Shown: one piece after another, positions 1 to 64,000 of the stretch
Numbering within the stretch: position 1 is the stretch's first letter
Layout of the letters: each line of letters opens with the position of its first letter
Virus record (IMG/VR): IMGVR_UViG_3300031521_000025
Span: 32,001-96,000 of that record
Length of the DNA stretch: 64,000 nt
Source: a virus
Strand: one strand, 5' to 3'
The notes under the pieces: generated by a model
What the model was told of the DNA's origin: nothing
The model's database searches: none
What the model saw: only the letters and a program-made list of their open reading frames with translations
Position numbers and translations under genes: made by a program

Positions 1-546
1 GGAAAGCAAGGAAAAGAAACTTTAGCTTTATCTTCTAATAATGTTAGTTTAACAGCATATGAAAACAAAATTGTTCAAATTTTAGAAGGAACTTTAACTT
101 CACATGTTATAATTACATTAGTTAATCCTATAGCTGCGGCAAATGCAAGTTTTATAGTTAATATAAGTCCAACATTAGTATTTTCAAATAAAACAATTAG
201 TATTAAAGATAATTTATCTTCTGAAGTTTTATTAATTATTAAAGAAGGAGATAATGGAAAAACATTTGATTTTAAATACGAAGCAGGAAGTTTTTACACT
301 TTAGGTTTATTAGACAATTCTATAATAAAAACAAGTTTAACAGTAGATGTTGATAATAAAACAATCTTCTCAAACGTTTTAAACTTTACACCATCTTCTT
401 TAGAAAATTCTCAATTATACGTTAACGGTATAAAATACGTTTATGGAAATTCTGAAGATTACCATATAGATAATAAAGATTTAATATGGTCAAATAAAAA
501 ATTTAAATTAGAAACAACTGATAAAGTTGAAATATATTATTGGTAA
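1..546 (+). CDS. 3' end of a virion structural/tail-associated protein (partial, runs in from window edge)
   Basis: Frame 1 is open from base 1 to TAA at 544-546 (...SQLYVNGIKYVYGNSEDYHIDNKDLIWSNKKFKLETTDKVEIYYW*); the stop overlaps the next ATG (TAATG). Not in the ORF track. Confidence 0.75.
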   Translation, partial: GKQGKETLALSSNNVSLTAYENKIVQILEGTLTSHVIITLVNPIAAANASFIVNISPTLVFSNKTISIKDNLSSEVLLIIKEGDNGKTFDFKYEAGSFYTLGLLDNSIIKTSLTVDVDNKTIFSNVLNFTPSSLENSQLYVNGIKYVYGNSEDYHIDNKDLIWSNKKFKLETTDKVEIYYW

Positions 547-3101
547 TGCAAGAAGGAAGCGTACAATCAAAACAAATTAGCAGAATATTAAGTGGATATA
601 TTAATATTCCAAATTTTTCTGTTACTGCAAATAGTAGTAGTGTAAATGTTTTTTCATCATTAACTACAATAATAGCAACAGCTGGGTATAAAAATAACCC
701 TTTAGCTGTAAAACAATCTACTAATGAAACTGAAGACGGTATTATATTTAGTGGTAATAATATAGTTTTAATTAATAAAGTAGCAAGCAATAGAAAAGTT
801 TTTTCTAACAATTTTGAAGTTTATGGGAAAATAAACTATATAGATTTAACTAATTTTACTGTAAATTTTTATTATTTAACACAATCAGGTATAGAAACTA
901 GTTATACTTTTACTCAAACAACTAATGTTTCTTTAAAAATACCTTATAGATATTTTTTACATGACTTTCCTTCTGATTCTATTATTAATTTAAAATCTTT
1001 AATTAAAGGAGAAACAGAAGAATCAACAGCTTCTACTCCTGGGTCTTCAAAATCTGATACTTGGAATAATAGTGTAATCGATGTTGTTAATGATCCTTTA
1101 TCTTTATTATTATCTAACGGAGATAAATATTTAGTAGGAACACAACCTATGGGTGATTTTTCTGATTACGAAAATCAAATAGCAACATGGAATGATCCAG
1201 TTTGGTCTTTCGAAGCTCCAACAGATGGTTATACTATAAAAAGTAAAAACTTAGATACAGCATTATATCAATATAACGGAGATTTTCCTTCAGGAGAATG
1301 GATTATTCAACCTTTTTTAACAAGTTCTTTAGGATTACCTTCTAGCGGTACTTGGAATGATGGCCTTTTTAATTTTGAATCATCTACTTCAGTTGACGCA
1401 ATTAGTGAGTTAAACAAAATTATTTTAGCATTAGCTCCTCCAGCTGCACCTGTTTTAACTTCATGGAATGAATTATCAGGAACTCCAAAAGTTTCAGGAA
1501 AAATGAGTTTTAGTACATCTACTCCTTTAATTAACTATAGTCCAGCAGATGCAAACGGAATCCCTAATCCAATTGGACTAAATGGAATTTTTCAATTATC
1601 AGGAAGTAGATTAGGTATTACTTCTAATGGTGGAAACAAATTGTCAGGATTATTTAACTATGATGTTCCTGTAAGTAATACATTACCTACACCTTCTTAT
1701 ATAGCTTGTTCTTTTAGTAAAGCAGATAAAGGTAATTTAGTTTTATATATTAATGACATAGAGGTAGCAAATATTAATTTAGCGAACTCTTCATTAGCTG
1801 TAGATACTACTTTAGGTGGAACACAAACAGGTCTTTATGTATCAGCTTCGTCGTCTGCGCATTTTTCTTCAGGAGCTTCTTTTGATGGAATAAAACATAG
1901 AATAGGAAGTTGGGTTGTTATAAAAAATTCTTTAAGATCAGGGTATAATAAAATACAAGTTAAACATATAGTTTCTTTAGGTGAAATAAAAACTTTAAAT
2001 GCTTTTGATATAGTAGTTGATCGAGATACTACAGCAACTACTTTCAATACACCTACTTTTGGCGCACTTACTTTTTCTCCTAGTTTGAATTATTTATCAG
2101 GGATAGCTTTTTACAGAACAGGAACAGCTCCATATAGTGTTATAATATCTAATGCTTACAAAAATACTTATAATTTAGATAATGACGCTATTTCTTTCAA
2201 TTCTTCAAATGGTTGTAGTATAGCTTCTCAAGCAATTCCTGTAAACACTTCAGGAATTACGCAAACTATATCAATTAATACAACAGCAACTATTAATTCT
2301 TCTTTATTAGTAAAAGAACCTGTTTCTACATTTTGTACTGTTAAAAGAACAGTTCAAGCAACAACTGCGAGTTTAGCAGCTACTATAAATGATATTTTAC
2401 TAGATAATTCTTCTGATTTAAATACTAATTATATAGAAAAATTCACAAGTGAAAGTAGAAGATTACCTTCTACATTAGATTTTGATAATTTTAATTCTTT
2501 CTTATCGTCTACTTGGAATAGTTATTATTCTTTAAAAGATGGAGGCGTTGGGTATAATAACGGATTACAAGTTGTAAAAAATCAATTAATTTATCCAGGA
2601 AAAAATATTAATATCCCTGGAGATTTTAGAACATCAAATATAACAAATGGACCAGTTTTCAACAACGGAGGCAGTTATGGAGGTCCAAGAAATTATTCAG
2701 GAGGAATGACAGCAATAGGAGATAGAACTTATTGTCGTTATTTTAGACAAGTTTCCCCTACAACATCTAATTTTATTTTAAAAATAAAAGGAAATTCTGT
2801 AGTATTCGTTCCTATGACAACTTTATTGTCAAGTGTTGCGAATAGTTGTCGTGTAGAATTAAAAGCTCCTAGTCAAACAGGATGGTTAGATTGCTATAAT
2901 GATTTTGAAACAGAAATGTTTACAGATGGCAAAGGATGTAGAAGTGCTTCTTTAGGAATAGGAAGAGATTTAAATACAGATTGGGGTTTAACAATAGGAA
3001 CAAAAAGTATAGCGAATACAGGTGGGTATTTAGTTTTAAGAATAACTGTAGGACAAAATTTTACAGGAAATATAAGTGAAATTGCAATGCAATTTGTTTA
3101 A
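546..3101 (+). CDS. Virion structural protein (tail/baseplate-associated), S/T/N/G-rich, with a DUF2793-like segment
   Basis: Long ORF; ATG at 546 preferred (TAATG coupling). Segment GDKYLVGTQPMGDFSDYENQIATWNDPVWSFEAPTDG resembles DUF2793; lies in the tail-fibre cluster. Confidence 0.6.
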   Translation: MQEGSVQSKQISRILSGYINIPNFSVTANSSSVNVFSSLTTIIATAGYKNNPLAVKQSTNETEDGIIFSGNNIVLINKVASNRKVFSNNFEVYGKINYIDLTNFTVNFYYLTQSGIETSYTFTQTTNVSLKIPYRYFLHDFPSDSIINLKSLIKGETEESTASTPGSSKSDTWNNSVIDVVNDPLSLLLSNGDKYLVGTQPMGDFSDYENQIATWNDPVWSFEAPTDGYTIKSKNLDTALYQYNGDFPSGEWIIQPFLTSSLGLPSSGTWNDGLFNFESSTSVDAISELNKIILALAPPAAPVLTSWNELSGTPKVSGKMSFSTSTPLINYSPADANGIPNPIGLNGIFQLSGSRLGITSNGGNKLSGLFNYDVPVSNTLPTPSYIACSFSKADKGNLVLYINDIEVANINLANSSLAVDTTLGGTQTGLYVSASSSAHFSSGASFDGIKHRIGSWVVIKNSLRSGYNKIQVKHIVSLGEIKTLNAFDIVVDRDTTATTFNTPTFGALTFSPSLNYLSGIAFYRTGTAPYSVIISNAYKNTYNLDNDAISFNSSNGCSIASQAIPVNTSGITQTISINTTATINSSLLVKEPVSTFCTVKRTVQATTASLAATINDILLDNSSDLNTNYIEKFTSESRRLPSTLDFDNFNSFLSSTWNSYYSLKDGGVGYNNGLQVVKNQLIYPGKNINIPGDFRTSNITNGPVFNNGGSYGGPRNYSGGMTAIGDRTYCRYFRQVSPTTSNFILKIKGNSVVFVPMTTLLSSVANSCRVELKAPSQTGWLDCYNDFETEMFTDGKGCRSASLGIGRDLNTDWGLTIGTKSIANTGGYLVLRITVGQNFTGNISEIAMQFV

Positions 3102-3141
3102 TAAATAATTAAGAGAGAACAAACAAATAAAACTATAAATA

Positions 3142-3594
3142 ATGGGAGAAAATAGCTATGAAACAAAATTTTCTGTATTAATTGCCGAAGTTAGATCTTC
3201 TAATGATGTTTTACATGCACAATTAAAGCATTTACAAGAGCTTTTTACTGAAAAACTAGATAGAATTCATACAGAATACAAAACAACTAATGATCAAGTT
3301 GAAAAACATGAAAAGAAAATTGAAGCTTTGCAAGAAAAGCTTACTGAAATGATTTCTTTTAAAGAAAAACTTGAAGATCTTAATACTCGTTTCGATAATG
3401 AAAAAAAATCAACTGAAGAAAGATTTAAAAAAACAGATGATAGTATAGATGGGTTAGAAAAAGAAACTGAGTTAGTTAGAGTTGAACAAAAAAACCCTGG
3501 TTTTTCAAAATACAGTGAATTAGGCAAGTTAGCACAAAATGTATTAATTTTAGCAACCTTAGGTACTTTACTTTATCAAATAATGTCGAAATAA
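3142..3594 (+). CDS. Coiled-coil protein with C-terminal transmembrane helix (possible lysis/holin-type accessory)
   Basis: E/K-rich heptads followed by hydrophobic VLILATLGTLLYQIM at the C-terminus; function is inferred only. Confidence 0.45.
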   Translation: MGENSYETKFSVLIAEVRSSNDVLHAQLKHLQELFTEKLDRIHTEYKTTNDQVEKHEKKIEALQEKLTEMISFKEKLEDLNTRFDNEKKSTEERFKKTDDSIDGLEKETELVRVEQKNPGFSKYSELGKLAQNVLILATLGTLLYQIMSK

Positions 3595-3614
3595 AAGAAA
3601 AAAAATAAGTTAAA

Positions 3615-3666
3615 AAGAAATGCCTTAAAAAAATAATTACATTCTTGTTTTTTTAAGGCATTTCTT
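3615..3666 (+). terminator. Intrinsic terminator-like hairpin
   Basis: AAGAAATGCCTTAAAAAAA ... TTTTTTTAAGGCATTTCTT inverted repeat after ORF 3142-3594. Confidence 0.7.
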
Positions 3667-3694
3667 GTATTTAAAATTATAAAATTGAAATATA

Positions 3695-6600
3695 ATGTCT
3701 TTAGATCAAATTACTAAAACAAACATAGCTTACAAAGCTTTATTAGGAAAAGCCCATACTGAAAATATTAAAGGTTTGTCAAATGAAGCAGAAGGTAGTT
3801 TTTTGAATTTACCTTCAAGTAAAATATTCGTTGATGAAATAGACCCTGATCCTACTGTTGCAGTACTTGATGGAATAGCTTTATTAATAACAGCTGATTT
3901 AATAGAAGATAATACATCTAATGGTCACGCTTTTTTTGCTGTTTATACTCAAGATATTGTTTCTTTAGGAGTTTCTGCAGGAGATAGAGTTAAAAACGCA
4001 ATTTCTCCTGCTTTTGGGTTTAAATATGAAGCAAAACCTTATGAACAAACTACAAATAATAAAATTTCTATAGATGACCCAAGAAGTTGGGTATATCAAT
4101 ATGAAGCTGGAGTGTTTTACCAACAAAATATTGTTGCAACAAAACCTGCGACAATTGAATTATATGTATATAAAGGAACTACCTTAATAGACATAGGAAG
4201 TAGAAAAGCAAATACGTCAGGAAATAATATAGAAAGTAAAATATTTAGTAAAAATTTATTAACAAATATTACTACAGATTTAGATATTTATGTTAGCTCT
4301 ATTGGAGATGATTCTTCAGGAGATGGAACAGAAAGTCTCCCTTATTTGACTTTAGAAAAAGTTTTAACCTTATTAAGTTTTTCTACAATTTCAAACAATT
4401 CTACTATAACAATTCATTTAAGTAGTAATTCTTTTGAAATTACATCTTTTGTAGTAGATTTATTTTCAACAATAAATTTTAAAGACAATAGTTCAATAGT
4501 TTTTAAAGGAAGTGATTTAATTTTATCAAAAACACTTACTGGTGTTTTACCAGACTTTTTAATACCTTTTAAATACAACGTAACAGGATTAACTGAAACA
4601 AGCTTAGATTATTATAGAGGTTGTTTCGTGAAAAATAATGATAATAATTATTTTCCTGTAGCTAGTAGTGGTAATGGTTTTTTATATACACAAAAATCTT
4701 TAACTTTTACTACTGTTTACAATTTAACTTCTACAATTACAAGTAGTTTAATAGATCCTTTTGGTGTTTTATCAAAAGGAGTAAAAGAAGGTGCAATTAG
4801 TTTTAAAAACATATTGTTTGATTTTTCTAATAATATTGAAGTTTATTCAGAACTAGGATGTTCTTTTAAATTTGACACTTGTTTCTTCAATAAAAATATC
4901 ACTTTCTTTAGTGATGTTAATCTAAATTCTCAATATACAGTTTTTAAATCATTAGAATTTAAAACAAACGGCTTAGTAAATGCTATAAACTCTTCTATAA
5001 CTGATTTTAAAGCTGGTTTAACAGATTATAATGATAAAGTGTTAGAGAATATCATTTTATACAAAAACAACTCTAATTTCGACTATATAATAGATTCTAA
5101 TTGTTTGATAAAAGGAGATAGTTTAGTTAAAAGTGGTGTTGGTTTGTTGCAAGTTTTTAAATTACAAGAAAAAATTGTAGGAGAAAACATTTGGACTGAA
5201 TTAGATTCTGCGACTGAGTTAATTCAGTTTATAAATAATAAAAATGTTACTTTTGTTTTTGATGATATTCAAAATTATAAATTAACAAATGATCAAATAA
5301 CATCTTTAGGGGATGTTTCTCTTAAAAAATTTATTTTATCAGGAAATATAAATAAAGAATACTTTAATTCACATCTTTGTGGTTTTAAATTAAAAACAGA
5401 TATTGCTTTTATTAATTACCCTATAGTTTTTTGTAGAGAAAACAACAAGATTTACAAATATGTTGCAAGTAGTTCATATACACCCGACAACGAACATGTT
5501 TTAAACACATCTGATGGCGGAAGTTCAAGATATGTTTCTGTTGATTACAACCAAATAAAAATTGATAATAATGGAGATGTAGTAGATCATACTGGAACTC
5601 CAATAACTAATATAAAAACCGCTAATATTGATTCAAATTCATTAGCTATAGGACTTGTTGATAATGATAAATTAGCAACTCAAGGTTATGTTGAACAATT
5701 TGTAAATACAACTTTAGGCGCAATTGTTTCTTTACAAGGAGATTGGGATGCAAATACAGATAGTCCATCTATTGTAGAAGCAACAACTGCAGGATACGCT
5801 TGGAGGGTTTCTGTAAACGGAGCAACTAATCTTGGAGGAATTACAGATTGGAAAATAGGCGATTTAGCTGTTAAAACCGCTACAGGGTGGTTAAAAATAG
5901 ATAATGAAGATATATCAGCACTTTGGGGAAACATTACAGGTGATGTTTTAAATCAAACAGATTTAATAGATTACATAAACAGTGTTCTCCCTTCTACTAT
6001 GACTTTAACAGTTCATAATGAAACTGAATTAGCTAGCGCCATTGCTGCAGTTAATTCAGCGAGTTTATCAGGAACTATTTTGTTTAAAAACAACATTTCT
6101 TTATCTTCACCTAAAACATATAACTTAGAATCAATTACTTTAGATTTAAATAATTATTTTTTAATTCAAAATACAAATCTTTTAAGTATATCAGGTCAAA
6201 GTTTTGCTTTAAAAAATGGTCGTTTAGTATGGGATTCTCTTGTTTACAATGATGTAAAGCATAAAAATGATACAGGTGTAGAACTTTTAGGAGTAGGATC
6301 TCCTAATTCTGTTAGTTTATCAGCTGTGTTTGACAATATAACTTTTACAGATTACATAGGTGTTGATTTAATTGATAACGATATACCTTGTATGACAATT
6401 CCAAATACTTCTGGAAGTGCTGGATCTTTAACTTTAAGTAATTGTTATTTTTTAAGCAATACAGGTGCGCCTGGTGGTGCAGATACTTTAATTAATAGTC
6501 CTTTTGTGATAGGAGCTCCTGTTGTAAATGGATTTACTTTTAATGTATTTAACTATAAAGGTATGTTTGAAAAGTCTGGTGATTTTTCAAAATGTGTTAA

Positions 6601-8752
6601 GTTATTAGTAACAACAGCTAGTAATAAAATTTATATGGTTACTGATGGTTCTGTAAATATTACAAATACAATTGTAGGAAGTTCACCATCAGCAGGTCAA
6701 GCAGTAATAGATTACCCTGCTATCCCTTTAAACGGTATAATTTCTTTAAGTGTATCTGGAGTAGGAGCTTTAATAAATTATAGACCTACTTTAGTAGATT
6801 TAACAGGATCAGAGGTTTTAGTTCAAAAAAATGGAGTTTTATATAAAATCCCTGTAGATAGTACTTTAGCAGCTTATTTATCTAAATCACAAAACTTAAA
6901 TGATGTAGAAAATAAACAAACCGCGTTAAATAACTTAACAGGTGTTTCAAATGCTACCAACGAATTTGTTTTAACTAAAGATACTGATACAGGTAATGTT
7001 ATATGGAAAGCTGGTGGAGGCGGTGGATCTAATTTTAGTAGAACAATTTATGTAGATTCAAAAAACGGAAATGATGCTACTGCTACCGGTCAGTTAGATA
7101 AAATGTTTAAAACATTAGAAGGTGTAGTAAATGCTATAGGGACAACAATTAGTTTATATTCTACAATAACAGGTGATATACAAGCTGGAAATACAATTAC
7201 AAATTGTTCATCTGTAGTAAATATATCAATTGGGCAAACAATAACACATGCAAATATACCGTTCGGAGCAGTTGTTGCAAACATTGTTGGATCTACTATT
7301 ACTATGTCAGAAACAATGACAGCTAGTTCAGGTGCTACTATAAAAATTTGGACACCATACAGTGTAATATGTCAAGGTAATTTTAATCCTGATACTTCAA
7401 AAAATTATTGTATCGATGGAATTCGTTGGTGTTTTCAAACGAATAGTAATTTATTTGTAAATAATTTTAAGTTTTGTCACACTAATTTTACTGTAGAAAC
7501 AAACACTTGGGGTTTTGAAGGTTTATTTGATGCTTATGTTACAGGAAACAATGGATGGTTGTATATGACTAATTTCACTTTAGATGTTGACGTATATCAG
7601 AAGCCAAACACAAATATTTATTTGCAATGCAGAAACTTAACTACGACTGGTAGTAATTATGCTATTGATTATTGGTTTTATCAAAACACTTTCCATGTAA
7701 CGTTTTCTGTAAATAAGATAATTGCTAAAAATGGATATGTTTGTTACTCTCGTACTTATGCAAATACATCATTTCAAATCATTGACTGTACTTATGCTTT
7801 TGGTTATTTAGGCGGAGTGTACTGTAGTGGAGAATCAATTGTTATTAATATTGCTAAATTAGAATCATATGGGTATTCATTAAAACATCCAGATAATGAT
7901 CAGGCTTTTACTTTCAACGGCAATGTCATAGGGGCAGTTTATTGTAACGCAAGAGCTACACTAACCCCACTGACAATAAATGGTTATGTTAGTCATAGTT
8001 CTACTAATTCTATTTATAATGGTGTTTGTATAATAAACGGTGCAGTTGTTTCGACAGTAGAGTGTTATGTTTATGGCGAACTAATTATCAATGGAAACTT
8101 TGGAGGATTGATGAGAGTACTTAACGGAGGACTTGTAGATCTTTACGGACAAATGCAAAATACTGGTATTGATAACGTTTTTAACATAGAATCAGGAGGT
8201 CAACTTGTAAACCATTCAAGCAATATAACTGCATCTATTAGTATGATTTGGAACGTTGCGGGCTTATTAGTCAATAAAGGTTTAATGTATTTTAACCCAA
8301 GTGCTTTAGCAATTACTGGAGGCACTATAGATAATTATGGAACTATGTATTTACATACTAATGCTAATGATACTGACTTTCTTTTAAATAACGGAACAAT
8401 TATAAACAGAAATCATTTCGAATTTCTTCAATCATATGCAGGTAGAATATTTCGAATTGCAATTTCAGGTACAGGTAAGTTTTTTAGTTTATCGGGAATT
8501 ATAAAATCAAATAGAGATAATGATAACGGATGTTTTTACAAAACAGGTGGTTTACTTCAATTAATAAATACTAAAGTTATTTTACCTGCTGGTTATCACT
8601 TAATAGCTACAGATAATTCAACCGTTGGGAAGACTATACAGTTATCTAATGTATTATGTAATGTTATAGACGGAGTATCTAAAGATAAAGATGGTAATGT
8701 AATGTATGATGAAATTGGCGGAACTTTAATTGAAAACATAAATTTAATATAA
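3695..8752 (+). CDS. Large multi-module tail fibre/spike protein (1685 aa)
   Basis: Two beta-helix-cap-like motifs (IYVSSIGDDSSGDGTESLPYLTL; IYVDSKNGNDATATGQLDKMFKTL), fibre motif YLSKSQNLNDVENKQTALNNL, GGGGGS linker, G/N-rich solenoid-like C-terminus. Confidence 0.7.
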   Translation: MSLDQITKTNIAYKALLGKAHTENIKGLSNEAEGSFLNLPSSKIFVDEIDPDPTVAVLDGIALLITADLIEDNTSNGHAFFAVYTQDIVSLGVSAGDRVKNAISPAFGFKYEAKPYEQTTNNKISIDDPRSWVYQYEAGVFYQQNIVATKPATIELYVYKGTTLIDIGSRKANTSGNNIESKIFSKNLLTNITTDLDIYVSSIGDDSSGDGTESLPYLTLEKVLTLLSFSTISNNSTITIHLSSNSFEITSFVVDLFSTINFKDNSSIVFKGSDLILSKTLTGVLPDFLIPFKYNVTGLTETSLDYYRGCFVKNNDNNYFPVASSGNGFLYTQKSLTFTTVYNLTSTITSSLIDPFGVLSKGVKEGAISFKNILFDFSNNIEVYSELGCSFKFDTCFFNKNITFFSDVNLNSQYTVFKSLEFKTNGLVNAINSSITDFKAGLTDYNDKVLENIILYKNNSNFDYIIDSNCLIKGDSLVKSGVGLLQVFKLQEKIVGENIWTELDSATELIQFINNKNVTFVFDDIQNYKLTNDQITSLGDVSLKKFILSGNINKEYFNSHLCGFKLKTDIAFINYPIVFCRENNKIYKYVASSSYTPDNEHVLNTSDGGSSRYVSVDYNQIKIDNNGDVVDHTGTPITNIKTANIDSNSLAIGLVDNDKLATQGYVEQFVNTTLGAIVSLQGDWDANTDSPSIVEATTAGYAWRVSVNGATNLGGITDWKIGDLAVKTATGWLKIDNEDISALWGNITGDVLNQTDLIDYINSVLPSTMTLTVHNETELASAIAAVNSASLSGTILFKNNISLSSPKTYNLESITLDLNNYFLIQNTNLLSISGQSFALKNGRLVWDSLVYNDVKHKNDTGVELLGVGSPNSVSLSAVFDNITFTDYIGVDLIDNDIPCMTIPNTSGSAGSLTLSNCYFLSNTGAPGGADTLINSPFVIGAPVVNGFTFNVFNYKGMFEKSGDFSKCVKLLVTTASNKIYMVTDGSVNITNTIVGSSPSAGQAVIDYPAIPLNGIISLSVSGVGALINYRPTLVDLTGSEVLVQKNGVLYKIPVDSTLAAYLSKSQNLNDVENKQTALNNLTGVSNATNEFVLTKDTDTGNVIWKAGGGGGSNFSRTIYVDSKNGNDATATGQLDKMFKTLEGVVNAIGTTISLYSTITGDIQAGNTITNCSSVVNISIGQTITHANIPFGAVVANIVGSTITMSETMTASSGATIKIWTPYSVICQGNFNPDTSKNYCIDGIRWCFQTNSNLFVNNFKFCHTNFTVETNTWGFEGLFDAYVTGNNGWLYMTNFTLDVDVYQKPNTNIYLQCRNLTTTGSNYAIDYWFYQNTFHVTFSVNKIIAKNGYVCYSRTYANTSFQIIDCTYAFGYLGGVYCSGESIVINIAKLESYGYSLKHPDNDQAFTFNGNVIGAVYCNARATLTPLTINGYVSHSSTNSIYNGVCIINGAVVSTVECYVYGELIINGNFGGLMRVLNGGLVDLYGQMQNTGIDNVFNIESGGQLVNHSSNITASISMIWNVAGLLVNKGLMYFNPSALAITGGTIDNYGTMYLHTNANDTDFLLNNGTIINRNHFEFLQSYAGRIFRIAISGTGKFFSLSGIIKSNRDNDNGCFYKTGGLLQLINTKVILPAGYHLIATDNSTVGKTIQLSNVLCNVIDGVSKDKDGNVMYDEIGGTLIENINLI

Positions 8753-8771
8753 ACAATAATCAATAAATATA

Positions 8772-9383
8772 ATGAAAAAACCCAGAATAATAATAGACGA
8801 AAAATTAGAAAGCATATTAATATGTGTAGATAGTACATCTACTATACAATTTGATTATGCATCTTTAACAGTAGATGAAACCGCTAAATTAAATGCATTT
8901 TTAGATGTTTGTGAAACTAAAAAACCGATTATCCCATTGCCAACAGATCCAGGTCAACCAGTATTCTCAGTTCCAGAAACTTGTCCTTTAGATTCTACTT
9001 TAAACCCAAGAGTTTACTATGTAGCTTTTGAAAAAAACAGTAATTCTTTTAAAATGGATATTTTAGTTACTCATTTTAAAGCAAATGGAGATAGAGTAAC
9101 AAAATATGATGCTATTGATACTATTTTAGCAGATATGAGTGAAGAAAGAAAAGTAGATGTTACACCTGCAGGATTTATAGCGGTAGAAGATGCATTAGGA
9201 GTAGTAAGACTAGAGCCTGATACATATATTTTATTACCTGAAGAAAAGCTTACTAAAATAACAGAATATTCGTTTGTTTTAGCTAATTCTATGATTGGGC
9301 AAGGAATGAGTATTCCTCAACTTATTGGAATGTCAGCTCAAGTATGGTATGCAGATGGAAGTTGGTTAAGAATCTACAATTAA
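8772..9383 (+). CDS. Hypothetical protein, probable tail fibre assembly/accessory
   Basis: ORF directly downstream of the fibre gene; positional inference. Confidence 0.45.
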   Translation: MKKPRIIIDEKLESILICVDSTSTIQFDYASLTVDETAKLNAFLDVCETKKPIIPLPTDPGQPVFSVPETCPLDSTLNPRVYYVAFEKNSNSFKMDILVTHFKANGDRVTKYDAIDTILADMSEERKVDVTPAGFIAVEDALGVVRLEPDTYILLPEEKLTKITEYSFVLANSMIGQGMSIPQLIGMSAQVWYADGSWLRIYN

Positions 9384-9473
9384 TATTTAATATGGAGATA
9401 TCAAGAGAAGAAATTGAACTTATAATTTTTGAATTATATAGGTTTTAAATTTAACATAATATAAATATATAAA

Positions 9474-10151
9474 ATGGCGGTTACTACAGTAATATTTAGA
9501 AAACATGATGCAGGGCAGATTATTTCTTCTGGAAATGGAACTCCTGATAATAATTATTTAGGATCTAACGGAGATAAATATACTGATGAAAGTACAGGTG
9601 TTGAATATTTATATGCAAATAGTAAATGGAATGCATTAGTAGGAGGAGGAGTTTCTAAAACAAAAATACAACTCCTTCCTTCAGATGCAAATTTAACAGG
9701 ATCAATATATGAGCCTTTGTTTGTTGGAATTCAAGGTACTTATATTAACTGGGATGAATTAAGATTTGATGATACTACTTCGCAAAGTGCAAAATATACA
9801 ATTCCTTTAGCATCAACTACTGGTTATGCTGGTGGACAAATAACTTGTAAAATTGAATGGAAAACAACCGCTATCACTGGGGGTGTTGTATGGAAAATAT
9901 CTATGTTAAGTAGAACAACTGGTGATCAAATAGACACAGCTTATTATAGTGGTGCAACTCATAGTGGTACAACTACTGTTACTGGTTCAACAGAATTAAT
10001 AAATACAACAACAATATCTTTCACACCAAATGCAGCTGAATTAACTGCTGCTAAAGATTGTTTTATTCAATTGACTAGATTAACAACAGATGCTGGCGAT
10101 ACAATGGTTGGTGATGCTAAAGTTATTACAATAAATATAAATGAGGATTAG
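9474..10151 (+). CDS. Tail fibre adaptor-like protein A
   Basis: N-terminal ~55 aa (ISSGNGTPDNNYLGSNGDKYTDESTGVEYLY) shared with ORF 12461-12889. Confidence 0.55.
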   Translation: MAVTTVIFRKHDAGQIISSGNGTPDNNYLGSNGDKYTDESTGVEYLYANSKWNALVGGGVSKTKIQLLPSDANLTGSIYEPLFVGIQGTYINWDELRFDDTTSQSAKYTIPLASTTGYAGGQITCKIEWKTTAITGGVVWKISMLSRTTGDQIDTAYYSGATHSGTTTVTGSTELINTTTISFTPNAAELTAAKDCFIQLTRLTTDAGDTMVGDAKVITININED

Positions 10152-10153
10152 TT

Positions 10154-12043
10154 ATGACATACGATAAAATTATATCTGTTGAAGCACCTTACTACTCATT
10201 AACTACTAGTGGGGTGTATACACCATCTAATACACGAAGTGAATCTTTATCTACAGACGTACCAACTAACTTTACATTAGTTGTTAGTTGTGGTAATATG
10301 GTTAAACCAACAAATTACTATTCTTCAATAGCATATTTTGGAAATAGTAATGGGTGTGGCATTGCTGTTAATAATCAAAATAAAATATCTATTTGGAACA
10401 GTACTGTAGGAATTATACCTTCAAGTTACACGATAACTGGAAATGAATTTGAAATGATTCTAGTTTTAACTAAAAACGGTTCAAATTGGGTTCTGTATAA
10501 AGATAATGTAGTGATATTAAACTATACGGGTAATTTGTCGGGAGTTCCACAAAAGTTATTTACAATAAATACAGTAGGTACTTATATTGATGGTAATCAA
10601 CCAAATACGAATAATAAGTATGCTTTTAATTCTATAACGGTTAATTATGTCAAGCTTTACGATTTGGATAAAGACGTAAAAAACTCATTAGTAGGGTTTT
10701 GGAATGGTGTAAATATATCTGTTTCAACAATTAATGATAGAAGTTATTACCAAAATAATGGTACTGTAAGTGGTTCTATTGCTACTACTCAAGGTAAAGT
10801 TGGTAATTCAATGGTATTTAATGGTTCAAGTGCTATAATTTTAAACAATCCAACATTATTAAGTAATAAGTTTTCAATCAATACTAGATTTAAAGCAAAT
10901 GTGGTTGATATGATATCTCCAATATTTTGCCAAAGATTTGTCAACACGAGTTCTAACGACTATTCTTACATTTTTATTGGAATAGGTGGTTCTGGTGATT
11001 GGATATCAAATCTTAATAAAGGTAAGAAGTTAGTTGTTGGTATGTTTGCTGGTGCTACTGGCTGGTGTGTTAGTAGTTATGCTGATATTGCTGATGGCAA
11101 GTATCATAATTTACAAGTATCATTAGATGGTAGTGCTTTAACTACTTTAAAGGTAATACTTGATGGTAATTCGTTATCATATACTTTCGGTAATCTAACC
11201 AGTTATACTGTTAGTCCAACTAATGCAACTGCTGTATCTTCAATAGGTGCTATGTTTTTAAAAGGTCAAACTGAAGCAATTTATCCAGAATCTTATTTTA
11301 GTGGCGAAATTAATTATGTACAGTTGTTTAACTATGCTAGAACATTTAGAGAATTAAAGCAAGGTAATCAATTAAAACTATTGATAACTGGCAATAATGT
11401 AATTGGTAATACTGTATATTCTCCAATGGGCAATAATGGTACAATAAATGGCAGTACTGTATCTGTAGTTGCTGATTCGACTGGTAATGGGTTTTCATTC
11501 ACTAACAGTGGATATATATCAGTACCAAGTTCAAATGATTATTCTTTTGTTTCACCAACTAAAGATTTACCATTTACCATTTCATTTGATATGACAACAC
11601 CAAGTTGGTTATCAGATACTGTTGAATTAGGTTCAAATATGTACATAATGTGTAAAACTACATCTTCAGTATATGAGTGGATTATAGCAACAGCTAAAGT
11701 TAATGGTATTTATTTTATATACTTAGCCGTTGTTAACTCTAATGCAACAAGTATTATGTATCAAGGGTTTAGTTTACCAAGTACTAATATATACACACAC
11801 AACATATTTACGTATGATGGTACAGCTAGTCCTACAAGTATGACATTTACATCTAATGGTGTTAATATGTCAAGACTTACCCATCTCAACGCTGGTAATT
11901 ACAATGGAACAAGTAACAGAATGTCAGAAACTGGAGTACCTATATTAATTGGTTCACAACCTTCACCAAATAACATAAGTGATTACAGATGTAAAGGTGT
12001 ATTAAATAATATTAAAATTTATAAAAATCAAATCGGAGAATAA
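10154..12043 (+). CDS. Receptor-binding protein with multiple LamG/concanavalin-A-like domains
   Basis: LVGFWNG...DRSYYQNNGTVSG, YFSGEINYVQLFNYA and CKGVLNNIKIY are LamG-type motifs. Confidence 0.7.
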   Translation: MTYDKIISVEAPYYSLTTSGVYTPSNTRSESLSTDVPTNFTLVVSCGNMVKPTNYYSSIAYFGNSNGCGIAVNNQNKISIWNSTVGIIPSSYTITGNEFEMILVLTKNGSNWVLYKDNVVILNYTGNLSGVPQKLFTINTVGTYIDGNQPNTNNKYAFNSITVNYVKLYDLDKDVKNSLVGFWNGVNISVSTINDRSYYQNNGTVSGSIATTQGKVGNSMVFNGSSAIILNNPTLLSNKFSINTRFKANVVDMISPIFCQRFVNTSSNDYSYIFIGIGGSGDWISNLNKGKKLVVGMFAGATGWCVSSYADIADGKYHNLQVSLDGSALTTLKVILDGNSLSYTFGNLTSYTVSPTNATAVSSIGAMFLKGQTEAIYPESYFSGEINYVQLFNYARTFRELKQGNQLKLLITGNNVIGNTVYSPMGNNGTINGSTVSVVADSTGNGFSFTNSGYISVPSSNDYSFVSPTKDLPFTISFDMTTPSWLSDTVELGSNMYIMCKTTSSVYEWIIATAKVNGIYFIYLAVVNSNATSIMYQGFSLPSTNIYTHNIFTYDGTASPTSMTFTSNGVNMSRLTHLNAGNYNGTSNRMSETGVPILIGSQPSPNNISDYRCKGVLNNIKIYKNQIGE

Positions 12044-12483
12044 TGAATAAAATTTGGATGACACGCAATGGAATTGTAGAGCAATTCGATGCGGATAGAT
12101 TAGAAAATCTATTAATTAAAGGATGGGTAGTTTGTGATGAACCAATACCACCAATACCTATTATACCAGACCCATATGATATATTTGATGCAAAACAAGT
12201 TTTAAAAGAATTACAAGTAATATTTGCATTAGATATAGGCGTTTTAGCAGGGCAAGCTTCAATGATTATATGGTTTACGGAAAATAAATATTTTTACGAT
12301 TTAAATAGATATTTAATTCTTGCGGAATCTCAAAGTATAATAACGGCAGAATATCACGCATCAGTATGTAATGTTTTTGTTAACCAAAATATAGATTTAA
12401 GTAAAGAACCTTATAGAGCAAGAAAAAAAATAGAAACACCAATTATTAATATTCCAATAGATGGCAGCGGTATTATTATTTAA
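12043..12483 (+). CDS. Hypothetical protein (possible fibre chaperone)
   Basis: Translationally coupled (TAATG) to the LamG gene. Confidence 0.45.
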   Translation: MNKIWMTRNGIVEQFDADRLENLLIKGWVVCDEPIPPIPIIPDPYDIFDAKQVLKELQVIFALDIGVLAGQASMIIWFTENKYFYDLNRYLILAESQSIITAEYHASVCNVFVNQNIDLSKEPYRARKKIETPIINIPIDGSGIII

Positions 12484-12889
12484 AAAAAAAGAAATGGGGA
12501 AAACCATTTCTACAGGAAACGGAGTTCCTGATAACAATCTTAGTGGAATTAATGGAGATAAATATACAGACTTAGATACAGGTATTGAGTATTCATATAT
12601 AAATAACAAATGGAGTGAACCAGCAGGTTCTGTTTCAAGCATTCCTAATCCAATTGTTTTTACTTATTCTGGAAATTTAATTATAAAATCTATTGAAGAT
12701 TTAGGAGAAAGTTTAACTATTGAAAAAAGATATAGGTATTATTCAGGAGGATCTGCACAAGATGGTTCTCTTGATATTGTAGAGATAAAAAACAGCAAAA
12801 CTAACCAATGGGTTAGATCAACATATATTTACACAAATGGCAAACTAACTTCAATGAATAATGAAATTATAACATCTTGGACAATATGA
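12461..12889 (+). CDS. Tail fibre adaptor-like protein B
   Basis: N-terminus (ISTGNGVPDNNLSGINGDKYTDLDTGIEYSY) paralogous to ORF 9474-10151; unrelated C-terminus. Confidence 0.55.
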   Translation: MAAVLLFKKKEMGKTISTGNGVPDNNLSGINGDKYTDLDTGIEYSYINNKWSEPAGSVSSIPNPIVFTYSGNLIIKSIEDLGESLTIEKRYRYYSGGSAQDGSLDIVEIKNSKTNQWVRSTYIYTNGKLTSMNNEIITSWTI

Positions 12890-13356
12890 TAATAGATTTA
12901 AAAGGTCATATATATGACACAGAACTTGATTTTGATAATCAAACAGAAGATACTAAAAATTTCGTAAATGAAATTTTAATTACAGTTAACTCTACATTTA
13001 CTTTTGATGATTCATATAGAATTATTGAATATAAATATAAAATTGATAACAAATACGAAGTTGTAAAAACACAAGTTTTTTCAGAACCAGCTCCTAGTTG
13101 TGCTATTGAAAGTGTAGAAATTATTGTAAGAGTTGCTAATTTATGGCATGAACCAAATTATAGTATTCAAATAATATTAACTTTAGAACAACAAGTTAAC
13201 TTATTAAGAGCATACCCTGATTTTGCTTTATATACTAGTCAAAGTAATTTACCCACCTATGTAGAAGGAAATAAATTATATACGTATGACAATGTTTTAC
13301 GTAAAGAATATAGAGATTTATTACAACACTTTGGTGGAATAATAACAGATAAATAA
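12886..13356 (+). CDS. Hypothetical protein in tail cluster
   Basis: ATG at 12886 overlaps the previous stop (ATGA). Confidence 0.5.
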   Translation: MIIDLKGHIYDTELDFDNQTEDTKNFVNEILITVNSTFTFDDSYRIIEYKYKIDNKYEVVKTQVFSEPAPSCAIESVEIIVRVANLWHEPNYSIQIILTLEQQVNLLRAYPDFALYTSQSNLPTYVEGNKLYTYDNVLRKEYRDLLQHFGGIITDK

Positions 13357-13382
13357 TTTTATAACAAAATAATTAAAATATA

Positions 13383-15182
13383 ATGGCAACATTTAACGTT
13401 AAAGAAGAATCTGACAAAATGTATGTTTACTGCTCTAAAAATGCAGTATCCGATATAGCTGCTAGTGTTTTTTTTGGAAAAGCAGCTGCTTGGGTAAGTG
13501 GAGGAACTTATTCTTCTGGAGATAGAGTGACATCAAGTTCAATTCAATATAGAAACTTTACAGGAGTTAACACTACGACAGCTCCAGCAAGTGATACAGC
13601 AAACTGGGTTTTTGATTTGGATAATTATCAATCTTATTTAACTACAAAAAATTATGTAGTTGGAAGTAAAACAAATTATAATAATGAACACTATATTTGT
13701 ATAACTAATACATCTGGAACGTTTGATATTACTAAATGGACTAAACAGATTATAAGTAATAGAGATGTTCCTTATAAGTTACAAAATACTGCAATAAATT
13801 TAATAAATTCGGATGCTAGGTTTGTAAGTTATGAGTTATTAGACTATACTAATAATGTTGCATATCACAATATTTATTGTATATTAAGTAATGGAATATG
13901 GGCAGAAACTTTAACTAATCCAACTAAGTACATACGTTTTGTGGGTCAAAGTAATTTAAAAACACAGATGCTTAATCATATAACAGGTTTTTTCTATGAT
14001 AATATGTACATATATAGCGCTGTAAATTTTAACATTTTCAAATGTAATTCATGTATGTTTTATTCTATTAGTTCTTCAAATAATACCTATTATTATTATA
14101 CATTCAGTTTTTTTTATAAAAATGTTGTTCAGAATACTACACCTTCTTGTTGTTACGTATATCATTTCAATAATAACACATTAATCAACGGAGGGTTGTT
14201 TTATGAGCCTATAACATATTATGCAAATACGGTTATTCGTAATAATATTATAAAAGGCGTTTCTTTTATGGGATCTACATATATGATTCAGCGTATACCT
14301 TTAGGTAATTTTGATTACAACTGTTATTGTGGTATAGTTTATATTGATGGTGTTGCAAAATCGACTCTTGTATCTATACAATCTGCAACAGTAAACCAGA
14401 ATATATACTCAGTATATAATACTAATATATCATTAAATCCAGATTATACATTACCAGTAGGGTCCCCTTTAATAAAAACTGGATCAAATGGAAACAATAT
14501 AGGGGCAGAAGGAGTTGGGTATCCACAAACAAATTCAGGTATTTTTGATTCTCTAAACGGAGCTGTGTATAAAAACATTACTAAATACGGAACTACACTT
14601 ACACGCCAGCAAATATCTAAACAAGCTCAAGGTGGAGGTAATAATTATATTACTTTAGAATCAGCTGCGTCATCTGTAAATTTTGAATATAATGGGTTTA
14701 GAATTTATATTTCATCTGGTACTGGTGTAGGACAAACAAGAACAATTTTAACATATAATGCATCTACAAAAGATGCAACTGTAGATTTAAATTGGACTAT
14801 TAATCCTGATTCAACTTCTATTTATGAAATTTTAGATGGAGAAATAACTTCTTCTGTAGGAGATTTAGGTAGTGTTCAAACTGTAAAAAAATTACTTATA
14901 CAGGCAACAAACTTCTATGATGCAACCGGTTATATTTTAACTCAAAGTGTATCTGAAACAGATTGTCGTTTAGATAATCCTGCTGCTTTAACATTTGATT
15001 TAAGAGTAAGTAACTCTAGTGACCTAAGTGCGGTTTCTTATAGAAGATTTGTACAAGATGAATTTTTAAAAATTGATAGTAACGATAAAGGATGTGGAGA
15101 CTCAGCATATAGTTGTGCTAATTTAGTTTCAAGTGTTTTATCATTTAGATATTTCCAAATTAGATTAATGCTTAGAAAATAA
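13383..15182 (+). CDS. Tail spike/fibre protein with carbohydrate-binding-like repeats and a beta-helix-like core
   Basis: AWVSGGTYSSGDRV...ANW and YVVGSKTNYNNEHYIC...KW resemble CBM5/12-type modules; N/Y-rich central solenoid; YNGFRIYISSGTGVGQTRTI motif. Confidence 0.6.
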   Translation: MATFNVKEESDKMYVYCSKNAVSDIAASVFFGKAAAWVSGGTYSSGDRVTSSSIQYRNFTGVNTTTAPASDTANWVFDLDNYQSYLTTKNYVVGSKTNYNNEHYICITNTSGTFDITKWTKQIISNRDVPYKLQNTAINLINSDARFVSYELLDYTNNVAYHNIYCILSNGIWAETLTNPTKYIRFVGQSNLKTQMLNHITGFFYDNMYIYSAVNFNIFKCNSCMFYSISSSNNTYYYYTFSFFYKNVVQNTTPSCCYVYHFNNNTLINGGLFYEPITYYANTVIRNNIIKGVSFMGSTYMIQRIPLGNFDYNCYCGIVYIDGVAKSTLVSIQSATVNQNIYSVYNTNISLNPDYTLPVGSPLIKTGSNGNNIGAEGVGYPQTNSGIFDSLNGAVYKNITKYGTTLTRQQISKQAQGGGNNYITLESAASSVNFEYNGFRIYISSGTGVGQTRTILTYNASTKDATVDLNWTINPDSTSIYEILDGEITSSVGDLGSVQTVKKLLIQATNFYDATGYILTQSVSETDCRLDNPAALTFDLRVSNSSDLSAVSYRRFVQDEFLKIDSNDKGCGDSAYSCANLVSSVLSFRYFQIRLMLRK

Positions 15183-15192
15183 TATTATTACA

Positions 15193-16185
15193 ATGGCAGA
15201 TATTAATTCAGGTTTAATAGCTTATTACCCATTTAATGGGAATGCAAATGATGAAAGTGGAAATAATCATAATGCAATATTTAATAATGCATCGTTAACA
15301 CCAGACAGACATGGTTTAGTTGATAGTGCTTATAACTTTGCAGGTAATCAAAATATAGCTGTATTTAACAAAGAAGTATTACCTCTTACTGATATAACTA
15401 TAAGTATGTGGATATATAAAACACCTACAGCTAGTAATGAGAATAATAGACCATTTGGTAATGATAATTCGTTATCAGAATCAGATGGTCTTGCTATGTG
15501 GTTTAATACAAACACACCATCTTTAATTATGCGAAATAATGGTGTTAATAATGATACTAATTGGGGTCTTACAGTATCTAATAATACTTGGTATTTATAT
15601 ACTGTTACTATATCATCAACTACAGGATTACATTTATATCTAAATGGTGTAAATGTTGCAAATAATGCAAATGCGAAAGCATATTCAAGATCAAATAACA
15701 CTTATTTTTATATAGGATCGGCAGGTAACCCCAATTACTATTTCACTGGTAAAATGGATGAAATACGTTTTTATAACAGAGTGTTATCTGATATAGATGT
15801 TTCGACATTATATTTTTCAACAAAGGATGGAAAAGAAAACCTAAATTCAGTATCAATAATACAAAACATAGATATATCTCAATCTTTTGATGAAAAAGTT
15901 GGATTAATTAGTCCGGTTTTAAACCTTGACGTAGCTCAATCTTTAGAAGAAAAAGTAGGTTTAGTAAGTCCAGTAGTTAATCTTGATATAGCTGCAACAT
16001 TAGAAGAAAGAACATTAGCTTTTACTCTTATATTAGGGCAAGAAAACGAAAATCAAAGAAATGTAATTCATCATTGTGGAACATCTTCTCAAAATCAATC
16101 AAATTCAAACAAAATTTGGATAGATAAAGGTTTTGTGAAAATAATAGCTCAAAGTAATATAGAACACAGTCAAATTGTTGTTTAA
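15193..16185 (+). CDS. LamG-domain virion protein with short C-terminal repeats
   Basis: GLIAYYPFNGNANDESGNNHN...YFTGKMDEIRFYNRVLS is a typical LamG_3 pattern; about 3 repeats of NLD(I/V)AQSLEEKVGL(I/V)SPV near the C-terminus. Confidence 0.8.
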   Translation: MADINSGLIAYYPFNGNANDESGNNHNAIFNNASLTPDRHGLVDSAYNFAGNQNIAVFNKEVLPLTDITISMWIYKTPTASNENNRPFGNDNSLSESDGLAMWFNTNTPSLIMRNNGVNNDTNWGLTVSNNTWYLYTVTISSTTGLHLYLNGVNVANNANAKAYSRSNNTYFYIGSAGNPNYYFTGKMDEIRFYNRVLSDIDVSTLYFSTKDGKENLNSVSIIQNIDISQSFDEKVGLISPVLNLDVAQSLEEKVGLVSPVVNLDIAATLEERTLAFTLILGQENENQRNVIHHCGTSSQNQSNSNKIWIDKGFVKIIAQSNIEHSQIVV

Positions 16186-16265
16186 AAAAAATAAAAGATT
16201 TATTTACTTTTTTGTTTGTTTTTTTTTATATTTAAAATAAAAATAATTACCATATTTTTTAGAAA

Positions 16266-16427
16266 ATGACTTTTAAATATTACATATTACTTTTTGTAAT
16301 TATAAGTTTTCTTATAATAATTATAGGTTTAGAAAAACAAACTAAAAGTGAATATAAAAGATATTTAAAAAAAGGAGGAGTTTTATCTTTCAAAGAATTC
16401 AAAAAAAAATACTATACTGAAGATTGA
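16266..16427 (+). CDS. Small single-pass membrane protein (53 aa)
   Basis: MTFKYYILLFVIISFLIIIIGLEKQ...YYTED*; below the ORF-track cutoff; stop abuts the next ATG. Confidence 0.6.
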   Translation: MTFKYYILLFVIISFLIIIIGLEKQTKSEYKRYLKKGGVLSFKEFKKKYYTED

Positions 16428-16787
16428 ATGAAAATACTTATTGTAGACGACTCTAAAACATCCGTAAAACTCATAGAAGAGCTCATTAAACACGCTTTTA
16501 GAGATTTTGTATACCAAAGTGCATTTAATGGAAAAGAAGGTTTAGAATGCTATAATAAAACAAAAGATTTTGACTTAATTATTACAGATTATCAAATGCC
16601 TTGCATAAACGGTAATTGTTTAATCAAACAAATAAAACAAATAAACTCTAATATTTTAAGTATTTGTATATCTTCTGAAAGTTTTATAAAAGATGATGAT
16701 ATATTTGATTTTATTTTACAAAAGCCAATCCATAAAGAAGAATTTATCTCTATTTTACAAAAAATAAAAAACAACTATAATGTTTAA
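16428..16787 (+). CDS. Stand-alone response-regulator receiver (CheY-like) protein
   Basis: MKILIVDDS, DLIITDYQMP..NG (phospho-acceptor Asp), ISS, LQKP. Confidence 0.9.
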   Translation: MKILIVDDSKTSVKLIEELIKHAFRDFVYQSAFNGKEGLECYNKTKDFDLIITDYQMPCINGNCLIKQIKQINSNILSICISSESFIKDDDIFDFILQKPIHKEEFISILQKIKNNYNV

Positions 16788-17820
16788 TACTCATATTCAT
16801 GTTTTCACAAAAGAAGATGTTCCTTCAAATTTTCTTCCTTTTAAATTAGTAAGAATTTTAGCAGACAAAGAAGGATACGAAATAATTGCAAGAGTTTTAC
16901 ATAATTTAAATCCTTGGACAAAAAATGATGTATTTGATAGATATTTAGAGTTTGTAAAAGAGGGAAGACTCGGTAGTCAAACTAACATTTTTGAAGATGT
17001 AGCAAAGTTTTATCCAATAGATACAAAGTTTTTTGTTTTACCTATGGATATGGAATATATGGGTGCAGGAACTACAGCAAGAGTATATAGAGATCAACTT
17101 AAAGAATTAATAGAATTATCTAAAGTTGATAAAAGAGTTGTTCCTTTTGTAATGGTTGACCCAAGAAGACCAGAAATAGAAGGTTTTGTTTTAAACAATA
17201 ATTTTGCAGGTATAAAACTATATCCAAATTTAGGATACTTTCCTTATGATAAAGATTTAATGTGGATATATAATTATTGCAGTAAATTTAATAAACCAAT
17301 TGTTGCGCATTGCACTCCTGATAATCCAGTACATTTTAAAGGATCAAAACAAGAATTAAAAGAATTATTGTTAAAATCTAAAGGTGTAGTAAATTTAAAA
17401 GGATCTAATCAAAAATTATGTGCTCAATTTATGGATCCTTATAATTATGTTTCTATTTTAAATAACTATAAAGATGTAAATATTTGTTTAGCTCATATGG
17501 GCGGAGAACAAGAAGTTTTAAAATATTTAAAAGGAGAAAAAAACACAATTACAGAAAAAATTTTAAATTTAATTGTAATGTATCCTAATCTTTATACAGA
17601 TATTAGTTATACATTATCAAACAAAAAACTATATTCTTTCCTTGATAAATTATTAGATGATGATAGATATAAAAACCGTATTCTTTTTGGAAGCGATTTT
17701 TATATGAATAAAACCAAAGGAGATGAAACTCTATTTAGCAAAAATATTAAAGAAATGTTAGGAGATAAAAAATTTGAATTAATTAGTAACACAAATGTTA
17801 ATAGTTTTTTGAAATCTTAA
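16780..17820 (+). CDS. Metal-dependent amidohydrolase (Amidohydro_2-type TIM barrel)
   Basis: NTHIHVF, GIKLYPNLGY, VAHC, LAHMGG, LYTDIS, ILFGSDF. Confidence 0.85.
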   Translation: MFNTHIHVFTKEDVPSNFLPFKLVRILADKEGYEIIARVLHNLNPWTKNDVFDRYLEFVKEGRLGSQTNIFEDVAKFYPIDTKFFVLPMDMEYMGAGTTARVYRDQLKELIELSKVDKRVVPFVMVDPRRPEIEGFVLNNNFAGIKLYPNLGYFPYDKDLMWIYNYCSKFNKPIVAHCTPDNPVHFKGSKQELKELLLKSKGVVNLKGSNQKLCAQFMDPYNYVSILNNYKDVNICLAHMGGEQEVLKYLKGEKNTITEKILNLIVMYPNLYTDISYTLSNKKLYSFLDKLLDDDRYKNRILFGSDFYMNKTKGDETLFSKNIKEMLGDKKFELISNTNVNSFLKS

Positions 17821-18323
17821 ATTTGTGATTCTAAATATTTCTCTTTGTTAAATTTATCTAGCAAGTTATTTAAATTTCTTTTAGAATTTACACCTACTTC
17901 ATCATGCACAGTAGGTTTTAAATAAGGAACAATAGCAGGTGTCGTTATCATATTTGCTTTTTCTCCTTTATAGTTATAGTTTACCCATTCTATTTGAGGA
18001 ACTAAAGTATCTTTATTTATTTTTTCTAAAATTTTAGGAAACAATTTCAAAAAAGTAGGTAAATCTTGTTTTAAGTTAGAAATTATTTCGTTTATCAACT
18101 CTTTATATTCTTTTGAAGTAGCATTATTGTTTGGTTGCTTACAAAGACGAGATAATTGCAAATTTCTTATTTCTATTCTTGCTTTAAGTATTTTTCTTTC
18201 TAAAATTCTTTTTTTTTGTGTTTTATTTAAAGTAATTTCATTTTCTATTAAAATAACTTTAGTTTTTGAAAGACTTTGGAGTTGTTCTACTAAAAAGTCT
18301 AATTTGTTTTTAACTTTATTCAT
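17817..18323 (-). CDS. Hypothetical protein, paralogous to the C-terminal domain of the upstream ORF
   Basis: Shares LPTFLKLFPKI and (L/V)LD(K/N)FNK..YL with ORF 18328-19713. Confidence 0.6.
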   Translation of the reverse strand: MNKVKNKLDFLVEQLQSLSKTKVILIENEITLNKTQKKRILERKILKARIEIRNLQLSRLCKQPNNNATSKEYKELINEIISNLKQDLPTFLKLFPKILEKINKDTLVPQIEWVNYNYKGEKANMITTPAIVPYLKPTVHDEVGVNSKRNLNNLLDKFNKEKYLESQI

Positions 18324-18327
18324 TTTT

Positions 18328-19713
18328 TTAAGCTAAATTTCGGTTTAAATAAGTTTTTTTGTTAAAATTGTCTAAAACACTTTGCATATGTGACTTAAAA
18401 TCTTCGCTTATTGTGTCCGTACCTTTTCTTATTCCTAAATACCAAGCAATTGCATAAGGAATAATTACATCTTTATTATTTAATTGAGTTTTAAACACAA
18501 GAGGTTTAGATTTATTTAATTCTTCATTTATTTTAGGGAATAATTTTAAAAATGTAGGTAAATATTCATTTATATTGTTTTTTATTTCTTTTACAAAATC
18601 AATATAATTCGAATGTGTTTCATTATTTTTAATTTCTTTATAAATAGAGTTTAGTTTTAAACCATCAACTTCTTTTTTTGCGTTTAAAATATCTTGATTT
18701 AATTGTTTTTCAAGTTTTTCTTTTTTTGATAGCCCAAAGATTTCTACCAACAAAACTTCTTTTCCTGTAGTTCTTTCTAATTGTTCTATTAAAATTTTAA
18801 GAACAACTTCTTCTTTTTTTAAACTTTTTTGATCACTAAAGTATTTAGAATAATAAATATTATAAAGAGTAATTCCTTTACTTGTTAATTTAGATGTTAT
18901 TCCATAAGAGTTTAATTGCCCTTGAACAACTTTTGCCATCATTGTATCACAAATAAGATTAACTTCTTTGTATTTTCCTACATTTACTAAATCAATAGAT
19001 CCAGAGCATTTAAAAGAAACAGGTTTTACTCCACTTGGAGTTTTAAGATTTATTTCAAAAGGAGAGCGGTTTGAATATTCTCCTTTTACTACATAAGGAA
19101 GATCTTCTTTTTTTACAATATTTTTTTGAACATCTCCAGATAAGTTTTTAATTATAGCATCTATGTTAATTTCGGTTGTTTTAGGTTCATAGATTTGAAC
19201 CTTTGCCGTGTGATATTTAATATATTCGTTAGAAACAGCAGATCCTCCTTTTGTTATTCCAATTTCTTCATGAGACTTCATATATTTCTCCATACTACCT
19301 GTATCATTAGATAGTAAAATTGTTTTAGCAATATCATTATAAACAGGACTCCAAAATATATTTCCTGTTTTTGAATTACCCACTTCACTATCTTTTGAAG
19401 AAACTGCAATCGCAGCAGGGTAAATGTTATTATTATATTTACAAGTAAATATCCCAAAGATAAAAGCACCATATTCAAATTTACTATGTTCAGCTTCAAT
19501 AATTTTACTTGATATAGTGTCAACAATTTTACTTTTTATATCTTGTTCTATTTCTTTTTTGTATTTCAAATGTTCTGAATTTAAAAAATCAACAGATACA
19601 GAACAGTTATCTATTCTTGTTTTTTTTCTTTCCCAAAAATGTGTATCTTTTTCTTTAGTTCGAGCTTCTCTCGATGCATCGCGATATTTTAATTCTTTTA
19701 AAAGAAGTTTCAT
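18328..19713 (-). CDS. Hypothetical protein (461 aa)
   Basis: Long ORF preceded by TATTTAAA on the minus strand (19733-19740). Confidence 0.65.
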   Translation of the reverse strand: MKLLLKELKYRDASREARTKEKDTHFWERKKTRIDNCSVSVDFLNSEHLKYKKEIEQDIKSKIVDTISSKIIEAEHSKFEYGAFIFGIFTCKYNNNIYPAAIAVSSKDSEVGNSKTGNIFWSPVYNDIAKTILLSNDTGSMEKYMKSHEEIGITKGGSAVSNEYIKYHTAKVQIYEPKTTEINIDAIIKNLSGDVQKNIVKKEDLPYVVKGEYSNRSPFEINLKTPSGVKPVSFKCSGSIDLVNVGKYKEVNLICDTMMAKVVQGQLNSYGITSKLTSKGITLYNIYYSKYFSDQKSLKKEEVVLKILIEQLERTTGKEVLLVEIFGLSKKEKLEKQLNQDILNAKKEVDGLKLNSIYKEIKNNETHSNYIDFVKEIKNNINEYLPTFLKLFPKINEELNKSKPLVFKTQLNNKDVIIPYAIAWYLGIRKGTDTISEDFKSHMQSVLDNFNKKTYLNRNLA

Positions 19714-19812
19714 TATATTCTTTATTTGTGTTTTTAAATATGATATTTTTAATTATCTCACAAAAAGTAAGCTAATCATCAAGGTTGAAATAATAAGCTT
19801 AAATTAATAGGT

Positions 19813-20364
19813 TTAAATAAGTTTGAAATCTAAATTTGTTTGTTTAAAATGTTTTAACATTTTAATTAAAGCTGCGTAAACAAAAGGATCTTGTGCTTTA
19901 AGAAAGTTATCTGTCCAAAAACATTTAGCTTCTTTTTCTAGCTTACTTCCATCAGTAGTAGCTTTTCCTTTTTCTTTGTTTGTTAAATCAACAGTAAACA
20001 AATAATAAACAGTATCTGAACTTTTAATTCCAAACATTTCTCCTAATTCAACAATATCTTCTTTAGTTATAGAGTAACCAGCTTCTTCTTTAAGTTCTAT
20101 AATGGCAGTTTCTAAAGGACTATTATTTTTTTCAACACTTCCTGTTAAAGAAGAAATAATTTTTTTATTTAAATCCCAACAAGGAGTTAATTCATCTCTT
20201 AAAAGAATTTCAAATTTACCTTTTTGATTTCTATATGGTAAAATTACAATTTTTTTTCCATCACAACTTTTCTCATGACTATAAACGTAACCATTTATTC
20301 CTTTTTTTTCATCAACAAGTTCTCTTAACTCTATCCATTTATTGGTTTTAAGGATGTTTATCAT
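19813..20364 (-). CDS. NUDIX hydrolase
   Basis: Nudix-box-like GSVEKNNSPLETAIIELKEEAGY. Confidence 0.85.
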   Translation of the reverse strand: MINILKTNKWIELRELVDEKKGINGYVYSHEKSCDGKKIVILPYRNQKGKFEILLRDELTPCWDLNKKIISSLTGSVEKNNSPLETAIIELKEEAGYSITKEDIVELGEMFGIKSSDTVYYLFTVDLTNKEKGKATTDGSKLEKEAKCFWTDNFLKAQDPFVYAALIKMLKHFKQTNLDFKLI

Positions 20365-20600
20365 TTTTTTATTTTTATTGTTAAACTTTGATTAAAACTA
20401 TTTTCTTTGCTAAAAAAAACTAATTCGCAAAAATTGTTTATTTTTTTGCAAATTTGGTAAAGTTCATTGAACTCGTTGCTACTAAAACAACTTGTTGTTA
20501 GTTCAACTTCAATAACTTCTTTTTCTAAAAAACAATAATTAAATAAAACTAAATTGTTTTTGTTTAACCATTCTAAAATAAAATCTAGATTTTTATCCAT
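20361..20600 (-). CDS. Hypothetical protein
   Basis: ORF coupled (ATGA) to the NUDIX gene. Confidence 0.55.
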   Translation of the reverse strand: MDKNLDFILEWLNKNNLVLFNYCFLEKEVIEVELTTSCFSSNEFNELYQICKKINNFCELVFFSKENSFNQSLTIKIKK

Positions 20601-20712
20601 AATATTTAATGTTTTGTTTTAAATATCAAAAAAAACACATATTGCTGGAAAATAACTATAGATTTTTAAAAAAAGTTATAAAAAAAAACTTATTTTAAAA
20701 TAAAAAAGATAA

Positions 20713-21390
20713 ATGGAAATAAATTATTTTAATTACATTGGACAAGCAGCTGTTTTTGTAATAACAACTAAAGTTTTAGTTACTTTTTATAAAAACCAAG
20801 CAAGTAAAATAAAAGAGAAGAAAGCAAAAAAGCTTCAGGAAGTAGAAAAAGACAAAGAAATAGAAGATTGGGAAATAGGGGATTTAATTCAAGTATCTCC
20901 AGAAAAGTTCGGAAAAGAATTTGTCGAAATTAATTCAAACAGACCAGGTGTTTTGTTTGCAACATTATCAAAATGGAATAAAGAGAAATGCGAAGCTGTT
21001 TTTAATAATGGATTATCAGTTATTTTTTTAATTAACGAAATAGTAGCTAATCATTCTTTTCTTGCAAGAAAAGATAAAAACCAAATGACAAGTTTTATGG
21101 AAAAAACAAAAAACAAACCATTTGATCAATTATTACAAGAATATCAAAAAGAATCCAAAAATACTGACAAGTTTTCTACAATTAGTGGAGAAATTAAAAG
21201 TTTAAACCCAGAAGTGATTCAAAATTGCTCGTTTAATTTTGAAGAAATCGAAGTTTTAGGAGTTCCTCTTATTGAAATGCATAAAAATGAATTAGATCTA
21301 GTAATGGATTTAGCTATTTCTTTTGAAAACTACGAACTCGCAGGCGCTATAAAAAACTTTATTGAAGAAAGATTTCCTGAAGTAAAATAA
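20713..21390 (+). CDS. Membrane-anchored protein with C-terminal UVR-like (UvrB/C) motif
   Basis: Hydrophobic N-terminus; MDLAISFENYELAGAIKN resembles the UVR motif. Confidence 0.55.
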   Translation: MEINYFNYIGQAAVFVITTKVLVTFYKNQASKIKEKKAKKLQEVEKDKEIEDWEIGDLIQVSPEKFGKEFVEINSNRPGVLFATLSKWNKEKCEAVFNNGLSVIFLINEIVANHSFLARKDKNQMTSFMEKTKNKPFDQLLQEYQKESKNTDKFSTISGEIKSLNPEVIQNCSFNFEEIEVLGVPLIEMHKNELDLVMDLAISFENYELAGAIKNFIEERFPEVK

Positions 21391-21425
21391 TTTTTTTTGT
21401 TAAATTTTATATTTAAAGTAAAAAA

Positions 21426-21656
21426 ATGATACTTAAAGAATATAGTTTAAAAGAAAAATCCAAATTAGTTAAACTCATTAACTATTTACAACCTTTAGTT
21501 CCAGAAGATAGTATGGAAAAAGTTTTAGATTTTTACGAATATTTCGATGAAAGTTTTTATGAAATTGAAAATATAGCTGTTTATGATGAATTTATGGACA
21601 GTTTAAAACAACTAGCTGAGAAAAATACAATTAAATTACCAGAAGAATTATTATAA
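21426..21656 (+). CDS. Hypothetical protein
   Basis: ORF with upstream TATTTAAA (21410-21417). Confidence 0.55.
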   Translation: MILKEYSLKEKSKLVKLINYLQPLVPEDSMEKVLDFYEYFDESFYEIENIAVYDEFMDSLKQLAEKNTIKLPEELL

Positions 21657-21657
21657 A

Positions 21658-21819
21658 ATGTCAAAAATTATAGATTTAGATTCTCTTTCTTTAGAAGAAA
21701 AAGAATCTATTATTGTTTTATTACAAAAAGAAATTCAAGAAGAAAAAGAAAAAAAAGAAGCTGCTAAAAACGTAGCAGCTTACAAAGAACTAATGAGTTG
21801 TATAACTAAAAAAAGTTAA
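21658..21819 (+). CDS. Small hypothetical protein (53 aa)
   Basis: MSKIIDLDSLSLEEKESIIVLLQKEIQEEK...; starts 1 nt after the previous stop; not in ORF track. Confidence 0.5.
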   Translation: MSKIIDLDSLSLEEKESIIVLLQKEIQEEKEKKEAAKNVAAYKELMSCITKKS

Positions 21820-21996
21820 TCAACTTTCAGTTTTTATACAAAAAATTAAATAACTAGTAGCAACAGGTGCTCCAATAGGAACAAGCTTGTCTACATAATA
21901 GTTTTGTTCAACTAAATCATCTACAAAAGATTTTAAACCATTAACAGTAATTGTAATTGGTTGGTAAATAAATGTTTCTTGTTTTGGTACTGCCAT
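21820..21996 (-). CDS. Small hypothetical protein (58 aa)
   Basis: MAVPKQETFIYQPITITVNGLKSFVDDLVEQNYYVDKLVPIGAPVATSYLIFCIKTES*; A-rich leader; not in ORF track. Confidence 0.5.
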   Translation of the reverse strand: MAVPKQETFIYQPITITVNGLKSFVDDLVEQNYYVDKLVPIGAPVATSYLIFCIKTES

Positions 21997-22017
21997 TTTT
22001 TATGTTTTAAAGTTAAA

Positions 22018-23550
22018 TTATTCTAAATCTTTCCAATTCTTTCCGAACTTTAAAGAAGTTTTTGCAATTAATTGCTTTTCAGGTTCTTCTAATATTTTTA
22101 TTATATCTTCAACAATTTCAGTATTATTTATTAGACTAACACTAAGGTTAAATAAAATTGAATCATGTTTTTGTAATAATATTCTATTTGTAGAAGGGTA
22201 TTGTTGTAAATATTTTTTTAATTTATCTATTTTTGTTATTAAAAAGTCTGCAGCTGTAGATTGAATAAAGTTATTTAAATAAGCCCATTCTTTTTCTGGA
22301 TATATATTCCTACCAAAATAATTAATTATTTTATTTGAATTCTTAAACTCTAATTCTAGTGCCATCTTCGTTTCTTCAAAAGGCTTTACAAACTCTTCTA
22401 ATTGTTCTTGAAGTTTTTCTTCGTTTAAATTAAAATTTGGAAATTCTCCTTTTAAAGATTTTATTGAATTCGAAATAGATTGTCCGTATAAAATACTATA
22501 ATTGATTCTTTTAGCAACATCTCTATAACTTTCATCATTAAACAACTCTTTAGCTAACTTTAAATGAGGATCTTCTGAAAAATCTAAACCACAAAGTTGT
22601 CTTAATAAAGAATATTCAAAATAATCATAATCAAATTCTAATAACATACATTTTTTTTCTGCGATTACTATATCTCTATTGTTTTTAGATAAGTTTTGGA
22701 TATTAAAATTCTTTTTTGAAGAATATATTCTACCTGTAATTTTATCAGTGCCTTTATAAGCTTGTTTTAAATATTCTTCATTTTCTAAGTTATTTAATAT
22801 ACTAAAATAAATATTATCTTCTAAGTTTAAAATTTTTTCTTTATCAATTCTAACTTTTAAAGAAGATAAATAACTTTCAACTTCATAAGCTTTATTCCAA
22901 ATGGCTAATGTTTCTTGAGATAAACCAAGATTGTTAAATTTATCAACCCATTCTAAACAAGCAACTCCTATATGTAAATCTATTTTATCATCAAATAAAT
23001 GTAATTTTTTGAAATCTTTTAAAGAAATATAATAGTTTGTGGTTTTTAAATAAGATTGAAAATAAAAATAATTATCCCAAGAATAAAAAACACAATCTGG
23101 AAATAATTCTTTTAGTTGCTTAATTAATTTTTTTGTATTTAAAGTTTTAGCATAAAAAAAGTTATAAATTTTCTTATCTATATAATAAACTTTATCACCA
23201 GATGTTATAGTTAAAAAAAGATCAGTTTCAAAAACAAATACTGATTTTGATAAAGTTATGTTTTCAAATTCTAAATAATTTTTTACAATAGTAAATTTTT
23301 TTATTAAGTTTTTGTAACAATGATAAAGAAAATTGTTTAAAGATTCTTCATATTTATCAGATTCTGTTTCAGAAAATATATAATATACATTTTCTTTTAT
23401 TTTTTTATTAGAAACATTTAATTCTGGATATAAACCAATAGCTCTATTCATACCTACAATTAATACAGGCTTATCTCTATTTTCTATAGAAGTAGAACTA
23501 ATTGTTTCTAATAAAGGGTGTTCATCACCAACTATATATCCTAAATACAT
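22018..23550 (-). CDS. polA: Family A DNA polymerase, polymerase domain without a recognisable exonuclease
   Basis: TGRIYS..NIQNL, motif A LLEFDYDYFE, motif B RDVAKRINYSILYG, NNFIQSTAAD, motif C LLQKHDSILF. Confidence 0.8.
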   Translation of the reverse strand: MYLGYIVGDEHPLLETISSTSIENRDKPVLIVGMNRAIGLYPELNVSNKKIKENVYYIFSETESDKYEESLNNFLYHCYKNLIKKFTIVKNYLEFENITLSKSVFVFETDLFLTITSGDKVYYIDKKIYNFFYAKTLNTKKLIKQLKELFPDCVFYSWDNYFYFQSYLKTTNYYISLKDFKKLHLFDDKIDLHIGVACLEWVDKFNNLGLSQETLAIWNKAYEVESYLSSLKVRIDKEKILNLEDNIYFSILNNLENEEYLKQAYKGTDKITGRIYSSKKNFNIQNLSKNNRDIVIAEKKCMLLEFDYDYFEYSLLRQLCGLDFSEDPHLKLAKELFNDESYRDVAKRINYSILYGQSISNSIKSLKGEFPNFNLNEEKLQEQLEEFVKPFEETKMALELEFKNSNKIINYFGRNIYPEKEWAYLNNFIQSTAADFLITKIDKLKKYLQQYPSTNRILLQKHDSILFNLSVSLINNTEIVEDIIKILEEPEKQLIAKTSLKFGKNWKDLE

Positions 23551-23603
23551 TTGCTTTTTTACTAGTAAAATAAGTAAAAAAAAGCAAAATAGGTAATTAT
23601 TAC

Positions 23604-26600
23604 TTAAGTATAAGCACTATTTAATCCAGGTATTAATTTACCGCTTTGAGATGTTACATTTACATTATCTTTTTGAGGAATATCATACGAAGGTTTTGTA
23701 AAACTCATTTCTTTTTGAATATTTAATACGGCTTGTGCTTGTCTAACAGTTTTTTTATACTGTCTGGCTTTAGAAGCATCATTTAAATCAGTATTTTGTT
23801 GTTTTAAACCATCAACATTAATTTTTAAATCTTCAACAGCTGTAAACATTAAAGCTTCATCTTCAGGATCAGGATCCATTCCAGAGTCGGTAGTTTGACT
23901 ATCTGTTCTAATACAATCAGGAATATAATAAATATCTTCAATATCATAATCTTTTCTATGATAAAATCTACAATATTCAGAAGACGGTTCATCTTCATGT
24001 ATAATATCAATATTTAGAGAAACTTGAACACCCATTGGCATTGCTCCTACCTTTGATGCATTTAAATCTACAGCCATGTTTTCGTAATCATCTACATTTA
24101 ACCCTGTTATTCTTCCTGTAGCGTCTATAAAATCACCAATTCTTATTCTTATAATTGGTTGTTCTTTCATTTTTCCATCGTTTCTATACCAAGGATAACA
24201 ACATTGAGCTAAAAATGTTAATTTACTCCATAACATTTCTGGAGTTCCTGTCATTTGTCCAGGAACAATTCCTGAATACATTCCTCTTGTAAAAGAAGGA
24301 AACCCTAAAGTTCCAGAACCCCATTCAGGTAAATACTTTCTTAACTCTTCCAATCTTTCTTTGTCAGTTAATTGATTTTCATATATATCTTTTGCTTCTG
24401 CTTTATTTTTTTTTGCAATTTTAGCTAACTCAGGATCTTTATTTATTTCTTTTTGTTCAGCCATATCTTTAGCAGCTTTTATTCCCGCTAAAAGAACTTC
24501 TGTTGAAAAATCAGAAGCCATATAAAAAGATATTGTTAATTGTCTTGATGTTGATTTATATATTCCAACCTTTTCACTTCTACCGTAAAACTCTTGAGTA
24601 CTCCATTCAGGTGTGTAACTATCATTATAGCTTTGAATGTAAGCAGGAAAAACCATTCTATTTGGAATTTCAGATCTTAATTGTCCGTTTTTAATAGGGT
24701 TTTTTGTGTAAAAATCGCCATTAGTATGTCTACCATGTAGTTTTTCAATAAAAAATTTATATGAACCAGGTGTGTAATTTCTATATTGGTTCAACATTTC
24801 TTCTAATTTCTTAGTAGTAGGGACATCAGGTGTTCCATATGTATAAGGGTTTTGCCCTTCAGGTACAGAAAATCCTTTATTTATTGTTCCGCCTGAAAAT
24901 TTATACGATGTTAAGTTTGCAATTTTTCTTCCATTCGCTGAATCTTGAGTAGAAATATTTTCTCCATGTTTTGGAAAAGTAGAAGCATTTGAAGTCAACC
25001 CAGAAGATTCGTAAGAAGTTCTAGGATCAGTACTAGTTGCTGAATCTTTAGAGTTTGAAGAATTATCTCCTATGTTTGTAGAAGTAGGATGATGTTGAGC
25101 AAAAAGTTTTTTTGCTTTTTGCGATTTTGCTTCGTTAATTTCTAAAGTTGTCTTTTTTTCGTTTTCTTTAGCTGATTTATCAGAAGAAGTTGTGCTGAAT
25201 CCTTCACTTGTTGAAGATTTTTGTGATAAAATATCTCTTACATAGTTGATTTTTTTTTCATATGTTTTATCATTTGAATTAATTAAAGGATCTTTTGAGA
25301 AATCAATACCACTTTCTGAAGCATTTTGAGACTCTACCGCAGATGAAAAATATTTATTTGTTGCGTCTAAAAAATCTGTATTATTTGTAGCATTTTTTTC
25401 GCTTTTTGATTTGTCAAGAGATGCGCTTTGTGTTAATTCTTTCCCTGTATCTCCAGTAGCAGATACTAATCCAGGATTAGGGTTATTATTTACGAAACCT
25501 TTATCTAAAATTTCTTTTTGTTGTTTTATTATTTTTTCTGGATTGTTTTCTGTAACATTATTAGGGTTAACGATTTTTTTGTCTATTTTTTTTTCAACAG
25601 TTAAATCATCTAAAGAATATCTAGTTTTAATATTATTTTTTCTTGCAAAATCTTTAGCTTGTTTATCTAAGCCACCGTAATATTTTTGAATACTCAAATC
25701 AAATTGAATTCCTTTATATTCTACTCCAAGACCTCCTCCAAAACTTAAAGTACTTGGATCAAGATGAAATCCCCAATCAGCATATAATTTATTATCTTTT
25801 AGTTTGTCAATAATTGTATTAAAAGATATTTTTTGTGCAATAGCATGTTTTGCAACATCTTTATAATAATTAGCGGTTGACTTTAAACCATAGTTGTTGT
25901 CAATAATGTTTTTGTTTTGATTAGCTTTCCCTAAAAGAGTATTTTGCATTATATACAAATCTTTTTTTGTATCACTAAAAGTTTTTACATTTTTTGCATC
26001 TAATTGATTTTCATCGCTAATATTTTCAACATCTTTATAATATTTAGAAGTATCTTTATTTTCTTCAGTTATAATAACTTTTTCTTCTAATTGATTAGAG
26101 TTACTTAATTGACTTATTTCTTTATTGTAATAAAGCTCAGTTTCTTTATCAGCTTCGCTATTTTGTTGAACTTCACTTAATTGGTTTAAATTACTTAAAT
26201 TTTCAACATCTTTATAATATTTAGAAGTATCTTTATTTTCTTCAACCACAATAACTTTTTCTTCAAGTTGGTTTAAGTTGCTTAAAGGGATAACTTCATC
26301 TTTATAATACTTAGAAGTGTCTTTATTCTCCTCAATTATAATAGCCTGTTCTTCTAATTGATTAGAATCACTTAAAGGTGTAACAACATCTTTATAATAT
26401 ACAGAAGTGTCTTTGTTTTCCTCGATTACAATAACTTGCTCTTCAAGTTGATTTGAGTTACTTAAAGGAGTAACAAGATCTTTGTAATACTTAGAAGTAT
26501 CTTTATCTTCCTCAACTACAATAACTTTTTCTTCCAACTGGTTTGAATTGCTTAATTCAGATAATTGAGAATAATATTCTTTGGTTATTTTACCGTAATC

Positions 26601-26861
26601 AGTTTGAGGCGCAAAAGTTAATCCAAGCTCTTTTATTTTTTCATAATAAGCTATAATATTATCATCTGTTGTCTTATGAGTTTCTTGTTGTTGTTTTAAA
26701 TATATTAAACCTAAGTTAGCAACATTTTTATAATAAGATGTTAATTCAAGTTCAGTAAATTTTTCTGAAGAAATAATTTTACCTTTTAGTGCTTCTTGTA
26801 AAAAAACAACTTCTTTTAAGCTGTTTTTAATACTTTCTTCTATATTTTTTAAATCTGCCAT
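23604..26861 (-). CDS. Baseplate/tail-tube-initiator-like protein with a long repetitive N-terminal region
   Basis: Start revised to ATG 26861 (MADLKN). C-terminal FPAYIQSYNDSYTPEWSTQEFYGRSEKVGIYKSTSRQLTISF resembles contractile-tail tube-initiator proteins; follows the tape measure gene. Confidence 0.6.
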   Translation of the reverse strand: MADLKNIEESIKNSLKEVVFLQEALKGKIISSEKFTELELTSYYKNVANLGLIYLKQQQETHKTTDDNIIAYYEKIKELGLTFAPQTDYGKITKEYYSQLSELSNSNQLEEKVIVVEEDKDTSKYYKDLVTPLSNSNQLEEQVIVIEENKDTSVYYKDVVTPLSDSNQLEEQAIIIEENKDTSKYYKDEVIPLSNLNQLEEKVIVVEENKDTSKYYKDVENLSNLNQLSEVQQNSEADKETELYYNKEISQLSNSNQLEEKVIITEENKDTSKYYKDVENISDENQLDAKNVKTFSDTKKDLYIMQNTLLGKANQNKNIIDNNYGLKSTANYYKDVAKHAIAQKISFNTIIDKLKDNKLYADWGFHLDPSTLSFGGGLGVEYKGIQFDLSIQKYYGGLDKQAKDFARKNNIKTRYSLDDLTVEKKIDKKIVNPNNVTENNPEKIIKQQKEILDKGFVNNNPNPGLVSATGDTGKELTQSASLDKSKSEKNATNNTDFLDATNKYFSSAVESQNASESGIDFSKDPLINSNDKTYEKKINYVRDILSQKSSTSEGFSTTSSDKSAKENEKKTTLEINEAKSQKAKKLFAQHHPTSTNIGDNSSNSKDSATSTDPRTSYESSGLTSNASTFPKHGENISTQDSANGRKIANLTSYKFSGGTINKGFSVPEGQNPYTYGTPDVPTTKKLEEMLNQYRNYTPGSYKFFIEKLHGRHTNGDFYTKNPIKNGQLRSEIPNRMVFPAYIQSYNDSYTPEWSTQEFYGRSEKVGIYKSTSRQLTISFYMASDFSTEVLLAGIKAAKDMAEQKEINKDPELAKIAKKNKAEAKDIYENQLTDKERLEELRKYLPEWGSGTLGFPSFTRGMYSGIVPGQMTGTPEMLWSKLTFLAQCCYPWYRNDGKMKEQPIIRIRIGDFIDATGRITGLNVDDYENMAVDLNASKVGAMPMGVQVSLNIDIIHEDEPSSEYCRFYHRKDYDIEDIYYIPDCIRTDSQTTDSGMDPDPEDEALMFTAVEDLKINVDGLKQQNTDLNDASKARQYKKTVRQAQAVLNIQKEMSFTKPSYDIPQKDNVNVTSQSGKLIPGLNSAYT
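26000..26556 (-). repeat. Tandem ~90-nt (30-aa) coding repeats, about 6 copies
   Basis: Unit LSNSNQLEEKVIVVEENKDTSKYYKDV(xxP) repeated. Confidence 0.9.
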
Positions 26862-26868
26862 TTTTATA

Positions 26869-29730
26869 TTACTTTTGTTGAACTGATATTTTACCTCCAC
26901 CGAATAAAGGATCACTACTTGAATTAACTATTACTGTGTTATTGTTGTTATTTGTATTATTATTTGCTACTGAAGCGCTTGTACCTCTTGCGTTTTGATC
27001 TGATCTTTCACCAGTTGCTCTTGTAGGGACAATATCTTTAACTGAACTAAGAGCCATTGAATATTCTCCTTTATCTCCTTTAATATTTGCTTCAGGAGTA
27101 ACAGGAGAAGCATTAGATGCTACACCAAACATTTCATCCCATGAATTTGCACTAATATCTTTTTTTGCTGGTTCTGAATCAAAAAAGTTTAAATATTTTA
27201 CTAAAGAGTTAAATCCGTCTATTAATTCATCTAAACCATTAGAGAACCACCCTAAAATATCATTTATAGGTAAAAAATAATTAATAAAATCAAGTATAGT
27301 ACTTCCAACTTTATTAAATATATTAGAAAACCAATTAGAAGTGTTTTGCCATATATTAGAAAACCAACTTGCCGTGTTTTGCCATATATTAGAAAACCAA
27401 TTAGAAATATCTTTCCACATGTCAGAAAACCAATCTCCAATTTTATCTGCAACCCAAGAAATACCTTTCCATAGTAATTCAAAAGATTTATAAACTAAAT
27501 ATCCAACTGCAATTAAAGGTAAAAAAGCTATTTTAATAATATCCCATATAACATCTTTAAATTCGTAAATAACATATCCTAATAAAGCTATTGCTGCAAC
27601 GACTGCTATTACAGGCCATGATATAGTTAAAAGCGCAAAACCGGCTGCTAAAGCTTCTGCAGCTAATAAACCTAAAGGAATAACGTTTGCTAAAGCTGCA
27701 AAAGCCATAGCTGTTAAAGAAGGTAAATAAGCAATAGCTATAATACCAATAACATACCCTAAATATTCTCCTAAAGTTTGCAAAGTGCTTGAAACTACTT
27801 CAACGACTGGCATGATGTAAGAACTTATACTATCCCAAATAGAAGAAAGAGCTCCAAAAACATATGTAAACGTTTCACCTACTCCTGTTATAACACCTAT
27901 AAGAAAATCTAATCCAGTAATTATAAAAGCAATTGAAATTGCAAAATCAAGAATAGGTTTAACAAATGACCAAATTGCAGAAGTAATATCAATAAATGCT
28001 TTTATTAAAGGGCCAAAAACTTTAGCTAATGGGTCAACTATTGTACTCCGTAAACTTCCTGATAGCATAGAAAGTGATTCTAGTATTGTTCTGTTTTTAA
28101 CTTCTTCGTTTTTTATCTGTAATTTTTGAAAGAAATTAGCCTTTTCTGGACTCATTAGTTTTTCAAGAGCAATACCTGTCTCTTCTGACATTTTTCCTAA
28201 ACGACTAACAGCTTGAATAGCTTCTTGATCTATTCCTGCTCCTTTTAGGGTTGCTATACCAGCGTTAGTAACTCCATGCTCTCCCATCATACCTTTAGCT
28301 TTTAAATCTTTAGCTAAATTTCCAACCATTATTCCTATTGCTTTATCGCCTTGGCCTGTTTGTTTTAAAGCATATATTTTAGCCATATTGTTTGCTGTAT
28401 TCCCTAATTCTAACGCAGCAAATGATTGTTGTTTGGTAAATAAATCTGTAACTGATTCTAATCCACCGATTGAACCCATTAAAGTGTTTACATTTGAACC
28501 TAAGAGTGTAGCATATAAAGCTAAGTTTTTCATACCTTGAAGTTGAGTGAAATAATAACTTCCTGCTAATGCTGCTACTTGTTGTAAATTTTTAACTGCT
28601 GCTTCCATACTTAATCCTGCGTCTTTTGCAGCATCTGCAGTTTCTGTAGCTAAAAGTGTTGATTCTTTTAACCCAGTATTGTAATTCATTGTTAATTCTC
28701 TTACAGCTTCTGATAAATTAACACCCCAAAGTTTGCTATACTTTGCAGCTTCTTTTCCGAAATATAACATTTCGTCTCCAGCTTCTTTCAAGTTTGTTTT
28801 CATTCCAGCTATTTGGCCAAACCCATCTGTAAATAACCCACCCATTGCTTTTGAAAAATCTTCCATAGAAAGATTACTCATTAATAGTTGTGTTTTTAAA
28901 CTTTCAGCAGAGCCAGTCATGTTACCCATTGCATCAGAATTTATCATAAATGCATTAAATAAACCGCTAGAATTTCTAGTCATTTCAATTAAGACACTGT
29001 TTAGCTCGGTTATCTGTTTCCAAACCATTTCTGCAACATCTTTAAGGATATCAAAAGCTACTTTTACTAACATTAACTCTTCGGCTGTATATCCAGCTTC
29101 AACTCCTGCAGTAATAATAGAGTTTTCGAAAGAAGTCATAAAGTTATCTTTTAACGCATTTTGCACGTTGTTAATACCTCCTTGAAAAGTTTTTAAATTA
29201 TCCATAGCAAATCCTTTATCTAAAAGACTTTTCATTTTGTCTTCAAATTCAGCTCCAGATATTGCACCAAAATCAAGTTCGTCTTTTAATTTATCTATTT
29301 GTAAAGATAAATCTTTTGCTGCTTTTTCAGCAACATCTATTTTAGAAAACTTTGATTGATAATTGTCAAATGATTTAATAAGTTTTTCGTTAGCTTTTTC
29401 TGTAGCTTTTTCTTGACTTTCTATTTGTTTGTTTATTATTAAAGCTTTTGCTCTTTGTTTGTCTAAATTTTTCTCTAAAGCTTCAATTTTTTCAAGATTT
29501 TCAGGCTCTTTTCTCCTAACATCATCAAGTTTTTTTTGAGCTTTTACTATTCTTTCTGTTATAGTATTAGCTGTAACTTCTAATTCTTCTAAATTTTTAG
29601 TAGCTTTATCAAAATTTAAAGCAGCACCTTCAGGAGTACTAGCTTTATTTGTTACAGACGATTTTCCTGAGGTTTTAATTATAGAACTAAAACCTTGCCC
29701 CATAAGATCAAATAATTGGCCGAATTTCAT
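26869..29730 (-). CDS. Tape measure protein
   Basis: Long A/L/K-rich helical protein with a hydrophobic multi-TM region and 11-aa Trp repeats (WFSNIWQNTAS). Confidence 0.8.
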   Translation of the reverse strand: MKFGQLFDLMGQGFSSIIKTSGKSSVTNKASTPEGAALNFDKATKNLEELEVTANTITERIVKAQKKLDDVRRKEPENLEKIEALEKNLDKQRAKALIINKQIESQEKATEKANEKLIKSFDNYQSKFSKIDVAEKAAKDLSLQIDKLKDELDFGAISGAEFEDKMKSLLDKGFAMDNLKTFQGGINNVQNALKDNFMTSFENSIITAGVEAGYTAEELMLVKVAFDILKDVAEMVWKQITELNSVLIEMTRNSSGLFNAFMINSDAMGNMTGSAESLKTQLLMSNLSMEDFSKAMGGLFTDGFGQIAGMKTNLKEAGDEMLYFGKEAAKYSKLWGVNLSEAVRELTMNYNTGLKESTLLATETADAAKDAGLSMEAAVKNLQQVAALAGSYYFTQLQGMKNLALYATLLGSNVNTLMGSIGGLESVTDLFTKQQSFAALELGNTANNMAKIYALKQTGQGDKAIGIMVGNLAKDLKAKGMMGEHGVTNAGIATLKGAGIDQEAIQAVSRLGKMSEETGIALEKLMSPEKANFFQKLQIKNEEVKNRTILESLSMLSGSLRSTIVDPLAKVFGPLIKAFIDITSAIWSFVKPILDFAISIAFIITGLDFLIGVITGVGETFTYVFGALSSIWDSISSYIMPVVEVVSSTLQTLGEYLGYVIGIIAIAYLPSLTAMAFAALANVIPLGLLAAEALAAGFALLTISWPVIAVVAAIALLGYVIYEFKDVIWDIIKIAFLPLIAVGYLVYKSFELLWKGISWVADKIGDWFSDMWKDISNWFSNIWQNTASWFSNIWQNTSNWFSNIFNKVGSTILDFINYFLPINDILGWFSNGLDELIDGFNSLVKYLNFFDSEPAKKDISANSWDEMFGVASNASPVTPEANIKGDKGEYSMALSSVKDIVPTRATGERSDQNARGTSASVANNNTNNNNNTVIVNSSSDPLFGGGKISVQQK
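27315..27440 (-). repeat. 33-nt tandem repeats encoding the tape measure 11-aa W repeats
   Basis: TTAGAAAACCAA...TTTTGCCATATA recurs at 33-nt spacing. Confidence 0.8.
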
Positions 29731-29835
29731 TTTTGTTTTAGTTTAAATATAAAGAAGTTAATCTGTTTTTGAGTAATTGTTAATAAAAGATAAAAAAAAA
29801 TCTTATATTTAAATTAAAAAAGTAAATTTAAAAAT
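29731..29835. promoter_or_regulatory. Divergent promoter region
   Basis: TATTTAAA on the minus strand (29742-29749) and CTTATATTTAAA on the plus strand (29802-29813) between divergent genes. Confidence 0.5.
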
Positions 29836-30756
29836 ATGGATGAAATTTTAGAAAAAGCAGAAGATAGAGGATCAACTGTTAGTACCTCTAACATTAATAA
29901 CGCAGATGGAGAAGCAGAATATGTTTATTTGCCATCTAAAGGTGTTTTTTATAAAGGTAAGTTTAAAGGTCTAGATAAATTAAAAGTTAGAAAATTAGAT
30001 TACACAGATGAAGATATTCTTACAACAAAATCTTATTATGACAATAATACTTTGTTTGATGAAATACTAAAAAACACTATTGTTGACGAAAATGGATTTA
30101 AAGCAGAAGATTTAGTTCCAATCGATCGTGATACTATTATTTGGTGGTTAAGAATAGGTTCGTTTGGTTCTGAATACCAAATACCTTATACTTGTACTAA
30201 CCCTAAATGTAAAGTGAAAACTAATATTATTTGGGATTTGTCTGATTTCGACATGCCTGATTTACCTATTGAAGTTGAAGAAGAAATAGTTGAAACAGGT
30301 GGAATTCTTATTACTTTACCTCTTTCTAAATTAAAGTGTAAAATAACTGTTGCGTCTATAGGAAAAGAGCTTAAAGTTCATAAGTTTTTAACAAAAAGAA
30401 AAGAAACCGTTAATAAAAAGAACCCAAGTTTAAATATTACAAAAGAATTTACAATAACTGGTCGTCTTTTAGCTGCTATTGAAAAAGTTTATGATATTTC
30501 AGGTAAAGAATATTCAGGGATTGATGAAACTATAAATTGGTTAAATTCAGCATATAACGGAAAACCACTTCCTATTATAGATTCTCGCTATATAATTAAA
30601 AAAATTAAAGAAATCACAATGGAAGTTAATACAAAGAAAGATATAGAATGTCCTTCTTGTAACCACATTGAGGAGGGTGTGAGAATGCCAATGAGCATTT
30701 ACTTTTTTTGGCCTGAATTTGAAGAGTTATCGGGAGTATCTAATAAAATCAATTAA
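29836..30756 (+). CDS. Baseplate hub assembly / tail assembly chaperone (T4 gp26-like)
   Basis: LPSKGVFY, DEDIL, LRIGSFG, CTNPKC and C-terminal ECPSCNH...FFWP. Confidence 0.7.
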   Translation: MDEILEKAEDRGSTVSTSNINNADGEAEYVYLPSKGVFYKGKFKGLDKLKVRKLDYTDEDILTTKSYYDNNTLFDEILKNTIVDENGFKAEDLVPIDRDTIIWWLRIGSFGSEYQIPYTCTNPKCKVKTNIIWDLSDFDMPDLPIEVEEEIVETGGILITLPLSKLKCKITVASIGKELKVHKFLTKRKETVNKKNPSLNITKEFTITGRLLAAIEKVYDISGKEYSGIDETINWLNSAYNGKPLPIIDSRYIIKKIKEITMEVNTKKDIECPSCNHIEEGVRMPMSIYFFWPEFEELSGVSNKIN

Positions 30757-30877
30757 TTTTTTAGTCTTCTGGGGGAGAATAGATTACCAATCAACTTTAA
30801 GAATGCCAATAAAAAAAAGAAGAGATTGGTTAAAATTAACCCAAGAGAATTTAAAAATATTATATGGAAAAAAATAA

Positions 30878-30915
30878 CAAAAAAGGTGAAACAATAAAAT
30901 TTCACCTTTTTTGTT
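30878..30915 (+). terminator. Intrinsic terminator
   Basis: CAAAAAAGGTGAAA ... TTTCACCTTTTTTG. Confidence 0.7.
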
Positions 30916-30976
30916 GAAATAATTTGGTTTGAATAAAAAAAAATAATAAATTTAACAAATTTTAAAAACAAAAAAA

Positions 30977-31471
30977 ATGAATAGACCAATAGAAAGAATA
31001 GATTATTTTCTTGATAATATTGATTGGGTAAACCTAATTAGAAATATTTGGAAAATTGAAGGCGATTTAATTTTTCAACTTGAGGGGTTTGAATTGGAAA
31101 AATTCGCGAAAGAATTATCTCTTTGTAAAGAAGATATAAGAAAAAAATGGAGACAAGAAAGTGATTTAAGAATATCACAAGTGTTAATTACCAATAACTA
31201 CCTTCCTTACATACCAGGGTTTTGGTATGGACTTGAAGATTGGCAAATTTTATTAAAACAAGGAATAAATCCAAGAAATTTTTTACTTTGGGGAACTTTT
31301 GGAGTTAACAGAGATACATTTAAATGGATTTTAGTTAAAAACATGAGTTTTTCTCATATTAAAAACATTTTAAATGATTTTCAAAGCAAAAATCAACTAC
31401 TACATCCAGAATTTTTAAAAGCTTTCAAAGATGAATTAAAATATGACTTTAAAACCATTGAAAATGAATAA
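30977..31471 (+). CDS. Hypothetical protein
   Basis: ORF; MNRPIERID...DLRISQVL motif; function unknown. Confidence 0.6.
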   Translation: MNRPIERIDYFLDNIDWVNLIRNIWKIEGDLIFQLEGFELEKFAKELSLCKEDIRKKWRQESDLRISQVLITNNYLPYIPGFWYGLEDWQILLKQGINPRNFLLWGTFGVNRDTFKWILVKNMSFSHIKNILNDFQSKNQLLHPEFLKAFKDELKYDFKTIENE

Positions 31472-32003
31472 AAAAGTCACATTACATGATAAAAATTTTG
31501 TCTTATTTAAGACACAAGATCAAATAAACAATACAATAAAGAAAATTGCAACAAGTATAAACAGTATGAACCCTATTAATTCAGTGTTTATCCCTGTTTT
31601 AAACGGTTCTTTTATGTTTACAAGTGATTTGTGTAAAGAACTAAAAATACTTCCGGAAATTCAATTTATTAAAGTCAAATCTTATGAAGATTTTGAATCA
31701 TCTGGCAAGGTTACTGAATTAATAGGCTTAAAAGATTCTTTAGAAGGAAAAACTGTTTTTATTATTGAAGATATAGTTGATACTGGTATAACAATATCAA
31801 ATCTTTATAATAAAATTAAACTTATGAATCCTAAAGAAATTTATGTAGTTACTTTATTGTTTAAACCAGATAAATATAATGGAGGTCTTGATATAAACAT
31901 TTTATATGGTTTTTCAATTGCAAATGATTTTGTGGTTGGTTATGGAATGGATTATAATGAACTCGGTAGAAATCTTAAAGAAATTTATGTTTTAAAAGAA
32001 TAA
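31464..32003 (+). CDS. hpt: Hypoxanthine-guanine phosphoribosyltransferase
   Basis: VLNGSFMF, KSY, PRPP-binding IIEDIVDTGIT, FVVGYGMDYNELGRNL; start revised to 31464. Confidence 0.92.
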   Translation: MNKKVTLHDKNFVLFKTQDQINNTIKKIATSINSMNPINSVFIPVLNGSFMFTSDLCKELKILPEIQFIKVKSYEDFESSGKVTELIGLKDSLEGKTVFIIEDIVDTGITISNLYNKIKLMNPKEIYVVTLLFKPDKYNGGLDINILYGFSIANDFVVGYGMDYNELGRNLKEIYVLKE

Positions 32004-32051
32004 AACATAAAAAAAGAGTTAAATTTGATTTTAACTCTTTTTTTATGTTTT
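32002..32051. terminator. Bidirectional terminator between convergent genes
   Basis: AAAACATAAAAAAAGAGTTAAA ... TTTAACTCTTTTTTTATGTTTT. Confidence 0.8.
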
Positions 32052-32631
32052 ATCTTACTCTTTTTGTTTTTTTAATGGTTTTATTAATGTAGCCTTTGCC
32101 TGTAATATATGCGTCAGAACAGTCTAAAACAAAATCTTCATATACTGTTTTTCCTTTATCTTTTCCTCTAGTTACTACCCTAGTTGGAAAATAGCTTTCT
32201 CCTAATTCAGCCAAAACATAAGCAAACATCTGCTCTTTTTGTTTCACTCCTGTGTTTTTTTTCATTATAGCGGTAGGAAATGCATATTTTCTTGAATCAG
32301 TTACAGTCATTGTATCAATCTTTAATCCAAGCTTATAACAGATTAATTGATAGCCAAAATTAGCTTGACTTAATGTAGTGGTAGTTTTAGAAGAACTATT
32401 CCCTCCAAACATCGCAACAAAAGCTTCTTCAATTACAACTTCGTCAATTTCGCTATGTCTTACAAGAATATCTTCTTTCAACCACTTTTCAAACTCTAAT
32501 ACTTTTTCTAATAAAGTATCTTTTTGAGGAACAGACCAGTGACTAATTTCAATTAATTCACATGTTTCTTTACTCCATATACAAAACCCCACAGTTTTCG
32601 TAGAAGCATCCAGACTCAATAATTTTTTCAT
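32050..32631 (-). CDS. RuvC-like Holliday junction resolvase
   Basis: LLSLDASTKTVGF, VVIEE, DCSDAY acidic catalytic pattern. Confidence 0.75.
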   Translation of the reverse strand: MKKLLSLDASTKTVGFCIWSKETCELIEISHWSVPQKDTLLEKVLEFEKWLKEDILVRHSEIDEVVIEEAFVAMFGGNSSSKTTTTLSQANFGYQLICYKLGLKIDTMTVTDSRKYAFPTAIMKKNTGVKQKEQMFAYVLAELGESYFPTRVVTRGKDKGKTVYEDFVLDCSDAYITGKGYINKTIKKTKRVR

Positions 32632-32698
32632 AATTTTAATGTTTTATCTATAAAATAAGAAAAAATAAGTGTATTTAGAAATAAATAACTAATATCTA

Positions 32699-32947
32699 AT
32701 GAACCTTAAAGGAAGTTATATCAATTTAGGAGAAACACCTACAGAAAGATTAAGAAATAAACTTAATCCAATTTTACATATAATAGATATGCTTCAAAGT
32801 GGGGATACAGACACTGAAGATGTTAAATTTATGATAACTCAAGCAAAGAGAGTTGATATAGATGAAATTGTAACATATATTGAAGATTGCGAAACTTTAA
32901 TATACGATGATGTTAAAAAACCTTGGGAAGACCTTATAAAAAAATAA
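32699..32947 (+). CDS. Hypothetical protein
   Basis: 82-aa ORF with upstream GTATTTAG. Confidence 0.55.
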   Translation: MNLKGSYINLGETPTERLRNKLNPILHIIDMLQSGDTDTEDVKFMITQAKRVDIDEIVTYIEDCETLIYDDVKKPWEDLIKK

Positions 32948-33116
32948 TTCATTTTTCTTTTTTGCAATAATTTTATTACCACATTGTTATAAACTTTTGT
33001 GTTTGTATTTACATGCTTTAGTTATAAATTAAAAAGTTTTTTACTATTTATTTTTACTTTATTTAGAAAAAAAAACTTATATTTAAAACATAATTATTAT
33101 AAACCAATAAATAAAA

Positions 33117-34277
33117 ATGTATAGTCATAACAATGTATTAAAAAATGCGATTCAATACTTCAATGGAGATGAATTAGCAGCTACTGTTTGGATGAACAAA
33201 TATTGTTTGAAAAACAACAATGGAGATTTTTTAGAAAAGTCCCCAGAGGATATGCACAAAAGACTTGCTAAAGAATTTGCAAGAATTGAAAAGAAATATC
33301 CAAACCCTATGTCAGAGGAAAAAATATTTGAATTAATTAATCGTTTTGATTATATTGTTCCTCAAGGCAGTCCAATGTCTGGTATAGGAAATAATCATAA
33401 AATTCAATCTATTTCAAATTGTTTTGTTATCAAAAACCCTTATGATTCTTATGCAGGGATATTTAAAACAGAGCAAGAAATGGTTCAATTAATGAAACGT
33501 AGAGGCGGAGTTGGGTTTAGTATACATTCTTTAAGACCTAAAGAAATGCCGACAAGCTCTGTTTCAGAAAAAAGTTCAGGAATTGTATTATTTTCAGAAA
33601 GATTTAGTAATGGAACAAGAGAAGTTGCTCAAGATGGAAGAAGAGGAGCTCTAATGTTAAGTTGTAGAGTTGATCATCCAGATATTGAAAGTTTTATAGA
33701 TGCTAAATTAGATTTAAAGAAAATTACAGGAGCAAATGTATCTATAATGATTACGGATGCTTTTATGGAAGCTGTAAAAGTTGATGGAGAATACGAATTA
33801 ACTTTCATAGGAGAAAAAGGATCAATCTCAAAGAAAATTAAAGCAAAGAAAGTTTGGGATAAAATAATGTTTAATGCGCATAAAAGTGCAGAACCAGGAA
33901 TTCTTTTTATGGATACTATTCATAATGAATCTCCTGTTAAAAATTACGGAGAAGAATGGGTAGAAACTTCCACTAACCCCTGTGTTACTGGAGATACAAT
34001 TGTAAAGACTTTAAATGGTGACTTAACTATAAAAGAAATTTTTGATAATAAAATTTTAGCAGATATTTATTCTTATAACACAGAAACTGAAAAAATAGAA
34101 GTTGATAAAATAGAAAATGTTTATTTAACTAGAAAAAACGCTAATGTTATAGAATTAGAATTAGATAATGGAGAAAGTATAAAATTAACCCCAGATCACA
34201 AAGTTTATACAAAAAACAGAGGCTGGACCCCTGCAGGTGTTTTAACAACAGAAGATATTTTATTAAAAATTGAGTAG
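33117..34277 (+). CDS. nrdJ: Class II (B12-dependent) ribonucleotide reductase, N-extein (288 aa) fused to N-intein
   Basis: SISNCFV, KRRGGVG, QDGRRGALM, ITGANVS, SAEPG, then STNP|CVTGDT where the intein begins. Confidence 0.92.
   Translation: MYSHNNVLKNAIQYFNGDELAATVWMNKYCLKNNNGDFLEKSPEDMHKRLAKEFARIEKKYPNPMSEEKIFELINRFDYIVPQGSPMSGIGNNHKIQSISNCFVIKNPYDSYAGIFKTEQEMVQLMKRRGGVGFSIHSLRPKEMPTSSVSEKSSGIVLFSERFSNGTREVAQDGRRGALMLSCRVDHPDIESFIDAKLDLKKITGANVSIMITDAFMEAVKVDGEYELTFIGEKGSISKKIKAKKVWDKIMFNAHKSAEPGILFMDTIHNESPVKNYGEEWVETSTNPCVTGDTIVKTLNGDLTIKEIFDNKILADIYSYNTETEKIEVDKIENVYLTRKNANVIELELDNGESIKLTPDHKVYTKNRGWTPAGVLTTEDILLKIE
33981..34274 (+). mobile_element. Split intein N-half (98 aa) in nrdJ
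   Basis: Block A CVTGDT, block B IKLTPDHKVYTKNRGW; followed by a stop codon. Confidence 0.92.
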
Positions 34278-34286
34278 AAATCCGTG

Positions 34287-34334
34287 CCGATTCTATATTT
34301 AAATAAAAAGAAAATATGGAAAATATAGAATCGG
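34287..34334 (+). promoter_or_regulatory. 14-bp perfect hairpin enclosing the endonuclease start codon
   Basis: CCGATTCTATATTT (34287-34300) / AAATATAGAATCGG (34321-34334); ATG 34316 lies in the loop; TATTTAAA (34296-34303) overlaps the 5' arm. Confidence 0.8.
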
Positions 34335-35113
34335 TAAAATCTTTATTAGAAGAAATTCAAAAAAGAGTTTTTTTAACAACAAGTACTTTAGTAAGGGTAG
34401 ATAAAAACGGAAAAACAGTTAGAGTGGGTTGTGTAGCTCACGATGAAAAGAAAATAAAAGAAGATCCTCGTTACAAAACAACAAAAGATTGGTTATATTA
34501 CAAATATATAAAAGAAGAATATAGTAGAAATTATTTAATTAAAGAATATAACTTAAAAGTTTCTTTATCTGTTTTTAAAAAAATATTTGAAATATTTGAA
34601 ATTCCTGCAAGATGTTTAGGTACTGTTACTAATAGAACAAAAAGCCTAAGAAGTGAAAAGTCAAAAAAAGAATATGAAAAAAAAACTGGTTGGTGGGATA
34701 AAAAAGTATTTAGAGTTAATAAAGAATATAGCGGTAGAGGAATTCAAGGTTATTATTTTAACAAATCACTTCAAAAATTTGTATGGCTGCGAAGCTCTTA
34801 CGAATATATTTACGCTAAGTGGTTAGATAATAATAACTGGGAGTGGGATGTAGAATTTAAAAGATACGAAGTAAAAGATAAAATTTATAGACCTGATTTT
34901 TTTATTTTCAACAATGGTGTTTTAAAAAAAATAGTTGAAATAAAAGGTTATTGGAATAATACAAGTTGGAAAGTAGAAGAATTAAATAAAATATTAAAAA
35001 TTGATGTTGCAATTATCAACAAAGAGGAAATTAAAAATTATACAATTAATGTTAGAAAAGATATAAAAGAATGGAAGGAAATAAGATTAAAGAAATTAGA
35101 ATTAAAAAAATAA
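34316..35113 (+). CDS. Free-standing putative homing endonuclease, PD-(D/E)xK type
   Basis: LRSSYE, YRPDFFI, IVEIKGYW; basic N-terminal region; sits between the intein halves. Confidence 0.75.
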   Translation: MENIESVKSLLEEIQKRVFLTTSTLVRVDKNGKTVRVGCVAHDEKKIKEDPRYKTTKDWLYYKYIKEEYSRNYLIKEYNLKVSLSVFKKIFEIFEIPARCLGTVTNRTKSLRSEKSKKEYEKKTGWWDKKVFRVNKEYSGRGIQGYYFNKSLQKFVWLRSSYEYIYAKWLDNNNWEWDVEFKRYEVKDKIYRPDFFIFNNGVLKKIVEIKGYWNNTSWKVEELNKILKIDVAIINKEEIKNYTINVRKDIKEWKEIRLKKLELKK

Positions 35114-35196
35114 ACATAATTCAAAACGAAGATGTTTATGATATTACAGTTAAAAAAAATCATAATTTTTTTGCAAATGGTTTGTTAATTCATAAT
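35071..35196 (+). mobile_element. Split intein C-half (42 aa) in nrdJ
   Basis: VYDITVKKNHNFFANGLLIHN followed by Cys+1. Confidence 0.93.
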
Positions 35197-36813
35197 TGCG
35201 GAGAAATCCCACTGTGTGAGTTTGATTCTTGCAGGTTATTATCTCTTAATTTATTTGGATACGTAGTTAATCCTTTTACACCTGAAGCATATTTTGATTT
35301 TGAATTATTCAAAGAACATGTTAATTATGGTCAAAGAATGATGGATGATATTGTTGATCTTGAGTTAGAAAAAATAGATATCATTTTAAATAAAATTGAA
35401 AACGACAAAGATGATGAAATTCTAAAACAAGTCGAAAGAGATTTATGGACAAATATTAAAAGAAAAGCAATATTAGGCAGAAGAACAGGTTTTGGGATAA
35501 CAGCCGAAGGTGATATGCTTGCTGCTTTAAATATTCGTTATGGAACTCCAGCCGCTACAATTTTTTCAATTGAAGTACATAAAACTTTAGCAATTTATAG
35601 TTACAAAACTAGTATAGATCTTGCAGAAGAAAGAGGTTGTTTTCCTATTTGGGATAAAGAAGTAGATGTAAAAAGTAATTACATTCAAAGAATTTTGCCA
35701 GAATTAAAACAAATAGGATATGAAGAAAAATATTTTAAATTTGGTAGAAGAAATGTAGCAAATCTTACAATTGCTCCTGCAGGATCTGTATCTTTATTAA
35801 CAAGAACTACTTCTGGAGTAGAACCTGCGTTTATGATTTCTTATAAAAGAAGAAAAAAAATAAACCCTGAAGATGAAGGTGTAAAAGTTAATTTTGTTGA
35901 TGTAAACGGTGACGCTTGGGAAGAGTATAATGTTTTTCATCCTAAATTTAGTTTATGGGCTAAAGTAAATGGATATGATACAGATTATATTAAAACATTA
36001 CCTCAGAGCGAATTAGATAAAATTATTGAAAAATCTCCTTATTATAAAGCAACTTCTGCTGATGTTGATTGGGTAGAAAAAGTTAAGATGCAAGGAGCTA
36101 TTCAAAAATGGATAGATCATTCAATTAGTGTTACTGTAAATATCCCAAAAGAAACTACTGTTGAAACTGTAAATAAAATTTACACTGCAGCTTGGGAATC
36201 TGGCTGTAAAGGAATGACTATTTATAGAGATGGAAGTAGAAGTGGAGTAATGATTTCAAATGACGAACAAGATAGTAAATTTGAATATGTTGATTCTGCT
36301 AAAAGACCTAAAGAATTAGAATGCGACATTCATCACTTATCAGCATTAGGCAGCAAATGGATTGTATTAATTGGATTACATGAAAATAAACCTTATGAAA
36401 TTTTTGCACTTAAAGATGTCCAAGATAATGTTGAATTTGCAAAAAACTATACTAAAGGTAAAATTGTAAGAAGAAAAAAAGGTGTTTATGATTTAGTAAG
36501 TATAAAAGATCAAGTTTTACTAAAAGATATTGCTTCTTATTTTGAAACTGATGACGAAAGAGCTTCAACCAGAAGATATTCTTTAATGTTAAGACATAGA
36601 ATACATCCTAAATATATTGTTTTTCAAGCAGAAGAAGAACCAGGATCTATTGTAGCTTTCAACAAAGCAATTGCTAGAACTTTAAAAAAATATTTAACTG
36701 AAGAAGATTTAAAATCTGTAGGAAAAGTATGTAAAGAATGTGGTTCTGAAAACTTAGCTATACAAGAAGGTTGTTTAGTTTGCTTAAATTGTGGAAGCTC
36801 TAAATGCGGATGA
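35071..36813 (+). CDS. nrdJ: C-intein fused to class II RNR C-extein
   Basis: ...LIHN|CGEIPL restores NPCGE; RRTGFG, TIAPAGS, TTSGVEP, SISVTVN, CKGMTIYRDGSR, C-terminal Cys cluster. Confidence 0.92.
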   Translation: MEGNKIKEIRIKKINIIQNEDVYDITVKKNHNFFANGLLIHNCGEIPLCEFDSCRLLSLNLFGYVVNPFTPEAYFDFELFKEHVNYGQRMMDDIVDLELEKIDIILNKIENDKDDEILKQVERDLWTNIKRKAILGRRTGFGITAEGDMLAALNIRYGTPAATIFSIEVHKTLAIYSYKTSIDLAEERGCFPIWDKEVDVKSNYIQRILPELKQIGYEEKYFKFGRRNVANLTIAPAGSVSLLTRTTSGVEPAFMISYKRRKKINPEDEGVKVNFVDVNGDAWEEYNVFHPKFSLWAKVNGYDTDYIKTLPQSELDKIIEKSPYYKATSADVDWVEKVKMQGAIQKWIDHSISVTVNIPKETTVETVNKIYTAAWESGCKGMTIYRDGSRSGVMISNDEQDSKFEYVDSAKRPKELECDIHHLSALGSKWIVLIGLHENKPYEIFALKDVQDNVEFAKNYTKGKIVRRKKGVYDLVSIKDQVLLKDIASYFETDDERASTRRYSLMLRHRIHPKYIVFQAEEEPGSIVAFNKAIARTLKKYLTEEDLKSVGKVCKECGSENLAIQEGCLVCLNCGSSKCG

Positions 36814-36835
36814 TAATTTTCAAATTACAATAAAG

Positions 36836-36875
36836 AAAACCCTTAAATAAAATAAAAATATTTAAGGGTTTTTTG
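36836..36875 (+). terminator. Intrinsic terminator after nrdJ
   Basis: AAAACCCTTAAATA ... TATTTAAGGGTTTTTT. Confidence 0.7.
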
Positions 36876-36901
36876 TTTTATTTCTTATATTAATAATAAA
36901 A

Positions 36902-37090
36902 ATGAAAAAGATAAATGTTGCAAGATTAGAACTTTGTTTAGAGTCGAAAAGTGTATCTCCTGAAATGAAAAATATTATTACAATAGCTGTAACTAATTTT
37001 ATTTCTGTAAATTGTGGCGATGTAGCTCAAACGTCACATATTCAAAATTATATGCTTTTAGACGATTTAGGTTTATTAATAGAATATTAA
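36902..37090 (+). CDS. Hypothetical protein
   Basis: Short ORF with CTTATATTAA upstream. Confidence 0.5.
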   Translation: MKKINVARLELCLESKSVSPEMKNIITIAVTNFISVNCGDVAQTSHIQNYMLLDDLGLLIEY

Positions 37091-37095
37091 AAAAA

Positions 37096-37275
37096 ATGAA
37101 AATGAAAAAGAAAAATACACTTTGGTTGCATAATCATGCTGGAGACGAAGCTTTTTTAGGTTTAGGTAAAGATCATGTTATTGTTGACAGAGAAGATTGG
37201 GAACAAGCACTTTCTTATAGAAAAATAATTGAAGAAATTGAAGAAATAATGGAAGAAAAGTTAAAAAAAGTGTAA
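37096..37275 (+). CDS. Hypothetical protein
   Basis: Start revised to ATG 37096 to avoid overlap. Confidence 0.5.
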   Translation: MKMKKKNTLWLHNHAGDEAFLGLGKDHVIVDREDWEQALSYRKIIEEIEEIMEEKLKKV

Positions 37276-37328
37276 AAAAAAACTTATATTAATATTAGAA
37301 AAAAGTAATTAATAAAAAAAATAAAAAA

Positions 37329-38126
37329 ATGAAAACATTTGGAATTTTAAGCATTAGTGGAGGGATGGATTCTACCGCACTACTAATAAACATGTTGGAG
37401 AAAAACATGGATGTTAGATGTCTTTCGTTCAATTATGGACAAAAACATAAAGTTGAACTTGAAAGAATTAAAAAAAATATTGAATATCTTAAATCTAAAG
37501 GATTTAATGTTGAACATAATGTTGTTGATATTTCTATTTTAGGTAAACTTTACAATTCTGCTTTAACAACAGAAGGTGTTGCTGTACCTGAAGGTCACTA
37601 TGCTGAAGAAAATATGAAAGCAACAGTAGTTCCTAACAGAAATGCAATTTTTAGTTCTATGGTTTACGGTTACGCTTTATCTCTTGTAAAAGATGAAGAC
37701 GGAGGTCAAGCATATATAGCTTTAGGTATTCATTCAGGTGATCATGATATTTATCCAGATTGTAGAGCAGAATTTAGAGATGCTTTAGAATATGCATTTA
37801 AAATTGGCAACTGGGATTCAGAAAAAGTAGAATACTATACACCGTATATCGATGGAGATAAATTTAGCATTCTTCAAGAAGCTGAAGTAAATTGCAAAAA
37901 ACTAGGACTTGATTTTCAAGTAATTTTCGGAAATACAAATACTTGTTATAACCCTAATAGCAATGGAGAATCATGCGGAAAATGTGGTTCTTGTCAAGAG
38001 CGTTTATTAGCTTTCAACAAACTAGGATATAAAGATCCTGTAACATATTCTTCTGATTATAACGAGTTAATTACAAACGTTTTAAAGTCGGAAGAAAATT
38101 TTAAAAATTCACAAAAAAAAGCATAA
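37329..38126 (+). CDS. queC: 7-cyano-7-deazaguanine synthase
   Basis: SGGMDS PP-loop, FNYGQKH, VPNRNAIF, YPDCR, TCY...CGKCGSC zinc site. Confidence 0.93.
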   Translation: MKTFGILSISGGMDSTALLINMLEKNMDVRCLSFNYGQKHKVELERIKKNIEYLKSKGFNVEHNVVDISILGKLYNSALTTEGVAVPEGHYAEENMKATVVPNRNAIFSSMVYGYALSLVKDEDGGQAYIALGIHSGDHDIYPDCRAEFRDALEYAFKIGNWDSEKVEYYTPYIDGDKFSILQEAEVNCKKLGLDFQVIFGNTNTCYNPNSNGESCGKCGSCQERLLAFNKLGYKDPVTYSSDYNELITNVLKSEENFKNSQKKA

Positions 38127-38222
38127 ATTTTCGAGAGTTTTCTGAAAATTCTCATATTTATAATAAATAAAGTAATGGTTCCGGGTAACCTATTTAGTAT
38201 TAATTAAAAAACAAAAAAAACA

Positions 38223-39062
38223 ATGACAAACGCAGCAACAAAATTGCAAGAGACGTTATCACGTCTAAACAAAATGACCAGTCAAAAAAAAGGTAGTGGA
38301 ACTGGCAAAAAAATCAATTATTGGAAACCAAAACAAGGTAAAAATGAATTAATCGTTTTACCGTTCGCAGCTTTAGGTGATCCGTTTTTCGAATGGGGAG
38401 AACACAAAGGTCTTTTAGAGCCTTCTTATTTATCAATCCCTTGTGCACAACATTTTGATGGTAGTCCATGTCCAATTTGTGAGGTTGTAAAAGATCTTAA
38501 AAAAGCGGATTGGAAAGGAAATAAAGAAATGTGGGCTCCAATCGAAACAAAAGTTCGCTATTATTCACCTGTAGTTGATTTAGCTAATATTGAAGCAGGT
38601 ATTCAATGGTTTAGTTACGGAAAAACAGTGTTAAGTCAATTCCAAACTTGGCTTGTAAATCTTGAAGAAGATGAACTTCCTTTTTACAGTGTTGAAAATC
38701 CTGAAAAAATTATTGTTAACTATGATAAAGAAGCTGATGCTGCTTTAAAATATAAGTTAGACAAAAAAGCTATCAAAAAACTTCCTGAAGGTTTAGATCT
38801 TGAAGAACTAGTTGAAGGTATGGAAGATTTAGGTGCACTTTTAAATCAATACAAAAGAGATGATAATGCATTAGCTCAAATTGTTGATGATTATTTAAAA
38901 GTATTTGCTGAATCTCTTTCTGATGATGATGAAGAAGAAGAAAAAACAACTGAAACTCCTGAAGTAAAAGAAACATCAGAAAGTAATGATGATGACGATG
39001 ATGACGACGATAAAGATGTTGATGACACTCCAAAGTTGAAATCTCTTAAGAAAAAACAATAA
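38223..39062 (+). CDS. Single-stranded DNA-binding protein (gp32-like)
   Basis: YWKPKQG, C...CPICE, WFSYGK, long acidic C-tail; directly upstream of recA. Confidence 0.75.
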   Translation: MTNAATKLQETLSRLNKMTSQKKGSGTGKKINYWKPKQGKNELIVLPFAALGDPFFEWGEHKGLLEPSYLSIPCAQHFDGSPCPICEVVKDLKKADWKGNKEMWAPIETKVRYYSPVVDLANIEAGIQWFSYGKTVLSQFQTWLVNLEEDELPFYSVENPEKIIVNYDKEADAALKYKLDKKAIKKLPEGLDLEELVEGMEDLGALLNQYKRDDNALAQIVDDYLKVFAESLSDDDEEEEKTTETPEVKETSESNDDDDDDDDKDVDDTPKLKSLKKKQ

Positions 39063-39071
39063 CAACTCTTT

Positions 39072-39105
39072 AAAAAAGAGAGAATTTACTTCTCTCTTTT
39101 TTTTT
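39072..39105 (+). terminator. Intrinsic terminator
   Basis: AAAAAAGAGAGAA ... TTCTCTCTTTTTTTTT. Confidence 0.7.
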
Positions 39106-39141
39106 ACAATTCAAACAAATTTTAATCTAATATAATTAAAA

Positions 39142-40401
39142 ATGGCAAAAGAAAATAAAGTTGTCGTAGACGATATCTTTGCAAAATTAATAGCTGAACA
39201 AAACAGTATTTCTCCAGGAGCAGCTGTTGCAGGCGATGAAATGTTCGCTGCAGTAAAAATTTGGATCCCAACAGGTTCTACAATTTTGGATACTATTATA
39301 GCTAACAAACCAGGTGGTGGTTGGCCTGCTGGAAGAACTGTTGAAATATATGGACAAGAATCTATTGGAAAATCTACATTAGTTTTTTCAGGATTAGCAA
39401 ACGTTCAAAAAATGGGAGGTATTGCTATGTATTTTGATGTTGAGCAAGCAGGTTCTCAAGAAATGATGGAAAATAATGGAGTAGATTTAAGTAGGTTAAT
39501 TGTTTCTAAATTAACTTCTATTGAAGAGATTTTTAAAGTTTTAGAAAAAAACCTTCAAACAATTATTAACACTAAATCATATAAAGATAAACCTGTTCTT
39601 GTTTGTATGGATTCATTAGCTCAAATGACTACGGATGCAGAATTGGAAGCGGATTATGATTTTAATATGAATATTAATCTTAAAAAAGCAGTTCAAATTG
39701 GAAAAGCTTTAAGAAAGATAACTCCATATTTAAATGAAGCAAATGCTTGTTTAATCATTATCAACCAGTTACGCGATATGCCTGGGACGACATATGGAGA
39801 TCCTACCACCACGCCAGGGGGTAAAGCCCTCAAGTTTGCTGCGTCTGTTCGCATAAAATTAATGGGAAAAACCCCCGTTCGTGTTTTAGATCCTATTACA
39901 CAAGAGATTTATGACAATGCTGTAGAAGAATGGTATAATGAATGTGAAATTTGGAAAGAAAATGGCGGAGGGAAAACTGGAGCGAAAAAACCAGCAAAAC
40001 CAAAGAAAACAGATTTTAAAGGAAGTGAAGTAACTGTTGGAAATGATGTTACAGCAACTCTTGTTAAGAATAAAGTAGGACCTCCAAATAGAGAAGCAGA
40101 GTTTAGAATTATCTTTACTGAAGGTATTATTGAAGAAGAAGCATGGTTTGATTATGCTACAAAATTCAAAATTATTGAAAATGAAAATGCTTTTACTTAT
40201 AAGTTTTCTGAAAAAAGTAAAATTGTTTTTGAAAATGAATTAGGCCCAATTCTTTTTAAAAGAGATGAATGGTTGGAGAACGTAATGGTGGATGTTGACA
40301 TTAGAGAACAAGTAAAAAACCAAATTGTTAAAATGTTAACACAATCAACTAAAGGAGCTAAAGCAGCACCTGCTAAATTAGGCGAAGAAGACGAGGAATA
40401 A
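39142..40401 (+). CDS. recA: RecA/UvsX recombinase
   Basis: IPTGS, Walker A EIYGQESIGKST, DSLA, IINQLR, TTPGGKALKFAASVRI, VKNKVGPP. Confidence 0.95.
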   Translation: MAKENKVVVDDIFAKLIAEQNSISPGAAVAGDEMFAAVKIWIPTGSTILDTIIANKPGGGWPAGRTVEIYGQESIGKSTLVFSGLANVQKMGGIAMYFDVEQAGSQEMMENNGVDLSRLIVSKLTSIEEIFKVLEKNLQTIINTKSYKDKPVLVCMDSLAQMTTDAELEADYDFNMNINLKKAVQIGKALRKITPYLNEANACLIIINQLRDMPGTTYGDPTTTPGGKALKFAASVRIKLMGKTPVRVLDPITQEIYDNAVEEWYNECEIWKENGGGKTGAKKPAKPKKTDFKGSEVTVGNDVTATLVKNKVGPPNREAEFRIIFTEGIIEEEAWFDYATKFKIIENENAFTYKFSEKSKIVFENELGPILFKRDEWLENVMVDVDIREQVKNQIVKMLTQSTKGAKAAPAKLGEEDEE

Positions 40402-40404
40402 GCT

Positions 40405-41379
40405 ATGCAAAGTAGAATTCTGTACATAGATGGCTTTAATTTGTTTCAAGCGAATTATCGCTCTAATATAGCGCTAGATACAAATGGAGAACCTATAGGA
40501 GGGTTTATTGGAGTACTACAACAATTGAGGGGGTTAATTTACAAATTTTCCCCTCAAAAAGTACTTATGGTATTCGATGGACCAGATGCAGGTTTAAGAA
40601 GAAGAAGTTTGTATAGTGGATATAAATCAAAAAGAAGAGCAAAAAAACGATGTGCTACAGTAAAATTAGGAGATGATTTGATCCAAACAGATAATGAATC
40701 AGAGCAATTAGAAAAATTGTTTAATGCTTTAAGAGTTTTGCCTGTACAATTGATTTCAGTTCCTTTTTACGAAGCCGATGATGTAATTTCTTATTTAGTT
40801 GCTAGAAACCCTGAATATAACAATATAATTGTATCTAACGATAAAGATTATTTACAAAGAATAACTGAAACTACACATGTTTATCAATTTACGAAAAAAA
40901 AATTGATGGATTTGAAAAAAGTAGAAGAAGAATTTGAAATTAATCCTAAAAATATTCTTTATTATAGATCAATAGTTGGAGATAGTTCGGATGAATTAAT
41001 AGGGATTAAAGGATTAGGTAAAGATATTATAAATAAAATATCTGCGTTTAAAGAAAGAGCTTTTGATTCTTTTGGAGATTTTTGGAGTGAAATAGAAAGT
41101 CTTGAAGAAGGGAAAAGTAAAAAAATAAAACTACTTAAAGAAAATCAACAGCAAGCTTTGTTAATGTATCAATTAATGAGATTGGATGAAACTAGTTTAA
41201 ATCAAAGAGCTATTAATTTAGTAAGATCTCAATTAGATGAACAATTAGATAAGCCTTTTTCCAGTATTGGGTTTAAAATCTTTTGCACAAAAAACAAGCT
41301 TAATATTCAGTTAAAAGATCCTGATAGTTTTTTAAGTGGGTTTTTTGCACTTAAAAGAAAAATAGAAATAAATACTTAA
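40405..41379 (+). CDS. 5'-3' exonuclease / flap endonuclease (T4 RNase H-like)
   Basis: IDGFN, VFDG, YKSKR, EADDVI, VSNDKDYLQ, VGDSSDELIGIKGLG. Confidence 0.9.
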   Translation: MQSRILYIDGFNLFQANYRSNIALDTNGEPIGGFIGVLQQLRGLIYKFSPQKVLMVFDGPDAGLRRRSLYSGYKSKRRAKKRCATVKLGDDLIQTDNESEQLEKLFNALRVLPVQLISVPFYEADDVISYLVARNPEYNNIIVSNDKDYLQRITETTHVYQFTKKKLMDLKKVEEEFEINPKNILYYRSIVGDSSDELIGIKGLGKDIINKISAFKERAFDSFGDFWSEIESLEEGKSKKIKLLKENQQQALLMYQLMRLDETSLNQRAINLVRSQLDEQLDKPFSSIGFKIFCTKNKLNIQLKDPDSFLSGFFALKRKIEINT

Positions 41380-41380
41380 A

Positions 41381-41420
41381 ATAAAACAAGCTAAAATTAA
41401 AACATTTTAGCTTGTTTTAT
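41381..41420 (+). terminator. Intrinsic terminator
   Basis: ATAAAACAAGCTAAAAT ... ATTTTAGCTTGTTTTAT. Confidence 0.7.
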
Positions 41421-41478
41421 TTATAAAACTGAGAAAAAAATTCTTATATTTAAAATGTAATTAGTTATATAAAAAAAC

Positions 41479-42810
41479 ATGCAAGAAAATAATTTAAAAA
41501 AGTTCGGTCAAGATTTTCAATTATCAGTGCTTTCTCTTTTTTTTCAAGATAAATCTTTTACAAACAAAATTAAAGATATTTTAGAACCTGACTATTTTGA
41601 TAATAAGTATTCTAAATGGTTTTGTGAAAAAGGTTTAGAATACTTAGAAAAATATATGAACTTTCCATCTTCTGTAAAGGTTTTTAATATTTTAAAAACA
41701 ATAATTGAAAAAGAAGTTGAAGAAAAAATGGCTAAAACATATCTTAGTGTTTTAGAAAAAATTTCAGAAGTTGAGTTAAGCGATAGAGAATATGTAGAAG
41801 CAGAAGTTTTTAATTTTTGTTTTACTAAATTTGCGTTAAAACAATTAGAAGAACAAAAAAATCAAATATTGTTAAACAATTTTGATGATGCAAGAAGGGT
41901 TGCTTTTAGTACATATACACCTATAGCAAAAAACAGTCAAGAGTTTTCTTTAAAAAAAGATTATAAGATTGCTTCAAAAGCCAAAGAACATTTAAATCCA
42001 ATTCCTTTTCCGTTTAAAACTTTTACAGAAAACACAAGTGGAGGTCCTGGTGCTGGAGATTTAGCTATCATTATGGCTCAATCTAACTTTGGAAAAAGTA
42101 ACTTTTTAGTTGCTTGGGCAAGACACGCGGCTGAAGTTGGACATAACGTTATTTATTTTACTTTAGAAACCAAAGGAGAGCAATTAATTGATAGAGCAAT
42201 TGCAGGGTTAACAAGAATTAACCAAGCGGAGTTAATAAACCATGAAAAATTAATTGAATCTAGGGTTAATAAAGTTTTAGGTGATGTTAAGTTTATTAAA
42301 ATAAAATCTACCTTAGCTCGAATAGAAGTAGTTAAACAAAAAATTGAAGAAGAAAAAGCAAACGGCTTCTTTCCTGATTTTGTTATAATTGATGGACTAA
42401 ATCAATTAAAAGCTTCTAAAGGTATGAATTTCAATGGAAATTCAAATGATAAATTTGAATATCTTTCTGAAGAACTTAGAGACATGGGAGAAGAATATGG
42501 AATCCCTATAGCAACCGCCTTTCAGAGTAACAGATGTTTAGCTTTAAACACTTTAGTGGATTTAAAAGATAAAGGTAAAGTTAAAATAATATCTTTAAAA
42601 GAAGGCGATGAAATTTTAACACATAAAGGGTATAAGAAAGTTACTAAAATATACCCAACAGAAAAACAGCCTGTTTATAAAATCAAGTTAAAATCTGGTA
42701 AAGAAATAATATGCTCGGGAAAACATGAGTTTCCTTTAGAAAATGGAGAATTATTAAGCATAGAAGAAGGGTTGCAGCAAGGTTTCAAACTATTGACAAA
42801 AAAAATATAG
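41479..42810 (+). CDS. dnaB: DnaB/gp41-like replicative helicase, N-extein (352 aa) fused to N-intein
   Basis: Walker A AQSNFGKS, YFTLE, VIIDG, ATAFQSNR|CLALNT. Confidence 0.9.
   Translation: MQENNLKKFGQDFQLSVLSLFFQDKSFTNKIKDILEPDYFDNKYSKWFCEKGLEYLEKYMNFPSSVKVFNILKTIIEKEVEEKMAKTYLSVLEKISEVELSDREYVEAEVFNFCFTKFALKQLEEQKNQILLNNFDDARRVAFSTYTPIAKNSQEFSLKKDYKIASKAKEHLNPIPFPFKTFTENTSGGPGAGDLAIIMAQSNFGKSNFLVAWARHAAEVGHNVIYFTLETKGEQLIDRAIAGLTRINQAELINHEKLIESRVNKVLGDVKFIKIKSTLARIEVVKQKIEEEKANGFFPDFVIIDGLNQLKASKGMNFNGNSNDKFEYLSEELRDMGEEYGIPIATAFQSNRCLALNTLVDLKDKGKVKIISLKEGDEILTHKGYKKVTKIYPTEKQPVYKIKLKSGKEIICSGKHEFPLENGELLSIEEGLQQGFKLLTKKI
42535..42807 (+). mobile_element. Split intein N-half (91 aa) in dnaB, gp41-8-like
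   Basis: CLALNT...QPVYKIKLKSGKEIICSGKHEFP; resembles gp41-1/gp41-8 N-inteins and uses an NR|S site like gp41-8 (recalled, not aligned). Confidence 0.92.
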
Positions 42811-42818
42811 TTGTTTGA

Positions 42819-42877
42819 AAAGAAAGTTGTATTTAAATATAAAATGGAAAATAAATTAAAAAAATACAACTTTCTTT
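42819..42877 (+). promoter_or_regulatory. 16-bp perfect hairpin enclosing the endonuclease start codon
   Basis: AAAGAAAGTTGTATTT (42819-42834) / AAATACAACTTTCTTT (42862-42877); ATG 42844 lies in the loop; TATTTAAA (42830-42837) overlaps the 5' arm. Confidence 0.8.
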
Positions 42878-44067
42878 GTTGTAAAAAATACAAAGATCTT
42901 GTTTTGACTAACGATCAAATTGAAGAAATAAAAAAAATTCAAGATTTTTACGGCAAGAAAAAATTCAACGATCAATGGGGTAAAATAAAACATTTAGTAA
43001 AGGCAAAATATTCTCCTGATTGGGTTGAGAAAATTATTTCTTTAAAAAAAACAAATAACTCTTCTTTAAAGTGGTTTATTGTGTTATATGGAGAAGAGGA
43101 AGGAAAATTAAAATACCAAGAAAAAAACATCAAAGTAGGAGGATCTTTAAATTCTTATATTTTAAAATATGGAAAAGAAGAAGGTTCTGAAAGATATAAA
43201 AAAGCTTGTGAAAGTAAAAAAGGTCAATCTACAGAACAATGGTATATAAATAGATATGGAGAGGAAGAAGGAAAACTAAAATGGAAAAAAATAAAATCTT
43301 CATGGAAGGAAGCTAATTTAAAAACAATAAAAGAAGGAAAAAGAAAAGGAAATGGAAGAAGTTTAAAAGAATATGTTTTAAGATATGGAGAAAAAGAAGG
43401 AGAAAGTTTATGGAGTAAAAGAAACTTGAAGCAAAGTCAAAGGTTTAGTTTGCAATATTATACAGATAAATACGGAATAAAAGATGGAAAAAATAAATGG
43501 CAAGAATATTGTAAAAAAATGGATAAAGGATCTTTACAATATTTTACGAAAAAATACGGAGAAGAAGGGTTAAACAGATATAAAGAAAGAAGTAAAGTCT
43601 GTAATTTTGGAGGCATGGGTTTAGAAAACTTAATTTTAAAATACGGAGAAGAAGAAGGGAGAAATAAATACCAAATATGGGTAAATAAAACCATGATTAA
43701 TAAAAACAAAAGTATTAATTATAGTAAAATTTCTCAAGAATTATTTTGGAACATTTACAATGAACTACCTGTAAGTTTAAAAGAAAAAGTGAAATTTGCA
43801 GAATTAAACGAAGAGCAAATGTTTAAAGTTTGGAAAAATGGAATGACTGTAATATTTGTAGATTTTAAACTTAATAAATGTATAATTGAATTTCAAGGAA
43901 CTTATTGGCATAGTTTTTTAGAAGTTCAAGAAAAAGATAAAAAAAGAATTGATTTTTTAGAAAACTATGGTTATAAAGTCTTATGTTTAAAACAAAAAGA
44001 TTATTTAAAAAATAAAATTAGCGTTACTAAAAATTGTATAGAGTTTTTACTTAAAGAAAGCAAATAA
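42844..44067 (+). CDS. Free-standing Vsr-like (EDxHD/DUF559-type) putative homing endonuclease with N-terminal tandem repeats
   Basis: Seven SL..Y..KYGEEEG...(Y/W) repeats, then SKISQELF, FVDF, IIEFQGTYWH, DKKRIDFLENYGYKVL. ATG 42844 preferred over TTG 42811. Confidence 0.8.
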   Translation: MENKLKKYNFLCCKKYKDLVLTNDQIEEIKKIQDFYGKKKFNDQWGKIKHLVKAKYSPDWVEKIISLKKTNNSSLKWFIVLYGEEEGKLKYQEKNIKVGGSLNSYILKYGKEEGSERYKKACESKKGQSTEQWYINRYGEEEGKLKWKKIKSSWKEANLKTIKEGKRKGNGRSLKEYVLRYGEKEGESLWSKRNLKQSQRFSLQYYTDKYGIKDGKNKWQEYCKKMDKGSLQYFTKKYGEEGLNRYKERSKVCNFGGMGLENLILKYGEEEGRNKYQIWVNKTMINKNKSINYSKISQELFWNIYNELPVSLKEKVKFAELNEEQMFKVWKNGMTVIFVDFKLNKCIIEFQGTYWHSFLEVQEKDKKRIDFLENYGYKVLCLKQKDYLKNKISVTKNCIEFLLKESK

Positions 44068-44068
44068 A

Positions 44069-44200
44069 ATGATTAAAGAATTAGAGCTATTAGAATTAGA
44101 TGAAATAGAAAGTATAGAGTTTTTGGGAGAAGAAGAAACTATTGATATTTGTGTAGAAGATACTCATATGTTTTTTGCAAACGACATATATACCCACAAT
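44069..44200 (+). mobile_element. Split intein C-half (44 aa) in dnaB
   Basis: DEIESIEFLGEEETIDICVEDTHMFFANDIYTHN followed by Ser+1. Confidence 0.93.
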
Positions 44201-44518
44201 TCGGGTTTCAACACAGAATACGCAGATGAACAAAGTATTGGTAAAGCAATTGAAGTATATCAAGTATGTGATTTAATGATTTTCTTTACACAATCCATAG
44301 GGATGCAAGATCAAGAAGAATGTTATGGTCAATTAATGAAAAACCGCTTAGGTAAGAAAGGGATAGCTTTAAAAATTGGATATAACCCAAATCATGCTAC
44401 TTTTGAAGAATTGGAAGTCGTTAGTAGATTAAGTTTAATGGATAAAGGAGAAAAAGGTTCTGTTTTAAGAGGAATTGATAAAATAAGAAAGCAAAATTTA
44501 GAAAGAGCTCAAAAATAA
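44069..44518 (+). CDS. dnaB: C-intein fused to helicase C-extein
   Basis: ...IYTHN|SGFNTE..., VCDLMI, LMKNRLG (arginine-finger motif). Confidence 0.9.
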   Translation: MIKELELLELDEIESIEFLGEEETIDICVEDTHMFFANDIYTHNSGFNTEYADEQSIGKAIEVYQVCDLMIFFTQSIGMQDQEECYGQLMKNRLGKKGIALKIGYNPNHATFEELEVVSRLSLMDKGEKGSVLRGIDKIRKQNLERAQK

Positions 44519-44534
44519 TTAATAAAATAAAAAA

Positions 44535-44906
44535 ATGATAAGAAAAAGAATAATAGCTATTGATTTTGATGGTACAATTTTTGAAAATGCATGGCCTGAA
44601 GTGGGAACAATAAGAGAAGATGCGGTAGAAGTTATACAAGCTTTACATGAAAATGGAAATAAAATCATTATTTGGACATGTAGAGGCGGAGAAAATTTAA
44701 AAGATGCATTAAATGCTTTAGGAAAATATCAAATCCCTTATGATGCTGTAAATGAAAACATAGTTGAGGTGAAAACTGATTTTAATCCATATCCTAAAAT
44801 ATATTATGATATTTTAATTGATGATCGAAATTTAGGTGGAGTGTTAAGCTGGAAAGAAATAGGGGAAATACTATTAAAAGAAAAAAACCCAATTAGTTTA
44901 ATTTAG
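44535..44906 (+). CDS. HAD-superfamily hydrolase
   Basis: IIAIDFDGTI, IWTCR, KIYYDILIDDRN. Confidence 0.85.
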   Translation: MIRKRIIAIDFDGTIFENAWPEVGTIREDAVEVIQALHENGNKIIIWTCRGGENLKDALNALGKYQIPYDAVNENIVEVKTDFNPYPKIYYDILIDDRNLGGVLSWKEIGEILLKEKNPISLI

Positions 44907-44909
44907 AAT

Positions 44910-45665
44910 ATGAAAAATGTATTAATTTTATCAAGTAGTGGTTTAGATTCTACTTATTTAGTCTATGATAATTTAAAAAAAGGAAATAGAGTAACTTCAA
45001 TTTATGTTGAAGTTACAAATAATTCTTGTAAAGTTGAAGTGGAAAAAAAAGCTTTAGTAAACCAAGAATTATTTTTTCAAAAAAACTTTCCAAATTTAGA
45101 TTATTATCTTAAATTAGATAATACAAGTGTTTCTTTAAGAGATGTCGATTATGATTTGATTTTTACTCAAATACCAATCTGGGTTTTTGCAGTTATTTTT
45201 AACACAAGAAATATCGATGAAGTTCAAATTGGTTACGTTATGAATGATGATGCAATATCTTATTTACAAGACATTAAAGACATATATAATCAATTTAGTT
45301 CGATAAGTACTAGAGAACTGCCTGAATTAACTTTTCCTTTAGCTAAGTTAAAAAAACACGATTTTATTTCTAAATTACCAAAAGAGTTGTTGGAAAATGT
45401 TACTTTTTGTGAATGGCCTTCCGTGGTTGAAGGGATAATGAAACCATGCGGAGATTGTCCTGCTTGCAGAAGATATAAAAACGAAGGACTGTATAATAAA
45501 ATAATTAAAGAAAGCCACCAAGTTTATACTATTAATTCAAAAGATTTTGCAGTATTAAGTGATGAAATAAAAACAGAAAACTATGGAAGTATTAACCCGC
45601 CAGAACAGTTGCAAGTTATAACTCCTTATCAATATAAACTTGAATTTCCAAGTGATAATAATTAA
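44910..45665 (+). CDS. Divergent QueC-like PP-loop ATPase
   Basis: LSSSGLDST PP-loop and FCE...PCGDCPAC zinc site; lacks YGQ, PxRN and YPDC. Confidence 0.7.
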   Translation: MKNVLILSSSGLDSTYLVYDNLKKGNRVTSIYVEVTNNSCKVEVEKKALVNQELFFQKNFPNLDYYLKLDNTSVSLRDVDYDLIFTQIPIWVFAVIFNTRNIDEVQIGYVMNDDAISYLQDIKDIYNQFSSISTRELPELTFPLAKLKKHDFISKLPKELLENVTFCEWPSVVEGIMKPCGDCPACRRYKNEGLYNKIIKESHQVYTINSKDFAVLSDEIKTENYGSINPPEQLQVITPYQYKLEFPSDNN

Positions 45666-45680
45666 TAAAAAACAAATAAA

Positions 45681-46241
45681 ATGAAATATTTTTACCTACA
45701 ACCAAGACAATCTGGAAAGACAGATAAAGCAGTTTACGAATACTTAAAAGATAAAGACAATACTTTACTTGTTGTTCATAACAATGAAAACACAAAAAGA
45801 TTTAAATCGATAAACTCTAATATTAAAAATGTTATATTAGAAAAAGATTTAAAAGAAAGTATTGAAAAAAAACAATTCAAAACTATCATTCTTGACGAAT
45901 ATTTATCTTATAAAAACAAAAAGAAAGTTTACGAAATTGTAAATTCTACTTCAGTATCAAATATCTATATAATTTCATCTCCAAATAAAGTTTACAAAAA
46001 AGAACTATTTGAGATTGTAAAAGATTGCAAAAAACATGATTTTATTTCTGTATCACCAGAAGAATTATTTAAATTTCCAAAAGAAGATTTTGAGGAATTA
46101 TATTATAATTTCATTACTGACAAAGATACTATTCTTATAGATAAAAGGTTATCTTCTATTTCTTTAAAAGAAGAAGAAATGAAAAACAAAATAGGAGAGG
46201 AATTGTTTAATTTAGAAGTTTCAATTCAATACTTAAAGTAA
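45681..46241 (+). CDS. Small P-loop protein (terminase/helicase-ATPase-like fragment)
   Basis: PRQSGKT Walker A and IILDEY Walker B. Confidence 0.6.
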   Translation: MKYFYLQPRQSGKTDKAVYEYLKDKDNTLLVVHNNENTKRFKSINSNIKNVILEKDLKESIEKKQFKTIILDEYLSYKNKKKVYEIVNSTSVSNIYIISSPNKVYKKELFEIVKDCKKHDFISVSPEELFKFPKEDFEELYYNFITDKDTILIDKRLSSISLKEEEMKNKIGEELFNLEVSIQYLK

Positions 46242-46242
46242 A

Positions 46243-46500
46243 ATGTTTCAAAGAAAAGCAAAAAAAGACCCTGAAGTAATATATTACTTTGATAAAAGCC
46301 AACTAGATAGAGAAGTTGGAGGATATAACTTATTGTTTATTTTAGAACAATTATTTCCAAAATCTAATAAAGATTTTTTAATTGTTAGTTTTAGAAAACA
46401 TATAAATATTCCTAACGTCCCTTACGCAGGATTAATTCAAATGTTTTTACAACATATTGCAAATTCTGGTCATACAATGTTATTAATAAATTACAAATAA
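46243..46500 (+). CDS. Hypothetical protein
   Basis: ORF within the operon. Confidence 0.55.
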   Translation: MFQRKAKKDPEVIYYFDKSQLDREVGGYNLLFILEQLFPKSNKDFLIVSFRKHINIPNVPYAGLIQMFLQHIANSGHTMLLINYK

Positions 46501-46503
46501 AAA

Positions 46504-47505
46504 ATGAATATAAAAAAAATAACTTCTTATTTTTCTAAAAAAAAATTAGATCAATCGATAAGTGACAAAAAAGTAACATGTGTTTATCATTCAGTAGATT
46601 TTGATGGGTTTGCATCTGCAGCAATAGTTAAAAAGAAATTTCCTAATGCAGAATTAATTGGATGGAATCATTATGAAAAAATACCTAAAATAGATTTAGA
46701 AAGTTATGTTATAATATGTGATATTGCTTTTCCTCCTCAAAAGATGAAAGAATTAGCAATGGAAAGAAATGGTCGTTTATTATGGATAGATCACCATATA
46801 TCTTCTATCAAAAAAATGGATGATTATTTTAAAGATATGTATCCATTTGAATGTTATACTAAACTAGGAAAAGCAGCTTGTGAATTAACATGGGAATCAA
46901 TGTTTCCTAATAAACCTTTACCGAAAAGTATAAAATTGTTGAGTGATTATGATGTTTGGAATAATCAAGATTCAAGAAATTGGAATGAATCAGTTTTACC
47001 TTTTCAATATGGATTAAAAGTAATCTGTGATAGTGTTGAAGAGTTTCCTTATGAAATTTTAGAAAAAAACGATAAACTTATAAACAATATTATTTCATCA
47101 GGAAAAAGTGTTTTATCTTATCAAAAGAAACAAGATTTTAGAATGAGCAAAAGAAGTTTTGTCTGTCAATTTATGGGATATAATACAGTTTGTTTGAATA
47201 TAAGAGGTAGTTCTAATTCATTTGATAATTGCTATGATCCTGAAGTTAATGATTTAATGTTAACTTTTATTTATAATGGAAAAGAATATGATTGTTCTTT
47301 ATATACTCAAAAAGATAACATCGATTGTTCTGAAATAGCAAAACAACTTGGGGGTGGTGGTCATAAAAAAGCTGCAGGTTTTTCAATTAAAGACATAATG
47401 ATAAATTTAAAAAGTCTACCATTAACATCTTTAACTGAAGCTCCTATAGTTAAGAAAAAGAAAAAATATAAAAAGAAAAAAAAGAAAGTTGTTGAGAAAG
47501 ACTAA
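46504..47505 (+). CDS. DHH/DHHA1 phosphoesterase
   Basis: YHSVDFDG, ICDI, WIDHH, LGGGGHKKAAGF. Confidence 0.9.
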   Translation: MNIKKITSYFSKKKLDQSISDKKVTCVYHSVDFDGFASAAIVKKKFPNAELIGWNHYEKIPKIDLESYVIICDIAFPPQKMKELAMERNGRLLWIDHHISSIKKMDDYFKDMYPFECYTKLGKAACELTWESMFPNKPLPKSIKLLSDYDVWNNQDSRNWNESVLPFQYGLKVICDSVEEFPYEILEKNDKLINNIISSGKSVLSYQKKQDFRMSKRSFVCQFMGYNTVCLNIRGSSNSFDNCYDPEVNDLMLTFIYNGKEYDCSLYTQKDNIDCSEIAKQLGGGGHKKAAGFSIKDIMINLKSLPLTSLTEAPIVKKKKKYKKKKKKVVEKD

Positions 47506-48056
47506 GTTAAAAACTTTCCTAATCTTGAATCTCTGCCTAATAAACTATTGGCAGAGATTTTTTGGTCTATAATAGGAAAACAAAGTGCTTCTTCATCGAT
47601 TTGTGTGCAAGTAAATACTATTGACATTGCTTCATTATCAGTATTTATTGAATATTTATTTGCATCTAAAAGAGTTTTATCATGAATATAATAAAATTCA
47701 CGTTTTGTTGCAAAATAATTTCCAATTTGAGGCATTATACCTATTTCTTTTAATTGATCAATAAAACAACTAAATTTTAAATTTAAAAATTTTTGAGGAA
47801 TCCTTTCTAATTCGGATTGGCTACTTTCTGTTATTTCAATAGTTCCGTATATTTGTATACCATTAGGGTTTACCCATTCTTTCATTAAAAGTTCACCATA
47901 AAGGTTTTTTTTGCTTTTATTATAATCAATTTCAAAATACAACAAAGAAGTATCTGTATAATTTTCTATAGCTTGTCTTGATTTCTTTTTTAAAAAACTT
48001 TCAGATTTATTTCCAAAACCTATTTTTTCTCCATGAGCATCGTGTCTTAAATCCAT
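47502..48056 (-). CDS. Putative neck/head-completion protein
   Basis: LYFEIDYNKSKKNLYGE and LKEIGIMPQIG resemble T4 gp14-like neck proteins; isolated minus-strand gene. Confidence 0.45.
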   Translation of the reverse strand: MDLRHDAHGEKIGFGNKSESFLKKKSRQAIENYTDTSLLYFEIDYNKSKKNLYGELLMKEWVNPNGIQIYGTIEITESSQSELERIPQKFLNLKFSCFIDQLKEIGIMPQIGNYFATKREFYYIHDKTLLDANKYSINTDNEAMSIVFTCTQIDEEALCFPIIDQKISANSLLGRDSRLGKFLT

Positions 48057-48126
48057 TTTAGTATTTTTTTATTAAATACAAATTATTTAAACTTTAAAGA
48101 AAAAAAACTTATTTTAAAGAAAAAAA

Positions 48127-48720
48127 ATGAAAGAAAAGAAGGAAAAAAAAACAAAAAAAGATAAAAAGAAAGAAGTGAAGGAAGAAAAGCCTCTTTCTAA
48201 AACAATTGAAAATAGAATTAAAGCTTTAGAAAATAATTTTGATGAAGAAATACAAGATCTTTATAAAGCTTTAAACATCACAAAAGTGAATGGAGATAAA
48301 TCAATTGAAGTTACTGGCGATGTTAATTTTAGCGGTCTAGGGTTGAAAAAAATCCCTTTTTCTTTTAGGAAAATAATAGGAGATTTTGATTTTTCAGACA
48401 ATGAACTAGAAAGTTTAGAAGGATGTCCTGAGGTTGTAATAGGTAGTGCTTATTTTAACAATAATAAATTAACATCTCTTAAACATAGTCCTGAAAAAGT
48501 TAGTGGTTTATTTGATTGCTCTAATAACCAGTTGATAAATTTAAAAGGCGGACCTTTAAAAGTTGAATGTTCGTTTTTTTGCGAAAGTAATAAACTAGAA
48601 TCATTAGATGGAATACCTAAATTAATAGGAGAAGATTTTATAGCAACAGAAAACCCTACTGTTTTTGTGAAAAAAGAAGTAAAAGGGTTAAGTAAAATAA
48701 AAGGAGAAATTTTTGTATAA
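48127..48720 (+). CDS. Leucine-rich-repeat-like protein
   Basis: 22-aa units F..S.N.L.SL.G.P..V.G, four copies. Confidence 0.75.
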   Translation: MKEKKEKKTKKDKKKEVKEEKPLSKTIENRIKALENNFDEEIQDLYKALNITKVNGDKSIEVTGDVNFSGLGLKKIPFSFRKIIGDFDFSDNELESLEGCPEVVIGSAYFNNNKLTSLKHSPEKVSGLFDCSNNQLINLKGGPLKVECSFFCESNKLESLDGIPKLIGEDFIATENPTVFVKKEVKGLSKIKGEIFV

Positions 48721-48737
48721 CAAAATAATTATAAAAA

Positions 48738-51700
48738 ATGATTAAAGAAAAATTACCACTTAAAATTGCACACATTTCAGATTTGCATATTTTTAACGAA
48801 AAAAGACATAGTGAACATATACATGTTATAGATAATTTAAAAAAACAGTTAATATTAGATAAACCAGATATAATTTATTTAGGAGGAGACATTGTTGATT
48901 CTAAATCAAGAATTAGCCCTGAACAATTAGATATTGTCAACTATTTCTTTTATTCAATGACTGACATATCTCCTGTTATATGCATTATTGGGAATCATGA
49001 TGCTAATTTGTACGTAAAAGAAAAATTAGACGCTTTAACACCGATTATTAACGAATTAAAGCCGGTTAATCCAATATATTTGTTAAGAAATTCTGGAGTT
49101 TACAATTTGTTCAATATAGATTGGATAGTTTGGAGTAGATTAGATGATAAAAACCCACTAGAAGGTTATAAATTTGGAGAAAATTACACTATTGGCTGTT
49201 ATCACGGTCCAGTAGAAGGTTCTATAACAGATTCAGGGTGGAATAAGTTTTCTAAAACAAAAAAAATTGGAGATTTTGAAGATTGTGATACTATTATGTT
49301 AGGAGATATTCACAAATTACAATTTTTCAAAAGTAAAAGCGCTACAAATTACTTTAATTGCGCGTATAGTGGTAGTACTCACCAAATTACAGTTGACGAA
49401 AGTGAAATAAAAGGATATTTGTTATGGCAACTTGATAGTTCTTTGAATACCTTCATTCCAGAGTTTAAGCAAATTGAAAATGATTATTCTGTAAAAACTA
49501 TTCATGTAAAAGATATTGCAACTACAAAATTTAAACCTAGTCAAGTTTTAAGATTAGTAGTTCCTTCAGATATAACAGCTGCCGATACTATTTCTTTGCA
49601 AAATAACATTTCTAACAACATTATTTTCAAAAGAGAAAAAAAAGATTCGATAGTTATTAATGATATTAAATCGGAAGAAAAAAACAAAACTGTTTTAAGC
49701 GAAAAAGAATATTTTTATAAATATTTTAAAAACTTAGGATTAGACGATGATGTGATAAAACAATTAGAAGTTTTAGATGACAAATATAATTTAGCAATAA
49801 ATAACAAATCTTACAATTCTAATGAATATTTTCTTAAAGAATTAGAAATTAAAAACTTTCTTTGTTTTAAAGGAGTGAATAATGTCAATTTTGAAGAAAT
49901 AAATGGACTAGTTGGTTTATTTGGAGAAAATGGAATTGGAAAAAGTTCTTTAATGTTATCAATAATGTTTTGTCTTTTCAATAAAACATTAAAAGATTCT
50001 AATAAATTTATAAAGCTTGTTAACGACCAATTAAATGAAGCTGAAGAAGTTTATGTAATGTTAAAGTTAATTATTAGTGGAGCATTATGGGAAATTAAAA
50101 GAAGTTTAGTAATAAATAGCAAATTTACTTCAGCAACTCCTAAATTAGAAGTATATGAATATGTAAATGGAAAGAAAGCTCCAAGACATAAAGAGGATAG
50201 AATTGCAACAGATAGAGATGTATTATCTTTATTAGTGGGAAATGAAAATATATTTTCTACAACAGTTTTAAGTTCGCAAAACCAACAAGTAGAATTTACT
50301 GATAAAGAAAACGCAGAAAGATTAGAATTAACAAATCAATTTTTAGGGTTAGATGCAAATGCATTAAAACACAAATTAAGCAATCAAGAGTTATTAAAAT
50401 TGAAAGTTGAAAATGAAAATTTAGAAAAAAACATTTTAAACTTAGAACAACCTAACTCTATAGAAGAAAAAAAAGAAAATTCTGAAGAAATTATAAAACT
50501 TCAAGGAGAAATAATTAATAATGAAAGAAAATATATTGATTTAAAAAACAAAGAAAAAGATGTTCTTCAAAATCAATTAAGTAAAATCCCTTTAATTACT
50601 TTTGAAAAAACTTATGAAGAAATGTTGTTATGCGAAGAAGATGAAAATAACAAAATTAAAATTATTGAAACTACAATTAAAACTTTAGAAGAAGAAAATG
50701 AAGAAAAAAAACTAGACTTAATTAAAAACGGAGAAGAGTTAATAACAGCTAATTCTCAAAGTGTTTTAATTTTAAAAGAATGGAAAAAGTTTTCTAAATT
50801 AGATCATTATAGTTGGAATGCAGAAAAAATAGATAATAAAGATATTATTACTTCTTTTAATCTTCAAATAACTTCTATTAAGGAAGATATAAACAAAATA
50901 AGCAAAGAATATGATTTAGTGAAGAAAGAATTAGATGAAAATGAAAATTATTTAATTGAAGAAAAAAAACAAAAAGGAAAAATTTTAAAACTATGGAAAG
51001 AAGAAAAAGATTATTTAGATTGGAATCCAGTTTTAATAAATTATAATGATTTAATAGAATCATACGAAGAACAAATTGTAATAAAAAAAGATTTACTTGA
51101 AAAAGAAATTTGTCCTACGTGCGGCCATAAACAAACTGATATAAAAAAAATTGAAAATGAAATTTTAACGTTACAATTATCGATTAAATCAAAACAAACA
51201 GAAGAAAAGGAATATAACGAAAAAATAGAAGAGTTAAAAAAAATAAAAAAACAACTTTTAGATAAAGATAAAATAATTGATTCTTATAACAATAAAAAAG
51301 AAAACAAAAAAAGTTTATTTGAACAAATAGAAAAAAATAACAACAAAAAAGAAGAAAAATTACAAAAAATAACTGATTGTGAAAACAAAATAGTTAATTT
51401 AACAAAGCAACAAACTGAATCAAACTCGAATAATAACAAAGGGTTAGAAATAATAAAAAAAATTAAAGATAATGCATATTGTATTTCTAATTTTGAAACT
51501 ATTGCAAATAATTTAAATCTTTTTATAGAAAGAAACAACAATAAAATACAAAAACATAAAAATGAAATTGAAACTCATATATTTGAAATAAAAAAAATCA
51601 ATAATGATAAGGAAAAATATTTAGATAACAAGGAAAAAATTAAAGAAAGGAACGAAATTGAAGTTGAACTAAGTAAACTTATTTCTTTGATTCAAGAAAA

Positions 51701-52313
51701 AGAAAATAATTTAACTCCTATTATAAAAATAATTGAAAAAGAAAAAATAAATATTGAAATTTTCAATGATCAATTAAAAAAATACGAAGATAAACTTATT
51801 GAATTAAGAAACCATTCAGATAAGTTAAATTTATATTCTTATTATGTAAATAGTATGAGTAAAAAAGGAATATCTTTATTGATTTTAAAAGATTTTATTC
51901 CTTTTATTAATGATGAATTAAATAACACTTTAACTGATTTGTTTGATTTTAGTATTGAATTTGAAATTTCAGACAAAAATACTTTAGAAATAAGTTTTTG
52001 TTATGATAATTTACCAAAAAAATCAAAAAGGGATATAAATCAAGCTTGCGGAAAAGAAAGTACTATAGTTAATTTAATTATTAGAGCTGCATTGACGAAA
52101 ATAAGTAAATTACCTAAACCTTCTTTGTTGTTGTTAGATGAAAAATTTGCTATGTTAGATAAAAATAATTTATTGAAGCTGCCAAAGTTGCTTGAAAAAC
52201 TAAAAGAACAATATAGTGTTATAATTATGATTACTCATGATGATAATATTAAAGAATGGCCAGATAATTACATTATTTTAAAAAATAATTTAGGTGTTAC
52301 TACCATTGTTTAA
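48738..52313 (+). CDS. Fused Mre11/SbcD nuclease - Rad50/SbcC ATPase
   Basis: HISDLH, GGDIVD, IGNHD, YHG, LGDIH, then Walker A GENGIGKSS, coiled coil with CPTCG hook, LLLDE, ITHD, all in one ORF. Confidence 0.9.
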   Translation: MIKEKLPLKIAHISDLHIFNEKRHSEHIHVIDNLKKQLILDKPDIIYLGGDIVDSKSRISPEQLDIVNYFFYSMTDISPVICIIGNHDANLYVKEKLDALTPIINELKPVNPIYLLRNSGVYNLFNIDWIVWSRLDDKNPLEGYKFGENYTIGCYHGPVEGSITDSGWNKFSKTKKIGDFEDCDTIMLGDIHKLQFFKSKSATNYFNCAYSGSTHQITVDESEIKGYLLWQLDSSLNTFIPEFKQIENDYSVKTIHVKDIATTKFKPSQVLRLVVPSDITAADTISLQNNISNNIIFKREKKDSIVINDIKSEEKNKTVLSEKEYFYKYFKNLGLDDDVIKQLEVLDDKYNLAINNKSYNSNEYFLKELEIKNFLCFKGVNNVNFEEINGLVGLFGENGIGKSSLMLSIMFCLFNKTLKDSNKFIKLVNDQLNEAEEVYVMLKLIISGALWEIKRSLVINSKFTSATPKLEVYEYVNGKKAPRHKEDRIATDRDVLSLLVGNENIFSTTVLSSQNQQVEFTDKENAERLELTNQFLGLDANALKHKLSNQELLKLKVENENLEKNILNLEQPNSIEEKKENSEEIIKLQGEIINNERKYIDLKNKEKDVLQNQLSKIPLITFEKTYEEMLLCEEDENNKIKIIETTIKTLEEENEEKKLDLIKNGEELITANSQSVLILKEWKKFSKLDHYSWNAEKIDNKDIITSFNLQITSIKEDINKISKEYDLVKKELDENENYLIEEKKQKGKILKLWKEEKDYLDWNPVLINYNDLIESYEEQIVIKKDLLEKEICPTCGHKQTDIKKIENEILTLQLSIKSKQTEEKEYNEKIEELKKIKKQLLDKDKIIDSYNNKKENKKSLFEQIEKNNNKKEEKLQKITDCENKIVNLTKQQTESNSNNNKGLEIIKKIKDNAYCISNFETIANNLNLFIERNNNKIQKHKNEIETHIFEIKKINNDKEKYLDNKEKIKERNEIEVELSKLISLIQEKENNLTPIIKIIEKEKINIEIFNDQLKKYEDKLIELRNHSDKLNLYSYYVNSMSKKGISLLILKDFIPFINDELNNTLTDLFDFSIEFEISDKNTLEISFCYDNLPKKSKRDINQACGKESTIVNLIIRAALTKISKLPKPSLLLLDEKFAMLDKNNLLKLPKLLEKLKEQYSVIIMITHDDNIKEWPDNYIILKNNLGVTTIV

Positions 52314-52354
52314 TTTTTTTTTCTTATTTTAAATACATAAATATCACATTTAGA

Positions 52355-52969
52355 ATGGCCTATAGTAAAAATATAAAAGGAATAGCTGGAGAAGTTTTCG
52401 TAAAAAAATATTGCAAAGAAAACAATATTAATTACACAGCAACAAGTGAAACACAAAACAGAGAAGAAGGTATTGATTGCTATATAGATAATATAGCAAT
52501 TGATATAAAAAATACAGATTGTATTTATTTTCTTCAAATTGATTTTAATGGGACTTTTTTAGCTAGACACCCTTTTAGAGATTCAAGCAAAGCTACTCAT
52601 TATTGTTTTGTAGATGTAAACGAGAAAGGTGACGGAAAATTTAAAAGTTTTGTTCCTATAACAAATTATTTGTTAGATAATTATTTTAACAATGCACAAG
52701 ATTTGGAAAGTTTCAAAGAAGCTTTACAAGCAATGAATAACAAAAGTTGTTTTGAATATGGTTCAAGCATAGAGCAGGCAGCTTTTGTTGTTAAAAAAAC
52801 TTTAACTCCTTATTTGAAAAATTCTTATATTTTTTATAATATAAACCGAGACACATTACAATTAGCAGATTTTAAGATAATAATAAAAAAAGAAGAAATA
52901 AAGAAGGTTATGAAAAAAGAAGAGAAGAAAATTAAACCAAAAAGAGAAGTTATTGAAATAAATTTATAA
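52355..52969 (+). CDS. Hypothetical protein, possible PD-(D/E)xK nuclease
   Basis: GIAGE...GIDCYI..IAIDIK pattern. Confidence 0.45.
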   Translation: MAYSKNIKGIAGEVFVKKYCKENNINYTATSETQNREEGIDCYIDNIAIDIKNTDCIYFLQIDFNGTFLARHPFRDSSKATHYCFVDVNEKGDGKFKSFVPITNYLLDNYFNNAQDLESFKEALQAMNNKSCFEYGSSIEQAAFVVKKTLTPYLKNSYIFYNINRDTLQLADFKIIIKKEEIKKVMKKEEKKIKPKREVIEINL

Positions 52970-52974
52970 TTAAG

Positions 52975-53301
52975 ATGTTAAACAATTATTTTTTTGTATT
53001 TAAAATATCTAATTTTGCTGAAAAAGTTTTATTAGATGAAAAAACTTCAAGTTATATAAAGTTTTTCTTGAAGCTAAGGTTAAAAAAAGTTAAATATTTT
53101 GAAACCTTTGATGTTGATGATAGTTCTTATGTTGTAATAGGTTCAGCTTATGTTGAAAAAAATGTTAAGTTGAAAGTTTTTTTTCTTGAATTATATGCAC
53201 ACTTAAAAGATGAAAAAATAAAACCTTCTTTTAAAATGAAAGAGAAAGTAATAAATAATGTTAATTTGAAAATGTTTAAAATATCTAAATTTAAATGGTA
53301 A
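52975..53301 (+). CDS. Hypothetical protein
   Basis: ORF within the operon. Confidence 0.5.
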   Translation: MLNNYFFVFKISNFAEKVLLDEKTSSYIKFFLKLRLKKVKYFETFDVDDSSYVVIGSAYVEKNVKLKVFFLELYAHLKDEKIKPSFKMKEKVINNVNLKMFKISKFKW

Positions 53302-53843
53302 AAATAATAATGCTTTTAGGTGTTTCCAAAAGCGGAAAAGACACAACAGGAGAAGAGCTGGTAAAAAATAATTATATTAGAATAGCCGCTGCAGATAAAG
53401 CAAAACAAGAGTTTTGTGAAATAAATAATATTCCTCTTGAATATCTAATGGTTCAAGGCCCTTTAAAGGAAAAATATAGAGGTGCTTTAATTGAATATGC
53501 AGAAGATAAAAGAAAAATAGATAAATGTTATTGGATAAATAAAGCATTTGAACCATATTTAGATAATGAATCTGTTTTAAAACCAGGTAGATATGTAATA
53601 ACAGACTTTAGAAGAATAGATGAAATAGATTGGTTTTATTCAATGAAAGAAAAAGGAGTTGATGTTAAAATTATTTTAATTGAAAGACCAGGAACTATAG
53701 AAAATGATGTTTTAACTTTAAAAACATTAGCTAGAGCAGCAAGAGAAGCTATTATATATGATAAAATAGTAAATGATTCTTCGTTAGAAGATTTAAAAAT
53801 AAAAATAAATAATCAAATAATTAAAATAAAAGACAATGAGTAA
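53295..53843 (+). CDS. Deoxynucleoside monophosphate kinase-like protein
   Basis: GVSKSGKDT P-loop, AAAD..K, VITDFRRIDE, IVND. Confidence 0.75.
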   Translation: MVKIIMLLGVSKSGKDTTGEELVKNNYIRIAAADKAKQEFCEINNIPLEYLMVQGPLKEKYRGALIEYAEDKRKIDKCYWINKAFEPYLDNESVLKPGRYVITDFRRIDEIDWFYSMKEKGVDVKIILIERPGTIENDVLTLKTLARAAREAIIYDKIVNDSSLEDLKIKINNQIIKIKDNE

Positions 53844-54033
53844 TTTTTATGTAACTTTTAAAAAAAATGGGATTTTAAAAAGAGGTGTATTATCAGAATC
53901 GCAATACAAAGTGTATTCAAGTGATAATTCTGTTTCTAACCTTGAGGTACACCCGTCTCAAAAAACAATGGAAGAATATTATAATATTTCTATTGGAAAA
54001 TCTGGGTCTAGTAAAAGTTTATTGTTAGGGTAA
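53836..54033 (+). CDS. Hypothetical protein
   Basis: Coupled ORF. Confidence 0.55.
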   Translation: MSNFYVTFKKNGILKRGVLSESQYKVYSSDNSVSNLEVHPSQKTMEEYYNISIGKSGSSKSLLLG

Positions 54034-54447
54034 ATGAGCTATACTGAACAAATAAAAAATGCTTATCTTTTTAAAAAAGGATTAAAGCAAAGTTTAACTG
54101 AAAGTGAAGCTAATTTATCTCTTTTATATTCTGAAGAGGAATTAAAAAACATTTTTTACGAAAAAACAGAAAATGTTAAACCTGAAGTTGTAAATAAAAT
54201 GATATTCTTAGCAAAAGAAGCTTTAGATAAACTAAAAGGAGAAGAATATGAAAAACTAAACACAAGTTTCAACAACATCTTAAACGGATGGGAGTTAGGG
54301 CATGGTGAAAAAGTTAAAATTTCAAAACTTAATCAAGAAGAAATTAGAATTCTTTATAAAGATTTGTTAGAATTGTTTAATAAAAATAAAATAAAACTTT
54401 CTTTAGAAGAAATAAATTTAAATTTAATAGATACACTAAATAAATAA
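54034..54447 (+). CDS. Hypothetical protein
   Basis: Coupled ORF. Confidence 0.55.
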   Translation: MSYTEQIKNAYLFKKGLKQSLTESEANLSLLYSEEELKNIFYEKTENVKPEVVNKMIFLAKEALDKLKGEEYEKLNTSFNNILNGWELGHGEKVKISKLNQEEIRILYKDLLELFNKNKIKLSLEEINLNLIDTLNK

Positions 54448-54451
54448 ACAA

Positions 54452-54955
54452 ATGATATATAATCCAAAAAAAGCATTAGAAAATGGGTTTTTAATTGCAC
54501 CAGAGCAAGTTGATTTAGAAAAAAACATACAACAAAATGGAGTAGATGTAGATTGTGACAAAGTTTTTTTGATACAATCTGAACCTTTAATCATAAGTGA
54601 AGATTTTAAATCTGGAACTGGTTCTATAGAAATTCTTCCAGAAAAAGTATACGGTTTGGATGAATCAAAAGAATGGTTTTTTTTAAAAGCAGGGCGTGCA
54701 TATACTTTTGATTCAAGTTTTAATGTAAATGTTCCTAGTTTTTTAGGAGCAAAACTAATAGGAAGGTCAACTTTCAACAGAAATGGAATTTTAATTAGAA
54801 GCTCTTGGTATGATTCAGGTTTTAAAGGAAACGCTGGTGCAACTATATACTGTTTTAGAGATCTTATAATTGAAAAAGGAACTAGAATTGCTCAAATAAT
54901 TTTCGAAGAAGCAGATTCTTCAAGTATGTATAACGGTCAATATCAAAGCAAATAA
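54452..54955 (+). CDS. dUTPase / dCTP deaminase family protein
   Basis: QQNGVD, GRSTFNRNG, WYDSGFKG, GTRIAQIIF, YNGQYQ. Confidence 0.85.
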   Translation: MIYNPKKALENGFLIAPEQVDLEKNIQQNGVDVDCDKVFLIQSEPLIISEDFKSGTGSIEILPEKVYGLDESKEWFFLKAGRAYTFDSSFNVNVPSFLGAKLIGRSTFNRNGILIRSSWYDSGFKGNAGATIYCFRDLIIEKGTRIAQIIFEEADSSSMYNGQYQSK

Positions 54956-54956
54956 T

Positions 54957-55178
54957 ATGATTGTAACAGCGTTAATTATTTCAATTATTTCTTTATTAGT
55001 TGGTATATTTTCAATTTATTCATGCATTCAGTTTGTAAAAAATCTTAAAACTACAGATGATACAATAATAGCTTTAGATAAAAAAGATGATGAAACTAGG
55101 CAAATAATTATGAAAGCTATTAAAAAAGAATTAATTGACACAGATGGTAGTTTAAGAAAAAGTTATGAAATGGAATAA
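54957..55178 (+). CDS. Small membrane protein
   Basis: N-terminal hydrophobic helix. Confidence 0.55.
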   Translation: MIVTALIISIISLLVGIFSIYSCIQFVKNLKTTDDTIIALDKKDDETRQIIMKAIKKELIDTDGSLRKSYEME

Positions 55179-55180
55179 AA

Positions 55181-55609
55181 ATGAGTATAGATTTTAAAAA
55201 AAACAAAAAAGTTGAATTGCTTTTAATAGCACAAACTTTAAACCTAGAAGTAGATAGTGAAACAACAAGAAATGATTTGATTGCTAAAATTGAAGAATAT
55301 GTTTTAATTAACGATACTTCTGAAGAGCAAATTAAAGAAATTTTGTTTCCTTCAATTGAAAAAAACATTACAGATGTTGATTCATCAATTGATCAAAAAG
55401 AACAGTCATTAGAAAATGTTATTAAAATTGATAACCTTGATTCAGAAGTTCTTACAGAAAAAACCCCATTTTCAAAACTAAGTAAAATGGAAAAAGAATG
55501 GGCTACTTTTTTGAAAGATAGAAATATGTCTGCAAGAGAGTTTTTAACCTATAGACCAAAAATACTTCAAAAAGAAATTATTGAATCTTTAGAAAAATAT
55601 GGATATTAA
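55181..55609 (+). CDS. Hypothetical protein
   Basis: ORF; N-terminus weakly resembles a HEH/Rho-N helix pair. Confidence 0.5.
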   Translation: MSIDFKKNKKVELLLIAQTLNLEVDSETTRNDLIAKIEEYVLINDTSEEQIKEILFPSIEKNITDVDSSIDQKEQSLENVIKIDNLDSEVLTEKTPFSKLSKMEKEWATFLKDRNMSAREFLTYRPKILQKEIIESLEKYGY

Positions 55610-56135
55610 TAAATTTAAATTATTAGAAGATGGCGTTGATATCGACAACGCCAGCATTTACTTTTCTGGGCCTATCGAAAGTGATTTTCTATTCTTATTA
55701 AGAACAAGAATAGAAATGTTAAAAATTTACAACAAAGAAAGAAGTAGAGGTAATTCTAGTTTTACTATTAAATTATTTATTGATTCTATTGGAGGTGATT
55801 TAATTTCAACCTTTTGCGCAATAGAATATTTTGAAAGATTAAAAAAAGATAATGTTTTATTAGATATTATTGCAGAGGGTCGGTGTTACTCTTCTGCTTT
55901 AGTATTACTTTTAGGGGCAACAGGAAAGCGCTTTGCAGTTCCTAGTACAATTTTTATGTATCATAAATTTACAAATTACTTACCAGCAAAAGAGTTAAAT
56001 GATTTTATTTCTTTGAAGTTTGAAAAAACTTTAAAGAATTGCGATATTAAAACAATTGAGTTTACTGAAAAGGATTATTATTTTGGAATTAGTGATGCAT
56101 TAAAATATAATGTAATTAATAATATTTTTGTTTAA
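55599..56135 (+). CDS. ClpP-like serine protease subunit
   Basis: IYFSGPI, FIDSIGG, CYSSA (nucleophile), FMYH, DYYF...ALKYNVI. Confidence 0.75.
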   Translation: MDINKFKLLEDGVDIDNASIYFSGPIESDFLFLLRTRIEMLKIYNKERSRGNSSFTIKLFIDSIGGDLISTFCAIEYFERLKKDNVLLDIIAEGRCYSSALVLLLGATGKRFAVPSTIFMYHKFTNYLPAKELNDFISLKFEKTLKNCDIKTIEFTEKDYYFGISDALKYNVINNIFV

Positions 56136-56150
56136 AAAAAAATTTAAAGT

Positions 56151-56990
56151 ATGAGATCACCCGTAAAATTAAGCGAATCAAAAAAAAGACTCTTTTTAGA
56201 ACCAGAAGTCGTAACTTATTTAAAAAACGTTGAAAAGCTTAAAAAGAATTTTACAAAAGATGAAGAAAGAGAGTTAATTATTAGAGCTCAAAAAGGAGAT
56301 ATTGAAGCTAGAAATGCTTTAGTAGAAGATAATTTAAAGTTTGTAGTAGCTTGTGCGAAAGAATTTCATAATCACAAAACAAACATTAGAGATTTAATTA
56401 GTAGCGGTAATTTAGGGTTAATAAATGCAATTAATAAATATGATCTTACAAAAGATTCAAAATTAATATCTTGCGCAGTTTGGTGGATTAAAGCCGAGTT
56501 GCAAAATTACATTTACGACAATACTTTAGTTCACATTCCTCTTAATAAAATTAAAGAAGTTGAAAAAGTTAATGCTAGAATTAAAAGTACAGAAGAAAAA
56601 GGTGATTTTTTAAACGCTGAAGATACATTTTCTTCTTCTAAAGTAAGTTATTCTCAAGCATCAAGTGGAATGGAAAATCTTGTAAGTTTAGACATTTCAA
56701 ATAGTTTAGAAAACGAAGACGCTTACGAAATCCCTTCAAACAATACTATTGATTCTTATAGTATTTTTAAATCTAAAGATAATCTATATAACGTAAATAA
56801 AGTTTTAAAAGTATTAACACCACTTGAAAAAGAATTATTCGTTGAAAAATATGGAATTTATGGAGAAGAAGCTAGAACAGACGAAGTTTTGTGTACAAAG
56901 TTTGGAATAAGTAGTTTTGTTGTAAAAAAAACAATTAAAAGTTCTATTGAAAAAATTAATAAAGTTATTAAAATTGAAGAATTAGTATAA
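56151..56990 (+). CDS. RNA polymerase sigma-70 family factor (group 1/2-like, lacking region 1.1)
   Basis: EERELI, NLKFVVACAK, DLISSGNLGLINAINKYD, ISCAVWWIK, degenerate region 4. Confidence 0.9.
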   Translation: MRSPVKLSESKKRLFLEPEVVTYLKNVEKLKKNFTKDEERELIIRAQKGDIEARNALVEDNLKFVVACAKEFHNHKTNIRDLISSGNLGLINAINKYDLTKDSKLISCAVWWIKAELQNYIYDNTLVHIPLNKIKEVEKVNARIKSTEEKGDFLNAEDTFSSSKVSYSQASSGMENLVSLDISNSLENEDAYEIPSNNTIDSYSIFKSKDNLYNVNKVLKVLTPLEKELFVEKYGIYGEEARTDEVLCTKFGISSFVVKKTIKSSIEKINKVIKIEELV

Positions 56991-56992
56991 TT

Positions 56993-57424
56993 ATGATAAT
57001 CAAGAAAAAATATAAATTTGAAGCTGCATATGTAGATGAAGACGGTGTTCAAGGAGGTAGTTTTGAAATGCATGTAAGTTTTAAACTAAAAACTTCAAAA
57101 GAAGTTTTAGAATCGGTAGAAAAAATTGCAGATAATTTTGATCATTCTATAATGTTTTCTACCACAAACAATAATGTTCTTTTTTTAAAAGATTCATCTG
57201 AAAGAAAAATTATTTTAGAAAATATTCATACAAAAAACATAACTCCGCTTTTATATGCTTATTTAACATTATATAGCATCCCAACTGAAGTTAGAAAGCT
57301 TATTAAACAAATAGAAGTTGATGATACTAAAGATACTTCTTATGTAATAAAACAAAGTGATTTAAAAAAAGAAGAAAAAAAAGATTTTATTCCTTTATTT
57401 AGTATAGAAAATTTAAAAAAATAA
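56993..57424 (+). CDS. Degenerate QueD/PTPS-fold protein
   Basis: MIIKKKYKFEAAY (His replaced by Tyr), no HGH, retains FDH. Confidence 0.5.
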   Translation: MIIKKKYKFEAAYVDEDGVQGGSFEMHVSFKLKTSKEVLESVEKIADNFDHSIMFSTTNNNVLFLKDSSERKIILENIHTKNITPLLYAYLTLYSIPTEVRKLIKQIEVDDTKDTSYVIKQSDLKKEEKKDFIPLFSIENLKK

Positions 57425-57426
57425 AA

Positions 57427-58029
57427 ATGGAAATTAGAAAAGAGTTTACTTTTAAAGGAGCGCATCGTGTATGTAATTGTAGTTCAGATAGATGCAAATA
57501 TTCTATTCATGGTCATAAATATGTAGTCGAAATTTTTATTTCGTCAGAACCAGATGAAAATAATCAAATTTTAGATAACGGCCAAATGGTTTATGATTTT
57601 GGTTTAACAAAAACATCTTTAAAAGATTTTGTAAAATCGTTTGATAACACATATGAGTTATGGAATAAAGAATCTGAAGAATTTAAAAGCAACATCAAAA
57701 AAATAAACAAAAGATGGGTTGAGTTGCCTTTTTCTCCTAGTGCAGAATCATTGTCAATTATGTTTTTAAAAGTTGCAAATACAATTTTAGCTAATACTAC
57801 AACAAACAACGGAGAAAAAAGAATATTTGTTACTAGAGTTAAAGTACACGAAACAAGAACAGGTTATGCAGAAGCAACCATTGAAGATTTGAAATCAATT
57901 AATTATGAAATTAAAGATATTATTTTCTCTCAAGGTGTTTTAGATGCATTTTCTCAAGAATTTAAAGATGTTGTATTTAATAACATAGGTGTTTTTATTA
58001 ATCCTATAGTAGAACAACAAATTTTTTAA
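57427..58029 (+). CDS. queD: 6-carboxy-5,6,7,8-tetrahydropterin synthase
   Basis: FKGAH, C...C..IHGHKY, MVYDFG, PSAE, VKVHET. Confidence 0.88.
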   Translation: MEIRKEFTFKGAHRVCNCSSDRCKYSIHGHKYVVEIFISSEPDENNQILDNGQMVYDFGLTKTSLKDFVKSFDNTYELWNKESEEFKSNIKKINKRWVELPFSPSAESLSIMFLKVANTILANTTTNNGEKRIFVTRVKVHETRTGYAEATIEDLKSINYEIKDIIFSQGVLDAFSQEFKDVVFNNIGVFINPIVEQQIF

Positions 58030-58060
58030 AAAAAGTAATATTTAAGAATAAACTTTTATT

Positions 58061-58699
58061 ATGATTGCAATATCAGCACGAGAAAGAATGGCAATGGTTG
58101 AAAATGGATATAATCCATTAATTGATCAGGACGTAATTAACTTTAGAGAAGGTACAAAGCCACAAGTTGGAGTTAAACATTTTGTAGAAGGAAATGGAGA
58201 ATTTTCTTTTAATAGTTTAGGAGAAAAGCATATGACTTCTATACAAGATCAATATTATGATGAAGATTTTACATCTTCTGTAGCAGAAGAAATTAAAGCA
58301 GAAGTTCCTGAGTTTTTTACTCAAACAAAAGCTTCCAATTCAAGAGAAAGTTTAAAAAACTCTATGGATAATTATAAATCTAAACCAGTTGATTTAAATG
58401 CTAAACTTCAATCTGTAATACAAAACAAAATTGCTCCTCAAACTGTAAAAAAAGAAGGTGTTACTTTAGATGTTGTTAAAAAAGCAGGATATAGTTCAGG
58501 TGCAAAATATTTAAATGCGTTTCATGCATTAATAAAGAGTCCTAGCGAACAAAATAGAAATTTTTTGCTTGAAAAAATTGGAGAAATGTTGCAAGAAGAA
58601 GAAAAATATAAAAATTCTACAGGATATAAGTCTTTCCAAGCAGGATTAGCAGATGCAGAAGCAAAATTGTATAAACTTTTAACAGAAAAAAGAAAATAA
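58061..58699 (+). CDS. Hypothetical protein
   Basis: ORF with upstream TATTTAAG. Confidence 0.6.
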   Translation: MIAISARERMAMVENGYNPLIDQDVINFREGTKPQVGVKHFVEGNGEFSFNSLGEKHMTSIQDQYYDEDFTSSVAEEIKAEVPEFFTQTKASNSRESLKNSMDNYKSKPVDLNAKLQSVIQNKIAPQTVKKEGVTLDVVKKAGYSSGAKYLNAFHALIKSPSEQNRNFLLEKIGEMLQEEEKYKNSTGYKSFQAGLADAEAKLYKLLTEKRK

Positions 58700-59778
58700 T
58701 GAGTATAGATTCAAAAATAGGTTATGAAATTATCGATAATTATGTAGATTCCTTAAAAAAAGAGGAATTAATTCCTTTGGTAACTAAATTACTTAAAGAA
58801 TCTGATAGTCAAAAAACTTTATTGTCTAATTTAGTTGATTCTTTTATTAAAGTTAATAATGATGACCAAATTATAGAAGAAAACTGGGATTGGTTTGTTG
58901 AAACTTTAAATCAAGTAGAAAAAGAGAAAGAGTTTATTCAATTTTGTAGAAAAATTAACATAAAACTATATGTTTTAAGACATTTTACTAAAATTAAATT
59001 TGGTGATGCTAAATTTATTGAAAATGAATTAAAGTTTAAATTAAAAACATATTTTAATTTACTTAAAGCAAACACTAAATCAAAATTTATTCAAAATTTA
59101 TATGATTTGCCTTTCGAATTTTCTTCTTTATTAGTTAGATATTACACAAATATTTTAATTGAAGAAGAAGAAAAAAGAGATGCTTTTAAAGCTTCAAAAA
59201 AAATTGCTGATACTTGCTTAAAAGATGTTTTAGAAAAGAAAAATGATTTTTTAAAACAAATTAATGATATTTCATTAGGATTATATACAAATATTTCTTA
59301 TGGAGTTATTAAAGAATTGCTTGATATGAGGGTCTTTTTTAACTATAATGCTTTAAATGCAGGAGCTCTTGAGTTTATTGTAAGATTTATCAACTCTAAA
59401 GAAAAAGAATTAGAAGAAAAATATGGAAAAAATTCTTCAGAATTAACAAAAGAGTTAATTTTTTCATACCCATGTTATATTTTTCATATAAAAAGAATTA
59501 AAGAAGGAAAAGATGCTCCTTTTTTCTTGGAAAATGGAACACAAAACGAAAAAAAGGAATTTACATATGATGATTATGTTAAAAAGATTTTAGAACCTAA
59601 GAATTATTCTCCTACAACAAGAGAATTTGGAGATACTGTTGATATAGATTCAGAAATGGAAAACTCTGAACTTTCTTCCGATGATGAAGGTGGTAGTTTA
59701 GAAATGGGTAGTGAAGAACCTATTGAAAGTGTTGAAACTGAAGAACCTACAGAAGAAGATTTAATGTCTCAAATTTAA
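58699..59778 (+). CDS. Hypothetical protein with acidic C-terminal tail
   Basis: Coupled ORF (TAATG). Confidence 0.6.
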   Translation: MSIDSKIGYEIIDNYVDSLKKEELIPLVTKLLKESDSQKTLLSNLVDSFIKVNNDDQIIEENWDWFVETLNQVEKEKEFIQFCRKINIKLYVLRHFTKIKFGDAKFIENELKFKLKTYFNLLKANTKSKFIQNLYDLPFEFSSLLVRYYTNILIEEEEKRDAFKASKKIADTCLKDVLEKKNDFLKQINDISLGLYTNISYGVIKELLDMRVFFNYNALNAGALEFIVRFINSKEKELEEKYGKNSSELTKELIFSYPCYIFHIKRIKEGKDAPFFLENGTQNEKKEFTYDDYVKKILEPKNYSPTTREFGDTVDIDSEMENSELSSDDEGGSLEMGSEEPIESVETEEPTEEDLMSQI

Positions 59779-59829
59779 AATTTACTTTTTTTAGTTTTTT
59801 TTAAAATTTGTTGTATTTAAAACATATAT

Positions 59830-59901
59830 TGCGGGGTATATCAAGGGTGGATTAGCTGACTCATTATCAGCCGGTTGTCGGTTCGAGTCCGACCCCCGCT
59901 A
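59830..59901 (+). tRNA. tRNA with CAT anticodon (initiator-like Met), CCA not encoded
   Basis: Acceptor GCGGGG/CCCCGC with T1:T72 mismatch; anticodon arm GCTGA-CTCATTA-TCAGC (CAT at 59862-59864); T arm GTCGG-TTCGAGT-CCGAC. Confidence 0.88.
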
Positions 59902-59910
59902 CTAAATTTG

Positions 59911-59940
59911 AAAGAGTTAATTATTTAACTCTTTTTTTTT
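59911..59940 (+). terminator. Intrinsic terminator after the tRNA
   Basis: AAAGAGTTAA ... TTAACTCTTTTTTTTT. Confidence 0.75.
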
Positions 59941-60013
59941 GCTTTATTATTAATTGATTTTGGTTGCTATTTTTAGTTTTTATTTCTTATTTTAAATACA
60001 AAACAAAGTTATT

Positions 60014-60760
60014 ATGGCAAATGAAAATTTAGAAGAAGAAGATTTAATTTCGTTAGATGAAAATTCTAAAAACGAAGATTTTTTACAATCTCTTGTAGAA
60101 AAAATGGATGTTAAATATGAAAAGAAAAGTGAAAAGAAAAAAAACAAAAAACCTATGAAGTTAGAGAAAGAGTTTGAAGAAGAACCTAAAAAAGAAGTTG
60201 AAGAAAAACAAGAATCAACTTTAATATCAAACAATATTGAAGAACAAGTAATTATTCTTGATACACTTGAAAAAAAAGAACCTGAAAAAGAAATAATTGA
60301 AAGTATTGTTTTAAAAACTAAACCTGATAATGTTTTTGTTTATTCTTGTGTAGTTGGAGACTTTAAACACGAATATTATTCTTATTATGTTGCAGCTTAC
60401 ACTCCAAATAATTCTATTGAAATTATTGAGCCATTTCAAGCTGGTATAATGTCAGAAACTATTCTAAACAAAAAAACTGTAACTACAAAATATAAAAAAG
60501 AGTTAAAAGAATCTATATTTTTAAGTTTAGAAATAGGTGTTAATATTCAAACAGTAAAATATGACAAATGGATGAATTTAGAAAAAGAAAGAGTAGTAGA
60601 TCTTTTTGAAAAAACTGTTTTAAATGAATATAGAAAACTTAATAGAGAAATAAAAGTAAAAAAAGTTGATGTTGACAAAACAATTAACTATCACAATGTT
60701 TCTTATGAAGAAACTCCAGATCAAGTAAGACAAAGATTAGCAGGGCAAGTAGGCGGATGA
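60014..60760 (+). CDS. Hypothetical protein
   Basis: ORF with E/K-rich N-terminus. Confidence 0.6.
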   Translation: MANENLEEEDLISLDENSKNEDFLQSLVEKMDVKYEKKSEKKKNKKPMKLEKEFEEEPKKEVEEKQESTLISNNIEEQVIILDTLEKKEPEKEIIESIVLKTKPDNVFVYSCVVGDFKHEYYSYYVAAYTPNNSIEIIEPFQAGIMSETILNKKTVTTKYKKELKESIFLSLEIGVNIQTVKYDKWMNLEKERVVDLFEKTVLNEYRKLNREIKVKKVDVDKTINYHNVSYEETPDQVRQRLAGQVGG

Positions 60761-61284
60761 AAATAATTTCTAAAGAAGGGTTTTCTCTTTTAGAGAGAAA
60801 ATTTAAAGTTAAAATTAGTAAAGGGTATTTAAAACCTATTGTGTGTTTACATTTTTACGAAAAAGAAGATAGTTTAATAAAACAATTTAGAGATTATTTA
60901 TCTGATAGTGATGTAAGGTATAGTTTTAATTTTTACGATGTTGAAGTTTCTCAAACAGAGTTAATAAAAATTTTTGCAGACAAATATTTAGAAGATGGTA
61001 GATTTTGGTATTCTTATGATAAAATACATAATTGCAAAACTATGGATCACCAACAACTTTCAAATTGTGTAAATAATTTAGATATTTTATTGACTTTAAA
61101 CAAAATATCTTCTCAAAACGCGGAAGAGTATTTAAAAAACTTAAATGAATCTATAATCCCTGAATTAAAAGAAAGGTTTGGAGAAAATATTCTAGAATAT
61201 AAACCTTCAGGAGATTATGAGAAAACATTATTTAACGAATATTTAAAAATTATAAAAAAAGAAAAAAAAGATGTTAAAGAATAA
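60757..61284 (+). CDS. Hypothetical protein
   Basis: Coupled ORF (ATGA). Confidence 0.6.
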   Translation: MKIISKEGFSLLERKFKVKISKGYLKPIVCLHFYEKEDSLIKQFRDYLSDSDVRYSFNFYDVEVSQTELIKIFADKYLEDGRFWYSYDKIHNCKTMDHQQLSNCVNNLDILLTLNKISSQNAEEYLKNLNESIIPELKERFGENILEYKPSGDYEKTLFNEYLKIIKKEKKDVKE

Positions 61285-61678
61285 TTGCTTTTATAAATTG
61301 TTTGGTCATACAATTTATGTTTATGATTACAAACCATGGGGTGGAGATTATAAAGTTTTTTATAGAACTATAGATGGTAAAGAAGATTCTTATGTTGGAA
61401 GTATTTACGACATAAGAGAAGATTTTTCTGAAACTGAAGATGAATTTACTCTAAAACCTAAAGTAGATATAGAAAAACACTTACAAGTTCCTGAAAAAAC
61501 TAATATAGAACAAAAAAAAACAACTAATTATTATAAAATAGTTAAATATTATGATAATAGCAAAACAAAAGGTGTTGTTTTAAAAAAAGATATCTTTGGG
61601 AAAGATTTAGCTTATGCATTATTAGGTAATATAAAAAAAACAAACAAAAAAGACATTTTAGGTGTAGAAATACAGTAA
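61271..61678 (+). CDS. Hypothetical protein
   Basis: Overlapping ORF in the operon. Confidence 0.55.
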   Translation: MLKNNCFYKLFGHTIYVYDYKPWGGDYKVFYRTIDGKEDSYVGSIYDIREDFSETEDEFTLKPKVDIEKHLQVPEKTNIEQKKTTNYYKIVKYYDNSKTKGVVLKKDIFGKDLAYALLGNIKKTNKKDILGVEIQ

Positions 61679-61704
61679 AATAATTTAAAAAAAATTTGTT
61701 TCGT

Positions 61705-61756
61705 AAGGTTTTTAATTGTATTTTTACTCGTTATTTAAAATACAATTAAAAACCTT
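61705..61756 (+). terminator. 20-bp perfect inverted repeat upstream of dnaE (terminator/regulatory hairpin)
   Basis: AAGGTTTTTAATTGTATTTT (61705-61724) / AAAATACAATTAAAAACCTT (61737-61756). Confidence 0.65.
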
Positions 61757-61774
61757 TTTAATTTTAAAAAAAAT

Positions 61775-63361
61775 ATGAATTATTTACCCCTTGTTCAAGT
61801 CCACATGCACACCAGTGGTTCTTTATTAGATGGTGTTGGAAGTATTAAAAGATATATTCAAAAAGCTAAAGAATATAATCACCCAGCAATTTGTTGCACA
61901 GATCATGGAAATGCTATTTCTTTATATCAATTTTACAAAGAATGTAAAGAAGAAAAAATTAAACCTATTTTAGGTTGCGAGTTTTATGTTACTCCTAATT
62001 TAGATGTTAAATTGCAAAACAAAAAAAGAGAAGTTATTGATAGAGATAAACATCTTATCGTTTTAATAAAAAACGAACAAGGTTATAAAAACTTTTGTAA
62101 ATTAATACATTTTTCTTTTGTAGATGGTTATTATTATAAGCCGAGAATAACTTTTGATAAATTATGGGAAAACAAAGAAGGATTAGTTGTTTGTTCTGCT
62201 TGTGCCGCAGGTCCTATAAGTCAATTGATAACTAATGAAATGTTTAACGAAGCAGATGAATGGTTTAAGAAATTTAAATCTGAATTTGGGGAAGATTTTT
62301 ATGCAGAAATTCAATTAAATGAATTGGTTGGAAAAAAAGAAGAATTAGGTATTGATCAAAAAGAAATTAATGATTATATAATTAAATTAGCAAAAAAATA
62401 TAAAGTTAAAACTATTGTTTCTGGAGATATTCATTACGCAGATCAAGAAGATTCTAAATTGCAAGATATTGTAATTAATTGTATGCAAAGAAAAGATGGA
62501 GCTGCAACTGAAATGGGCCAATCTTTTATTCATGCAAGACGTTTATATTATCAATCATCAGAAGATTTTTTTCTTTTTAATAAAGAATTTGAATATCATT
62601 ATGATGAAGAGTTTTTGAAAGAATGTTTTGAAAATTCTTTAGAAATTGTAGATAAATGTAATTTTGATTTTAAAACGAATGTAAATAATTACCCAAAATT
62701 TCCTTTACCTGAAGGCACAGATTTAAAAAAACATGTTACTAAGTTGGCTTTTAAAGGGTTGGAAAAATTATTAGAGATTCGTATTGAAAAAGGAGAAGAA
62801 TTTAGTGATGAGTTTTTAGAACAATATGAAAAAAGAATAGAATACGAAATAAAAATAATTGCAGATAAAGGATATTTGGATTACTTTCTCGTTTATCATG
62901 ATATGATTAAATGGGCAAAAGAAAACGGACTTCAGGTAGGAATAGGGCGTGGTAGTGCTGCAGGATCTTTGTTGTCTTATTCATTGGGTATTATATCTCT
63001 TGATCCTATAGAACACGGGCTTTATTTCGAAAGATTTATGAACCCTGATAGAAATAGCCCCCCAGATATTGACTGTTTATTAGAAGACAGTTTAGTCTTA
63101 TTACCAGATAATTCTTTTAAAAAAATTATTGACTTACAAATTGGAGATGAAGTACAAACTAATGAAGGTGTTGCAATTGTTTTGTTGAAACAAAAAAGAA
63201 GCAAAAAAACAAAAGAAAAAATATTTGAAATTGAATCAGAAAAAGGGGGAATTTTAAGATTAAGTGAAGATCACATTATTCCTGTATTAAGAGAAAACGA
63301 AGGTTATAAAGAAATCAAAGTAAAAGATTTAAAAATTACTGATTTTTTAATAGGGATTTAA
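61775..63361 (+). CDS. dnaE: DNA polymerase III alpha subunit, N-extein (433 aa) fused to N-intein
   Basis: PHP motifs HMHTSGSLLDG, TDHG, GCEFY; GRGSAAGSL, FERFMNPDRNSPPDID|CLLEDS. Confidence 0.93.
   Translation: MNYLPLVQVHMHTSGSLLDGVGSIKRYIQKAKEYNHPAICCTDHGNAISLYQFYKECKEEKIKPILGCEFYVTPNLDVKLQNKKREVIDRDKHLIVLIKNEQGYKNFCKLIHFSFVDGYYYKPRITFDKLWENKEGLVVCSACAAGPISQLITNEMFNEADEWFKKFKSEFGEDFYAEIQLNELVGKKEELGIDQKEINDYIIKLAKKYKVKTIVSGDIHYADQEDSKLQDIVINCMQRKDGAATEMGQSFIHARRLYYQSSEDFFLFNKEFEYHYDEEFLKECFENSLEIVDKCNFDFKTNVNNYPKFPLPEGTDLKKHVTKLAFKGLEKLLEIRIEKGEEFSDEFLEQYEKRIEYEIKIIADKGYLDYFLVYHDMIKWAKENGLQVGIGRGSAAGSLLSYSLGIISLDPIEHGLYFERFMNPDRNSPPDIDCLLEDSLVLLPDNSFKKIIDLQIGDEVQTNEGVAIVLLKQKRSKKTKEKIFEIESEKGGILRLSEDHIIPVLRENEGYKEIKVKDLKITDFLIGI
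63074..63358 (+). mobile_element. Split intein N-half (95 aa) in dnaE
   Basis: CLLEDSLV...IDLQIGDEV...LRLSEDHIIPV...VKDLKITDFL then stop. Confidence 0.9.
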
Positions 63362-63376
63362 CGTCATAATCTATAA

Positions 63377-63604
63377 ATATACCAAAAAGATGATGTTAAC
63401 GTAAGAACACTAAGGTCAGCAAAAGATGTATGGGAAAAAGATAGAAAAAGAAAAGTTGATATAATTAATGCTTTAAATTCAGAAGTAATTGTTATATGGG
63501 AAAATGATTGGAAAACAAAAAAAGAAGAAATAATAAATTATATAAAATATGTTGTACAAAATAAAATCGATAAAGGAAATACAATCAGAAAAAAAACTTG
63601 TTGA
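63377..63604 (+). pseudogene. Remnant (C-terminal 75 codons) of a Vsr-like endonuclease
   Basis: No start codon; reads IYQKDD...SAKDVWEKDRKRK...EVIVIWENDWKTKKEEII, typical of the Vsr/EDxHD C-terminus. Confidence 0.7.
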
Positions 63605-63677
63605 TATTACTTTAAATAAAACTAATTTATTCTATGCAAAAAGTAAAGAAAGCAATCATTGCTTTCTTGTACATAAT
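63549..63677 (+). mobile_element. Split intein C-half (43 aa) in dnaE
   Basis: LVDITL..NLFYA and terminal VHN followed by Cys+1. Confidence 0.88.
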
Positions 63678-64000
63678 TGCGATGTGTCTGAAAGAGAGCC
63701 AATCAGAAAATATTTTGAAGAAAAATATGGCAAAGAATCTGTATATGGTGTAATGACTCAAACAGTATATCAAGTTAAATCTTCTTTACAAGACGCAAGT
63801 AGAGGTTTAGAAAAAGACACTTCTTTTCAGTCTACTTTAATGAGAGAAATTACTAAATTACCTGAACTTGATGACGCTAAAAACATTAAAGAATATTTTG
63901 ATAACTTAGCAAAGAATAATTCTTTATCAGATGCTTGTTATGATTGGTATACAGATAATCAAGATACTATTTATTGGGCGGACAAATTAATGGGGCTAAC
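63549..64000 (+). CDS. dnaE: C-intein fused to DnaE C-extein (partial, runs off the window)
   Basis: MLYKIKSIKE...LVDITLNKTNLFYA...FLVHN|CDVSEREPIRKYFEEKYG...KSSLQDASRGL; not in ORF track. Confidence 0.9.
   Translation, partial: MLYKIKSIKEIQSEKKLVDITLNKTNLFYAKSKESNHCFLVHNCDVSEREPIRKYFEEKYGKESVYGVMTQTVYQVKSSLQDASRGLEKDTSFQSTLMREITKLPELDDAKNIKEYFDNLAKNNSLSDACYDWYTDNQDTIYWADKLMGL

Follow-up and report, generated by a model that had tools for sequence, protein, structure and literature searches.

The DNA analysed here, called the window throughout, comprises 64,000 nt of a single 111,457-bp phage contig with a G+C content of 27%, on which genes for a T4-type baseplate, gp32, a UvsX/RecA-like protein and helicases are found. 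One of the genes in the window, the class II ribonucleotide reductase gene nrdJ, is split into two open reading frames with a free-standing nuclease gene between them (Table 1). The N-half is made up of an N-extein (33117-33980) and the N part of a split intein (33981-34274), after which comes a TAG stop codon, and the C-half, which opens with the other part of the intein, overlaps the end of the nuclease ORF by 43 nt. The division is also apparent from profile matches, which place positions 1-212 of the ribonucleotide reductase barrel in ORF 33117-34277 and positions 212-523 in ORF 35071-36813, and from Intein_splicing matches at the C-terminal end of the N-half and the N-terminal end of the C-half, with junctions NP/C... 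and ...HN/CGE (the slash marking the junction). No promoter-like motif was seen for the C-half itself, and no terminator-like site was seen between the N-half, the nuclease and the C-half. Just past the nrdJ unit, at window 37329-38126, lies a QueC homologue (E = 1e-50), which suggests 7-deazaguanine modification of the phage DNA.

A second gene in the window, encoding a DnaB/gp41-type helicase, shows the same fractured-gene features: two ORF halves with intein parts, and an intervening nuclease whose motifs are intact and whose product matches I-Bth0305I (PDB 3r3p, E = 0.003). For the nrdJ nuclease no Pfam family lies above the cut-off, the database matches are weak (DUF790, and T7 endonuclease I at E = 0.06), and no Vsr or GIY-YIG signature was found in the searches run. 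Its 380 homologues come exclusively from metagenomes, with no match among GenBank phages, and a core of the PD...E-x-K type is invariant in the family (proteins P0001-P0120). Fractured genes may thus harbour, in this enzyme, a third type of nuclease in addition to the GIY-YIG and Vsr-like families that were named in 2009.

Table 1. Features of the two split genes and of the nuclease cassettes within them, in window coordinates
Feature	Position	Strand	Remarks
Promoter-like motif TATATTTAAA	33078..33087	+	A-run before motif; 29 nt 5' of nrdJ N-half ATG
nrdJ N-half	33117..34277	+	Pfam Ribonuc_red_lgN, Ribonuc_red_lgC, Intein_splicing
Ancestral 5'-arm motif AAATCCGTG	34280..34288	+	Canonical family motif; 3' partner CAYGGATTT at ATG lost in window
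Hairpin 5' arm	34285..34300	+	Perfect Watson-Crick 34287-34300; U-A and G-U at base
Promoter-like box TATATTTAAA	34294..34303	+	Spans 5'-arm end into loop
Hairpin loop, 20 nt, A-rich	34301..34320	+	Short leader, ATG 34316-34318, most of codon 2
Nuclease ORF, free-standing, 265 aa	34316..35113	+	PD...ExK-type motif intact
Hairpin 3' arm	34321..34336	+	Within nuclease codons 2-7
nrdJ C-half	35071..36813	+	Intein C part 35071-35196 (42 residues), C-extein from 35197
Terminator-like short-loop hairpin with T-run	36829..36879	+	Closes nrdJ unit
Promoter-like motif ahead of helicase N-half	41445-41454		
DnaB/gp41-type helicase N-half + intein N	41479..42810	+	Second fractured gene
Twin hairpin	42819..42877	+	Perfect 16-bp arms 42819-42834 / 42862-42877; 27-nt loop with ATG 42844
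Box TGTATTTAAA	42828-42837	+	Spans end of twin-hairpin 5' arm
Vsr-like nuclease ORF (DUF559, I-Bth0305I-type)	42844..44067	+	Between helicase halves
Intein C part + helicase C-half	44069..44518	+	Start 2 nt past nuclease stop codon

The start of the nrdJ nuclease is enclosed by an inverted repeat whose arms (34287-34300 and 34321-34334) are fully complementary over 14 bp, and which in RNA becomes a stem of 16 pairs through the addition of G34286-U34335 and U34285-A34336. The 14-bp 3' arm opens with the last base of codon 2 and closes with the first base of codon 7, so that relative to the nuclease start the whole stem pairs -31 to -16 with +6 to +21, while the 5' arm terminates within TATTTAAA (34296-34303), which is part of the promoter-like box. 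A sequence-only reading of this DNA had described a perfect 14-bp inverted repeat with the ATG and an A-rich leader in a 20-nt loop, its 3' arm over codons 2-7 and its 5' arm ending inside a motif, and all of this is seen at exactly the coordinates claimed. Its proposal that the RNA folds also has computational support, in that RNAfold gives -20.1 kcal/mol for the 81-nt region compared with -8.2 +/- 2.6 for dinucleotide shuffles (z = -4.66), none of the 200 shuffles being as good. An Rfam scan of window 33000-45000 returned no relevant match at E <= 1.

Such repeats are rare. Perfect Watson-Crick repeats with arms of 14 bp or more and loops no longer than 40 nt number eight in the window, compared with 0.05 in first-order Markov simulations. 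Two of the eight have long loops, of 20 and 27 nt, and both of these lie around nuclease start codons; the remaining six are short-loop intergenic hairpins that resemble terminators. These six, perfect over 14-24 bp, are found at window 3615-3666, 30876-30915, 32000-32053, 36836-36872, 41379-41422 and 61705-61756, with A-runs and T-runs on their flanks, and several directly precede a TATATTTAAA-type box; they look like (bidirectional) terminators.

The nrdJ hairpin, which sets in 8-10 nt after the stop codon of the N-half, might likewise be envisioned to end or process the nrdJ-N message, through partial termination, RNase III-type processing or protection of its 3' end, in which case the internal promoter would be the chief source of mRNA for both the nuclease and the C-half. 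That the C-half has no promoter motif of its own and that the 3' arm of the twin hairpin ends U-rich would fit such a role, as would the proposal that the cassette gives the upstream gene its stop signals and the downstream gene its promoter (Dassa 2009; PMC2677866). We nevertheless regard this explanation as unlikely. In the six window hairpins that clearly resemble terminators, loops of 6-14 nt are combined with T-runs, whereas the nuclease hairpins have loops of 20-27 nt, the one at nrdJ lacks a T-run (no U-run follows 34336), and a terminator scan calls neither of them. In addition, termination or processing would leave unexplained why, in most relatives, the 3' arm coincides with the start codon or adjoins it.

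The twin hairpin at the helicase nuclease has the same layout as that at nrdJ, with arm sequences that are unrelated; it begins 8 nt after the stop codon of the helicase N-half and folds at -15.8 kcal/mol (z = -4.26). When 115 contig genes were scored for start-enclosing stems, both nuclease ORFs reached 35, the next gene 22 and the median gene 14, so that no other gene comes close to the two nucleases in the strength of a stem whose arms lie on either side of the ATG. The stem ranked third (11 bp, loop 35 nt) is located at C1 6745-6810 of the contig, 25.2 kb before the window start, and encloses the first ATG of an ORF that carries an intein C part and the C-half of the terminase large subunit. 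At dnaE, which is split and has a decayed nuclease, a weak remnant hairpin is present at window 63358-63399; its 10-bp stem includes one G-U, its 3' arm has an ATG that opens a 4-codon ORF, its loop contains a perfect T4-type TATAAATA (63373-63380), and its fold is not significant (z = 0.33). Within the helicase unit, a TTATTTAAA box at window 44001-44009, inside the 3' end of the nuclease ORF and 59 nt before the C-half ATG, could be an embedded promoter for the helicase C-half, by comparison with the promoters inside T4 seg genes.

The box at the end of the nrdJ 5' arm is one of many copies in the genome. As a 10-mer, T[AG]TATTTAAA / TTATTTTAAA, it has 51 matches on both strands, about 17 of which sit 6-29 nt 5' of an ATG on the same strand; these gene-upstream copies are found on both sides of divergent junctions and ahead of nrdJ (33078), the helicase (41445), and tape-measure and baseplate-hub genes. 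Because the motif is recurrent, orientation-specific and located upstream of genes across the genome, TATATTTAAA is plausibly a promoter. It resembles the Bacteroidota -7 element TAHHTTTG (PMC6847099), but has A in place of the final G, at -5. By alignment to that element, transcription is predicted to start at about 34306 at nrdJ and about 42840 at the helicase, both within the hairpin loops, and, whichever base is used, a -10-type element lying in the 5' arm would place the first nucleotide of the transcript 3' of that arm. Replication and structural genes are preceded by the same core as well, so that it does not mark the nuclease promoters as "late".

Several features complicate how the boxes at the two nucleases are read. 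An A-run is common at many of the other motif sites and is absent from both nuclease boxes. Both contain TATTTAAATA, a 10-nt palindrome (window 34296-34305 and 42830-42839), so that their orientation can be read only from the neighbouring bases; at the helicase the minus strand fits the consensus TATATTTAAA better than the plus strand, and an antisense start there, reading back into the intein-N region, is possible. Seven further sites in the genome are double-stranded in the motif in the same way. The T4 late box TATAAATA was also considered as the promoter of this genome and was rejected, being present at most 40 nt upstream of 3 genes only, in two of them 0-6 nt from the ATG. Most copies of NATAAATA adjoin an ATG and seem to belong to the A-rich context of initiation. 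A division of TATATTTAAA copies into early and late classes by their A-run and T-run flanks was dropped, since it gave no clean relation to gene function, and a scan with the sigma-70 consensus was uninformative, with counts not above those in shuffles. The phage does carry a gene for a sigma-70-family factor (window 56151-56987; phrog_351, E = 1e-34), which may read the genome-wide TATATTTAAA motif.

In this phage Shine-Dalgarno (SD) sequences are scarcely used: GGAG, GAGG or AGGA occurs at -20 to -4 in 4 of 116 leaders, compared with 7% in random sequence, and the leader of the nrdJ nuclease has none. The leaders of the genome are 58% A, and in SD-less Bacteroidota it is known that mRNA structure and upstream adenines tune initiation (PMC6847099). 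In the long context (-80 to +80), freeing the region -12 to +18 of the nrdJ nuclease is computed to cost 15.4 kcal/mol, which ranks 1 of 115 genes and is to be compared with a genome-wide median of 4.5 and a 90th percentile of 7.9 kcal/mol; for transcripts begun at 34301-34310 the cost is 1.8-3.7 kcal/mol. For the helicase nuclease, the long-context values are 4.1 kcal/mol for -12 to +18 (rank 66 of 115), 9.7 for -15 to +20 (rank 9) and 13.8 for -20 to +25 (rank 6). The AUG itself is unpaired in both hairpins, lying in loops of 20 nt (nrdJ) and 27 nt (twin), and since the arms of the helicase hairpin lie further out, the computed block at that gene hinges on the footprint assumed for the ribosome or on steric hindrance by the closed loop.

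The generality of this arrangement can be judged from related loci, of which there are 160 for the nrdJ-nuclease family and 80 for the helicase-nuclease family; about 140 were analysed for stems, and gene starts on the same contigs served as controls. Stems of 9 bp or more without gaps that extend into the start region are present in 70% of the nrdJ-nuclease family and 62% of the helicase-nuclease family, compared with 14% of control gene starts, the family percentages being approximate because the first-ATG rule misplaced the start in some loci (in L032 and L067 the real ATG comes after the 3' arm). Stem scores differ from controls with Mann-Whitney P values of 4e-24 and 1e-10, respectively. 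A TATTTAWA or TATAAATA box lies within 50 nt upstream in 42% and 60% of the two families, respectively, and in 6% of controls, and in 49 of the 52 loci that have both stem and box, the box is situated in the loop or where 5' arm and loop meet. Nearly all of these loci are fractured genes, as an intein-C-like start (...HN[CST]) is found at the nuclease stop in 68 of 74 nrdJ-nuclease and 47 of 53 helicase-nuclease loci. Arm spacing varies from 4 to 45 nt, and the layout seen in the window, with the 3' arm in the first codons, recurs in L050, L061, L069 and L082 and in L190, L193, L210 and L245.

Most members of the nrdJ-nuclease family share a canonical stem, whose 5' arm, AAATCC-N-TG, comes immediately after the stop codon of the upstream ORF and pairs with CA-N-GGATT(T) at the ATG. 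In these members the 5' arm starts 2-5 nt past that stop codon (TAA-aa-ATCC...), so close that a ribosome ending translation there could reach it, and for them translational coupling is plausible: the stem would be melted at its base by ribosomes that finish the N-half, the nuclease start would be exposed transiently, and the long mRNA would yield nuclease at a low, fixed ratio to the N-half. For the window we consider coupling very improbable, as the stem in the window begins far enough from the stop codon (8-10 nt) that a terminating ribosome would open only about 3 of its 16 pairs, the gap at the twin hairpin is 8 nt, and the conserved promoter-like box in the loop would have no role.

RNAalifold on 26 sequences carrying the canonical stem gives 12 pairs, 7 of them with compensatory changes; 90.4% of its cells are paired, compared with 76.3% in shuffles, and its covariation score is 0.437, compared with 0.191 in shuffles (0 of 500 as high) and 0.06-0.09 in slid registers. 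On the sense strand G-U combinations outnumber A-C (23 vs 10), which favours a sense RNA over an element that acts at the level of DNA. The canonical arm bases are also conserved in sequence besides pairing (L010-L165, alignment A3), and are kept even in L064 and L074, where the ATG begins a mini-ORF of only 3 codons and the true start is located further downstream.

The stem at nrdJ in the window is a newer one. The closest relative, L006 (84% amino acid identity), carries both stems: the ancestral one, UCCGUGC/GCAUGGA, pairs the AUG, and the new one is 12 bp long. One pair differs by a compensatory change, being A-T in L006 and G-C in the window, and the window has two added C-G pairs; the fold of L006 taken alone is not significant (z = -1.33). 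At L001 (61% identity) a different stem is found, together with an outer helix that pairs the AUG (-15.4 kcal/mol, z = -3.4). The earlier expectation of covariation in homologues accordingly holds for the canonical family stem, whereas for the window-specific stem compensatory support amounts to one pair, from the sole close relative that keeps the stem; a single-protein scan of IMG/VR for further close relatives with a stem of the window type gave one locus, and genome contigs gave none. The arm sequences have thus been replaced with the geometry kept, which argues for selection on the hairpin itself.

These comparisons also bear on whether the repeat acts as DNA, for example as a cruciform or as an operator for a dimeric nuclease or another protein, or is a functionless relic of cassette insertion. 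There is precedent in I-TevI, which binds an operator overlapping its own promoter and represses itself (PMC2988022), and a protein-binding site would be consistent with the conservation of the family arm bases AATCC.TG / CA.GGATT beyond pairing and with the palindromic promoter core. However, the arms of the two window hairpins are unrelated to each other, the spacing of 4 to 45 nt among relatives is wide, the pairs covary, and the sense-strand G-U pairs outnumber the A-C that the antisense strand or DNA would require; the replacement of arms with kept geometry speaks against a relic as well. We judge a DNA-level element or a relic to be the least probable of the explanations considered.

The explanation that we think probable, on the strength of the sequence comparisons and the computed folds, is a translational clamp on the read-through mRNA combined with an internal promoter that gives a clamp-free mRNA. 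The hairpin would be an RNA element of the mobile nuclease cassette inserted between the split-intein halves of nrdJ. An mRNA arising at the presumed nrdJ promoter, the motif at 33078..33087, and running through the C-half would contain both arms, and its nuclease initiation region would be clamped, which in a phage relying on open, A-rich, SD-less leaders should strongly lower translation of the nuclease, while the nrdJ N-half and C-half, each with an open start, would go on being translated. An mRNA initiated at the internal TATATTTAAA (predicted start about 34306) would instead have a leader of some 10 nt, without the 5' arm, and its nuclease start would be open, so that nuclease output would be set by its own, probably weak, promoter and not by transcription of the host gene. 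Co-transcription of the unit, the position of the start, the block to translation itself and any early/late timing are inferred here, and insulation of nuclease expression from host-gene transcription is safer wording than a T4-style early/late switch. Both central steps had been put forward from the sequence, and the analysis supports each at the level of sequence: the block on the long mRNA through the computed opening energy, the highest of 115 genes, and the internal transcript without the 5' arm through the genome's gene-upstream 10-mer, which straddles the arm end and has its predicted start 3' of the arm. The suggestion that all this would work without an SD sequence agrees with the near absence of such motifs from the leaders of the genome.

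A more specific form of the clamp can be proposed, namely that arms flanking an unpaired AUG suffice, independently of any SD sequence, to silence the nuclease on the read-through mRNA, that selection keeps this geometry, and that the role is insulation and not timing. We give this slightly less than an even chance. Three features can be cited for it: the geometry of the clamp, with the 5' arm ending in the promoter box and the 3' arm just past the AUG; the replacement of an ancestral AATCCGTG/CAYGGATT stem by one recruited from codons 2-7; and an unrelated stem of the same geometry that arose on the helicase nuclease.

The principle itself has been published since 2009. Dassa, London, Stoddard, Schueler-Furman and Pietrokovski (NAR; PMC2677866) reported hairpins on 15 of 16 fractured-gene endonucleases, ten of them with TATAAATA and with two conserved motifs forming the stem, and proposed the same translational role by analogy with Aeh1 mobE. 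To judge from its sequence, the nrdJ locus is a fractured gene as they defined it, with split host ORFs, intein parts, a nuclease and a hairpin with a box. As in their loci, the host gene is broken into two ORFs that carry the halves of a split intein, the gap is occupied by a free-standing endonuclease ORF whose 3' end adjoins or overlaps the C-half start, and a 5' hairpin carries a promoter-like box; NrdJ and gp41 loci were among their hosts, and the helicase-embedded nuclease studied here falls in their Vsr-like family. The claim that control of this kind inside a fractured gene would be new was therefore overstated. The differences are that their hairpins are described as "upstream of initiation codons" with the T4/Aeh1 late box TATAAATA, whereas the nrdJ hairpin carries TATATTTAAA as its box, has its 3' arm in codons 2-7 and the AUG in its loop, and belongs to an SD-less genome, and that the present locus is part of a 111-kb phage genome and not of a short read assembly.

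The experimentally tested precedents are T4 I-TevI and Aeh1 mobE (Gott 1988; Gibb & Edgell 2007, 2009; review PMC2988022). For I-TevI, I-TevII, I-TevIII, segB and Aeh1 mobE, a hairpin keeps the ribosome binding site hidden on early or middle transcripts, and the transcript from a late promoter is too short to form it (PMC2988022). The nrdJ locus is analogous in that the nuclease gene sits in a longer transcription unit, that a stable hairpin would form on the long transcript only, and that the putative promoter is placed so that its transcript would miss the 5' part of the hairpin; as with mobE, it is a ribonucleotide reductase gene that is split, but the halves of Aeh1 nrdA have no intein. 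The T-even and Aeh1 hairpins pair an SD sequence about 8 nt before the AUG, whereas here there is no SD and the arms flank the AUG instead of covering it, and their promoters are of the gp55-dependent late type (or middle), which makes a temporal switch, whereas the motif here is not class-specific. Two of the features that define the T4 type, SD pairing and a late-class TATAAATA gp55-dependent promoter, are absent. The analogy with I-TevI drawn in the sequence-only reading consequently stands for the layout of a hairpin with a putative internal promoter and fails for the late-class promoter, as the same core precedes nrdJ and structural genes. There is also a likeness to the T4 late genes e (lysozyme), soc, 49 and some others, which are silent on a long early transcript through a hairpin and active from a promoter inside it (PMC2988022, PMC3014915); unlike the genes discussed here, they are not mobile nuclease genes, and they are SD-dependent and experimentally tested. 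Overall, the system is not new in kind, and what it adds is a variant: SD-less, with the AUG in the loop, the 3' arm in codons 2-7 and a motif that is not T4-like.

Selfish nucleases that break essential phage genes must be expressed without harm to the host gene. The nrdJ locus and about 120 related split-gene loci suggest, from their sequences, that the cassettes of two unrelated nuclease families almost universally include a hairpin with an internal promoter, and that the stem can be rebuilt from new sequence with its geometry kept. The SD-less version constitutes a natural test of how ribosomes that ignore SD sequences respond to structure flanking an exposed start codon, and the signature of a hairpin plus box is a useful annotation marker for live nuclease cassettes in split-intein genes.

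Follow-up and report, generated by a model that had tools for sequence, protein, structure and literature searches.

The dnaB locus of this phage raises the question of what role a perfect inverted repeat plays around the start codon of an endonuclease gene that lies between the two halves of an essential helicase gene. The window, that is, the whole 64,000-nucleotide stretch of DNA that we analyzed, comprises bases 32001–96000 of an IMG/VR virus record of 111,457 bp with a G+C content of 27% and a completeness of ≈41% (CheckV). DNA near-identical to the record is present in peat and wastewater metagenomes; a megablast search of positions 41479–44518 against the phage collection returned zero matches, with no close cultured relative found. 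The answer that we favor, with a probability of about 0.6, is that the repeat folds into an RNA stem that blocks translation of the nuclease on RNA reading through from dnaB, and that RNA from an inner promoter, which lacks the 5′ arm of the stem, is translatable.

The locus consists of three genes, all on the plus strand. The first (41479–42810) encodes a DnaB-like helicase N-extein and an N-terminal split-intein half (Pfam DnaB_C and Intein_splicing) and ends with the stop codon TAG at 42808–42810. A 33-nt gap, with no terminator-like call in it, separates this N-half from a free-standing Vsr-like (DUF559/MTES_1575) homing endonuclease of 407 amino acids (42844–44067), which is followed by the C-terminal split-intein half and the dnaB C-extein (44069–44518), recognized by the C-terminal end of Pfam Intein_splicing. 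Both helicase halves align colinearly with a 597-aa contiguous DnaB mini-intein protein from a related viral contig (L005), in which the mini-intein is continuous and free of a nuclease and which is 74% identical to the N-half. The endonuclease belongs to the Vsr-like family by its Pfam and homologue matches: it scores 24.1 bits against DUF559 (cut-off 20.6), its tblastn matches include phage genes named 'putative VSR endonuclease', and the source annotation of its homologues is very-short-patch-repair endonuclease. With a Pfam order of DnaB_C plus the N-part of Intein_splicing, then DUF559/MTES_1575, then the C-part of Intein_splicing, the locus is, as judged from its sequence, a "fractured gene" as Dassa et al. 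2009 use the term. The gene for the endonuclease sits inside, and is co-oriented with, the transcription unit of an essential helicase. We found no overlap between the endonuclease and the C-half, the stop codon of the former occupying 44065–44067 and the ATG of the latter beginning at 44069.

A natural variant of the locus defines what has been inserted. In a 5,072-nt contig from wastewater DNA run X11, ≈96% identical to the record, position 42803 is joined to 44090 via 13 other letters, leaving the intein continuous and in frame, and the nuclease cassette is thus polymorphic in nature. This contig supplies both the empty homing site and the exact limits of the mobile cassette, 42804–44089 on the plus strand, a block that takes in the hairpin with its promoter-like motif and the endonuclease ORF, together with the stop codon of the N-half at one end and seven initial codons of the C-half at the other. 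Because 42804–44089 is absent from a variant with a continuous mini-intein, the hairpin travels with the nuclease cassette, and the nuclease therefore brings along its own control element as well as the start codon of the C-half. The cassette-free allele and the intact mini-intein of L005 together form a before/after pair for studying the passage from a mini-intein to a split intein.

Two further observations concern the cassette and its upstream edge. We considered whether a contig from run X6 that extends from the dnaB N-half into the nuclease represents a transcript and rejected this, as runs X6–X9 are only presumed to be RNA and, being contigs, reveal neither transcription nor where it starts; this variant has no listed change within the hairpin and hence offers no local covariation. 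Separately, a conserved box, TTGTGTnnCnGT, lies ≈45–55 nt before the nuclease ATG at many homologue loci (L102, L114, L123, L124, and L140 among them), immediately 3′ of the codon that ends the upstream intein half (...AAAAAATAA TTGTGT...). A similar counterpart occurs in the window at 42800–42817 (...AAAATATAG TTGTTTG). The box could represent either the 5′ junction of the cassette or one of the two leader motifs that Dassa et al. 2009 describe as conserved.

The inverted repeat itself lies at the 5′ end of the endonuclease gene. Its 5′ arm (AAAGAAAGTTGTATTT, 42819–42834, plus strand) begins 8 nt past the upstream stop, and its final five nucleotides, TATTT, fall within the promoter-like motif and are followed by AAAT. 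The 3′ arm (AAATACAACTTTCTTT, 42862–42877) covers codons 7–11 of the endonuclease and the first base of codon 12. Between them, an A-rich loop of 27 nt (42835–42861) contains ATG 42844 together with a predicted transcript start at ≈42841–42843. The arms are 100% complementary over 16 bp, exactly as an earlier reading of the sequence alone (hereafter the sequence-only reading) had described, with the ATG in the loop and the 3′ arm in codons 7–12. As RNA, the region 42800–42900 folds with −17.2 kcal/mol (z = −3.59), a value equaled by 1 of 200 shuffled sequences, and positions −9 to +18, the AUG among them, remain single-stranded in the predicted fold. Rfam covariance models gave zero matches at E ≤ 1 over 42600–43100. 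A perfect Watson–Crick stem is by itself unable to separate an RNA from a DNA role at the dnaB locus, so other evidence has to be weighed.

The position of the stem relative to the gene depends on the start codon, and here the proposed ATG is correct: 24 endonuclease homologues align at their N-termini without variation in the initial methionine, which identifies ATG 42844 as the true start. A TTG at 42811 directly follows TAG 42808 in the same frame, such that the nuclease frame continues that of the dnaB N-half. We considered initiation at this TTG, or read-through of the TAG, and rejected both on the strength of the same alignment. From the sequences, the shared frame is judged coincidental because the nrdJ pair is out of frame and the homologues begin at ATG; the next junction, between the endonuclease and the C-half, is likewise out of frame.

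We then asked how unusual such a repeat is. Scanning the whole 111,457-bp record for perfect inverted repeats of at least 14 bp with loops of up to 60 nt, with first-order shuffles as the control, we found nine where 0.36 ± 0.66 are expected from shuffled genomes. Six of the nine are terminator-like, with loops of 6–14 nt, and all but one of these six come after a stop codon. A start codon is spanned by just two of the nine, which lie on the two intact free-standing endonucleases, in split dnaB and in split nrdJ; start-spanning repeats are therefore not common at the ordinary genes of this genome, the circumstance that would have undermined the idea of a hairpin switch. The nrdJ-nuclease element (34287–34334, plus strand) is a perfect 14-bp stem with arms at 34287–34300 and 34321–34334 and a 20-nt loop, and surrounds the start ATG 34316 with TATTTAA at 34296–34302. 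Its 5′ arm, CCGATTCTATATTT, likewise ends with TATTT and continues with AAAT, confirming the shared end point noted earlier, and at both loci the stem begins 8–9 nt 3′ of the upstream stop. The two nucleases are unrelated in sequence (E = 0.88), so the sequence-only reading was right that the same geometry recurs on unrelated nucleases, a point that was already in the literature.

A third, start-proximal repeat lies past the end of the window at L006:2760–2837 (genome 106759–106836), where a perfect 15-bp stem encloses a 48-nt loop with two TATTTAA motifs and the 3′ arm stops 3 nt 5′ of the ATG of a 397-aa tail-fibre/collar-fibre-like gene (PHROG matches). Because a tail-fibre-like gene has it, the promoter-in-hairpin design is wider than nucleases in this phage. 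As a separate observation, perfect A+T-rich stems of 19–24 bp with loops of 6–14 nt follow stop codons at 32000–32053, 61705–61756, 3615–3666, and 41379–41422, and these are presumably terminators; the stem at 61705–61756, ahead of the dnaE N-half, has TATTTAA in its loop and 3′ arm.

Such stems bring up the possibility, which we consider improbable, that the dnaB-endonuclease hairpin is a terminator, an attenuator, or a nuclease-processing site for transcripts of the dnaB N-half, which transcripts from the inner motif would escape. Six of the other perfect stems of at least 14 bp look like terminators, five of them after stops and several then followed by TATTTAA; the onset of the stem 8 nt 3′ of the upstream stop is in keeping with this pattern, as is the U-rich composition of the 3′ arm and its flank (CUUUCUUUGUUGU). 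However, the 27-nt loop here (20 nt at nrdJ) contrasts with 6–14 nt in the terminator-like stems, the stem is A+T-rich with no clean T-run, and a terminator scan of 41300–44700 calls nothing. Termination at this point would moreover uncouple the two halves of dnaB, which are required in equal amounts, and among homologues the 3′ arms track the start codon and the first codons, not the upstream stop. As for processing, RNase III typically acts on stems longer than 16 bp.

The second component of the proposed device is the promoter-like sequence at the top of the 5′ arm. The sequence-only reading had pointed to the exact 9-mer TATTTAAAT, which occurs at about its expected frequency (16 seen versus 13.4 expected); we accordingly dropped the 9-mer as a promoter element in favor of its core, TATTTAA, for which the suggestion held. 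This core is the most enriched upstream 7-mer, present in half of the 56 upstream regions (28/56) at 11-fold the genome rate. It lies 7–40 nt 5′ of ATGs within the consensus cTT(A/G)TATTTAAaa and has no −35 partner. The consensus precedes about half of the genes with an upstream gap (for example at 41447–41453, 33080–33086, and 29806–29812). The leaders of this genome are A-rich and devoid of Shine–Dalgarno sites. A scan for sigma-70 promoters was uninformative, with 14 matches against 17.6 in shuffles. On the side, a sister variant of the motif, CTTATTTTAAA, stands ahead of other genes (window positions 52330, 59990, and nearby), and several predicted leaders are shorter than 5 nt, so that leaderless mRNAs may be common in this phage.

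Three copies of the core bear on the dnaB locus, all on the plus strand. The copy at 42830–42836 stands 7 nt before ATG 42844, closer than any other copy in the genome stands to its ATG; at both nuclease loci the motif shares the last 5 nt of the 5′ arm and is embedded in the perfect 10-nt palindrome TATTTAAATA, and because the latter is palindromic, the motif is present on both strands. A copy at 41447–41453, 25 nt before the ATG of the dnaB N-half, would act as a promoter and is the presumed source of read-through transcripts that contain both hairpin arms. The third copy (44002–44008) falls within the endonuclease ORF and precedes the C-half ATG by 60 nt. From this position it might drive the downstream half-gene, recalling the embedded promoters for downstream host genes in the T4 seg and mob genes.

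TATTTAA is found ahead of genes for replication (nrdJ, dnaB) as well as for structure (baseplate, tail fibre), with no class-specific variant separable. For this reason the motif bears no mark of a late promoter, the inner promoter is not to be called "late," and a temporal switch is unsupported; the device may insulate expression rather than time it.

We next compared the predicted accessibility of the start codons. Over the region −15 to +15, the energy needed to open the RNA has a median of 4.0 kcal/mol across 120 starts; the nrdJ nuclease ranks first (14.8 kcal/mol) and the dnaB nuclease ninth (9.4 kcal/mol). Transcript starts from the inner motifs, inferred from −10-type spacing, fall at ≈42841–42843 for the dnaB nuclease (a 1–3-nt leader) and ≈34308 for the nrdJ nuclease (≈8 nt), in both cases downstream of the entire 5′ arm. 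Accordingly modeled, the predicted opening energy of the dnaB-nuclease start is 9.7–13.0 kcal/mol on read-through RNA and 0.2 kcal/mol on inner-motif RNA. The corresponding predictions are 14.9–17.1 and 1.1–1.4 kcal/mol for the nrdJ nuclease and 17.1–17.8 and 1.1 kcal/mol for the tail-fibre-like gene. In silico, a stable structure is thereby predicted over the initiation region on the long transcripts. Opening of the segment 0 to +20 alone costs 2.8 kcal/mol at the dnaB nuclease, and the modeled repression of this gene may be partial, because the AUG is unpaired in a 27-nt loop and there is no Shine–Dalgarno site to sequester.

To see how far these features extend, we turned to the nuclease family. 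The endonuclease has 270 homologues at E ≤ 1e-5, with an invariant initial methionine, and from 160 homologue loci we obtained 114 non-identical nuclease starts for comparison with 283 control starts on the same contigs. A perfect start-spanning stem of at least 10 bp is present at 23% of the nuclease starts and 4% of the controls (p = 8e-9), so the architecture recurs at other nuclease loci. The median opening energy is 8.05 kcal/mol at nuclease starts and 5.87 kcal/mol at controls (p = 2e-7). TATTTA lies within 45 nt upstream of 48% of the nuclease starts versus 16% of the controls; for TATAAATA within the same distance the figures are 9% and 4%. These p-values overstate independence, since the homologue loci are phylogenetically related.

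The homologous stems have sequences unrelated between loci and carry TATTTA(T/A) in the loop. The 3′ arm of each falls on the AUG or on the codons just after it, and the AUG itself is often paired. Because arm positions vary among homologues, we tested covariation alignment-free, by pairing the 5′ and 3′ regions of the same locus and of different loci. Own-locus pairing is stronger (−13.6 versus −10.6 kcal/mol, p = 6e-10), which is evidence, at the level of sequence, that the arms co-vary across the family. Strong locus-specific pairing is found in only about a quarter of the members. The closest homologues (L095 and L096) are without a strong start-spanning stem, and TATTTAA precedes the ATG in all five nearest homologues. 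On another viral contig (L001:897–4871), a family-B DNA polymerase is fractured by split-intein halves around a Vsr-like nuclease with an N-terminal C2H2 zinc finger; the start of this nuclease has no strong start-spanning stem and an opening energy of 1.7 kcal/mol.

These comparisons also speak to whether the repeat acts as DNA, either as a protein site or autorepression operator or through the palindrome TATTTAAATA, which might drive a divergent or antisense transcript. I-TevI does repress its own late promoter via an overlapping operator (PMC2988022), and the palindrome occurs at both nuclease loci with the motif on both strands; we nevertheless hold a DNA-level role to be very unlikely. 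Family-wide, the sense strand forms the more stable fold (sense minus antisense −2.8 kcal/mol at nuclease starts versus −0.7 kcal/mol at controls, p = 8e-5), which favors an mRNA structure over a DNA palindrome or antisense RNA. An antisense transcript starting at the palindrome would extend in the direction opposite to the AUG and leave it uncovered, and no TTAAATA lies just inside the ORF from which an antisense RNA could cross the start. The arms are 27 nt apart and their position differs from homologue to homologue, unlike a fixed operator, and by eye the hairpin does not resemble the junction of the empty site (42780–42803, the 13 letters, and 44090 onward).

A role in RNA need not be repressive. 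The stem could present the AUG in an open A-rich loop, stabilize the mRNA, or be a by-product of the history of the cassette, as the unpaired AUG and flanks in the predicted fold, the low cost of opening 0 to +20, and the lack of a stem in some close homologues would allow. We give these readings, too, little credence: a perfect 16-bp repeat is far beyond chance; the architecture recurs with other sequences at an unrelated nuclease, at the tail-fibre-like gene, and in homologues; and in the homologues the AUG itself is often paired by the 3′ arm. A bound 30S subunit, furthermore, requires more than 27 nt of single-stranded RNA. The hairpin is clearly a real element under selection, and the terminator, the DNA-operator or antisense, and the non-repressive explanations all fit less well than a translational mask.

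A translational mask would operate as follows. The inverted repeat would be an RNA hairpin of a mobile endonuclease cassette inserted in the dnaB mini-intein. Long transcripts from the promoter-like site at ≈41447 would cross the N-half and contain both arms, and the 16-bp stem would close from −25 to +34 around AUG 42844, keeping ribosomes off the nuclease start. The stem should exclude ribosomes because this genome lacks Shine–Dalgarno sites and depends on open A-rich leaders. TATTTAA at 42830–42836 would serve at once as the top of the 5′ arm and as a promoter-like element, and transcripts from this inner motif, with the predicted start at ≈42841–42843, would be near-leaderless and without the 5′ arm, such that the stem cannot form and the AUG is free. 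Because only the inner transcript would escape the stem, this short RNA would be the sole source of the nuclease, whose synthesis would thus be insulated from helicase expression. From the motif and its spacing we infer both the promoter activity and the transcript start, and with them a promoter placed so that its transcripts lose the 5′ arm.

A more specific version of the translational mask, which we regard as tentative and clearly the less probable of the two, is a switch between a leaderless mRNA and a locked internal AUG, in which TATTT is both the core of the promoter in DNA and the top of the stem in RNA and which would serve at least three genes, the tail-fibre-like gene included. The inner promoter would then start transcription 1–3 nt before the AUG, and ribosomes would load directly onto the leaderless mRNA; in the long transcript the AUG would be closed off, just past the reach of ribosomes terminating upstream (8–9 nt).

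How new is a mask of this kind? The sequence-only reading had proposed a hairpin that silences the nuclease on host-gene mRNA and is released by a phage promoter, and had presented this as a convergent rule and an undescribed regulatory system. The mechanism fits the opening energies, the enrichment of the motif, and the rarity of such stems at ordinary genes, but the rule is not a new one and the system is not undescribed: Dassa et al. 2009 (NAR 37:2560, PMC2677866) reported hairpins in 15 of 16 leaders of fractured-gene endonucleases, with the same interpretation. The dnaB-endonuclease hairpin thus opens no new regulatory principle. What it adds is range: Vsr-like cassettes carry the promoter-in-hairpin mask far outside the marine T4-like phages of the first report, here into an A+T-rich peat/wastewater phage without Shine–Dalgarno sites and with a different promoter consensus. 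In practice, a perfect stem that spans a start codon and overlaps the local promoter motif can flag a mobile nuclease cassette during annotation.

The loci of PMC2677866 (gp41, NrdJ, NrdA, DnaE, and IMPDH) are the nearest likeness. There as here, a free-standing Vsr-like endonuclease is bracketed by the two split-intein halves of a gp41/DnaB-type helicase or of NrdJ, and an RNA hairpin with a promoter element stands at the 5′ end of the endonuclease gene. Ten of the published hairpins include the late-promoter element TATAAATA, whereas the element here is TATTTAA, the upstream consensus of the genome itself. Dassa et al. describe their hairpins as lying upstream of the initiation codon, whereas here the loop contains the AUG, and the 3′ arm falls within the coding sequence. 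The endonuclease and the downstream half-gene do not overlap here, unlike in 15 published loci with overlaps of 6–69 bp, a frequent and not a universal feature. Dassa et al. read their hairpins as translational control of the nuclease and linked them to the translation-limiting hairpin of Aeh1 mobE.

That hairpin (Gibb and Edgell 2007, 2009, as cited in PMC2988022) also belongs to a free-standing endonuclease that splits an essential replication-related gene. As far as that account goes, it limits translation from the host-gene transcript and has a late promoter within it, as tested experimentally, whereas the corresponding properties here are predicted. According to the same account, the Aeh1 hairpin sequesters a Shine–Dalgarno site, of which the present genome shows none; MobE is of the HNH family and the endonuclease here Vsr-like; and Aeh1 nrdA is without an intein, whereas dnaB here has a split intein.

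In T4, the structure at I-TevI forms only on early and middle transcripts, those from the late promoter being too short to contain it, and similar arrangements are known for I-TevII, I-TevIII, segB, and Aeh1 mobE (PMC2988022). The predicted behavior of the dnaB cassette matches these nucleases, in that the structure would form on read-through RNA only and transcripts from the promoter near the gene would be too short for it. The same device is found at the ordinary T4 late genes soc, e, 39, 25, and 26 (PMC2988022), so that it serves nucleases and ordinary genes in T4 as it would here with the tail-fibre-like gene. The T4 nucleases are intron-encoded or intergenic, whereas the one here lies between split-intein halves; late-transcription timing is established in T4, whereas the inner promoter here bears no mark of a late class; and I-TevI adds autorepression through an operator, for which we see no evidence at the dnaB locus. 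The present case further differs from the known ones in a 3′ arm that reaches deeper into the ORF and in a predicted mRNA that is nearly leaderless, and the AUG would be placed in the loop because there is no Shine–Dalgarno site here. With these differences, the hairpin adds one more case to a type of control that was known before from T4-type phages and from fractured genes.
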